DNA of 47,160 nt, counting the filler, from Jimgerdemannia flammicorona (taxonomy: Eukaryota), in NCBI GenBank assembly GCA_003990765.1. It is 2 parts of 2 records of this genome, joined end to end, with 100 filler letters (N's around TTAATTAATTAA, not from the genome) between each part and the next. Parts side by side here need not be neighbours in the genome. Positions count along the whole stretch, not along the records: positions 23,635 to 47,160 come from RBNJ01001097.1; 1 more part is not named here. One strand, 5' to 3'. The notes under the pieces are model-generated. The model did not search any database and had not been told where the DNA came from. It was given only the letters and a program-made list of their open reading frames with translations. Made by a program: the position numbers and the translations under genes. This document shows positions 1-47,160 of this stretch, one piece after another. Position 1 is the stretch's first letter, and every line of letters begins with the position of its first letter.

Positions 1-634
1 CTAGTCCCCAGCGGCAAGCTGTCAAAATCCAATCGATTCTAGTCCCCAGACCCCCTGCCCAATGAGTATAGACCCTCCTACTCCCCCAGCACTCCCTTCC
101 AGCATCCAATAGCACACTCAGCCTCTCGACTTCCTCCCATGCCACCAGCCCTCCACTCCTGCCCTCAGCACCTCGTCCTCCATCTGATCTATCCATCAGT
201 ATATCCCTAACCATATTGAAATCACCCCCTAGCACATCCACCCTGGCCTCCGCAAGTAATCCACTCTCCTGTAGTCCCTTCACCCAATCAACCCTCTCAC
301 CCCATACTGCAGGGCAGTAGCAAGAACCAACCATAACTGGCTCCCAGCCTACCCAAATCCACTCTCCCCAGATCAGTCTCTCCCCCCAGCACTGCACATT
401 CTGTATCTCCCCTCTGCCTTTCCTAACCAAAATCCCAACCTTGCCCCTCCAAATCGCTGCACCTCCCCATTCCTTCGTCCATTCTAACCTATCAGAGTCA
501 TCTTTGCACCAGACATCCTGCAAGAGGAAGAGATCGGCCTCCAATCCCTTCAACTAAGTAAAAATGTTCCTACATCGAGAAGCGCCCCGTAACCCATTCA
601 TGTTCAAAGAGAAAATGTTTATTGTACTGTTCAT
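1..634 (-). pseudogene. ORF2 APE endonuclease domain of copy A (partial)
   Basis: Manual translation: MNSTINIFSLNMNGLRG...FT*LKGLEADLFLLQDV...CYCP...GGDFN...RIDWIL. TGG>TAG stop at 554-556. Confidence 0.9.
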
Positions 635-667
635 ATTGATGATATATGTGATGTTGTCAATCTGCCT

Positions 668-2711
668 CTACTGCTCCATGCTCATCTCCTCCTGTGCCCT
701 GTCCAAAATATGTTCTGCAGCCACCTCCTCCTCTTCAGCCCTCTGAGCCTCCAATCCAGCCAGCAGTTCATTCATCTCGCCATCAGCCTTCTCCTCAAAC
801 TCCTCTCGGTATTTGATGCATGCTTCCTGCCAGAGCTATAGTCCATGTCACTTGTTCCAGCAGTATTCAGCCCTTTCTCCAGCAACAACCGCCATCTCCT
901 CCTCCCTCTCCTTATCCACCTCATATCCTTTCTCCTCCAGGTACACCGCAAGAATTTCAGCCTTCAATGCCTTCATCACACCATCCCCCTACAGTATTCC
1001 CACCCAATGCTCATCACTCATCACTCGCAAGTCCACTTCCCCCAACTCTTTCGCTGCCAGGTTATTCATCATCTGGCACATCCAAAGCAAGTTCCCCACC
1101 TCTTTCCCCCCTGGAGTCGCCGGCCTCCCTCCATCCAATATTGTGGTGTCAGCTCCAGCACTTGCAGACTCATCCCATACTTCTGGGATATCCACCAGTT
1201 CCTCCTCGCCATCCGCCTCCACCTGTCCCCCATACACCACCTCTGGAACTCCGAATTGCACCCGCTGGGCCCCTTGCATTGGCACATCTTCCACCACCCT
1301 ATTCCGGGAAGCCAGGCCTGCCTGATGAGAGGGGTAGCTGCCTGATGAGAGGGGTAGGGGTAGGGGAACCCACCCAGTCCTCCTCCCACACCTCCAGTGT
1401 ACCATCCGCATACAGGTCCTTCCCCGCCTTCTTCTTGTCCTCCCCTGCCTCCTTCTTGTCCTTCCCCTCCCCCTCGCTGGCCCAGACACTCGCTCCAGCT
1501 CCCCCTGTGCCCTTCACCTTGCTCGCCTCCCCCAGTGGTCCACTATCTAGCTTGGCCAGCAACTCCTTCTGCCTCTTGTGCCCCTGAGCCCTTTCCCACT
1601 GCTCCTTGGTCACTTGAATCCACTTTCCATCCACCACCTCCAAGTGTGTCGCCTCTTCAAAAGACTCCCAAGCCTTCGCTCGCCTCTCCACAGCCCCCCC
1701 AAGCTCTTTGAGTGCTTCCAGTAAATCCTCCTCCTCTTCCTCACTCCCCTTCACCCTTGTCACCTTACACAGGATCGCTCCCCAGACCATCGCTGAAGGC
1801 CAATCCCTTGTCTTCCCAGTGGCTTCCTTCCCAGTCAGCCGAATCCTCACATCCACATCACCAGTTCTGAGTGAGGTCCCTTCCCAGACCCTGAACCTGA
1901 TATCGACCACCTCGCCATATTCCGCCATGAAATCCTCAACCCTCTTCCTTGTCTCCATTGCTGTCACCATCGGCACTCCCTTCACCAGCAGTTGGACCAC
2001 CCTGGGGTCCCACTTCAAGCACCGCGCCATAGGAACACATACCTCCCCAACCACCAATCCAACCTTCAGTGCCTCCTCCAGTGGTGCCGCCTCCTCAAAA
2101 CCCACCTCCACTCCTTCCAGTCCCTTCAAAAACTTCACAGATGCTGCACCTGCCACCTGCTTGGCGATGAGCCCTAGCACCATTTTTGCCATCACTGCCA
2201 GGCCCCGGATGCATAGTGTGACCGCGAATGCCGAAATCAATTTCTTGAGTAACGGAGCCACCACCAGACCCATTATACCATCTGCCAAGTCTCCTTGCCT
2301 TCTAAGCCTCAGCCACTCAGCCTTGCCATCAGCTGTCACTTCTGGATTTTTTTCCAGATCGACAGTCCCCACACCATCAGCAGTCACACCCCCCCCAGCC
2401 ACTACTCCCGCAGCTCCACTGCCCCCCCTTCCAAGGGCCACACCCCCCGGCACCGTTGCCTTCTCGGTCTCCTTGCCCTTCTTCAGCCAGCCCTCCAGCC
2501 CCAATGCCTGCTGTCTCCCCTTCACCATCTCCGCGAAGCTTGCCCTCCCAGATCCTGATCCTCCAACACCTCCTCCACCCCTTCCATGTCCGCCTGCCAG
2601 CAGGCCCCTCATACCACCTCCCAGACCTGGCCCCCTCCCCACCTGCTGCCAGTCGAAAGCGCTAGGGCCACCCTGCCCAGTACGCACCTCAGGTTGTCTG
2701 TCTGTTGCCAT
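668..2711 (-). pseudogene. ORF1 (gag-like) of copy A, frameshifted
   Basis: Gly-rich N-terminus, RRM-like core (VQLLVKGVP...VWEGTSLRTGDVDVRIRL), acidic C-terminal domain shared with copies B, C, D. Broken by a 20-bp duplication at 1318-1357 and by nonsense codons. Confidence 0.85.
1318..1357. repeat. Exact 20-bp tandem duplication (ctgcctgatgagaggggtag x2)
   Basis: Read directly. Removing one unit restores the ORF1 frame PLIRQAGLASRNRVVEDV. Confidence 0.95.
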
Positions 2712-2792
2712 GTTATTAGTCTCTTTTTGCTGAAAACGATGTCGAAAGTGCCTTCCAAAGGTTGTGTAACCTGAATGGTACTGGAAAGAGAT

Positions 2793-5524
2793 GTTGGGGA
2801 GGCTCTCATCTCCTACACCTTCTTCATCAACAGCACCCAACCTCCACCCTGTAGATCAACAGCCCTTCTCAACCACCAAGCTCACAGACAGTGTAGATGC
2901 TTGGGGAAATCAACAAGGCCCAGGCCTCACCTAAGCACTGGCTCGACAAGGGTATCCCAACTGATCTGGGCCCTTCTACCAGCCCAAATCCAATCCCTAG
3001 CCAGTTTCATCAGCCTCTTCACCACCCAAGTGGGAAAGTCTAAGTGATATGCCACATACCACAGCTTGGGGAACCAGTATATATTCAGAATTGCCACCCT
3101 CCCTGCCAGGGAGATGTGACGACCCCCCCAGCCTTTTAGAGCCTCTCCCCAAATGGCCACCCTCCTCTCACACCATATCTGTGGTAGGACTGATCCATAT
3201 ACAGAGAGGAAGATACCGAGGTACTGCACCACCTCTCCTGTGGGGACAATTGTTCCAATGACATCCCCTCCCACTAGCCCATTCCCCAGCACCATTGTCT
3301 CACACTTATACCAGTTGAGCTTTGCTCCAGAGTGTGCCTCATACCACTCCACTGTTTCCTGAAGAGCCTCTACATCTGCTACTGATCCAAGTCCAACTAC
3401 CATATCATCTGCAAAGGCCCCCACCTTCCACTCCACGTCATATACAGAGAGCCCAGTCACCCTCTTATGGATCCTGTCCATCAAAGGTTCTAAGGAGAGT
3501 GCATAAAGGATAGGGGACAGCGGGTCCCCCTGAGGGACTCCTCTTCCCAAGGGGAATGCCAAACCCCTGTGACTATTACACATCAGCGCTGCTCAACTCC
3601 CTTCCAACAAACTCAACATAGAGGCCCGAAACTGTGGCAGAACACCAATTCTGTCCAGTACCTTACCCAACCAAACCCGCCGAACATGGTCATAGGCCTT
3701 CTCTTGATCCAAAAAAACCAGTCTCCCATCTAGTCCACAGGCCTGGGATCCTTTAATAATACCATGCACCCAGGCAGTTCCATCTCTGATAAGTCTACCA
3801 CCTACAAAGCCCCACTGCTCCTCCCCCAGCACCTGTTGAGCAACCTTCTGTAGTCTTGCAACAATCACCTTAGTCACCAACTTCCGATCCATATCCAGCA
3901 GCATGATTGGCCTCCAGTTCTTCCAATCCTCACGCCGGCCCTTATCTTTGTACAATAGGGCAACCAGCCCTAAGTCCTGCTCACCAACCCACATACCATT
4001 CAGAAGAACATAGTCACAGAGAGCTGCCATCTCTCCCAGCATCCCTGGGACATCCACCATCTTCCTCCAGAAGTCCAATGGTAACCCATCCTCTCCTGGC
4101 ACCATCCCAAGCTTAGTCGCTGCCAGGACACCTTGTATCTCCTCCTCCTGGACAGATAAGGTCAAGTCACCCAGCCTCTCTACCTGTGGCAGCTCCCACT
4201 CTTCCAGTGTGTCACCAATCACCTCTGCATCAGCACCCCCTTCTTCCTCACTCCACAGACCCCACCAATTCTCCTTCAATACTCCCAGGATCTGCTGCAT
4301 GCCATGCACCAACTCTCCCTCAGCATCCAAGATCCCATCCCACCTATGCCGCACCTGCCTAGCTTTGAGGAGCCTAGACAAGTACCTAGTAGGCCGCTCC
4401 CCCTCCTCAAGCCCCTGCCATCTAAGCCTGGCTGCCATATCTCGCATATGAGTCTCCTCCTCCTCTCGCAGCACCTGTTGCAGTTCTACAACCTCCAATT
4501 TCACCCTCACTAACCTCCAATCCTCCACCACATCAGATGCAAGCAAATATGCCTACTCCAACTGCAATCTCCTTAGCCTATTGGAGATATACTGTATTTG
4601 CCTCCTCCTCCTTCTCCCTGCCTCCCTACCAGCTCCTCCCCAATAAACCCTCGCAGCCTCCTTCAATCTCATCCAATGGACACCCACAGATAAACCCTCC
4701 TGCCTCCAAAATGGAATCTTTGCCTGTATATCCTCTACCCATGAGTCCCACAACCCCTTCTCGGCCAGCAGGGAGGAGTTAAGATGCCAATGTCCAGGTC
4801 CATCTCCACTCCCCCCAAACCGCCCCTGCCCAATCAGTCTCCAGTGATTAGACCACGGGCACCACACCACCTCCAAAGTCTTCCAGACATCAGCACCCCA
4901 ACATTCAGCCATCAGAATCCAGTCAATCCTTGTCCCTAAGCCATTCACTCAGTGCATGTAGACCCTGGTGTCACCCCACCATGTTTGGCCCATATCCCCT
5001 AAGGAGCTAAGGTTTTCCACCTCCTCCCATGTATCTAGACTGCCACTCCTCCCACCAGCATTTCTTCCTCCATCAGTCCTATCCAACTGCAAATCTCGAA
5101 CCATGTTAAAATCACCACCAAGAACATTGACCCCTTCCTCCAAGAGAACACCCTCCTCCAGTAGTTCCTTAATCCATGCAATCCTCCCTCCCCTAGCCGC
5201 CGGGCAGTAACATGAGCCCACTCTCACTGATTCCCACCCTGGCTGGTACCATCCACCCCAGACCAATCGATCTCCCCAGTTCTTAATCTCCTCCAAATCT
5301 CCTCTACCCTTCTTTAACAGAATTGCCACCTTTCCAAACCAAGCAGTAGCCCCACCCCATTCTCTAGTCCATTCTACCCGATCATCCTCATCCTCACACC
5401 ATACATCCTGCAGTAAAAAGAGATCAGCCTCCAATCCCTTTAGCCAAGTAAAAATGTTCTTATGCTGCCCAGATCCTCGAAGACCATTCACATTGAGAGA
5501 GAAAATGTTAGTTGTACTGTTCAT
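2793..5524 (-). pseudogene. ORF2 (APE endonuclease + reverse transcriptase) of copy B
   Basis: ORF pieces 4949-5524, 4553-4948, 3593-4546 and 2927-3583 are collinear and separated only by stops. Confidence 0.93.
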
Positions 5525-5555
5525 GAGGAATATTGTTAAAGATTAAACCTGTCCT

Positions 5556-7580
5556 CTACAAATCCACACCCAAGTCCTCCTGTGCCAAATCCAAGCCATG
5601 TTCTGCAGCCAGTTCCTCCTTCTCAGCTCCCTGTGCCTCCAATCCCTCCAGAAGTTCAACCATTGCCCCATCCTCTTTCTCCTCAAAGTCCTCCCTATAC
5701 TCCCTACAGGCCTCCTGCCAGAACTGCAAACCATGGCATTCTGCCCAACAGTAGGCCACCCGCTCACCTGCAACAACCACCAGCTCTGCCTTCCTCACCT
5801 CATCCACCTCATAACTCTCTTCCTCCAGTAGTATCGTAAGAATCTCCATCTGCAGCACCTCCACCACTCCCTCATCTTGCAGAGTCTGTGCCCAGTGCTC
5901 CTCTGGCATGACCCTCAGATCCACTTCCCCCAACACCTCAGCTGCAAGGTTATCCATCACCTTGCTCATCCATAGCAGATTCCCAATCTCCTTCCCTCCA
6001 GGGGTCCCTGGCCGCCCTGCATCCAGCATCATAGTATCTGCACCCACACTGGCATCCTCATTCCACTCCTCTTCTGGGACATCCACCAGCTTGTCCTCAC
6101 CAACAGCCACCACCTGGCCCCCTTTCGCCACATCTGGGACCCCAAAGGTAACCCACTGGGCCCCCTTCATCAGTACATCTTCCACTGCCCCTCTCCACCC
6201 CACCGGGCCCCTCCTGATAAGTGGGGGGGGGGTACTATCTGACTCCTCCTCCCAGACCTCGAAAGTACCATCTGCATAGGGATCCCTGCCCAGTACCTTC
6301 GCAGCCCATTCTTCTGTCACCACTGCCTCCTTTCCGCCTTCACTAGCCCATACACTGGCTTTGACGCCTCCAGACACTTCAGCCCCATCAACCTTCCTCT
6401 TCTTCCCTCCTGTCATACTTGCCAAGAGCTCCCTCTGCCTCAAGCGCCCCTGGGCCTGCTCCTACTGCCTCTTGTCAGTGTGGATATGCTTTCCCTCCAC
6501 AATCTCCAAGTGTGTCAACTCCTCATAGAGCTTCCAGGCCTTTGCCTGCCATTCAACCGCACCACTCATCTCTTCCAATGCCTCCAACAAATCCTCCTCC
6601 TCCTTCTCACTCCCCTTCACCCTCAACATCTTACAAATAAAGGCCCCCCACATCATCACTGAGGGCCAGTCACCAGCCTTCCCTGTGGCCTCCCTCTGCC
6701 AGCCAAATCCTGACATCAATATTGCCAGTCCTGATCGTTGTCCCCTCCCACACCTGGAAGCCAATATCCACCACATCTCCATACTCCACCATCACCTTCT
6801 CTACCCTCCTCCTCGTCTCCTCCTTCATCACTGTGGGCACCCCCTTCACCAGCAGCTGCACCACCCTGGGGTCCCACCTCAAACAGCGTACCATGGGGAC
6901 CACCACCTCTCCAACTACCACTCCCACCCTCAGTGCCTCTGCCAGTGGGCCCACCTCCTCAAAGCCCACCTCAACTCCCTCCAGACCCTTCAGGAATTTC
7001 ACTGAAGCTGCCCCAGCCACCTGCTTCGAGATAAGCCCCAAGACCATCCTCGCTGTCACTCCTAAGCCTTGGAAGCATAGAGTCACCACAAACTCCGAGA
7101 TCGACTTCTTGAGTAATGGTGCCACCGCCAGCCCCATAACACCATCGGCCAGGTCCCCCTTCTGCATCGGGAACCCCTACCCCACCCTGCCATCAGCCAT
7201 CACATCTCTTTTTTTTTCCTGATCCCCCATCACACTCCCATCAACATCACACCCCCAGCCACAGCACCACCAGCCCCTATGCTCACTGCTCCCCCCTGAG
7301 GGCCACTCCCCCTCCTGACACTAGCCTTGCCCTTCCCCTCAGCAGTGCCAACCCTTGTTCCAGTAGGCCATCCACCCGCCTTCACCTTGTCAGCAAAGCT
7401 GGAGGGACCAGACCTTCCTCCAGATCCCCCAGACACCAGTCCACCTCCAGCGCTTTCTCCCACCTTTGACCCTCCAAAGGCCCCCATCTCCAGGCCATAC
7501 CCACTCCCCACCTTCTGCCAGCCAAAAGCCCCAGCTCCCCCTGACCCAGCACACTCATCAGAACTCTTGCTCAATGACAT
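5556..7580 (-). pseudogene. ORF1 of copy B
   Basis: Pieces 7230-7580, 6670-7167, 6462-6782 and 5556-6443 align with ORF1 of A, C and D. Confidence 0.88.
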
Positions 7581-7663
7581 CTTAATAGTACCTTTTCTCC
7601 TAGTTGTGTCGAAAACCATTGCTTGAAGTTTTTGTGTAATGCGAATTGTACAGGAGAAAGGTG

Positions 7664-8134
7664 ACCATCAGCAGTCCCATCTAGATTTTTTTCCAGATCA
7701 CCCGTCACACCCCCATCAGCAGTCCCTGCCCCAGCTGCTACCCCCCCAGCTCCACCCCTATGGCCCTCCAGAGAGGTACCCCCAAGAGGTTGCTGCCTGG
7801 TAGCCTTCATAGGTACCTTCTCCCCTCTCAGCCAGCTCTCCAGTCCAGCTCCCTGCTGACCCCCCTTCACCTTCTCCACAAAGCTCACCCTGCCAGACTC
7901 TTGTCCTCCAGCTCCACCCCCTCCTCCACTGCAGCCTCCCACCAGCAGGCCCCTCATACTTCCCCCCAAGCTGGGGCCTCTCCCCACTTGCTGCCATTCA
8001 AATGCTCCAGGGCCACCCTGCCTAGTATGCACCTCCAGATGCTCATTGGTCACCATAATTCTAGTAGCTTTTCTCCAGAAACTGTGTCGAAAGTATTGCC
8101 AAAAGATTGTGTAACCTGAATGTTGCCAGAAGCC
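7664..8134 (-). mobile_element. 5' portion of non-LTR copy A2 (5' UTR + ~130 codons of ORF1), interrupted by copy B
   Basis: ATG 8056 MVTNEHLEV...AFEWQQVGRG...DLEKNLDGTADG matches the ORF1 N-terminus of copy A. Its 5' UTR (cattcaggttacacaa) resembles that of A. Confidence 0.88.
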
Positions 8135-11100
8135 TTTATTCTACAGCTGATGCTTCCACTCAGGTCCACCAGGGAAAGCAAATCCCCTGAGAACCCTTTT
8201 TGGAGAGAATCTCATCTCCCACACCTTTTGCATCAATGGTACCCATCCCTCTCCCCTTAGTTCCACAGTCTGCTTCAACCACCAAACTCTTAGACAGTAC
8301 AGCCTCTTAGGAAAGTCCACTCATCTTAGCTCCCCTCAAACTACTGATATTGAAAGGGTATTCCAACTGATCTGGGACTGCCTCCCAGCCTAAATCTAAT
8401 CCCTAGTCAGCTTCATCAGTCTCTTCACCACCCAAGCTGGAAAGTCCAAGTGATAGGCAATATACCACAGCTTAGGGAATCAGTAGACATTTAGAATTGT
8501 TACTCAGCCTGCCAGAGAGATGTAGCAACCTCCCCAACCTTGAAATGCTTTTCCCCAGATAGCCACCCTCCTCTCCCACTATACCTGCAGCAACACTGAT
8601 CCATATACCAAAAGGAAGATGCTCAGATACCTCACTGTCTCTCTTGCTAGGACAATTGATCTAATGACATCCCCTCCCACTAATCCATTTTCCAACACCA
8701 TTGTCTCACACTTATGCCAGTTCAGTTTTGCTCCAGAGTGTATCTCATACCATTCTACCATCTCCTTAAGAGCCTCAATATCTGCCACTGATCTAAGTCT
8801 AACCACCATGTCATCTGCAAAGGCCCCAACCTTCCACACTATACTATAAATAGTGAGCCCTGCCACCTTCTGCCAAATTCTATCTATTAAAGATTCTAAT
8901 AAAATGGCATATAGAATAGTAGACTGTGGATCTCCCTGAGGAACTCTACTCTACAAGGGAAATGCCATACCCCAGTGACCATTACACATCAGTGCTGCCC
9001 TACTACCCTCTAACAGATTCAACATAGAAGCTCAAAATAGCAGGGGAACTCCTATTTTGTCCAGCATATTGTCCAGCCACACCTGCTGAACATGGTCATA
9101 GGCCTTCTCCTGGTCCAAAAAGACCAGTCTCCCATCCAATCCACTAGCCCTTGCCCCTTCAATAATGCCATAGACCCAGGCCATCCCATCTCTGATAAGT
9201 CTGCCTCTAACAAAGCCCTACTGCTCCTCACCCAACACCTGTTGAGCAACTCTCTATAATCTCGCAATAATCACCTTAGTCACCATCTTCCTGTCCATAT
9301 GCAGAAGTATGATCAGCCTCTAGTTCTTCTAATCCTCCCTCCTCCCCTTATCTTTATACAACAGGGCCACCAGCCCTAGGTCCTGCCCTTCTACTCACTG
9401 ACTCCTCAGAAGAACAAAATCACAGAGAGCTGCCATCTCTCCTAACACTCTAGGGACCCCCACTATCTTCTTCCGAAAGTCTCAAGGTAGACCATCCTCT
9501 CCTGGTACCATACCAAGCTTAGTTGCCATAAGGACTCTCTGGATCTCCTCCTCTTGGACTTGAAGGATCAAATCCCCCAGGCCCTCCACTTGTGGTGGCT
9601 CCCAGTTCTCCAGAGTGTCTCCAATTGTCACTGCATTGGTACCCCCTTTCTCATCACTCTACAGACCCCTCCACTACTCCATCAGCAACCTTGAGATCTG
9701 TTGTATACCATGTACCATTTCCCCCTTGGCATCAAGGACTCCATCTCACTGATGTTGCACCCTTCTCACCAGAGGAGCCTTGACAAGTACCTAGTTGGCC
9801 TCTCCCCCTCCTTAAGTTCCTACTACCTCAACCTAGCTATCATTCCTTTCACTCACATCTCCTCCTCCTCTCTCAATACCTATTGCAACTCCATTACTTC
9901 TAGTCTAGCTCACACTAGTCTCCAATCATCTACCTTATCAGAGTTTATCAAATCAGCCCATTCCATCTGCAATCTAACCAACTATTTAAACCACACCTTA
10001 CTCTATTCCATCTTCAACTCCTAGCATCCCTACCAACTTCTCTCCAGTAAACCCTCACAGCCTCTTTCAACTTCATCTACTAGACTTCCACTTGCAAGCC
10101 CTCATACATCCAGCTTATGATCTTCACCTGAATGTCCTGCACTCAAAGGTCCCACAACATCTTCTCAGCTAGTAGAGAGGAGTTAAGGTGTCAATGACCA
10201 GGTCCATCTCCACTCTCCCCAAACTGCCCCTGCCCTAACAGTCCCCAATAGTCTGACCATGGGCACCACTCCACCTCCAGAGTCCTCCAAACATCCAGGC
10301 TCCAGCATTTGGCTGTCAGTATCCAGTCAATCCTTAGACTGAGGTCATTCACCCAATGCATGTAAATCCTCTTTTCTCCCCACTGTGTTCTGCCCATATT
10401 CCATAAGGAGCTAAGGTTCTCTACCTCCTTCCATGTATTCAGACTGTCACTCCTTCCACCAGCACTCCTCTCTCTATCAGTTATATCTAACTAAAGATTC
10501 TTCATCATATTGATGTCACCTTTCAGAACATCCATCTCATCCTCCAAGAATGTGCCCTCCTCCAGAAGACCCTTAAACCATGTAATCCACTCACTCCTAG
10601 TAGCTCAGCATTAGCAAGAGCAAACTCTCACTGGCTCTCACCCAGGTTAACACTATTTTCTCTATACCAAATGGTCTCCCCAACTTCTGATTCTACCTAA
10701 ATCCTCTTTATCCCTCTATACCAAAATTCTCACTTTACCAATCCAAGCTGTAGCTCCTCTCCATTCTCTAGTCCACTCCACTTGATCTATATCATCCTTA
10801 TAACATACATCCTGTAGCAGAAAGAGATCAGCCACCAATATCTTAAGCCAAGTGAAAATGTACTTCTGCTGCCCAGATCTCTGTAACTCATTTATATTCA
10901 GAGAAAAAATGTTAGTTATACTGTTCATTGGGAATAATTTTTAGAAGTTGGATCTTGCACATTTTCTACAAATCCACATCCCTCCTCTCTTGTGCCATAT
11001 CCAAGTTATATTCAGCAGCCAATCCCTTCTCTTCAGCCTCTTTTGCCTTCAATCCCACCAGAAGTTCAGCCATCTCCCCATCCTTCATTTCTTCAAAGTC

Positions 11101-13059
11101 CTCATAATACTCCAGACAGACCTCCTGCCAGAGTTTAAGACCATGATGCTCTGCCCAACAGAAGGTGGCCTGCTCACCAGCATCAACTACCAGCTTGGCC
11201 TCCCCCTTCTTATCAACCTCATACCCCTCCTCCTCCAGAAGAATTGTAAGCACCTCCACCTTCAGTGCCTCCACTACCCCATCATCATGTAGGATCTGTG
11301 CCCAATGCTCCTTGGTCATCACTCTCAGGTCTACTTCTCCCAACTCTTCAGCTGCAAAGTGGTTCATCATCTGGCACATCCAGAGTAGGTTTCCCACCTT
11401 CTTCCCTCCTGGCATTACTGGCCTCCTGGCATCCAGCATTGTGGTATTGGCCCCTACACTTGCAGGCTCATCCCACCCCTCCTCAGGGATATCCACCAGC
11501 TCATCCTCAAAAACTGCCATCACCTGTCCCCCTTTCACCATATCAGGAACTCCAAAGTGTACTTGCTGGGCACCATACATCAGCACATCCTCTGCTGCCT
11601 TACTCCTCTCAGCTGGACCCCATCTGACAAGAGGGCAAGTGTCATCCAATACTTCTTCCCAGACTTTGAATGTACCATCAGTATAAGGGTCATTGCACAG
11701 CATCTTCCTGGCCCAATCCACGCCCTTCTCTCCATTCTCTCCTCTCTTACTAGTCCAGACACTCACTTTTACACCTCCAGACTCCTCATCTCCATAAGTA
11801 TTCTTCTTTGCCCTTCCTTCTATGCTCACCAACAACTCTCTCTATCTCTTACATCCTTGAGCCCTCTCTCACTGCCTCTTGTCAGTGCAAATATATTTCC
11901 CATCCACAATTTCCAAATGCATAAACTCTATATATATCTTTCAGGCCTTTGCCCTCTGCTCTACTGCCTTGCTCATCTCCTCCAGAACCTCCAATAGATC
12001 CTCCTCCTCCTCCTCACTCTCTTTACCCTTGATACCTTACAGATGAAGGCCCCCCACAACATAACCAAAGACCAGTTGCTTGTCTTCTCTATGGCCTCTC
12101 TCCCTGCCCGTCGTCAACATTACCAGTCCTGAAAGTGGTCCCCTCTCACATCTGGAATCCAATATTGACCACATTATCATACTCTACCATCACCTCCTCC
12201 ACCCTCCTCCTAGTCTCAAACTTCATCACCATAGATACCCCCTTTGCCAGTAACTGAATCACTCTGGGGTCCCACCTCAAACACTGCACCATAGAGACCA
12301 CCACCTCTCCTACTACCACTCTAGTCTTCAAGCTTCCTCCAGTAGACCTGCCTCCTCAAAACGCACCTCAACCCCCTCCAATTTCTTCAGAAACTTCCCT
12401 GAGGCAGCTCCAGCCACTTGCTCCAAGATAATCCCCAGAACTATCCTTGCCATTACTGCCAAGCCCCAGAAGTACAAGATTGCAGCAAACTCCAAGATCA
12501 ACTTCTTGAGTAATAGTACCACTGCCAGCCCCATCACACTATCAGCCAGGTCTCCTTTCCTCTTTGGTCTCATCTGCTTGATTTCACCATTAACAGTCAC
12601 ATCTGGATTTTATTCCAGATTCCCAGTCATGCCACTATCAGCAGTCTCCTACTCCCAGGAGATGCTCCACCAGCTCTTCCACCCACTAGTTGATGAGCTG
12701 CATCTCCTACTTCTCCTTCTCTCTACTTTCCCTTTCCCTCCATCTGCCTGCTATGTAATCCAACAGACTATCTGCTAGTCTTCAGTATATCAGCAAAGCT
12801 CCTTCTTCCACCCTCCTGCTCCTCCCCCAGTGCTGCTACTACTATCTGAACTACCCTGTCTACTTGGACTACTGAAAGACCCCATCTCCAATCCATACCC
12901 TCATCCAACATATTGCCAGTCAAAGGCTCCAGGTCTACCCAACCTAGTACATATGTTGGCATGCTTATTGGTTACCATGATCTTAGTACCTTGCTCCAAT
13001 AAATACTCTGAAAGTGTATTGTAAAAGTGTGTGTAACATGAGTGGTAACTGAGAAAGGC
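8135..13059 (-). mobile_element. L1/Tx1-like non-LTR retrotransposon copy C (older, heavily decayed; interrupted in late ORF2 by A2)
   Basis: ORF1 ATG 12978 to TAG 10966. ORF2 ATG 10928 (MNSITNIFSLN...LLQDV), RIDWIL, WKVGAFADD at ~8830. Many stops and frameshifts. Confidence 0.92.
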
Positions 13060-13094
13060 TTGACTAACGATAACATTAAGAAGACTATGATAGC
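13060..13094 (-). mobile_element. 35-bp sliver of Ty3/gypsy integrase between copies C and D
   Basis: The minus strand reads CYHSLLNVIVS, continuing FCYHGLP from ~19000 into the HGLPxxIVSD integrase motif. Confidence 0.8.
13078..13094 (+). repeat. Left target-site duplication of copy D
   Basis: aagaagactatgatagc versus aggaagaccatgatagc at 18996-19012; 15/17 identical and both differences are transitions. Confidence 0.85.
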
Positions 13095-13184
13095 CAGATT
13101 TCCACCTTTCTCTGGTACAATTTATGTTATACCAACTTTAAGCAACAGTTTTTCAATACAACTCAGAGGAAAGGTATTATAACA

Positions 13185-15211
13185 ATATCATTGAGCAAGA
13201 GTTCTGCTGGGTGTGCTGGGTCAGGTAGACCTGGGGCTTTCAGCTAGCAGCATGTAGGGAGGGGTTATGGCCTGGAGATGGGGGCCTTTGGAGGGTCAAA
13301 GGGTGGCGGGGGCTCAGGAGGTGGACTGGTATCTGTTAGCCATGGGGAGAGACCTGGACTTACAAGCTTTGCAGATAAGGTGAAGGAGAGTGGGTGGCCA
13401 GCTAGGATTAGGGCTGGTGCTGTAGTAGAGAAGGGCAAGGTGAGCCTAGAGAGGGGGGGAGTTACTCAGGGGGGGAATGCAAGCATAGGTGATGGAGGTG
13501 TAGTGGCTGGAGATGGAACTGCTGATGGCAGTATGACAGGTAATCAGGAAAAAAAAAGAGATGTGATGGCTGATGGCGGTGTGGGGCAGGGGTTCCTGAT
13601 GCAGAAGGGGGACCTGGCTGATGGTGTGACAGGGCTGGCAGTAGCACTGTTACTCAGGAAGTCAATCTCAGAGTTTGTGGTGATACTGTACTTTCGAGGC
13701 TTGGCAGTGACAGTGAGGATGGTCTTGGGGCTTATCTCAAAGCAGGTGGCTGGGGCTATCTTGGTGAAGTTCCTGAAGGGCCTAGAGGGAGTCGAGGTAG
13801 GCTTTGAGGAGGCAGGCCCACTGGAAGAGATGCTGAAGTCTGGAGTGGTGGTTGGTGAGGTGGTAGTCCCCATGATATACTGCCTGAGGTGGGACCCCAG
13901 GGTGGTGCAGCTGCTGGTGAAGGGGGTGCCTACTGTGACAAAGGAGGAGACTAGGAGAAGAGTGGAGGAGGTGATGGCAGAGTATGGCAATGTGGTGGAT
14001 ATCAGTTTCCAGGTGTGGGAGGGGACCTCTATTAGGACTGGTGATATGGAGGTGAGAATTAGACTGGCAGGAAGGGAGGCCACAGGGAAGATGAGCGACT
14101 GGCCCTCAGTGTTGATGTGGGGGGCTTTTGTTTGTAAGGTGTCAAGGGTGCAAGGGAATGAAGAGGAGGAAGATGACTTGTTGGAGGCACTGGAAGAGTT
14201 GAGTGGTGCTGTTGAGAGGAGGGCAAAGGCCTGGAAGTTGTCTGAGGAGACAACACATCTGGAGATTATTGATGGGAAGAGGATTTGAACTGACAAGGGG
14301 CAGTGGGAGCGGGCCCCAGGGCACAAGTAGCAGAGGGAGTTGTTGGCAAGTATGAGCAGTGGGACTAAGAAGAAGGCAGATGGGGCTGAGGTGTCTGGGG
14401 GCATCGAAGCCAGTGTCTGGGCCAGTAAAGGAGAAGGGGAGGTGGAGGCAGACAAGGAAGGAGCTGGGAAGATGCTGAGCAAGGACCCCTATACTGATGG
14501 CACATTCAAGGTCTGGGAGCAGAAATTGGATGCCACCCCCCCCCCTCTTATCAGGAGGGGCCCAGCTGTGAAGAGAGGGATGACAGAGGATGTACTGATG
14601 CAGGGGGCCCAGCAAGTGCACTTTGGGGTCCCTAATGTGGTGAAAGGGGGCCAGGTGGTGGCAGTTGGCAAGGACAAGCTGATGGATATCTCTGAGGAGG
14701 AGTGGGATGAGGCTGCCAGGTAGGAGCTGATACTTCAATGTTGGATGCAGGGCAGCTAGGGACCCCAGGAGGGAAGGAGGTGGGGAACTTATTGTGGATG
14801 AGCAAGGTGATGGATAACCTTGTAGCAGAGGCATTGGGAGAGGTGGACCTGAGGGTAATGCCTGAGGAGCATTGGGCACAGATTCTGCATAGAGATGGTG
14901 TGGTAGAGGTGCTTAAGGTGGAGATTCTTGTGATCTTCCTGGAGGAGGAGGGGTATGAGGTTGATGAGGGGAGGAAGGCGGAGCTGGTGGTGGTTGCTGG
15001 TGAGTGGGTGGCCTACTGTTGGGCAGAGCATCATAGTTTGCAGCTCTGGCAGGAGGCCTGTCTGAAGTATTGTGAGGACTTTGAGAAGTGAGAAGATGGG
15101 GTAATGGTAGAACTTCTGGGTGGGTTGGAGGCACAGGAAGCTGGAGAAAGGGAACTAGCTGCTGAGCATGACTTGGACTTGGTGCAGGAGGAGCCGAATG
15201 CAGACTTGTAG
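13185..15211 (+). pseudogene. ORF1 of copy D
   Basis: Pieces 13278-14288, 14340-14723 and 14738-15091 are closely similar to ORF1 of copy B. Confidence 0.88.
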
Positions 15212-15240
15212 AGGATAGGATCACTATATATCATTTTCTT

Positions 15241-18200
15241 ATGAACAGTACAACCAACATTTTCTCTTTGAATGTGAATGGGCTAAGGGGATCTGGGTGG
15301 TGTAAGAATATTTTTACTTGGCTCAAGGGATTAGAGGCTGATCTCTTTTTACTACAGGATGTTCAGTGTGAGGATGAGGATAATCAGGTGGAGTGGACTA
15401 GGGAATGGGGTGGGGCTACTGCTTGGTTTAGAAAAGTGGCAATTCTGGTGAGGAAGGGTAGAGGAGACTTGGGGGGAATTAGGAGCTGGGGTGATCGCTT
15501 GGTCTGGGGAGATTGGCATCAGCCAGGGTGGGAGTCAGTGAAGGTTGGCTCTTGCTACTGCCCTGCAGTTAGGGGTGAGAGGACTGTGTAGATTAAGGAG
15601 CTGCTAGAGGAGGGTATTCTCTTTGAGAAAGGGGTTGATGTTCTCAGGGGGGACTTTAATATGGTTTGGGATCAGCATCTAGACAGAACTGATGGAGAGA
15701 GGAGTATAGGGGGGAGAAGTGGAGGTTTGGATGCATGGGAGGAGGTGGAGAAGTTGAGCTCCTTAGTGGATATGGGCAGAACATGGTGGGGCAACACCAG
15801 GGTCTACACACATTGGGTGAATGGCTTGGATATGAGGATTGACTGGATTCTGATGGCAGAGTGCTGGGGTTCCAATATTTGGAAGACATTGGAGGTGGAG
15901 TGGTGCCCATGGTCTGATTACTAGGGACTGTTGGGGTAGGGGCAGTTTGGGAGGAGTGGAGATGGACCTGGACATTGGCACCTTAACTCCTCCCTGCTGG
16001 CTGAGAGGTTGTGGGACTTATGGGTGGAGGACATTCAGGCCAAGGTTGCTATCTGGTGGCATGAGAGTTTGTCTGTGGGTGTCCGTTGGATGAGATTGAA
16101 AGAGGCTGTAAGGGTCTAATGGGGAGGGGCTGATAGAGAAGCTTTGAGATGGAGGAGAAAGTGTACAGAGTGTACTTCTAGCAGGCTGAGGAGACTGCAA
16201 ATGGATTGGACAGATTTGCTTACTTCTGATGAGGTAGAGGATTGGAGGATAGAGTGGGTAAAATTGGAGATAGTGGAACTGCAACAGGTATTGAGAGAAG
16301 AGGAGGAGACTTATATGTGAGGTATGGCTGCTAGGCTGTGGTGGCAGGGGCTTGAGGAGGGTGAGCAGCCTACTAGATACTTATCAAGACTCCTCAAAGC
16401 TTGGAGGGTATGACATCAGTGGGATGGGGTCCTAGATGTCAATGGGGACATGGTGCATGGCACACAACAAATCGTAGTGGTTTTGAAGGAGAGATGGCAG
16501 GGTTTGTAGAGTGAGGGAGAAGGGGGTGCTGATAAGGCGATGATTGCAGATACACTAGAGGAGTGGGGCCGCTGCAAGTAGCTGGACTGAGTAACTTGAT
16601 CTTACCAGTATGGGGAGAGGAGATCCCAAGTGTCCTTGTGGCAACCAAACTTGAAACAGTGCCAGGGGAGGATGGGTTACCATGGGACTTCTGGAAGAAG
16701 ATGGTAAAGGTCCCTGGAGTTTTGGGTGAGATGGCTGCTCTCTGTGACCATGTTCTTCAGAGTGGAGGGTGGGTTGGAGAGCAGGACCTCAGGCTGGTGG
16801 CCTTATTGTACAAAGACAAAGAGAGGAGGGAAGACTGGAAGAACTAGAGACCAATCATGCTTCCGGATATGGACAGGAAGATGGTGACTAAGGTGATTGT
16901 CACAAGGCTGCAGAAAGTTGCCCAATAGGTGCTGGGGGAGGAGCAGTGGGGCTTTGTTGGGGGCAGACTTATAAGGGATGAGACTGCATGGGTGCATGGT
17001 GTCATTGAAGGGGCCTGGGCTTGTGGACTGGATGGAAGATTGGTCTTTTTGGATAAGGAGAAGGCCTACAACTATGTATGATGGGTTTGGCTGAGCAAGA
17101 TGTTAGATCCAATTGGTGTTCCACCAAGATTTCAGGCTTCTATGTTGAATCTGCTAGAGAGCAGTTGGGTAGTGCTGATGTATAATGGACACCAAGGTCT
17201 AGCATTTTCCTTGGGTAGAGGAGTTCCTCAGGGGGACCCTCTATCCCCTATTCTCTATGCCCTTTCATTAGAGCCGTTGATGGATAGGATTCACCAGAAG
17301 GTGGCAGGGCTCTCTATATATGGTATAGTGTGGAAGGTGGGGGCCTTTGCTGATGATATAGTGGTTGGACTTGGGTCTGTGGCAGATGTCAAGGCACTTA
17401 AGGGGACAGTGGAATGGTATGAGGCTCACTCTGGGGCAAAGCTCAACTGGCATAAGTATGAGACAATGGTGCTAGGGAATAGGCTAGTGGGTGGGGACGT
17501 TATTGGAACAATTGTCCCTACTGGTGAGGTGGTGCAGTATCTAGGCATCTTCCTTTCTGTATATGGTTCTGTCTTGCCACAAGTGTGGTAGGAGAGCAGG
17601 GTGACCATGTGGGGGGAGGCTCTTCAAGGTTGGGGAGGCTGCCATATCTCTCTGGCAGGGCAGGTGTCAATTCTGAATGTATACTGGTTCTCCAGCTGTG
17701 GTACGTGGCCTATCACCTAGACTTCCCAGCTTGGGTGGTGAAGAGGATGATGAAGGTGGCTAGAGATTGGATTTGGGCAGGGAGGAGGTCCCAGATCAGT
17801 TGGGACACTCTTGCAACACCAGTGGTCAGGGGAGGTCTTGGCCTTGTGGATTTCCCTAAGAGGTTGCACTGCTTGCAAGCCTGGTGGTTGAAGAGAGCTG
17901 CTGAACTGCAGGGAGGGAGTTGGGTACCTCTGCTGCAGAAGGTATGGGAGATGAGAATCTCCCCTAGAGGGTTCTCAGGAGATCTGCTCTCATTGGTAGG
18001 GCTGAATGGAAATCAGCAGCTGAGGTTTAAGGGCTTTTGGTGGGGAGTGATAGATGGAGCACACCAAATTGACCTGCACTGGCAGGGCAATGAGGGGGAG
18101 GTGATGTGGGGGCCTGATATGTGGCGATGGGATAGACTGCTCCTGGGGGATGCTCCACTGGCTATATTTGATATTGGGGATAGAGTGGAGTGTCAGCAGG

Positions 18201-18895
18201 GTTTTGGCCAGGATCTTTGGCCAAGTGGCTGGCAGGTGGCAGGGATTGGTGAGGAGTGGGACTGGGCAGGTATCTGGTCTTGGAGTGCTGAGGTACAGAG
18301 GTGGCTTTCTCCCAAGTTCTGGGTGGTATGGTGGTGAATGCTGTGGAGAAATGTCATGTTGAATTTCTGCACTAGGCATCTGGTGGACAGTGGCCATTTC
18401 GATTGTAAGGAATGTTGCAATGTAGGGTAAGCTGGGGGTCTTGTGCAGACACTGGAACATTGGCTGGGAGAGTGTGATGTTTTGGGGGACTTTTGGGTAG
18501 AAATAGGGAATAGACTGGGTGTAGAGCAAAGGCCAGTGGGTGAGGGGGGCTGCTGGGAGGACTTGAGGTCACAGCTAGTGAGTGGGGTGGGTGATAGTTG
18601 GCTCACTGTAGGGTGGGTGTTAGCAGTGTGGGTGGGACTAGTGGGCCATTGGCTTTTTGTATTTGAGGAGGGGAGGTAGATGGGGCTGCAGGAGAAGGTA
18701 TTAAGGTGGGAGGAACTGTTGGGGGATCTGCTGACTGGATGGTAGGTGGGTTGGAGTCCCCAGGGGGGGTGACATTGCAGTTTGGTGGCAAAGATCTGTG
18801 AGCAGAGTGGTGGGAGGGTGGAAATTGTATTAGACAAAGTGGTCTTTCAACAGAAAGGGGTAGAGGGGGGGGGGCCCCCTAGGGGGATCAGATAG
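15241..18895 (+). pseudogene. ORF2 of copy D: APE endonuclease, RT, C-terminal zf-RVT-like CCHC; no RNase H recognised
   Basis: APE motifs; GVPQGDPLSP and FADD (~17220-17360); CKEC...TLEHWLGEC (~18400-18480); ends GGPPRGIR*. Confidence 0.92.
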
Positions 18896-18995
18896 GGGGT
18901 GAGATCACTGTATTTATATGGGATATATGGGAATAATAAAGGAAGGAAGTCCAAGTAACTATAAAAAAAAATAAAAAACAAAAAATAAAAATTAA

Positions 18996-19012
18996 AGGAA
19001 GACCATGATAGC
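18996..19012 (+). repeat. Right target-site duplication of copy D
   Basis: aggaagaccatgatagc immediately after the A-tail; matches 13078-13094. Confidence 0.85.
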
Positions 19013-21747
19013 AGAAGATGTTGTCAAACAAGAGTATAACAATGTCTTATACTATTGTAGTGGTAGTAGAAGGTACAAAGTGGGCTTGCTTACTGAGATA
19101 GTCTATGAAGACAGTAATTGTATCTTTTCTATTCTTAGTTCAGGGTAGTTATACAATGAAGTCCATATAGATTTATTCCCAATTAGCTGATAGTACTGAG
19201 ATAGGGTGGAGTAGGCCAGGTTTTGCTAGTGTTGTGAACTTGTTGCATTGGCAGGTATCTCAAGAAGTGATATAGATCTTTAGCTGATCTGCCATTCAGG
19301 GCCAATAGAAGTTTTGGGAAATAACTTCATAGTATTTATCAAATTCTAAATGTCTAGCTATAGGGGCATTATGATATTCAAATAGAATACTCCTTCAGAG
19401 GTCTCAATTGTTTGGAACTTACAATCTGTCCTTATAATAGATAATATTATCCATTAGTTAATAGCAATGATACTGGGTATACTGGTCAGAATTGTCACTG
19501 TTTAGAATTTCTTAGAGTATTTGAGCTTCTTTATTATCAGCACATACTATGATAATTTGTTCCATGATAGAGTTGGTAACCAAGGTGAGAGTTTGGATAA
19601 CTTCTTTGATGGTGGTCTAGAGATTATATTGGTAACAATATTCTCCTTGCCAGAGTGATACTGGATTTTGTGATCAAAGTTGATGAGAACTTTCATCTAT
19701 CTGGCTTGCTTCTGGGAAAGGATAGCCTGGGTCTTGATGTTGACTAATGATTTGTAGTCAGTCAATATGGTGAAGTGTGCTCCTTTAAGATATGGTCACT
19801 ATTTGATTAGAGTGTCTACAATGGCTAACATTTTCTTCTTATAGATTACATAGTTGATTTTGATATTATTGAACTTGTGGGAGTGATAGGCTACAGGGTG
19901 TCCTTCTTGCATGTATACTACTCCAAGAGCTAGGTCAGAGACATCAGTAGTAACTTCATATGGTAGGGCAGAGTTTGCTACTTGAAGTACTGGAGTGATT
20001 ATCAAGGCATCTTTCAGCACTTGAAAGGCTGTATCTTGTCCAGGTTCCCAATTTGCAAGATTATTGAAGTCTTTTTCTTGCTTCATGGTCTAGAGCTGTT
20101 CTTCTTTCTTGCTGTGCTTAGTCATTTGAGTGAGGGCAGTAGCGATCTTGGCAAAGTTGGCAACAAATCACCAGTAATAGTTTGCTAGTTCCAGAAATGA
20201 CTGAAGGTCTTTCAGCTTCTTGGGTCTGGGCTATTCCTTAATTGTGGAGATTTTGCTGGGGTCCACTTTGATTCCATTCAGTTTGAAAATATGTTTAAGG
20301 AATTGAATTTCCTTTAGGAGAAATTTGTATTTGCTAAGTTTTACAAAGAGTCAGTTTTCTCAGAGTTTCAGTAGTACTAGTTTGAGTGTTTAAGATATTC
20401 CTCCAGGGTTTTGCTGAGACTAGAATGTCATCAATATAGACAACAATAAATGTGTCCAGATATGGGTGCAGGATGGTATTCATCAGTATCTGGAAGGTTG
20501 CAGGAGCATTAGTTAAGCCAAAAGGCATAACTAGGAACTCAAAATATCCTTAGCTTCGGAAGGCAGTCTTGTAAATATCTTCTTCTTTCATGGTAATTTG
20601 TCAGTAGCCATTATGCAGATCAAAAGAGCTTATAAATTATGGGTTGGTAAGCCTATTGAAGATTTCATCAATTTAGAGTAGTGAGCAACAGTTCTTAGTA
20701 CTTGCTCATTGAGGTTGCAGTAGTCTATATATATTCATAGGTCTCCTCCTTTCTTGACAACAAAGAAGGGTGTACCATAGGGTGATACACTGGATCTAAT
20801 GAATCCTTGTTCTAGAAGTTCATTAATCTCTTTCTTGAGTATATTAATTTCTCTAGGAGACATATGGTAGATTGATTTGAAGATAGATTTGGCATCTGAG
20901 ATGATCTTGATGGCATGGCCTACTGCTTGTTTAGGTGGTAGACCTTATGGAAGTTTCTTTGGGAATATGTCTTAAATTTCTGGAGTAGGGATCTGAAACA
21001 GCTGTCAACTTTGAAAAAATCTTCTTTAGAGTTCTCAGGTTCTCCTTTGGATAGGCAGATGGAGATGGCAAAGAGAGGGCATTTCTTGGCCAATTTCTTG
21101 AGCTATAGCTTATTAATATGGGTGATCTATGGTCCAGAGTCACTAGAACTGAGTGGGTCCTTTTCACCTTACAGTTTGAAGTTATGGCATCCTTTCTTGA
21201 TAGTCAGAGAATGGTTTACCCAATCGATCATAGGGTTCTCTTATTTCAATCATGGGGTTCCAAGGATAATTTCATTATTAGAAAGTGGTACAACCTGGAG
21301 AGTAACATGTACTCAATAGTCATCAATTCAGAAGGGTAGGTTGTGGACTTCCTTGCTAATGATATGTGAGGTTCTATTAGCTATGGCAACTTTTTGAGTT
21401 TGTTGTACCAGAGAGGTCAGGACCTTGAGTCTGTTGGCTGTTTCTTCATTAATGAAGTTGCCTGAGGCACCACTGTCTATTATAATCTTAATAGGTGCTC
21501 AGTTGATAAAAGCTTGAAGTATAAGCAGTTTGTCTGATCCAATAGTAGTGATTTCAGTTATAAAAGCTTTCCTTCTGTGAGTTCTTCTTTGAGCCAATTC
21601 ATTGACATAAGAGAAGTAATTATTGATCATTCAGAAAGAGTACATTCCAATGTCATGGAGACATCAGCTACTTAGTAGATATCCATCTTCGATTTTCTTA
21701 TAGAATTGTTCTTCTTTACTTGTGGTAGGTTGGGCTAGGGCCTTGTT

Positions 21748-22155
21748 TGATGAGCCAAATCTTTTAGATCCTTGGATGGTGGGTAGTAGTTCAGAGACTT
21801 CCTTAACTATCAGGGTTGACTCAATTTTTTTAAATAGGATCTGGGCAATACAGTAATCAATGGGAATCTTAAAGGATGTCTAACTATAGTTTCAGATGAG
21901 AATAATGATTTTGTCTGTGTAATCCTCATCAATGACTCCTCCTTCTACTGAGAGTCCTTTCAGTGCTAGGCTAATGTGGCAGCATATTCTTCCAACATGT
22001 CCTTCAGGAATCTGAATACTAATTCCTGTATAGACTTGCTTGACTTCTCAGTTGGAAACTGTAGCTTCTTCAGCTACATATAGATCATAACCTGCTGCTT
22101 TTTGACTTCCTTTGATTGGGGTCTTGGCAGTTGGCCTTAACTTGACAAAGTATAC
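21748..22155 (-). pseudogene. dUTPase domain within the gypsy polyprotein
   Basis: Motif 1 AAGYDL (22081-22098), degenerate motif 2 GRICCHISLA, motif 3 GGVIDEDY (~21919-21942), motif 4 IAQIL (~21835-21849), motif 5 QGSKRFGSS (~21748-21775). Confidence 0.9.
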
Positions 22156-23266
22156 AGTCTTTGTAGTCATATTGTTCAGATGATGCAGGGTAGTAACAGT
22201 TGCTTTCATTGCTGTTCAGAGTTTTCAGTTAGGGCAGACACTGGCCATATGTCCTGTCTTTTAGCAATAAAAGCATGCTCTACTTATTCAAAGTTCATTT
22301 CTTTCTCCTTCAGTAAGTTTCTTAAAGATACTCAACTGGGTAGGTTTATAATTTTGGGGCATCCAAGAGGTGGATGTGGAGGATGCTTGAGATGCTTCAT
22401 GCTTGGGTTCTTCTTTCTTATTCCAAGTCTTTTCCTTATTATTGAATTGCCTTTGAGGCAGAATTGGTCTGGCTGTCAGAATTCACTTAACCATAGTCTT
22501 TATTCTTGCCAGGCATCATTGTTGGTGGTCACAACCAACTGAGCATTCTTGTTCTCAGATTTTTCTTGTAAGCTATTCAGGTAGTGCATCAAATTAATGA
22601 TCTGCTCTTATATTATTTTGTACTTCATCATTGGCAATGTATCCTAGACCAATGGTGTTCAGAAGTGACTCAAGTTTTGTACAGAAGGTTTCGAATTCCT
22701 CCTTGTCATGTACATCAAATTTGAGGTTGCAGAGTTTTACTTGATATTCAGCAATCAGAGTTTCACTGCAATATTGAGCAATCATGAGTTGTTTGAGTCC
22801 AGGGGCTGCAGGATGGGCTCTATATCCTGGGGCATTATTTGCTACATTCTGGGCCACTACTATAGATCAGATATTCCATGTAAGGAGTTTTTCAAGAAGG
22901 GTTCACCACTATTCTTCAGCAGGTTCTTAGAAGAATATAACAACTTGACAGATATAGGCTGTAGTAGTAGCAAAGAGTTGTTCCAGAGTGTGATCTTGAT
23001 TGTTTGTCAGAAGACAGTCAGCAACTTGCTCATTGGTCCATTGATTGGCTTCAAAGTTGATATCAACCATACTAATGAAGCTTTGAACTTCATGTGCAGT
23101 ACCATTGAAGGTAGGTAGGCTCAGACTTTTTGTTGGTTGGGCCTATTCTGCTAAGACAGCAATGGTTGCTGCCATTATGGCTACCTGGGCTATGAGGTCT
23201 AGAATCTGTTGTTTTGCCATATTGTTTACTGGAGGTGGTTGGACTGCTGGTAGTGGTATTACTGGT

Positions 23267-23534
23267 AGGGGGACCATCTATCCCCTATTCTCTATGCCCT
23301 ATCACTGGAGCCGTTGATGGATAGAATTCGCCGGAGGATAGCAGGGCTCTCTATCTATGGTATAGTGTGGAAGGTGGGGGCCTTTGCTGATGATATGGTG
23401 GTTGGACTTGGGTCTGTGGTGGATGTAGGGGAACTTAGGGAGATGGTGGAATGGTACGAGGCTCATTCCGGGGCGAAACTCAACTGGCATAAGTGTGAGA
23501 CAATGGTGCTAGGGAATGGGTTGGTGGGAGGGGA
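23267..23534 (+). mobile_element. 5'-truncated non-LTR fragment E (RT core) joined to gypsy gag; runs into the gap
   Basis: GDHLSPILYALSLEPLMDRI...WKVGAFADDMVV...GNGLVG. Confidence 0.88.
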
Positions 23535-23634
23535 NNNNNNNNNNNNNNNNNNNNNNNNNNNNNNNNNNNNNNNNNNNNTTAATTAATTAANNNNNNNNNN
23601 NNNNNNNNNNNNNNNNNNNNNNNNNNNNNNNNNN
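23535..23634. other. Assembly gap with artificial six-frame-stop linker (44 N + TTAATTAATTAA + 44 N)
   Basis: Symmetric 100-nt spacer; TTAATTAATTAA gives stops in all six frames. Confidence 0.95.
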
Positions 23635-24980
23635 CCCCCCCCTACCCCTTCTCAACAAAAAACCACTTTATCAAAAACCCAATGACATCCCCTCCCACTA
23701 GCCCATTCTCCAGCACTATTGTCTCACACTTATGCCAGTTGAGCTTCGCTCCAGAGTGTGCCTCATACCACTCCACTGTTTCCCGAAGAGCCTCTACATC
23801 TGCTACAGATCCAAGTCCAACTACCATGTCATCTGCAAAGGCCCCCACCTTCCATTCCACACTATATACCGAGAGCCCAGTCACCCTCTTATGGATCCTG
23901 TCCATCAAAAGTTCCAAGGAGAGTGTATAAAGGATAGGGGACAGTGGGTCCCCCTGAGGGACTCCTCTCCCCAAGGGGAATGCCAAACCCCTGTGACCAT
24001 TACACATCAGCACCGCTCGACTCCCTTCCAACAAACTCAACATAGAGGCTCGAAACTGTGGCGGAACACCAATCCTGTCCAATACCTTGCCCAACCAAAC
24101 CCACTGAACATGGTTGTAGGCCTTCTCTTGATCCAAAAAGACCAGTCTCCCATCCAGTCCACAGGCCTGGGCTCCTTCAATAATGCCATGTACCCAGGCA
24201 GTGCCATCTCTTATAAGTCTACTACCTACAAAGCCCGGTTGCTCCTCCCCCAGCACCTGTTGAGCAACCTTCTGTAGCCTTGCAACAATCACCTTAGTCA
24301 CCAACTTCCGATCCATATCCAGCAGCATGATTGGCCTCCAGTTCTTCCAATTCTCACACCGGCCCTTATCTTTGTACAATAGGGCAACCAGCTCTAAGTC
24401 CTGCTCACCAACCCATATGCCATTTAGAAGAACATGGTCACAGAGGGCCGCCATCTCACCCAGCATCCCTGGGACTTCCACCATCTTCTTCCAGAAGTCC
24501 CACAGTAACCCATCCTCCCCTGGTGCTGTCCCAAGCTTAGTCGCTGCCAGGATACCTTGTATCTCCTCCTCCTAGACAGGTAAGGTCAAGTCACCCAGAC
24601 CCTCTATCTGTGGTGGCTCTCACTTTTCCAGCGTATCACCAATCGCCTCTGCATCAGCACCCCCTTCTTCCTTACTCCACAGACCCTGCCAATTCTCCTT
24701 CAACACTCCCAGGATCTGCTGCGTGCCATGCACCAGCTCTCCCTTAGCATCCAAGATCCCGTCCCACCTATGCCTCACCCACCTGGCTTTGAGGAGCCTA
24801 GACAAGTACCTAGTAGGCCGCTCCCCCTCCTCAAGCCCCTGCCATCTAAGCCTGGCTGCCATACCTCTCATATGAATCTCCTCCTCCTCTCTCAACACCT
24901 GTTGCAGTTCTACAACCTCCAATTTCACCCTCACTAGCCTCCAATCCTCCACCTCATCAGACGCAAGCAACTCTGTCCAC
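23635..24980 (-). mobile_element. Non-LTR fragment F: 5'-truncated RT region very similar to copy B, with an internal deletion joining it to the ORF2 3' end
   Basis: Open RT frame 23642-24484. Homology stops at ~24980. Bases 23635-23678 match the ORF2 end of D (~18825-18870). Confidence 0.9.
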
Positions 24981-25144
24981 CAAGGCTTCACCACATACAC
25001 AAGCAACGGGCGACCCGCCCAGTCCGGGCACAACAGGCAACTTCACAGAAGACCTCACAATCCAAGCCTCTCTCAACGCTTCTATCTACACCCGTCACCC
25101 TCGATCATGTCATTCAAGCGTCCAACACGCGCAATTTCGAGCAA

Positions 25145-26110
25145 GTGAAGCGGTGTTTACGCGCCGACCCGGCATTGGCGCTGGCGTGCAATGAGAGGGG
25201 ACGAATGTTGCTTCATCATGCTTGTGGGAAGGGCCATTTGCAGATCGTCGAACACATCCTATCCACCGCCTTTTCCACGACCCCATCTCTCCTCCATCAA
25301 AAAGACTGCTACGGAGAAACCCCCTTGCACCGAGCCACATGCTTCAATCACCCGCACATCACACTTCTCCTCCTGCGCCAGGGGGCGAATCTCGCGGTTT
25401 GGGATGCACAAGGTAACACGCCCCTGCACATCGCCGCGCACACGGGCAAGGGCGAGATGATCAAGATGCTTGTTGGCCAGGGAGCAGACGTCAGGTTGTG
25501 GAATACGGCCGGGAGGACACCGTTGGATGAGGCGAGGGCTTCAAGTTTTTCGAATGGGAAGGTTGTTGGGTTGTTGAAAGTGGCGAGCAAGAGTAGGAAG
25601 CGGAGCGTTGAAAGCGTCGAAAGAGCTGCAGATGATGGATCGTTGGCTCCGCATGTCCAGGCGGCTCCTGATCTGCCGCGTAAGTTGCAGAAGAGATCGT
25701 CCGATGTCGGACTGATCAAAGATCCGCGAAAGAATTGGCCTTGCGAGTATCAGTGCTCGGATGGCCACTACGTCCGCTCGAAAGGCGAAGCTTTGATCGA
25801 TGACTGGCTATACTATCATCGTATCTGGCATTCCTACGAACACCAATTTATCCCGCCCACATCTCCCTCTACGCCGCTCACCCCGGACTTTTACCTGCCT
25901 GATTACGATGTCTACCTTGAGCTTTGGGGTTTTGCGGATGATGACCCGGTGGGGAAGCTGTACACAGCGAGGCGACGCGAGAAAGAGGAGATATATGAGC
26001 GGTTCGGGGCCCCCGTGATTGGGGTGGGACAGGAGGAGCTCAAGTGCTTGGATGACGTGCTGGCAAGAAGATTAGCGGAGTGGAAGGTCAAGAGGAATGG
26101 GAGACTATGA
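25145..26110 (+). CDS. Ankyrin-repeat protein fused to a C-terminal bacterial-type PD-(D/E)XK/Vsr-DUF559-like nuclease domain; true start uncertain
   Basis: About 4 ANK repeats (GRMLLHHAC, GETPLHRA, GNTPLHIAA, GRTPLDEA), basic linker KSRKRS, then DGHYVRSKGEALIDDWLY...PDFYLP..VYLELWG...YTARRREKEEIY. The frame is open back to the LINE junction with no ATG before 25205. Confidence 0.8.
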   Translation: MKRCLRADPALALACNERGRMLLHHACGKGHLQIVEHILSTAFSTTPSLLHQKDCYGETPLHRATCFNHPHITLLLLRQGANLAVWDAQGNTPLHIAAHTGKGEMIKMLVGQGADVRLWNTAGRTPLDEARASSFSNGKVVGLLKVASKSRKRSVESVERAADDGSLAPHVQAAPDLPRKLQKRSSDVGLIKDPRKNWPCEYQCSDGHYVRSKGEALIDDWLYYHRIWHSYEHQFIPPTSPSTPLTPDFYLPDYDVYLELWGFADDDPVGKLYTARRREKEEIYERFGAPVIGVGQEELKCLDDVLARRLAEWKVKRNGRL

Positions 26111-27529
26111 GGAAGGGAGAGACGGAATATTGGATAATGTGGGTTTTTTGAGTTGACTTTCTCACAATATGTACTATTTACACTTCGCTCGCCGAAGGAA
26201 GTGAGAGTTGAAAATAATCAAACAATGAAGAAACCACGTCCACCGAAAATCAGAAGACGCATCCCATGAATCGGTGGTCCTGGTTCATCAGAGGAATATC
26301 TCGCACGCACATAGAAGTGGGTTATTGCGGATTAATCTTCCTATAAAATCACGAAATGATCGTACAATGTGGCGAACGGATAGCTTGAGTCGGACTCAGA
26401 CAGCATTATTAGCCATCACTGTCTTAAATCATGTCCTAAGATCCTCCGAGCGCATAGTTTAGTATTATACAAACTAGTTTCAACCGTCGCTCGCCGCTTC
26501 AGCCCACCAGCCGCCGCCGCCACTCGCTCGCTGCCCATCGCTAGCCTGTTCGCCACTCACAGCCAGCCAAGGGTGGAGGTGGATATCCCCGAAGTATTAT
26601 GCTCTCAAGACAAGGGGGCGTGGGAGATTGCGCGACACCAAACAAACAAAAAGAGCATTGCGCGGCGCCAAACAAAAAAGGAGTGGAGAAAGAAAAGACC
26701 GCATGAATGATCACAAGGCCATTAGCCATCATTAGGAGGAAATCCTTTTCCACGGGCGGACGTGGTCTGGCGTCATCACCACAAAAACTGGTTTCAGCCA
26801 AAATCTCCTCATGCTGACTCTAGGGATCACATAGTGCAGATTTATACGGTTGGTCTGCATTGTGAACGCCTACCAGATGGTCCTTCGATTACACAAACTG
26901 TCACCACCCCTCTCCAGGATCTGATGGTCCACAAATCCGAACTCGCTACATACGCACATCCAATCTCGACGTCGCCGCATGGGGTGTGTTTTCATTCTCG
27001 CCAATCCAACATCCCCTCCACATCTCAAATGCTAAACACTCTCGCATCAGCAACCAGAACGAACCCAAACCAAGCATCCATATCGTCCAAGCGCCCACAA
27101 ATAGACAATGATCTATAATACAATAGAAAGAACACAGAAATTCTCGACACAAACAAAGAAAACGCAAAGAAATAATAACACGTGTAAACACACATGAAAC
27201 CCCAAAATGGGCACGACACGAGCCGTACAGAACCGCAGACTCGAAAATAAGGAGCGTCGGCCACAGGAGACGGGATGAGATTGAATGATAAAACGGTAGG
27301 AAGTAAGGAGGTATGATGAGTTGAAATGGAGATGCCGGGGCCCCGGCTCTAGTTCCTGATGAGCGGACGGCGGGGTTGAGGGGAAGAGGAGGGAAGAGAT
27401 GTTTCAGTAAGTTGAATTGTTTGAGCCGGCACGCTTCCTCCAAAAGACTGAAGAGGACGGCAAAAATCAATCTTTCTATTGTATCACGCTACTCTCCCCA
27501 ACTTTCCTCCCCCAAAAAAAACGTAGAAC

Positions 27530-29239
<1,710 letters not shown>

Positions 29240-31767
29240 AGTTTCTTACGGGAGGAGGGAAGTGGCAAGAGTTTGAATGATTCCCGCAGAAAAAGAAAAA
29301 TTGCGTGGCGGGAGTCACGTGATGTATGGATAAGCCACAGACACCAGCCACAAGCACCGTCTCTAATATCGTTCTGTAAAACCAAAACGTGAAAGGGTTA
29401 CAAGAAGAACTGAGCAGGTGATTATTGTGGCGATTGCGAAATACTACTTCTAGTCCCTCGACTGACATGGTATTCCCTTGAATAGAGCAAGGCAAACAAA
29501 GTGTTTGCTCGCTTCCAAAATAAATAAAAAATACATTCTTCCAACCATTCATTAAAAACAGGACAACGCTATCCCAAAATATAACCCATCCATGTTTGGG
29601 CCAATCGGAACACGTGCATCCAAGCAGATAGCAAACAATCAACAGACAAAATAGAAGATGCTGACGTCTATTCACTGAAACGATCAAGTCACGTGGTCAA
29701 AACGAAACATTTGGTCAATTACCCGCGACGTCCAACCATCGCACGCACAATCTTGACACCGAAAAGGAGACCCAGGCAATGCGTACGCCGGTCCAGGGAT
29801 GAACGAGCCCTGGTACCATACTCAAGGATCAGTATATCAACCCTCCTTCATATTCTCGTGTCGACCCTCATAGCGCTCTCGCGCCCATATAACAAATCCG
29901 AGCATATATATTACCTCATATTACCCAAAAAGGTGATGCCGCATAGCTTTCTCAAATCGGCACTGATTCATAAACTGAAGCAAATGTAAATACATCGGCC
30001 GACTTTTGACTTGCCTCGCAGGTGGGAATATAATTTATACAGCTTTAATGAGAAATATCAGTAAACAGACGAACGAAGAGTTTACGGTCAGCAAGTTGCC
30101 GAAAACTCACGGCGTAGAACGTTCGATATCTTCCCAGAGTATCGTGCTGGCATGGAAATGGAGTTCACCATTGTGTCGAGAATGTACTTAAGGGATCCGG
30201 GTTGCGATTATATGCAGTCGCTGGAATACGGTTGAAGGTGCGGTGCTGAAGCTGGTTTCACCGACGATTTTGTCGGCAACGAGATGCTGTACTGGTTGGG
30301 CTTCTGGTCAAACGGAAGTGGAGAAAGGCCTTCGGAGGGGGTCTTTCTCTCGGCTTATGAACTAAACTCACACAAGAGCATATTATGACGTAGCCGCACG
30401 TTTGTCAATCACGTTTTGAGTAGTTGAAGGCAAAGCCCTCAGCGGATCAGGAAATATTAACATCGTTGGGTTAAATAACATACTACGTAGCGATTGCCAT
30501 ACCATTCTGGAGTAGCCAAGCTTGGTTATCACCAATATGTATGTAGTTCTTTTCCTGAGGCGGATTATAGATTTGAACATGGTGATTCCTATTGCGGGGG
30601 CGACAAACCATGTGGTCATTTTATCCATGCAAGTGATTCGTTTAACGACATTGAATACTATGAGAGGCATAAATGGCTGCATTTCTCAAAACTTGCGTTC
30701 ATCGCCGCAAAGTGATAACTCTGTAATTTCACGTAATATCCCGAAGAGCTGGTATATATCTAATGCGAGATAAAACGCGCACATTTTTTACCATCAAAAT
30801 CAAAGAGCTTAGAATGAAATAAAAAGCACGGCTCAATAAAACATACCCGAAACCAATCCCGCGGTGCTGACGGACCGATGACTGAATGGTTTCTTTATGA
30901 GCGTAGACACATCGGGCGGGTCCGATTTTTCTCAACGGTCGACAAGCCACAACTGTATCCTTCGAAGGCCGATATTCCAAATCAAGGAATAGATTCGTTA
31001 CCGCTACGGTCTTCTTGATGGGCGCCATGGATACTCTGGAATAAAATACTCGCTATTTTTGCCAAAATACGTTAATAACAATGACAATGGGCGATATACA
31101 CAATATGTAACGTCACGTTTTTCTTTCCCCGAAGCTGTGAACGAACATTATTTATATAATTGAAAATAAAAGAGACGAGATACTGCTTCCCAACTAAACG
31201 TTGAATAGCTCTTAATAATTCCCCGTGACCCCACGCTACTCAAGCTATGCTTCGGAAATTGAGGTTAGATGATTCATTTATCGCATACCAAACTTATCAA
31301 CCGACTTTTTTTGTTAACATTAGCTAGAAAACTCTACCACTTGCAAGCGCATAGGGGTAGAACAAACATATGTCTTACAAACAATCAAAAAAGGCGGTAT
31401 CGTCCCTGGAAAGGGTAAAAAGAACAACATACAGAGTGTGAGGAGCTTGCCGGAAAATGGCAACTGGTGCATAGGTTAGCTGAAGGGAATCTTATATAGG
31501 GAATGATTATGTCGATATATAAGCGTGGATCAAGCATTGAGGCGTGATTGCCATATAAGAAGGAAACTAGCTCCGATGGTCAAACATGGACAGAGTCTAT
31601 GCTCGCATTGGCGCCATTGACCAACTCCCCCTATACCTTCATTTTTTTTTTTGGGGGGGGGGGGGATCTCAACCCTAAACTACAGTTCTAACTTAACGCG
31701 ACTCCCATCCACATTGACGCGAAACTGATTAGTTATCTCTCCACCACCATCTATTCTCATCCAACAC

Positions 31768-32615
31768 TCACGTTGGATTCCCGTAGTCATAGTTCATCCA
31801 GTTTCCCCGAAACATACTCTCACCCGGCGTGGGTGGCAACGAAGACACAAAATGCGACCTGTGTATCTCATCGCGCCACGGCGTGTTGGACAAGCCTGTG
31901 AACGATTGCGTAGCCTGGTCAGGAATGCTCTCGGCCGAGGGCAGGTGTGCTGGGGATACTTCTTTGGGGGTATGTGCCGTTGGGATCGGTGCCGAAAGTG
32001 AACGTGAGAGCTGGGGGGAAGTACAACACAAACCGCGGGTGGTAGGGAGCAAGGAAAGGGTGTCAGCGGAGTGGACGGAGAGAATTGAAGGCGCTAAATG
32101 GAATAAAGAAAGGTCGTGCGGTGTCGGAGGTAACCAGGAACCGCTGTTACAAGGCGAGTTGGTCGGGGGGTCGCGTGGGAAACGGCTAAACGTGGAGGAG
32201 GATGCCGCTGGAACCATGGGGGATGAATCGGAAGCAGTGTTGTGGTGGCGTTCGGACTGAAGCAGTGGAGCACCGAGGATGGTGTTGGATTGGGTTATGC
32301 GTGAGCGAGTTGTGGAAGTGCTATTGGCGTTTTCCATCCAACCTATACCGGAGCCTCTGAGTGGTTGAAGAAGGTGAACCATTGAACCACGAGGATGGGG
32401 AGACAAGATACAGCATTGAATAAACAGCCGTTCTTTGCGTTGTAAGTTGTTATAGAAGTGCACTTTTTGCATGGCTCATGTCAGAACAAGATAAAATGCC
32501 TACTTTACCTTATAGCCCACTCCTTGTTCATACGTTTGATGATCAACTCCAACCTGATCCTCTCTTGCTCCAAAGCTTCTAATGACTTATCGTAGTCGCT
32601 TAAAGATTTTTCCAG
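31768..32615 (-). CDS. Last exons of a hypothetical protein (coiled coil + Ser/Pro-rich tail); upstream exons unresolved
   Basis: Exon ~32509-32615 (LEKSLSDYDKSLEALEQERIRLELIIKRMNKEWAI) splices in phase (ag|gtaaagt...cag|a) to 32356-31768 (RGSGIGWMEN...). Confidence 0.5.
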
Positions 32616-33597
32616 CTTTGTTTTATGTTTGTGTTTTGATGATTTAAAATAAAACAAAATAAATAAAACGACGAAGGGGAGGTAAAAAGAGCCGTGTTAT
32701 TCGGGCGGCCAGCGATTGTCATTTATGAGGCGTACTACTACGAATTCAAGCGGTTCCCGGACAGATCCCATGTCTCAGCCCATGAACAAAAATTGGGTCC
32801 ATCCAAGGTCTAGATTCACGCCCTACTCGTCATGGGCCAATAATGAGCTGTGCAACCGAGTGCAAGACACAAAGAAGAGCTCTACGAACGGGGGTACATC
32901 TGGTGCTGAAAGGAAATGATGTACCAAAGCGATCTGTTGGCCTCTCGTCCAATTAGATGAGGCCGATGTGCCAGTTTTGGTCTCCGAAAATGGTTAATGA
33001 TGAGATTCAGGATTTTGTTCTGTTTATTTCATATCATTCATCACCTAATAGTGCTTTGCTAAAAGATAGTAAAGAAGGATCTGAACTTGGAATCATGGAT
33101 GACATCAATCGGTCAGCTTGGAATGCGACCCCTCTTGATCTTGTGCATGACATATATTCTATGTACAACGAATGAACCTCATTAAACTTAATGATGCCAT
33201 CTGGCAATATGAGCTGATCCGACGATGGGGCGAAAGTAGCCAAAATTGAACATACGCACGCTGCCATCTCGATCGGGTCCTAACGTTTTAGGCATGCCGG
33301 GGAGCAGGGGTACAATCCGGCCAGTGTGGTTTGCGGAGTTATCAAACGTGGCAGGTAAGCGATGATCGGGTTTCGAAACGACCGCAAGCATCTGTTTGCA
33401 TGAGCAAAAGAAAGAAAATTCCTCCGAATTAATAATTTGCCGATATTCACATGTTCTTATCGCTTAAACATAACATGCGGGGATAAATTCCGCTGAATAT
33501 ATTCACAAAAGCTCACTTGTCCAACAGTAGAGACGTACTGTCATCAAGTTCGGCACCACGTTCACCCCAATTCATGTGGCGCGCAGCCGTGTGACAT

Positions 33598-33640
33598 CGA
33601 GCACATCGAGCTCAGAATGTGACATCGAGCTCAGAATGTG
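33598..33640. repeat. Short tandem duplication (acatcgagctcagaatgtg x2)
   Basis: Read directly. Confidence 0.8.
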
Positions 33641-35354
33641 GCTAGTATCCAAAAAAAAAAAGTTTTAGGACGACGATTGTGGCTAGCTGATAAATAGGAT
33701 AATGTTTTTACCATTATGTTTCAATTTCACTATCAATTTCGTAGAATTCCTGAGACATTGAATCATTTTCAAAAGGCATCCTAGTCATATTTTTACCCAC
33801 AATACCAAAAAAGGAATACCTTCACAATGACGAAATCTCGGTAATTACGCAGTTTAGAGGGACATGCAATTGGACTTTCGTTTCCATGGTACTGAACCTC
33901 GACGCACATCGGTTCTCGTTTCACCTTCTTTGGAAATACACGGCTATCAGAATTGGTATTAGTAGCTTTTACTGGTGATGCATCATGACGGAATTGCAGC
34001 GCCAGAGTTCATCACGAGTAGTAGATCCCATGAAAACAACAGCCAACTTATCGCTTTGTTTTCGTACATGCTTATGTCATGTTAGCAAAAGATTTCTGTG
34101 TTCAAACAATGGAAGCCTCGGCCCCCTTAAAAAAAACCCATTTTTTTTTTCAATTCTTAATTACGTAACAGGAGAGGTTCTGAGCATTAGAGCGTTTGTT
34201 TATATAGTGGTCGAAACGCCAGAATAGAACCTTCTAAGAAGCAAAATTCAATCCAAGAATTCGATTTTCTTGTTTCTACGGACATTTTTACTGACTGATG
34301 GCGTTAACAGCCTGTGCTTTTCGCTCTATTGCTGAGTTTTTATGTAAGCCGGTTGTTTATGTTTGTTTAATGGTCTGATGCGACAGTTCAGACTTTGAGA
34401 AAAAAAAAAAAGAAAAAAAAAAAAAGTATGAATCCATCCACGGAGGCGGATTTTTATATTATATGCGATTTAAAACAACTGTGCTTCTAATTGGTTGCCC
34501 AGTTTCCGTGACTTGTTTGTGTAGACGGATTCGCTTAAATAATTTCAATAATATCTGGGTTTAAATACCAGCACCATTTAATTTATCCTTGCAATTTGAA
34601 GTCGATTGACGCCCGCCATGGCATCAAATACGACGCGCATCGCAATATTGATTTGTGGAGTGAGTTTAATTTCAAGCACGCAATGAGTATTTGGAGCTGT
34701 AGGAATTGAAAACGAGGACGTACATTTATCTTCTCAGCTGCTTCATCTATTATGTCGAGGTGCAAACAAATAGATGATCGTGAATGCTTAGTATTCAATT
34801 GATCTGTCCATTATAAAACGCTTAAATCTTAGACTCCCTGGAAAAGGTCTGACATCGTCTTGAATATCTTATCGGTACGGGAAGAGTCATTCATCCCATT
34901 CAATCAATCAATCAATCAATCAATCGTCGCTCCCCTCGTATTCTTTCAGCTTCCGAGGTATTGCCGATGTCATATCAAATGCATTTCCTGGATGGCACAG
35001 CAGGGAAACCAGGCACAGATAAAGGGAATCGATCAGACCCGTTACTCATTTAACAGATTTTAAAACTTTCCATCGCTAAATCTAGTTCGTATAAACTTCT
35101 TTAATATCCCATCGATTGACTCTTCAGAAATTAGAATCCGTACGTGAGCCATAATCACACGTTTCCGCGGTGCACATTATGCGAGTATTGCAAGCCAAAC
35201 AAACTTTTGGAAGATGCTAGAGCATAGACAATGAAATTTCACATTCATCGCACAAGCTTGACAGCAGAACTAATTCCTCTGGTGTGACTAATTACAATCC
35301 TCTCCGGGAACGATATGGCACATCCTAGAGGAATAATAATGAGGTGAGGTAAGT

Positions 35355-35923
35355 GCCGCCTTGGCTCAAAGGGTTTCGTCCAAGTGCACCGCCGCCTTAT
35401 TCGCAAGGAGTTCTAGTACGTATCTGGGACGATTTCGGGGAGTTTTGCCGAGGGGCAGAAGTATTGAAAGGGGTGCGAGAGTTGAAGAAGAACTGTGGGA
35501 CTGTGTAACGGTACTATGATCTGACATCTATCGCATAGCCTACCTCGACACACTCAAAATTGAAATCGAGCAGACCGGCGGCAAGGTAAGCCCTCCCTAT
35601 ACCCAACCAACACACAGACTTGCCCCCTTCGCCATCGTCAAATTCGGGCTCCGCGCCCTGGCGCGCAAATTTAGCGGTATTTAATGCACGCCTTCTCTTC
35701 TTGCCTCTCTTACGCTCATCTCCCGTGCCCCCAATACACCTTGCCTTCCAGGATCCGTAGCACGGCGGCCACCTCCAACAAGAACCCAGAGACGGACATG
35801 CTGAGCCCGGACCGGATTTCGGACGCGTACTCATACCTGCACGACCAGCATACGTCGACCTGGACACACGAGCTCAACCTGAGGCCCGCAGTAGAAAAGT
35901 TTTGTGATGTGATTCGGCTTTGA
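35355..35923 (+). pseudogene. Short-chain dehydrogenase/reductase (atypical FxxxK type) remnant with internal deletions
   Basis: Spliced AALAQRVSSKCTAALFARSS|TYLDTLKIEIEQTGGK (35355-35415, 35539-35585); LAPFAIVKFGLRALARKF (35619-35675); LSPDRISDAYSYLHDQHTSTWTHELNLRPAVEKF. The Gly-rich motif and central part are missing. Confidence 0.72.
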
Positions 35924-38334
35924 GGCTTGATGTTCGGATTGGTGGGCGAATGGGGAATCCGTATTGTAAGACATGGAGTGTCATCGCTGTGTGGGATATC
36001 TTGTGCGGCCGTCTCGTTTGGTAATAAATACCGTTTAGTTGCGCGACTTTGCCTCCCTAACATGTGACCTTGTCTCTAACACCAATTATTTTAGTCAATA
36101 CTGCGTTTGATTGTTTGATACCTCATTACCATTTGGTATTTGTGTATATGTCACTCACACGCCTCTTCTATGGCACGCCGCGTTAACTCACTGCCTAAAA
36201 ACCGCGGGTGACCGTCGAGGTCAGACATGACTATACTATAGGGTCTATCAACTTCGTTGGATAACTGAACTAGCCGGTTGGTACCATTGACGTGATGTAC
36301 TGCCTGGAAACTGTCAGGCAATAAGTAAGATTAACCACCGAGTAACAATTAAACATCGCGCGATGATGAACCGCCCAATGATGATTGATCATCGAGCGTA
36401 GGTTGGTCAGGTGATAAACCTACCGCGAATGGCTTGGCCACGTGTATAGTGCGGAACACCTAGTCACAAAAGAACTCCAGAACAACAAAAAGATATTAAC
36501 ATACTTGCTTCATACTTCTATTTTCTAGTCATTTATCTATTATGATACCCTTTTTTATTTAGCTACTAAATATAGAGTTTTATTCTTTTAAAGTTGGTCA
36601 CCCTCTATATAATTATATTGCGAGAATTAAGAAAGGCGGTCAATATAGGAAATTGGCAAATTGGTAATTTTTATTGGTTGGTGGGGGTTATGTCACTTAT
36701 TATCTATTATTAAAATAAGTTCCCATATCAATTATTTATTAGACCTTATTCTAACTCACTATGTGACTGCTCGTTTCGAAATTAAGGTTTATGTCGGAAC
36801 ATATACAAATGAAGTCCAGTTCCACGCGAGCTCAAATATGATTCCAACCATTCAACCATGTAATCTTATTATGGTGACGTTCGTGCCAAAGAATAATTTT
36901 CGGCCAAGAAAAAAAAGCCTTAGATATCTTAATACGAATCCTCGGTAAATGATCTTCAAACTCAATACATCAAATTATCAACATTATTCTTAACATCATT
37001 GTAATTCACCTCGCTACATGTGAATGGAGTAGGAAAACATTGGGCGAGAAAGGTCAAGGATAAGCAAGATTTCTGTCGGTGATATGCATGTACGTGAATA
37101 TCATTTAACGATGCAAAGACCACTTTGCCAGCAAAATAGCTACTTGCTGATAAAGGTTGAGCCGCCAACGCGGTCTGTGTTATTTACTTGGCGACGAAAA
37201 GCAAACATGCGTGCGCGATACCGGTAATCGCTCTCCAGTAAAGAGCATACAAATGTGGAAAATCCAATTTCACATCCAATGACCACTTATTATTAAGAGG
37301 TATTGACTAGACTGCAACATACGTACCACAAAGGTATCTACACCAAGTTAACAAGGTATGATGTTACTCCGCTCCACAAATCTGAAATCAGCAGGCCCCA
37401 CGCACGGAACCCGTAGACCCATCGTATTTTGATCTGCACCTTTTTGAGAACGGTGCTCCAGGGAACGGTGCACTCTCGACGCGACGGAAGGCTTTATTTT
37501 TATATCGAGGGCTGAGATCCTGCAGCGACCCCAGCACGTATGGTCACGCGTTCATCGATCTAAGGCACGATGGATACCCATTATTTTTTATCTCCACCGA
37601 CTGCGAATGAGCGTTCACGCCTTGCAAAATAGAATGCCATGTCCATCCCTGCGAAATTTTTTCGTGTATAGTGATAATAGGTGACTCACTTAACCACAAA
37701 GTTACTTGCGCTCGGTGAATAGAGGGTTCGGGGTTTATGGGGGAGACTACGAAGGATATGGTTGAAAATGAGGGCCTATTTTATACACAAGAATATGTAC
37801 GGTCGTGGATTTCTAAAGCATACAAATCCATTGCTGCCCATCATTTGCATTCCTTGAATATTGCATGCATGCCGATGAAGATTGATTATGAACATCTAGT
37901 GATTTCGTGCAGTTGATAAAGAAGCGTTCGAAATCAAATACGATAAACTCATGTCTTTAACGCCATACAATAAGAATTTTATATTTATCACCCAATGGCG
38001 TGATTCAGGGCACTCTCTTCATTTTAGCATGCTTTGTGTATAATCCAAACGATGATGCTTCCCTTCCCCCAGAAGAAAACCAAAAAACAGGTGCTTCCAT
38101 CTGCCCATAGCGCAATGTCTCTGTTAAAATTAGCACATCAGTTAATACTGGAAAAAACGAAGTCAGTCAGAGAAAGCTTTTTAATCATCGAATCGTTTAT
38201 GGATATTGGATTAATAAATTTGGGGCCTCGTACAATACACGCTCACTCTTCTGCTGACATGTATAAAATTCGACATGCTTGGCTTTCCAGAGATCCTCAC
38301 TCAACCAAGTCGTCTCAAACAATACGGATTCGGA

Positions 38335-38405
38335 CAGAAAAAAAAAACAAAAAAACAAAAAAACAAAAAAACAAAAAAACAAAAAAACAAAAAAACAAAA
38401 AAAAA
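38335..38405. repeat. (CAAAAAAA)n A-rich microsatellite
   Basis: About 7 units of C+A7, ~70 nt upstream of ATG 38478. Confidence 0.9.
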
Positions 38406-38477
38406 GCAATCCCAACATCTCGCAATCTCACATACACACCTAACTTTCCCATCTCAAAGAAACCGACCAAATCAACC

Positions 38478-39312
38478 ATGTCTTTCAAGACCACCGCCAC
38501 TACCGCCCGCGTCCCTCTCGCCCTCCTGGCCACCGTGACCTTCCTTGCTCTCGTCAACCCCACCTCAGCGCCTCCCATAAACTTTGAAAAGCGTTGTGGT
38601 TCCGATGCGATCATGGGAAAACGCGATGGATACGAGGAGCCCGACTTGAGCCGGCACGGACTCCTGTTCGATTTCCCGGCTTTCGATTGCGGGACTTGCA
38701 AGGAATCCGTCGGCAAACCGCAAAGTGTCACTTCGCAGTTTGCACCGAACTACCAACAGCCACCCAGCAAGATCGAGTTGAATAATGAGAACCGCGGTAA
38801 GCTTCTCCTGAACATATTTTGATTTCATCTTTTTAAAACCGCTCATCGAGCATTAATATTCGTCATCCTTTCATCCAGTGTACATCAAACTTCCTGAGAC
38901 AGCTCCCGCAATCACTCCCGCTCCCAATGACCAGCAGATTCCCTCCATCCCATCCCAACCCGAGACACCCATCCCATCCCAACCCGAGACACCCATCCCA
39001 TCCCAACCCGAGACACCCATCCCATCCCAACCCGAGACACCTCTCCCATCCCAATCCGAGACACCCCTCCCATCTGTCACCGACACCGACACCGCAACTC
39101 TCCCGCAGCCGACTACCATCCCGCTCGAGACCCAAACCGTCGTCCAGACGCAGACAGTATTCTTCACTCAGACGGCGACCTTAATTCAGCCAGGCGCGCA
39201 GGCCGTGATTGCTCCGACCCCAGCGCCCCAGCTCATTGTCCTGTCCGCCGTCCCGTGCATCGTGGAGTACCCTCAGGAGGTTTCCTCGGTTGTCGCCCCG
39301 GCGAGCCAATGA
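38478..39312 (+). CDS. Small secreted Pro/Thr-rich repeat protein, 2 exons, 250 aa
   Basis: Hydrophobic signal (VPLALLATVTFLALVNPTSA), dibasic sites FEKR and MGKR, intron 38797-38878 (gtaagc...cag) in phase; exons 319+434 nt. Confidence 0.78.
38938..39075 (+). repeat. 24-bp coding tandem repeat (IPSQPETP x5)
   Basis: atcccatcccaacccgagacaccc units. Confidence 0.93.
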
Positions 39313-40127
39313 GAAGTCGTAGAAAACGTCAAGGGCGCCACCCATACCATGACATATGAAACATTTTGAGACAACGGTCTGCATGCCTGCTCAAGTGGCG
39401 GTCGGGGCCGAGGCTACTTCCCAATGATAAATGTGCTCTTATCGGAAGATAGATAGTGATGTAGTTTTGTGGAAATGTTCGAGGGTATAATGGATTGTAT
39501 ATAAAGAATAAAGATAGTTTACGGACGGACATTATGAATCTTGTCTGCTGTTCTACAACGGTCGAGCAGAATTTTTAGGGATGAAATAGATAGGTTTCCT
39601 AAATATGCACCATTTCCCTCAATCTATCTCGAACGGTAAACTTTGCTTGCGTTCTTGGTTTAAGCAAGTAGGAAATAGAGCCGTCGATCTAATCGTTCGA
39701 GTTCACAATAATATTTTGAACTGATCAGCAGGCTGAGTTTATCTATGGGGTGCCAAAAGTCACTCCATCCTGCTAGTTAATAATATAATAAGGTATTTAC
39801 AATAGGAGTTAATAAATACACCTTAGCACGAGTATGATATATTACATCATTCGTTGGTTCCACTCGAGGCTGCAACTCACGAGGCGCGGCCAGTCTATGT
39901 TTTCGCGTTGATGACCATCTTCGTCAAAAATGTAACGCTTGTCCATTCGTTGTCAGCGGTGATGCATTCTTGACCAGGTATTGGCAATCAGAATAAACAG
40001 CTATTGTAGATGTACTTTCTTCCTTGCTCTTGCGCACTTTCCTGGCATGTATGTTGCAAACCTCGATAAAAGCAGCGTTTGAAAGGAATATGCCTAACCA
40101 TTACGCTCGTTTACAACATGCTAGGTT

Positions 40128-40170
40128 CAAAAAAAACAAAAAACAAAAAACAAAAAACAAAAAACAAAAC
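40128..40170. repeat. (CAAAAAA)n A-rich microsatellite
   Basis: About 5 units, 3' of the F-box gene. Confidence 0.85.
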
Positions 40171-40221
40171 CGTGAACTATTCGAGGCGCTAAATATTTGA
40201 GAATAATTTAATCGACGCATT

Positions 40222-41556
40222 TCAACCACTATCGCCAATGTGGTATACGTGCGTAATATCACAACCACTTTTCCATACGACGGTCTCACTCCTCACATCC
40301 AGTGAAGCAAACCCTCTCAATTGCATAATGTTTGAGCACTGCTTACTATGCGGAGCGGCGATCCGCACCTCCAGCAACGTCGGACAGAGATCGACAAAAC
40401 TCCTTACGTGGTCGACCATACCCACCACTTCGGACGAGATCTCGAGCACGCGCAGCGCTGGAAACAAGTTCTCTCCAACGCATTGGTTCAATACTCCCAA
40501 ATTCGCGAACGAAAAGAACTCAAACTTGAGCCGCTCGAGGCGTGTTGCCTTGCGCGCGAGCTCGTTTAGCATGGAGCTGCACCAGAAGTTATTTCCGCGG
40601 AGGGTGAGGCTTTTCAGCCGGCAGCAGCGGATACTCGTTGGTATAATACCGGAGACGGTGAAGATGAGAACAAACTCGGCGGAGGTGACGTGCGGGTAAT
40701 CGCGGGGCGCGTCCGGATCGAAGTCGAACTGGAGGGTGCGATTAAAATCGTCAGAGATGTCGATTGTGGCGTGGGCGGGTTCGGGCATGGATGGCACTGG
40801 GAGCGGAAAGTTGAAACTGTTGTCATAGCTAATGGTGATGTGTTTGAGGCATGTGGCCTTGCCGAGGGCGTCGCGGATGAGGCGGCCGTGATTGGCGTTC
40901 GCGAGGTGAATGGTGTGCAGTGTCGATGAGAGGGAAGTGATGAGGTCTGCGATGGGGAGTTCAAGGGGTCCGTCGATGATCTGATCGACGTTGTTGAGAT
41001 GGAGGGTGGAGATGTTTGTAAGTAGTCCGGGAAGGTCGCAGGCGAAACGGAAAATGTCCGAGTGGTAATTGGTGATATTGGAAAGATAGAGGGTGTGGCG
41101 GTTAAAGGAAGGGACGGAGAGGAGACGCCGGATCGCGATAGCAACGAGCTTCGGGCGGCGCCAACGGAAAATATAGCGGGGTTTGGAGCAAAAAATATTG
41201 AAGTCGATATGGATTGTTGTAGTGGAAGTTGTGTATTGTAGTTGGAGATTGTGAGCGGAGGTGAGGAGATTGGCAAGTCGGTTGAGCGAGGCGGCCGTCA
41301 AGCTGGAGTCGATCTTGAGGGTGGTGATGTCCGGGAGCAAATGTCGGGCGGCAATGTGCCAATACGTGCAGACAAGGGAGAAGGCCAGAATATCGAGGGC
41401 GAAGGTGTCGTTGTGGGAAATGAGGTGGAGGAGAATCTGGTGGAGGAGTTCTAGGGGGAGGCGGACAGAGTGATGTTCATTGGACTTCCCCCACGAAAAT
41501 GAGAAAGTTTTCCCATTTTCAAGGAACGGACGTATTGAAGCCCACCAAGGTGTCAT
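40222..41556 (-). CDS. F-box protein with degenerate LRR-like C-terminus, intronless, 444 aa
   Basis: LPLELLHQILLHL...FSLVCTYWHIAARHLL F-box; LKSLTL, LERLKF and LRVLEI LxxLxL motifs. Confidence 0.82.
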   Translation of the reverse strand: MTPWWASIRPFLENGKTFSFSWGKSNEHHSVRLPLELLHQILLHLISHNDTFALDILAFSLVCTYWHIAARHLLPDITTLKIDSSLTAASLNRLANLLTSAHNLQLQYTTSTTTIHIDFNIFCSKPRYIFRWRRPKLVAIAIRRLLSVPSFNRHTLYLSNITNYHSDIFRFACDLPGLLTNISTLHLNNVDQIIDGPLELPIADLITSLSSTLHTIHLANANHGRLIRDALGKATCLKHITISYDNSFNFPLPVPSMPEPAHATIDISDDFNRTLQFDFDPDAPRDYPHVTSAEFVLIFTVSGIIPTSIRCCRLKSLTLRGNNFWCSSMLNELARKATRLERLKFEFFSFANLGVLNQCVGENLFPALRVLEISSEVVGMVDHVRSFVDLCPTLLEVRIAAPHSKQCSNIMQLRGFASLDVRSETVVWKSGCDITHVYHIGDSG

Positions 41557-41595
41557 GATTTTCCGAGTTCGAAAGGAACAAGTGATTCAATGTAA

Positions 41596-41682
41596 TGCGC
41601 GTATTTACCGGGGCAATAAATAACTCTGATATGTACTGCGCGTATTTTCTGGGGCAATAAATAACTCTGATTTGAACTGCGC
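41596..41682. repeat. 41-bp tandem repeat x2
   Basis: tgcgcgtatttaccggggcaataaataactctgatatgtac / tgcgcgtattttctggggcaataaataactctgatttgaac. Confidence 0.9.
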
Positions 41683-41755
41683 CTCAACGTGGACCACTTA
41701 AATGTCGCGGAAACTTAAAGGCGGAATAAATGTTCTCATCTGATACTACTGCCAC

Positions 41756-41893
41756 GTCTATAAAAGTACGAAGGAACATGCTGGTTTTCTAAAAGTATGA
41801 AGGAGCATGCTGATTTTCAAAAAGTCTATAAAAGTACGAAGGAGCATACTGATTTTCAAGAAATCTGTAAGTGATCATGCCGATTCTCAAAAA
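41756..41893. repeat. Degenerate 30-39-bp repeat x3-4
   Basis: Core aaaagtaYgaaggaRcatRctgRttttc recurs three times, plus a weaker fourth copy. Confidence 0.8.
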
Positions 41894-42162
41894 ATACTTG
41901 CTGCGGTTTTCTTCGAAAACGTGACACAAATCTGCCAAGTGCAGACCATAACGTCGTTTATTGCGAGCCAAGCAAAGAAAAATAAGTCTGAACTGGACTA
42001 ACAAGTCTTCTATCCCAGCTCGTCGCCTGGAGACCCCTCTCTATATGATAACAATTGTGTTCGGAAGCCAAAAGTAATAAAAGCCGTTGGCACCATGCTA
42101 GTACCTTAATGACGATGAGTACATGAGATTGAATTACTGTTCTTGTCAATGAATCCCACACT

Positions 42163-42456
42163 TCAAATGTGGTATATAAGTAAGGCCTTTTGTGTTTCAA
42201 CCTTTGGTACTATTTGTATTGGGGGCTTGTTTTTGGTCTGAGACTTTCGAAATTGGTCTTTATGTGCTTTGGCTTCGTGCGCTTTCAATGCCCCCGGTGT
42301 TGGAAAACTCTCCGGCAGGGCATCACACAACCAACAGAAGAATTCCGAGCCACAAACGCCGTTGTGGGTCTCCAACTCATAGTGGTCTTTGAAGTGTAGC
42401 CCACATTTGTTGCACTTGCGCGCTCCCCTATAGTACTTCGAGCCGGAGGTACCCAT
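42163..42456 (-). CDS. Small two-zinc-finger protein (97 aa; may be truncated or a first exon)
   Basis: CNKC...F.....L..H...C and CWLC......F.....L..H....H; N-terminus MGTSGS. Confidence 0.6.
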   Translation of the reverse strand: MGTSGSKYYRGARKCNKCGLHFKDHYELETHNGVCGSEFFCWLCDALPESFPTPGALKAHEAKAHKDQFRKSQTKNKPPIQIVPKVETQKALLIYHI

Positions 42457-43406
42457 CTTGAGAGGACGAGTTTGAAGATTGTTCGGTTTGGATTGGAGGG
42501 ACCGGGATTTGCGTCGGCGAGTTCGTGTATGTATTCGAGAAAGCGAAAGAAATCAGAAAATGACCCTAATCCTTGAATATATATTTTTCGAGCGAACGCA
42601 GCAAAGAGAATACAGAGATAGTGTAACGTCACAAAGGATTTGAAACACAATAACACTGTTTGATCACAAACACCTTATTGCAATACACACAAAGCAAAAG
42701 AGAAAGAACAAACAATGAATATTCTCAACTCCTACTTACAGGGAGAGAATCACTCTCTTGTTGCAGGATATGTACTTCCGATTCTCCGGTCGCTTTCTGT
42801 AGTGACAGCACCCAATGACCACCCCTCCAGGGATGACCTATTTGAGGCAGCCAAGCAACAAGCCAAGAATTGGGCACTTGGCTGCTAAAAGCGGGTGTAA
42901 GCTAGCGGGTAGGAAATTTATATAACAAAAAGCAGACATCTCCAACACGAATAAGAATCTCCCACAAAACATGCCCCTCTCCAACACCCACAAGTTCAAC
43001 AAGCAGTCTGTCGCCTCCACTACCTCCTTGCTGAGGGATCAAGCTTCCAGGTCCGACACTACAAGCACCACCACCTCCGCCCCTCAGCGGCCCCGGGATC
43101 TTCTCGCTAATAGTGCTGATGGCCGACGGATGCGGTGGGTTCTGTAGCAGGGTCAATAGGCTTTAAATATCATTTTTTGCCTGATAGGCAATTTTTCTAC
43201 TATAAGCTGTCGTGCATCAATTTCAGCACTGAAAGCTTCGATGCTTTTGAGTCATATTTCATGTTCATCGCGGTAGCCTTGTACTGGCTCGACTAGAACT
43301 TTTCCAGGAGTGTCTTGAGACCGGTTCCTTTTGCGAGTTCCAACCGGCGTATCTTTTCACGGCCATGGCTTTTGGTTGGCGGGTAAGTTGGATCACCAAA
43401 GAGCAG

Positions 43407-43990
43407 CTAGTCCTCTAAAGCAGGTAGCGATAACGGTGACAGTAGCCATACTAATTGCGAAGTGGTCGGCAGGATAGACCTGAGGATGGTTCCTCCATGG
43501 GTAGCTCTTGGACCCTTGGCGTCTGACCTTCCAAGGTTATACATTGGCCATTGGAGCGCAGTGATTACCATTTCGATTATTGAGAAGAACTCTTGAAGCT
43601 GTTCACCGTTGCCATCGTACGTGATGTCGTTGAGGGGCCGAAATCGTGGTTTCTTTGTCGCGGTTGTGCCCGATTCCTGTTTCACTGGCGCTTGTTCTCG
43701 AAGTTTCCAAGAGGGAAGAGATGGCTCCGAGGGTAGCTGCCGAATTTTGGTTATTTCTTTGGTTGCGATGATCATGGCTTCAAGGGCTTTGGCGAAGTCA
43801 CCAGAGATGGCGACCTACTCTGGTAATTGAAATTGGGGTGGTTGCGGACAGTAGAGTCTCTTCCAGGGAGGAAGTTCACCTGAGTGATCTTCGGCATTAG
43901 CAGGGGACCTGGCCGAAAATTGCATAAGGATCGCGACCTCAGTGGCTTCCGTGAATTCGGCGGCCGAGGTGTCTTTTTCGAGGCCTTCAA
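43407..43990 (-). pseudogene. Possible retrotransposon gag-like remnant
   Basis: TYDGNGEQLQEFFSIIE...W resembles the gag (F/Y)DG....EF motif; frameshifted, with no pol or LTR found. Confidence 0.3.
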
Positions 43991-45332
43991 TATACGCGTA
44001 GAAGGCTCCTACAGATTTGTCGACGCGGTCATCGTTCTTCTCGAAGTTTGAGGAGATCAGCGGTGTCGGCGACCATGGTTGCTTTCTTGGTTCGATTGAT
44101 TGTAGTGGGGATTTTGGAGTAGTCGATGTAGTATACCTTTGGGTGGTAGCTTCCTTGTTTAGGAGACTGTCGTTAACTGAAGGAGGTGAAAGGGATTCCG
44201 GCGTCGTATCGAAAAATCTTCCAAACAGTTATGCGTGGTGTGGAGGAAGCCTGGAATTATGGCTCAAGTCTCTTGAAAGGCGGTGAGTTGTTCTTCCGTG
44301 TAATCCTTAGCTGGTCGTGTTGTCTTGATCAGGATGTCTCTGAGCGGAGACAGTGGTTAAGCCCAACTAGCGCCTATATCCTTCGATAGGGCAACTATCG
44401 TGAACCTTTAAGGTCTAAATCGATTGGCCGAAACCATTATGTCTTTATTTCAAGGCTTGCATTGTAGTTGGTGTAGAGAAACTTGACTGTGTTTTTCAAT
44501 TCTTTATTCAACTTATGTACAGTTTATTTGTCTATCTCTAAATCTTCCTTTGTTTCCTACGAATTTCCCGACCGGCTCTTTCAATGATTCCCAAACTGCA
44601 TTTCGAACGTCCGTAAATGCTTGCGTATTCGCCTTGCTAGCTTCCCCGCATAATTTATCTTTCCCCTCCCTTCCCCTCCCTTATTTCTTTATTGTGTAAT
44701 TTGATGCATATACGTGGCAACTCAGTCTTTCGCAGACCTTTTTACATACATCATTTACACCTATTGCATTGCGCTGCATTTCGGGGAAGGATTTCGAGTG
44801 AATTTTTGAGAGGATACCATTCCATATGTATATACATTGACTTGAAATGACTGTCCAAAGTTGATACATGCAATTGTTGACCATCCTAAAAATCTCAGAA
44901 TCAACGAACTAGATCATATTTGACAAATCACAAAGAAATCAGAGAGTAATATATATTTTGAAAGAAATAAATGGACTATGTCCAACGCATTGTGATGGTG
45001 GTCTGGGATATTGAATTTGTAGCATAGAGCGTGATCGTCATTTGTTGCCTGAATAAAGTTGGATATTTTGCATCGAAAAGCAACCTGTCCCGTCTGATAA
45101 TGACCCCGGTGTCAATTGCACGCGTTCTTCCAAATTCACGAAGTTCTTTTGATCACGCGCTTCTTGCTCGTTCTCCGAATTCGCTTCCCTATTCTGATGA
45201 GAAAAAATCTCGAAGCTGCTTTTATTTTTATTTTATTTTAATGAACCCTATTTATTCATTACTACGGCCTATCTTCTAACTAATACTACGTGGGCGCGTA
45301 GAATGAACGGAGATACTGGTGGAATCACACCA

Positions 45333-45364
45333 CTTATTGTTTCTACGGCTTATTGTTTCTACGG
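45333..45364. repeat. 16-bp tandem duplication (cttattgtttctacgg x2)
   Basis: Read directly. Confidence 0.85.
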
Positions 45365-45523
45365 TTTTATAAGCGCGAACGTTCCACAACCTTATTTTGG
45401 ACGCGTTTCATGTAATGGCCACATGATGTGTTCAGACACAAACTAGGATAACTCATTACGACAGAGACTCAACGCGAACAAAACTATATACATGCCATAC
45501 GCGATCCCAGCTGTATCTAGACA

Positions 45524-45823
45524 TTATGACATACACCATTCCAATCCTCCTCCGGGTACCGCCCTCGGCCTCATCACCTTACACACCACATGCATCTCTT
45601 CCTTGCAGAACGTCATCCCATAGAGATACAGTGTCTCCAAGGCGGTCGGAATCTCAGCATAGTACTTCTTGTCTATGATTTCTTTCAGCTGCCTTCAGTA
45701 ACTCTTCATTTTACTACGAGGCACCTTATCTCAACCACATATCCAAGGGGGTAATCTTAGCAAGCATCCACGGCGTAATACAGATATCAGACCGCCCGTT
45801 CCCCGTCTCTCGGTTCGAATGGA
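45524..45823 (-). pseudogene. PDDEXK_9-type nuclease C-terminal domain remnant (AAA-ATPase-like-associated family)
   Basis: Across frameshifts: HSNRETGNGRSDICITP; GYVVEI; LKEIIDKKYYAEIPTALETLYLYGMTFCKEEMHVV. This matches the SNRE-G-GR-DI...ExK...QI..K.Y...GxxF pattern. Confidence 0.68.
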
Positions 45824-45910
45824 GAGATAATGGGTATAATTTCCATTTCGAACCAAGAGATGGGGAACGGGCGGTCTGATATCTGTATTACGCCGCGGAT
45901 GCTTGCCAAG
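45756..45910. repeat. Long inverted repeat / hairpin (arms ~68 bp, loop ~18 nt)
   Basis: 45756-45823 is the reverse complement of 45842-45910 with 4 transition mismatches and one 1-nt indel. Confidence 0.95.
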
Positions 45911-46063
45911 GCCATTCGAGCTGGGGGTGCCGCGAGAGACAAATCGAAAAAGCACAGGCACTACCAAAATAACCTTTCGGGTAACAGCCGTCCCCGCACC
46001 ACCACGCGAAACACCCCGAAACACGCAGGCACATCAATAGGTTCAGGTTGAATAAACATATAC

Positions 46064-46436
46064 CTGCAAGTTGTTCGATTTCAGCTACTGATTCGACTTT
46101 GCGCGCTTTGCATTTACCTTTGCCTTTGTCTGCTATCTTTCGTGTCTTTGACGGTCTGTTAGTGGATGCAAGGCTCTCCATACGTTTGTTGTCTTGGTTG
46201 TTCCTCATGGTCGGTCCCGAAGTGGCCACAACGTTCCCCTTGTTTTTTCGTATCTTGGTCGTTCTGGAAGCAGGCGAAATGCTCGTTTCGGTTTTGGACG
46301 TCAGAGGTGTGTCTTCACCTTTAGTTTTGCTCCTTGTGTTGTTTGCCACAAAGGTCGATTCCGAAGTTGGCACAACGCTCATCTGGGGTATCTCATCTTT
46401 GGTTCGACTCCTAGTTTTCATTGGTATCTTGGTCAT
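46064..46436 (-). CDS. Probable first exon of a basic low-complexity protein
   Basis: ATG 46436, Lys/Thr/Ser-rich (TRSRTK, TRSKTK), ending at a plausible donor cag|gtatat near 46063; downstream exons unresolved. Confidence 0.35.
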
Positions 46437-47160
46437 TAGGAACGTGGACTTTGGCCCCTCCCGTGTTTGGCTTCGTGATTACGGAAGCAAGGGTGAGACT
46501 CGTTTTTGGCGGTTATTTTGGTTGTTTTTATGGGCCTAAAACGGTTCTCGTGGATGTGATATCACCACTTTATTTTTGATCACATGTCGCTTCGTTTAAG
46601 GCCAGTTCAGTTAATAATGCTCATCATCATTAGAACCACATCAATAGTGGCAGTATATATAATTATATATACACATTTGGACTGTCGTCTGTTGTGGCTC
46701 AGCAGAATTGACACCTCGTAAATTTCTGGGTCGGCTCCATTGTGTATATACACGGGTCGGGTCGGAGCTCTAGGCAAGGGGCGAGGTACGGTTATTTATA
46801 TCTATATTGACAACAGAAAAATATTAATTGGCTTCCACATCAGCTGATCTTTATTAGTATTGGCAGCAATCTATTAATCTGTATCTGTTCTGGTGAGAGG
46901 GTGGAGAGGAGGATTAAACAGATGGAGAAGGTGTTTATAATTGGCACAATAAATAGGCTGGATTTGTTGGATCCCGAATTGTTGTGGTTCGGAAGGTAAA
47001 TTATTTTTAACTTGTCTGAAGGGGCGTCTCCCAGCTTGCCCAACATCGAGGGATCACTACCACTACACCGACGCGGTACTGACGGACAGGACAGGGTGGG
47101 AGAGGTATGTAAGGAGGTCGGCGAGGCCGGGCGGTCGCGTGTCGGAGTCGGTCCGATGTG

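Follow-up and report, generated by a model that had tools for sequence, protein, structure and literature searches.

The window, by which we mean the whole stretch of DNA analysed, comprises 47,160 nt of Jimgerdemannia flammicorona (GCA_003990765.1), in two parts joined with filler, and contains the 5′ ends of five copies of one LINE, of which four are full (A, B, C and D) and one is 5′-cut (A2). The family, seen here in fungal DNA, is lineage-specific, orphan, strongly G-rich and L1-like (APE plus RT). It has the domain order of an APE-type LINE: Exo_endo_phos (E 7.8e-09) is followed by RVT_1 (E 1e-09 to 4e-13) in copy B, RVT_1 is also found in copy D, and a separate ORF1 lies upstream of ORF2. 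Among solved structures the best relatives are chains of human LINE-1 ORF2p (E ~1e-12), and the nearest full-length ORF2 relative, which carries RVT_1, Exo_endo_phos and zf-RVT, is 39% identical. ORF1 has no match below E 0.42 among PDB sequences, and its AlphaFold2 single-sequence model (mean pLDDT 40.1) is unusable. The coordinates of the copies and their leaders are collected in the table; the window's left edge cuts off the remainder of copy A.

Table. LINE copies in the window and their leaders; arm sequences are given with the direction in which they are read.
Feature	Position	Strand	5′ arm	3′ arm	Remarks
Copy A ORF1	1299..2711	-			intact, 470 aa, without Pfam family
Copy A leader	2712..2791	-	2785-2791; TCTCTTT (2791->2785)	2720-2726; AAAGAGA (2726->2720)	ORF1 ATG 2711-2709
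Copy B whole element	2796..7662	-			~4867 nt; broken ORFs; APE (Exo_endo_phos) and RT (RVT_1) pieces
Copy B leader	7581..7662	-	7652-7662; ACCTTTCTCCT (7662->7652)	7590-7601; AGGAGAAAAGGT (7601->7590)	ORF1 ATG 7580-7578
Copy A2 leader	8057..8125	-		CTGGAGAAAAGCT	5′-truncated; ATG 8056-8054
Copy C whole element	8121..13059	-			most decayed copy; GC ~0.47; many stops
Copy C leader	12979..13059	-	13051-13059; GCCTTTCTC (13059->13051)	12988-12996; GAGCAAGGT (12996->12988)	ORF1 ATG 12978-12976
Copy D leader	13104..13185	+	13104-13114(15)	13164-13175	
Copy D whole element	13104..18040	+			homology to copy C 3′ tail reaches ~18040

The 3′ UTR of copy B is interrupted at 2796 by the 5′ end of copy A, copy A2 terminates at 7663-7664, the insertion point of copy B, and copies C and D stand head-to-head with 44 nt between their 5′ ends. 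Because the copies differ in decay, with ORF1 intact in A and a GC of 0.47 and many stops in C, a template-jump origin of the head-to-tail row is less likely than nested insertion; copy A, being the only one with an intact ORF1, is probably the youngest. No A-run is present at either of the two visible 3′ junctions (B/A at 2796 and C/A2 at 8121), but since the tail of B is cut by A, only copy C is informative as to a poly(A) or simple-repeat 3′ tail; it has AATAAA 14 nt before the A2 junction and no poly(A) at that end. A fixed CAACA at two A-type junctions was considered and set aside, as it is explained by flank homology to AAAAA of copy C and ACCA of copy A, and there are no telomere-repeat junctions in the window. 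The preliminary description held that a stem in the leader could account for the nested copies' precise 5′ ends. Nothing computed here supports this: the five copies comprise four of full length and a cut one, and successive nested insertions of full-length copies explain the layout equally well.

The leaders (A 80, B 82, C 81 and D 82 nt) align end to end with a mean column identity of 69%. In each full copy the first bases of the element can pair with bases near the end of the leader, and the pairings first described prove exact, letter for letter, in all four stems, the 3′ arm ending 8-12 nt before the ORF1 ATG. The stem of copy A consists of 7 Watson-Crick bp in a register shifted by +2 relative to B and D; that of B is a helix of 11-12 bp interrupted by a single bulged A. 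Copies B, C and D share exactly the 5′ arm CCTTTCTC despite three unrelated flanks, so that both arms are internal to the element. The weak pairing noted earlier for A2 was borne out, because this copy lacks the 5′ arm: its homology to A begins at TTCAGG (8120), 11-16 nt short, and 8121-8125 form an ambiguous junction with the 3′ tail of C. Upstream ATGs are present in B (in frame, 7617-7619), C (13037-13039) and D (13124-13126), and the start codon position of D (13186-13188) is now ATA.

How far these pairings exceed chance differs between copies. Duplexes between the first 12 nt and the last 30 nt of each leader have energies of -6.9 (A), -14.6 (B), -9.6 (C) and -14.3 (D) kcal/mol. The fraction of dinucleotide shuffles matching these values is 0.044 for A, 0.0005 for B, 0.011 for C and 0 of 2000 for D, and that of letter shuffles within the arms, which keep the pyrimidine and purine runs, is 0.065, 0.0024, 0.053 and 0.0032 respectively; among same-geometry windows across the whole 47,160 nt the fractions are 0.21 (A), 0.004 (B), 0.064 (C) and 0.005 (D). 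The shuffle and window controls therefore place B and D above chance and leave A and C marginal against the shuffles and unremarkable among the windows, so that the worry that composition-matched shuffles might pair equally well is answered for the first two copies and not for the others. Copy A has the weakest stem though it is the sole copy with an intact ORF1. When leaders are folded in isolation, A, B and D have the closing stem in their MFE folds, and RNAalifold on the four full copies returns it as the sole consensus structure (12 pairs, -6.6 kcal/mol). Whole-leader folding z-scores are weak (-0.73, -1.89, -0.35 and -1.60), and leader conservation is not above that of the ORFs (pairwise identity 0.69-0.80 versus 0.71-0.85). 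The cognate assignment of arms is the best among the 24 permutations; for the arms of A and C, other copies' 3′ arms are equal or better partners than their own.

Longer contexts are less favourable. In 250- and 400-nt contexts the mean stem pair probability is 0.00-0.04 in all four copies, and the G-rich ORF1 supplies equal or better partners for the 5′ arm: within the first 2.7 kb the 3′ arm ranks 8th as 5′-arm partner in B and 4th in D, and is not among the 12 best in A and C. Antisense arms pair about as well as sense arms, so arm energies leave undecided both the strand and whether action would be as RNA or as DNA.

The comparison of B with D indicates covariation. Of the 22 paired positions 4 differ, all within two pairs, and pairing is kept in both copies through double compensatory changes (pair 10-64, C-G/U-A; pair 11-63, U-A/G-C). 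In simulations with four substitutions, leaving no broken pair has p 0.012-0.05, and doing so with two double changes p 0.0015-0.0035. Across B, D and C, pair 10 takes three different Watson-Crick forms, and the inner pairs of copy C covary as well (A-U, G.U, U-A). Moreover, a purine in the 'pyrimidine' arm is matched by a pyrimidine in the 'purine' arm in D (G11-C63) and in C (A10-U64), which would not be predicted from a mere coincidence of one run with another. In the covariance-model register, standard pairs number 12/12 in D, 11/12 in C, 11/12 in B and 7/12 in A; copy C, placed in the B/D register, has three wobbles and one U.C mismatch, and G.U pairs total three in C and one each in B and D. 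In a five-row alignment 86% of cells pair, compared to 77.7 ± 3.5% in shuffles, 12 of 500 of which reach 86%, and sliding the partner by 1-3 columns lowers the paired cells to 42-65%. Both sides change in 4 of 11 pairs, although the RNAalifold covariation term is only -0.19, with four informative and related sequences. Because the helix of copy A is shifted by two columns, it does not constitute column covariation; the covarying stem first proposed for the four full copies is thus retained for B versus D and for the inner pairs of C, and not for A.

Motifs in the loop had been described as shared by most copies. This holds for TTACAC, which is in four of the five copies (all but D; A 2764-2769, B 7634-7639, C 13031-13036), and less so for TTTCGACA, found in three of five (A, A2 and B; A 2740-2747, B 7607-7614). 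Identity of the latter with a Pol III B-box was rejected, since no more than a TTCGA core is present and the transcript measures 4.9 kb. A second small hairpin (GTA/TAC), also proposed earlier, can be dropped: it has 3-4 bp, its registers differ between copies, and RNAalifold does not predict it.

We also looked for further copies. Within the window, the covariance model R1 recovers the five leaders already known and no other, with 14.7 bits (E 0.53) for the highest-scoring match after them. ORF1 has no match in viral_contigs; ORF1 alignments gave 596 pattern matches in metagenome_contigs and 111 in genome_contigs, and RT alignments 285 in metagenome_contigs, with none confirmed in any of the three. 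A 19-nt loop pattern common to A and A2 is absent from viral_contigs and occurs twice in bacterial MAGs; the leader model gives these two 15.8 and 22.5 bits, compared to 75-91 for true copies, so they are chance matches. The family is present in four sequencing runs, in 4276, 487, 540 and 287 contigs at 80% or more.

A self-cleaving ribozyme (HDV-like, twister, hatchet or hammerhead) could cut the RNA of the element free of read-through transcripts, as is the case for R2, RTE, L1Tc and Perere-3, and 5′-end processing was among the functions suggested for the leader. Rfam 15 gives no match at gathering score in the 47,160 bases, and at E<=10 the three leader regions yield 13 weak matches, none to any self-cleaving class; twister, twister-sister, hatchet, pistol and hammerhead are without a match in both searches (the window at gathering score, the leader regions at E<=10). 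Sequence models catch HDV-like ribozymes poorly, which makes the Rfam result weak by itself. The HDV-like fold is a nested double pseudoknot in which P1 runs from nt 1 to a strand in the mid-section, with P3/L3 just upstream of that strand, P1.1 and P4, P2 closing to the 3′ end, and the catalytic C in J4/2. A relaxed descriptor of our own design finds no match in A and C and never uses the observed 3′ arm as P1 partner; in B and D its P1 partners lie only inside ORF1 (+122 to +188) and include two G.U pairs, and shuffles match at a similar rate (14-21 of 200). The Rfam and descriptor searches thus agree with the earlier statement that neither a hammerhead nor a clear HDV core is present. What speaks for cleavage is that the size and position of the module recall Pr77/L1TcRz, which spans 77 nt at the very start of its element (PMC3185411), and that read-through transcription would be common among nested copies. 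Against it stand the lack of any ribozyme among the Rfam matches at either threshold, a descriptor that avoids the stem in all copies, the two element-internal arms, a first base that is not a fixed G (A in B and D, G in C, T in A), and a single continuous 11-12-bp helix, which is not the HDV topology. We consider self-cleavage barely credible.

Three other accounts do without a functional RNA helix. The most serious, which we regard as somewhat unlikely, is that no structure is selected: the 5′ pyrimidine run and the purine- or A-rich run before the ATG would each be kept separately, whether for start-site context, translation context or a purine-rich sense strand, with complementarity a by-product and the B-D compensation luck. 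It draws on the marginal standing of A and C in every control and their want of cognate preference, on the many equal or better purine partners in ORF1 and the loss of the stem in longer contexts, and on the fact that the stem was picked post hoc, by eye; moreover, two events rather than four would suffice, given that the changed positions lie next to each other in each arm. It does not sit easily with B and D surpassing arm-internal shuffles (0.0024 and 0.0032), with all four B-D stem differences being compensatory, with the 5′-arm purines of D and C being faced by 3′-arm pyrimidines, or with the fall in pairing from 86% to 42-65% when the partner is slid.

In the other two, complementarity is real and serves another end or none. 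A LINE with an 80-nt leader must hold its promoter there or in early ORF1, and the arms could be inverted-repeat promoter parts or factor-binding sites acting as double-stranded DNA, an idea favoured by the similar sense and antisense arm energies. The Pr77 of L1Tc acts as a promoter of 77 nt and includes a downstream core element (PMC4748587, PMC3383444). Nonetheless, half-sites 50 bp apart changing together are unexpected for host-factor sites, and the G.U pairs (three in C, one each in B and D) would be mismatches in a DNA inverted repeat, leaving this account quite unlikely. Adjacent double changes in both arms, as seen between B and D, are the signature of quasipalindrome mutagenesis, so the helix might form and yet be maintained by template switching during reverse transcription or replication, one arm being copied from the other, and not by function. 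We think this very unlikely: a 50-nt loop is long for template switches, and correction would have to be inefficient, with C retaining a U.C mismatch and three wobbles and A in another register.

The closing stem is plausible, as a reasonable reading for the B/D subfamily and a tolerable one for C, and the designation 'candidate structured element' therefore stands. All that follows on function is inference, as are the formation of the helix in vivo and its action as RNA and not as DNA. The reading we prefer, tentatively and at a little below an even chance, is that the leader folds as a non-catalytic, locally formed 5′ panhandle laid over an internal promoter. The LINE RNA would begin with a pyrimidine run (ACCUUUCUC...), and a complementary purine run would close the leader 8-12 nt before the ORF1 AUG, the panhandle forming locally during transcription of the leader, ahead of synthesis of the G-rich ORF1. 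Such a helix would take in the first 7-12 nt of the LINE RNA, beside the start codon, and its most likely effect would be to protect the full-length template against 5′ to 3′ decay at its 5′ end, or to throttle or position ORF1 initiation, or both. As DNA, the same 80 bp would also have to carry the internal promoter, and a promoter role or protein binding may fall to the loop motifs TTACAC (+23/+29) and TTTCGACA (+45/+56). A more specific and unlikely version makes the leader a non-catalytic counterpart of Pr77 that serves in DNA as the internal promoter and in RNA as a 5′ panhandle, which would hide the 5′ end, bring the cap to ~10 nt from the ORF1 AUG, bypass the 50-nt loop, protect the template 5′ end and raise the share of full-length insertions (4/5 here).

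Several known LINEs invite comparison. The Drosophila elements I factor, jockey, F and Doc have internal Pol II promoters in short leaders that start at element +1, with conserved motifs at about +25 to +30 directing initiation at the first base. The leader described here is similarly short and has downstream motifs, but TTACAC and TTTCGACA are not known promoter elements, and we know of no closing RNA helix described for the Drosophila leaders. Pr77/L1TcRz of Trypanosoma cruzi L1Tc resembles our leader in size (~77-82 nt for the two) and in opening an APE-type LINE, with the coding region following at once and the module common to copies; a double role is proposed for it, in DNA as an internal promoter with a downstream core element, and in RNA as well (PMC3383444, PMC3185411, PMC4748587). 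Its RNA is an active HDV-like ribozyme, whereas our leader shows neither an HDV-like fold nor an Rfam match, but a single, plain closing stem; the two come from unrelated hosts and LINE lineages, and are likened by layout and not by sequence comparison. In the Perere-3 twister variant of Schistosoma mansoni a terminal helix (P1) also closes a non-LTR 5′ module, but there P1 takes its 5′ strand from the target-site duplication and cleavage of the RNA occurs (PMC8501958), whereas here both arms lie inside the element and there is no twister match. The HDV-like 5′ modules of R2 provide a further example in which a non-LTR template starts with a structured RNA; an R2 protein uses templates with a stable 5′ fold better, which the authors read as protection from 5′ degradation (PMC11331408), by analogy the function we propose for the leader. 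R2, however, is a restriction-like-endonuclease element, rDNA-specific, co-transcribed with rRNA and self-cleaved, while our element is of the APE type, has no visible site specificity and shows no catalytic core. Our literature search listed no report of a LINE leader closed by a stem that is not part of a ribozyme. The known ways in which LINEs keep or mark an intact 5′ end are ribozymes (R2, RTE, L1Tc, Perere-3) or long promoters (mammalian L1). The present evidence comes from four related sequences of dead copies in an orphan family; if the reading is true, a plain closing helix in an 80-nt leader would represent a third, minimal and ribozyme-free solution to the LINE 5′-end problem.

The leader of this orphan L1-like LINE family, the 80–82 nt upstream of ORF1, begins with bases (the 5′ arm) that can pair with bases just before the ORF1 start (the 3′ arm). 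The strings and positions that the preliminary description gave for this closing stem are all correct, as is its remark that A2, a 5′-cut relative of copy A, pairs weakly: homology of A2 to A starts at TTCAGG, 11–16 nt into the leader, so there is no 5′ arm. The motifs it saw in most copies are likewise there, TTACAC in four of the five leaders and TTTCGACA in three, and around TTACAC copies A and A2 are identical at 18 of 19 positions, the single difference being C versus T. Its second small hairpin does not hold up, being 3–4 bp long, out of register among copies and missing from the consensus fold. Three leaders contain upstream ATGs: that of B shares the reading frame of ORF1, and those of C and D open short uORFs from nt 21–23; because A and A2 have none, these ATGs are probably products of decay.

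The closing stem appears in the MFE fold of the isolated leaders of A, B and D and is absent from that of C, and whole-leader folding z-scores for the four full leaders are weak (-0.73, -1.89, -0.35 and -1.60). Tested as the duplex of the first 12 nt with the last 30 nt of each leader, the stem has energies of -6.9 (A), -14.6 (B), -9.6 (C) and -14.3 kcal/mol (D). The fractions of 2000 dinucleotide shuffles that are as stable are 0.044, 0.0005, 0.011 and 0, respectively. When letters are shuffled within each arm, preserving the pyrimidine and purine runs (a control that the preliminary description had itself proposed), the stem energy is reached in 0.065, 0.0024, 0.053 and 0.0032, and among same-geometry windows across the 47-kb window in 0.21, 0.004, 0.064 and 0.005. 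The stem therefore stands out in B and D but, taken alone, not in A or C; the concern that composition-matched shuffles would pair equally well is answered for B and D, which exceed them, but A and C are marginal.

A MAFFT alignment of the five leaders has standard pairs in 86% of the stem's cells, as against 77.7 ± 3.5% in column shuffles (86% was attained in 12 of 500), and pairing falls to 42–65% when the partner is slid by 1–3 columns. For the four full copies RNAalifold predicts the closing helix alone (12 pairs, -6.6 kcal/mol), with a covariation term of only -0.19. In the register of R1, a covariance model made from the leaders, standard pairs number 12 of 12 in D, 11 of 12 in C (with three wobbles and one U.C), 11 of 12 in B (12 with a bulged A placed otherwise) and 7 of 12 in A, whose perfect 7-bp helix lies in a register displaced by two. 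Of the 22 paired positions, four differ between B and D, as two double changes, C-G to U-A and U-A to G-C; when four random substitutions are simulated every pair stays intact in 0.012–0.05, and does so with two double changes in 0.0015–0.0035. Pair 10 is C-G in B, U-A in D and A-U in C. Cross-pairing of arms ranks the cognate assignment first of 24 permutations, a preference due to B and D only (1.6–3.3 kcal/mol); for the 5′ arms of A and C, foreign 3′ arms are equal or better partners than their own. Covariation of the kind originally described is thus seen between B and D and in the inner pairs of C, but not in A.

Positions of the LINE copies, their leaders and junctions, and other features of the window
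Feature	Position	Strand	Size, alignment or remark
Copy D	13104-18100	+	blastn query
Copy B	7662-2796		D 1-4861; 79.9% (blastn)
Copy C	12655-8126		D 406-4937; 74.2% (blastn)
Copy A	2408-58		D 394-2714; 69.6% (blastn); runs off window
Leader of A	starts 2791	-	80 nt
Leader of B	starts 7662	-	82 nt; start ambiguous by 1-2 nt against interrupted A2 sequence
Leader of C	starts 13059	-	81 nt
Leader of D	starts 13104	+	82 nt; start codon position now ATA
A2	8120 to 7663	-	5′ fragment of A-like copy
ORF1 of A	1299-2711	-	470 aa, intact
Upstream ATG, B	7617-7619
Upstream ATG, C	13037-13039
Upstream ATG, D	13124-13126
A in 3′ UTR of B	2791/2796		about 75 nt short of the end as seen in C and D
B in ORF1 of A2	7662/7663		about 460 nt from A2 start
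A2 at 3′ end of C	about 8120/8121
D head-to-head with C	13060-13103		44 nt apart
3′ junction regions	8121-8200; 2796-2830	-
3′ tail of C (…GGCTTCTGG)	8121-8135	-
CTGATGAG	7554-7561	-	just past ORF1 start of B
Antisense stop-free frame	1927-2733	+	268 aa
RT fragment	23267-23534	+	88% to D
RT fragment	23679-24979	-	92.6% to B
N runs	23535-23578; 23591-23634
Ankyrin-repeat ORF	25205-26110	+
F-box-like ORF	40222-41556	-
A-rich arrays	38341-38403; 40131-40169

A search of the window with copy D shows that positions 1-18040 are a cluster of copies of a single non-LTR retrotransposon family. The ORF2 pieces carry Exo_endo_phos followed by RVT_1 (Pfam), and among solved structures the chains of human LINE-1 ORF2p come closest to them (E about 1e-12); among 5.8 billion proteins searched the nearest full-length ORF2 relatives are only 38–41% identical, one of them having RVT_1, Exo_endo_phos and zf-RVT. 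The ORF1 protein has no Pfam family, three homologues of 55–62% identity (among 5.8 billion proteins) and no match below E 0.42 in a PDB sequence search, and by these comparisons is an orphan; a single-sequence AlphaFold2 model (pLDDT 40) was unusable. Parts of the family occur as contigs in four sequencing runs, one of which, from soil, has most of it, and no leader copies beyond the window's five were obtained for a larger sample. Across positions 1-20000 GC skew ranges from -0.36 to -0.49 where the copies are minus-sense and from +0.38 to +0.47 in D, a strand asymmetry strong enough that the sense RNA is very G-rich; the ORF1 N-terminus is Gly-rich, and GGGG runs are many. Long stop-free antisense frames are probably by-products of this asymmetry.

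Of the five copies, four are full-length. Nested insertions in one orientation are the simplest reading of the row C-A2-B-A, and the ages of the copies are consistent with it: A has an intact ORF1, B is broken, and C is the most decayed (GC about 0.47). Such rising decay fits successive nested insertions better than one template-jump event. The suggestion that the stem accounts for the precise 5′ ends found no support, there being no computed link between full length and stem. Poly(A) or simple-repeat tails are absent at both visible 3′ junctions, and C has AATAAA 14 nt ahead of the A2 junction. C and D have in common about 75 nt of 3′ tail, which B lacks because A interrupts it. The tail of C is similar to the family's 5′ arm, and the covariance model pairs it with the 3′ arm of A2 (9 of 9 aligned positions standard, with a 3-nt gap); this likeness may reflect microhomology used at the 5′ junction of A2, or chance.

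The blastn search with copy D also finds RT fragments at 23267-24979; they lie in opposite orientations, and the N runs between them are an assembly gap within an inverted LINE pair. Outside the LINE cluster there are an ankyrin-repeat ORF, an F-box-like ORF and two A-rich arrays of heptamer or octamer units, (AAAAAAAC)n and (AAAAAAC)n, which could be tails of other retroposons.

We tentatively interpret the closing stem as a genuine 5′ panhandle of the LINE RNA, one without catalytic activity that forms locally and overlies the internal promoter. Only somewhat less likely is that the RNA, being purine-rich, starts with pyrimidines and has a purine-rich stretch ahead of the ATG, and that the stem is their by-product; the arm-internal shuffles keep both runs, and B and D exceed them. 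Several results speak against a dominant stem. Folding of 250 or 400 nt gives it a mean pair probability of 0.00–0.04 in all copies, the 5′ pyrimidine run pairing instead with G-rich ORF1 stretches. When every 16-nt window in the first 2.7 kb is ranked as partner of the 5′ arm, the leader's own 3′ arm comes eighth in B and fourth in D, and in A and C it is not among the best 12. Given these better ORF1 partners, the closing helix could prevail only kinetically, formed before ORF1 transcription. Also against a dominant structure, the leader is conserved no more than the coding parts, and the sense and antisense arms are of about equal stability.

A promoter feature at the DNA level seems improbable, though the similar stability of sense and antisense arms speaks for it. 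More doubtful still is a templated correction of the arms without function, for which the B/D double changes speak. Least probable of all is a ribozyme. The preliminary description saw no hammerhead or clear HDV core, and our searches agree: Rfam gives no match at gathering score in the whole window, and at E<=10 the three leader regions have 8, 3 and 2 weak matches, among which no self-cleaving family appears. A relaxed descriptor of the HDV-like architecture has no match in A and C. It matches B and D only with P1 partners in ORF1 and never with the 3′ arm of the stem, and it does so about as often as in shuffles (14–21 of 200). The hammerhead core heptamer plus G (CTGATGAG) in B was rejected as chance, D reading CTGCTGGG instead and hammerhead models giving no match.

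The likeliest roles of the panhandle would be 5′-end protection, control of ORF1 initiation, or both, with protection modelled by analogy on the R2 5′ modules (PMC11331408). In layout the nearest known analogue is Pr77/L1TcRz of L1Tc, a 77-nt promoter and HDV-like ribozyme (PMC3383444); the LINE leader module has the same size and place without the fold of Pr77. In the Perere-3 twister variant (PMC8501958) the target-site duplication supplies the 5′ strand of P1, whereas both arms of the leader described here are internal to the element.

Follow-up and report, generated by a model that had tools for sequence, protein, structure and literature searches.

An ankyrin-repeat gene with a predicted Vsr-like nuclease domain in Jimgerdemannia flammicorona and the apparent decay of one of its copies

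The locus and its open reading frame

The window, i.e. the whole stretch of 47,160 nucleotides of Jimgerdemannia flammicorona DNA that was analysed (assembly GCA_003990765.1; positions 23,635 to 47,160 from record RBNJ01001097.1), harbors on its plus strand an open reading frame extending from stop to stop over 24938..26110 and comprising 390 codons including the stop codon. The frame is uninterrupted and requires no intron; as a previous sequence-only reading had stated, it encodes about four ankyrin (ANK) repeats followed by a C-terminal domain. The repeats match Pfam Ank with E=1.9e-19, and the C-terminal domain is 120 amino acids long. The motifs KSRKRS, DGHYVRSKGE, PDFYLP and YLELWG quoted there are all present, and public records give the gene no specific name, in agreement with the remark that it was not recognised as a named fungal gene. 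Position 25145 is in frame and marks the beginning of the ankyrin region; it is not a start codon. The first in-frame ATG is found at 25205..25207 inside ankyrin repeat 1, and the public gene model begins there; the resulting 301-aa product is identical to the annotated protein P0172.

A LINE-like reverse-transcriptase fragment is located directly upstream on the minus strand (23645..24571; Pfam RVT_1, E=3.5e-29) and belongs to a strongly CpG-depleted repeat block which ends at the 5' edge of the gene. Part of an intron-split protein arginine methyltransferase (PRMT) gene lies at 27533..28134 on the minus strand; its PRMT_C matches (E=8.1e-41 and 2.2e-10) fall in two different frames, so that at least two minus-strand frames contribute to this gene. 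Reverse-transcriptase fragment, ANK-nuclease gene and PRMT gene are physically joined on one N-free stretch of 23,526 bases. Furthermore, two other Jimgerdemannia records and Endogone have annotated orthologues.

The ankyrin-repeat domain covers 25094..25594 (plus strand) and consists, as judged by eye, of an N-cap and four repeats. The Pfam models Ank, Ank_2, Ank_3, Ank_4 and Ank_5 recognise tandem 33-residue repeats here; in the 301-aa product the match spans amino acids 3-112 (Ank, E=1.9e-19 in three stretches; Ank_2, 2.8e-17), and every one of the six Pfam families that the window protein reaches at E≤1 is an ankyrin family. Identity to the Endogone protein P0004 amounts to 61% in the ankyrin domain (102/167 residues), 74% in the nuclease domain and 30% in the N-terminus. 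A search with the ankyrin region returned, beyond three proteins from Endogonaceae, generic ankyrin matches of 24-45% identity. The poorly conserved linker (25595..25714, plus strand) contains KSRKRS and PRKLQKRSS as a supposed nuclear localisation signal (NLS); its residues 201-246 are 11% identical to Endogone (5/46), and K25589 and L25686 are linker changes specific to the window. The proposal that KSRKRS is NLS-like could not be upheld: other Jimgerdemannia copies read ESRKRS, the lysine arising from a GAG-to-AAG change found in the window copy, and the linker is hardly conserved in Endogone.

The C-terminal domain, its predicted fold and its relatives

The C-terminal domain (25715..26092, plus strand) was assigned as a Vsr-like PD-(D/E)XK domain of PDC-S69 type on the basis of a PADLOC match, alignments, an AF2 model and fold matches. 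The PADLOC profile PDC-S69 matched with E=1.8e-28 over positions 172-287 of 289; further matches were HEAT_CxxC_PD-DEXK (2.2e-11) and PDC-S68 (1.7e-6). Searches of the domain against Pfam, NCBIfam and PDB sequences yielded no name, and no Pfam model exceeded its curated cut-off over the nuclease domain in the window protein and 50 homologues.

Residues are numbered according to P0001, corresponding to window positions 25640-26107. Four columns were invariant in 102 of 102 aligned family members: E50 (25787-25789), the glutamate of DGHYVRSKGE; E67 (25838-25840); D83 (25886-25888), the aspartate of PDFYLP; and E94 (25919-25921), the glutamate of YLELWG. The quoted motifs are hence no coincidence. 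In this 102-member alignment D41, G42, H43, V45, R46, S47, F84, W96 and G97 were conserved to at least 90%; H43, H64, W96 and K115 (25982-25984) are near-invariant, and the window copy retains all family-invariant residues. The acidic metal ligands of the fold, namely the glutamate of helix 1, the aspartate of 'PD' and the glutamate of '(D/E)xK', are represented by E50, D83 and E94. The canonical catalytic lysine is missing; its position is occupied by W96, which is Trp in at least 90% of the family, and the catalytic assignment is therefore not a textbook one. A deviation at the lysine position of (D/E)xK is known in Vsr-like members.

The AF2 model of the domain reached a pLDDT of 88.3 and a pTM of 0.75, and its predicted alpha-beta-beta-beta-alpha-beta core appears superposable on solved PD-(D/E)XK members. 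VIA-align placed I-Bth0305I first (Z 11.0, 98 aligned, rmsd 3.2); other nucleases were NGO0050 (Z 10.0), Vsr (Z 9.3) and Bax1 (Z 8.0-8.8). RNA-associated chains not annotated as nucleases score structurally as high as true nucleases, with the Toxoplasma mitoribosome chain 9g6k_L9 at Z 10.8 and the FAST1-FAST2-RAP module of FASTKD4 at Z 9.6. Foldseek found no PDB entry at E≤1e-3 (best 4.3e-3) and ranked the same proteins as VIA-align with E values from 4e-3 to 6e-2. In the ESM Atlas, DUF559 clusters were the nearest named ones with a score of 0.85, which serves as a lead only. The model and the matches to I-Bth0305I, Vsr and Bax1 support the Vsr/DUF559-like PD-(D/E)XK fold previously proposed for the C-terminus. 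Homodimer predictions for the nuclease domain, run without controls, gave scores of 0.30 and 0.31, the mark being 0.32, and speak neither for nor against a dimer.

The likeness to the Vsr/DUF559/I-Bth0305I branch lies in the predicted fold (Z 11.0, 10.0 and 9.3), whereas the window protein matches neither the DUF559 nor the Vsr Pfam model; among 50 homologues only P0027 approached DUF559 (PF04480; E=0.0066, 16.7 bits versus a cut-off of 20.6). The signature differs as well, reading E-x-W-G in the window family, E-x-D-G in DUF559 and F-x-H-G in Vsr. Bax1 (DUF790) is the sole solved structure reached by a sequence profile: in a search of PDB sequences the D...E-x-x-G segment was aligned to 6p66_B as PDF...YIE-x-x-G...Y...K-x-x-K, with an E value of 0.09 that falls short of every threshold, and weak DUF790 matches occurred in 4 of 50 homologues. 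Bax1 is, however, an archaeal XPB-associated, multi-domain helicase partner of about 370-480 residues, whereas the window domain is fused to ankyrin repeats. Other weak sequence matches were phrog_9019 'Holliday junction resolvase' (7.7e-5), Phage_endo_I and PvuRts1I.

With PDC-S69 the domain shares the motifs DGHxVRSxxE, H-x-YE, DF(Y)LP and E-x-WG. The N-terminal 171 positions of that model, typically a bacterial zinc-ribbon and helical part, remain unmatched and are replaced by ankyrin repeats; furthermore, the host here is a fungus. PDC-S69 is a PADLOC single-gene phage-defence candidate, and its source lists the PDCs as untested candidates and does not name S69 in the main text (Payne et al. 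2024, bioRxiv 10.1101/2024.01.29.577857). The literature search gave no match for PDC-S69, HEAT_CxxC_PD-DEXK or a fungal ankyrin plus Vsr-like nuclease, and the titles and abstracts on horizontal gene transfer in Jimgerdemannia contained none on an ANK-nuclease gene.

With clusters defined at 50% identity, the family comprises 1,497 representative clusters at E≤1e-3, of which 460 remain at E≤1e-10; E≤1e-30 was reached by the fungal cluster alone. It ranges over many bacterial phyla, few archaea and prophages. Names were checked for 20 proteins, namely 18 of 150 listed prokaryote-type matches and the fungal P0002 and P0003. A scan of prokaryotic species genomes with an 18-sequence alignment confirmed 430 of 437 pattern matches, and among JGI metagenome contigs no close relative of the fungal domain was found (0/214 pattern matches confirmed). 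Eighty prokaryotic loci were kept, two of them archaeal, and in all 80 the domain forms the C-terminus of ORFs of 144-451 aa. The prokaryotic distribution is patchy and non-taxonomic. Relatives also occur at 16 viral-contig loci, and one prophage relative sits between repressor/anti-repressor genes and an integrase. At 15 inspected prokaryotic loci the neighbours were restriction, integrase or defence-like in about six cases and housekeeping in the remainder; Mrr, MmeI, PLD-helicase, Sir2 or integrase genes were found at some, and embedding in BREX, DISARM or type I RM was shown at none of these 15.

Prokaryotic members carry TPR, HEAT, ANK, OB or zinc-ribbon N-termini. Ankyrin fusions were found in 3 of 50 scanned homologues (P0077, P0100, P0104), one named as a Bacteroidota MAG; fusions to other repeats are P0052 and P0153 (TPR) and P0129, which combines DuOB, RQC and HEAT in one protein. 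P0054 is fused to a uracil-DNA-glycosylase-superfamily domain (UDG, E=3e-36), and a search for fused forms of 990-2825 aa found a single one, P0229, with UvrD helicase, ANK and nuclease domain. In the helicase form the domain occupies about positions 1100-1190 of the 1221-position PDC-S68 model. This placement and P0229 bear out the earlier view of a mainly prokaryotic family occurring stand-alone or at helicase C-termini. These repeat fusions resemble the window protein in joining the same nuclease family to protein-binding repeats; they differ in that their nuclease domains fall into other clades of the ML trees and their ankyrin arrays exceed the fungal one in length and are not collinear with it.

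Nucleotide changes in the window copy

The window copy was compared with contigs of the runs X1-X4 from four other data sets. Among 31 differences, 27 changed G/C in the other copies to A/T in the window, and 20 of these 27 were located at CpG sites. Accordingly counted, 20 of 228 CpG-context bases were changed versus 7 of 591 others (odds ratio 8, p=5e-7). Codon changes were non-synonymous in 17 and synonymous in 9 cases; Endogone sides with the other copies at 8 amino acid positions and with the window at 1. Upstream of the gene the observed/expected ratio of CpG was 0.07-0.23, with 0.23 in the LINE block; from the gene on it was 0.92-1.08, the ORF having 0.92 and the downstream sequence about 1.0.

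RNA editing was considered as the cause of the A>G/T>C differences and rejected: types of both strands occur, the G/C states are also carried by the DNA-derived P0002 and P0003, and at 8 of 9 informative residues the comparison with Endogone marks the window state as the derived one.

Both potential start sites are affected. At 24995..24997 (plus strand) the window has ATA (Ile) where the orthologue models P0003 and P0004 have their initial Met; the residues from 24995 read IHKQRATRPV in the window, MHKQRATRPV in P0003 and MYKQRSAR in Endogone P0004. Apparently, the ancestral start codon was lost in the window copy. At 25205..25207 the other copies have ACG (Thr), with GRTLLHH in P0003 and GRTVLHH in P0004; the window ATG therefore goes back to a C-to-T transition in a CpG (25206). 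Since decay created the annotated start codon, caution is advised with the public gene model.

The repeat block at the gene border is a CpG-depleted retrotransposon block which, from its CpG statistics only, is presumably 5mC-methylated. Next to it, the window copy has gathered CpG-to-TpG/CpA transitions and apparently lost the ancestral ATG, and its annotation uses a mutation-made ATG in repeat 1. By sequence comparison the window copy appears to be a degraded variant and is probably weakly functional or non-functional, with the nuclease domain still intact. Its frame of 390 codons is uninterrupted, and 'decaying' hence describes a tendency and is not proof of death. The decay of this copy is what is new here; if this reading is right, the window offers a clean natural case in which CpG-transition decay has extended into a gene bordering a retrotransposon block.

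Short contigs from the metatranscriptome runs X3 (root) and X4 (soil) cover 25354-25870 at 95-99% identity. Expression of the family is thus possible; metatranscriptome contigs may contain DNA, and X1 and X2 are only guessed to be RNA.

Origin and possible role of the gene

Fungal copies formed a single clade with an SH-aLRT of 99 in a 242-row tree and 100/100 support in a 65-row tree. This clade has a stem of 0.75-0.93 and lies, in an unrooted tree, within a radiation that includes Bacillota, Pseudomonadota, Bacteroidota, Chloroflexota and archaea among others, so that the fungal copies are nested in the diversity of potential donors; support for its neighbours is at most 73 in this unrooted tree. 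Close ANK-fused relatives were restricted to Jimgerdemannia and Endogone among the best 150 of 1,497 clusters and the ankyrin-region matches; by these searches, the ANK-nuclease gene appears to be known so far only from Endogonaceae. We infer that an ancestor of Endogone and Jimgerdemannia may have received the nuclease domain horizontally from a bacterium or phage.

The sequence-only reading had assumed that the nuclease was grafted onto a eukaryotic binding module. The prokaryotic fusions P0077, P0100 and P0104 weaken this claim, and a joint clade of fungal and prokaryotic ANK-fused domains was not rejected by the AU test (p=0.317, lnL difference 10.06). Hence, a bacterium could have delivered the whole ANK-nuclease gene ready-made, as a protein like the Bacteroidota-type P0104, P0077 or P0100, with no assembly in the fungus; the existence of such fusions among 50 scanned homologues, one from a Bacteroidota MAG, and of the UvrD-ANK-nuclease protein P0229 would fit this course of events. 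However, the prokaryotic ANK-fused domains form a separate clade in both trees (99; 100/100) and nest in a group without fungal members (98/92 within 80/96). Moreover, the ankyrin parts are 27-34% identical per single repeat, not collinear, and comprise about 4 repeats in the fungal as against about 10 in the prokaryotic proteins, and none of 59 ankyrin-region matches was a prokaryotic ANK-nuclease. We regard ready-made transfer as improbable.

The product would act as a metal-dependent DNA endonuclease with E50, D83 and E94 as putative metal site; W96 takes the usual place of the lysine, for which the conserved K115 may stand in. The ankyrin module may bind a protein partner and thereby control targeting or activation, following the logic of repeat sensor plus nuclease seen in the prokaryotic family with its diverse N-termini. 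By analogy, and not by membership, RNase L and ANKLE1 also combine an N-terminal ankyrin module with a C-terminal nuclease. The ankyrin module of RNase L is a ligand sensor gating the nuclease; the nucleases of RNase L (KEN RNase) and ANKLE1 (GIY-YIG) are unrelated to the window nuclease domain, and in the window protein Pfam detected neither KEN nor GIY-YIG nor LEM nor kinase domains. A gated DNA nuclease is the suggested function; the protein would most likely serve in genetic conflict or in defence, with endobacteria, viruses or mobile DNA as its targets. The more specific proposal that the Endogonaceae ancestor captured a prokaryotic or phage immune nuclease under an ankyrin sensor, which became an innate-immunity or cell-death effector against endobacteria, mycoviruses and invading DNA, is tentative, and we give it a minor share of our confidence.

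Instead of a conflict effector, the protein could be a DNA-repair endonuclease like Vsr or Bax1, e.g. nicking at T:G or U:G in a host with heavy cytosine-methylation damage. Vsr (Z 9.3) and the repair nuclease Bax1 (Z 8.8; sequence profile E=0.09) are among the fold matches, relatives are fused to the UDG-superfamily domain in P0054 and to OB folds, with DuOB, RQC and HEAT in P0129, and CpG decay is strong in the host region. Yet against repair stand the patchy prokaryotic distribution, the copies in prophages and the restriction or integrase genes next to some members; a phage-defence candidate gives the best family match, and the window protein has no Vsr or DUF559 Pfam match. Occurrence among fungi in Endogonaceae only is likewise unlike a core repair function, and a repair role is in our view distinctly improbable.

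The structural matches to 9g6k_L9, which we take to be a RAP-domain protein, and to the human FASTKD4 module, together with the Trp in place of the canonical Lys, would also suit a RAP-like module that binds RNA or nucleic acids and has no catalytic activity, so that the protein would be an adaptor and not a nuclease. Against this stand the four acidic residues invariant in 102 of 102 members and the two His and one Lys conserved to at least 90%, a pattern of an active metal site; additionally, no Pfam RAP match was obtained at E≤1, and the weak sequence matches (phrog_9019, DUF790/Bax1, Phage_endo_I, PvuRts1I) are nucleases. This reading is very improbable. Finally, bacterial contamination or mis-assembly, suggested by the prokaryotic type of the nuclease domain and by a pair of N runs, each of 44 letters, some 1.3 kb before the ORF (23535-23578 and 23591-23634), is effectively refuted because the gene lies between the LINE reverse transcriptase and the intron-split PRMT gene on the same uninterrupted stretch, has orthologues in two genera and shows eukaryote-like CpG decay, as the sequence-only reading had expected.

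Taken together, we consider it fairly likely that the locus carries an Endogonaceae gene of ankyrin repeats, linker and Vsr-like nuclease, with a transferred nuclease domain, a role in conflict or defence and a degraded copy in the window. The gene is lineage-restricted and the window copy is probably on its way out. If this account is true, an uncharacterised nuclease has crossed kingdoms from the prokaryotic pool of defence and mobile genes into an early-diverging lineage of mycorrhizal fungi, and the combination of a repeat sensor with the same nuclease would be one design used in bacteria and in a eukaryote. It would also define a family of about 1,500 clusters, lacking a Pfam model above cut-off in the scanned proteins, with candidate catalytic residues. 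Should the immune-effector reading hold as well, this would be a further bacterial defence part reused in eukaryotic immunity, the first for the uncharacterised PDC-S69-type family, and PDC-S69 would gain a testable function.

Gene model and nuclease family

The ankyrin-nuclease gene occupies a stop-to-stop frame of 390 codons (24938..26110, plus strand), with the first in-frame ATG at 25205. The 301-aa product from this ATG is identical in every letter to the publicly annotated protein P0172 and carries ankyrin repeats at residues 3-112 (Pfam Ank, E=1.9e-19; Ank_2, E=2.8e-17). The sequence-only reading had placed the start at 25145, which is in frame, yet no start codon is found there; the annotated ATG is ACG (Thr) in other copies, and an ATA is located at 24995-24997, where the orthologues P0003 and P0004 have their first codon Met. 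Every motif quoted in that reading was present in the window sequence; the basic KSRKRS was present as well, but reads ESRKRS in other copies.

The nuclease-domain query P0001 (25640-26107) gave no match in Pfam (E≤1), NCBIfam (E≤10) or PDB sequences (E≤10). HMMER, run exhaustively over 1.84 billion representatives, returned 1,497 clusters at E≤1e-3, of which 460 passed ≤1e-10 and none but the fungal cluster E≤1e-30; the next-best matches were 34-49% identical. Among 50 scanned homologues, no Pfam model exceeded its cut-off over the nuclease domain, and the matches below cut-off were DUF790 (4), DUF559 (1), PvuRts1I-like_N (1) and Phage_endo_I (1). At the N-terminus, the homologues carried double zinc ribbon (5), ANK (3), TPR (2), OB fold (2), UDG (1) and DuOB+RQC+HEAT (1). 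Alignment of 102 sequences revealed four invariant residues, E50, E67, D83 and E94 (P0001 numbering), and conservation of at least 90% at D41, G42, H43, V45, R46, S47, D54, L57, H64, Y66, F84, Y92, W96, G97, Y108, K115 and Y119. Identity to the Endogone protein was 74% in the nuclease domain, 61% in the ankyrin region, 30% at the N-terminus and 11% in the linker.

In PADLOC, the domain matched PDC-S69 (E=1.8e-28, profile positions 172-287 of 289), HEAT_CxxC_PD-DEXK (E=2.2e-11) and the C-terminus of PDC-S68 (1,221 positions; E=1.7e-6). The PDCs, 145 untested candidates, were picked for having homologues that sit within BREX, DISARM or type I RM loci; the main text of that study does not mention S69 by name (Payne et al. 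2024, bioRxiv 10.1101/2024.01.29.577857).

Distribution and origin

Scanning one prokaryotic genome per species confirmed 430 of 437 pattern matches, and 80 of these were kept. They belong to Bacillota, Pseudomonadota, Bacteroidota, Chloroflexota, Binatota, Campylobacterota, Planctomycetota, other phyla and archaea (n=2); the domain was C-terminal in all 80 loci, in ORFs of 144-451 aa. Relatives were also found on 16 viral contigs. The best of them (L081:2800-3360, 187 aa, 45% identical to the fungal domain) lies in a prophage lysogeny module with repressor/anti-repressor genes on one side and an integrase on the other, a site typical of prophage-borne exclusion genes. Neighbours at 15 prokaryotic loci included Mrr-type endonucleases (2), integrases (2), and one each of a MmeI-type enzyme, a PLD-helicase-DUF3427 protein, Sir2 with HTH-M78, and GIY-YIG-HRDC; the remainder were housekeeping genes.

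Only Jimgerdemannia flammicorona (P0002, RUP44852.1; P0003, RUS24304.1) and Endogone sp. FLAS-F59071 (P0004) yielded close relatives with an N-terminal ankyrin region. The public model P0003 lacks GETPLHR and KSQKRSS...CSDG, and P0004 lacks DPRKNWPCEYQCSD, all of them open and family-conserved in the window. Wrongly predicted introns or damage to the loci may account for these absences; if so, more than one copy would be imperfect.

The four fungal domains grouped together in a 242-row tree (SH-aLRT 99, stem 0.93), apart from a second clade of five prokaryotic ankyrin-fused domains (99). Both clades reached 100/100 in a 65-row tree, where the prokaryotic ankyrin clade nested in a fungus-free group (98/92 inside 80/96). 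The fungal clade belongs to a polytomy shared with prokaryotic lineages, with unsupported neighbours that differ between the trees, and the donor can therefore not be named. Phyla of prokaryotes were interleaved on short branches, which fits a mobile gene. We consider horizontal transfer of the nuclease domain from a prokaryotic or phage gene pool to Endogonaceae highly likely. An AU test uniting both sets of ankyrin-fused domains (10 rows, fragment P0143 included) gave p=0.317, therefore a common origin of the fusion was not rejected. The fungal and prokaryotic ankyrin parts are alike at the level of single repeats only (27-34% identity). Transfer of the entire architecture ready-made is considered unlikely.

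Prokaryotic proteins combine the same nuclease domain with a UDG-superfamily glycosylase (P0054), OB folds (P0112/P0118), DuOB, RQC and HEAT (P0129), or a UvrD-type helicase and ankyrin repeats (P0229). These fusions point to DNA as substrate. A role as a repair nuclease is considered unlikely.

Predicted fold and catalytic residues

An AlphaFold2 model built from the 102-sequence alignment (pLDDT 88.3, pTM 0.75) was compared with 48,161 chains using VIA-align. The top match was I-Bth0305I (Z 11.0), followed by the Toxoplasma mitoribosome chain 9g6k_L9 (10.8), NGO0050 (10.0), the FASTKD4 RAP module (9.6), Vsr (9.3), Bax1 (8.8-8.0) and TnsA (7.3). Foldseek returned the same proteins, none at E≤1e-3. 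Among PDB sequences, the family profile hit Bax1 (E=0.09), aligned over the PDF...YIE..G segment, and the ESM Atlas gave unnamed bacterial clusters (0.94) and, as a lead only, DUF559 as nearest named family (0.85). The Vsr-like PD-(D/E)XK fold proposed from sequence thus holds in the model, through its similarity to I-Bth0305I, Vsr and Bax1, and is very probably correct. A conserved tryptophan occupies the site of the canonical lysine, and the catalytic scheme therefore departs from the textbook one; K115 may stand in for the lysine. A silent RAP-like binding domain, to which the FASTKD4 score could be related, appears improbable. Neither the fold nor the prokaryotic family is new in kind, although that family is itself uncharacterised.

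Repeat border, probable sequence decay and putative role

Window positions 1-19000 hold LINE-like retrotransposon copies in both orientations, with an APE-endonuclease-like coding sequence near 15240-15480. Strand asymmetry is extreme here (sense strand ~37% G, 14% C; GC skew -0.5 in 1-13000 and +0.47 in 13000-19000; AT skew almost nil; CpG observed/expected 0.07-0.17), and the GC skew goes beyond what CpG decay by itself would produce. An RT_RNaseH_2 fragment of an LTR retrotransposon (19802-20089, minus strand, E=5e-20) lies in AT-rich, CpG-poor surroundings (GC 0.36-0.39). Two RVT_1 fragments (23269-23520, plus, E=2.9e-8; 23645-24571, minus, E=3.5e-29) oppose each other across 44-N runs (23535-23578 and 23591-23634) that belong to the joining filler between the two records; the arrangement may reflect an assembly gap within nested or inverted LINE copies.

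Window 24500-26500 was compared with contigs from four runs: X1 and X2 (one organism, library type guessed), X3 (root metatranscriptome) and X4 (soil metatranscriptome). Among 31 listed differences, the window had A/T against G/C at 27, the opposite direction at 2 and T/G transversions at 2. CpG context accounted for 20 of the 27 sites; 20 of 228 CpG-context bases were changed as compared to 7 of 591 outside that context (odds ratio 8, p=5e-7). Polarisation with Endogone at amino-acid positions placed 8 with the other copies and 1 with the window. Of 26 changed codons, 17 were non-synonymous and 9 synonymous; changes in the nuclease domain comprised two non-synonymous (R-to-Q 25752, A-to-V 25950) and three synonymous ones, with no invariant residue hit. 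The X2 contig (1,434 nt) aligned as two pieces joining at 25577-25580, separated by ~83 letters matching nothing in the window; an insertion or duplication in the linker region of that copy could account for them, as could an assembly artefact. Metatranscriptome contigs (151-359 nt, 95-99% identical) covered 25354-25870 and showed undecayed states wherever variants were informative; they weakly support transcription of some copy in nature, DNA carry-over being a possible source too. Contamination is a negligible explanation for the gene.

CpG observed/expected was 0.17 (1-13000), 0.07 (13000-19000), 0.07 (19000-23500) and 0.23 in the LINE RT fragment (23642-24900), then 0.92 in the ORF and 0.98-1.08 downstream. 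The gene is thus placed exactly at the border of a repeat block with a signature of long-term 5mC deamination, a block that is presumably methylated. The general principle is given in a review (PMC13297926), whose treatment of it does not mention Endogonales. The window copy has probably decayed.

On balance, we favour an Endogonaceae gene whose nuclease domain would derive from the prokaryotic or phage pool, encoding a predicted metal-dependent DNA endonuclease whose ankyrin module would gate or target it, with the window copy a CpG-decayed, probably impaired variant. Its most likely service would be in genetic conflict, although a role in defence or conflict is proposed tentatively. The literature searched did not describe the fungal ankyrin fusion, nor its probably foreign source, nor the decay seen in the window copy. 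The ankyrin-nuclease gene makes a neat, testable case, although confined to one lineage, with a putative role and a window copy that is probably degrading.
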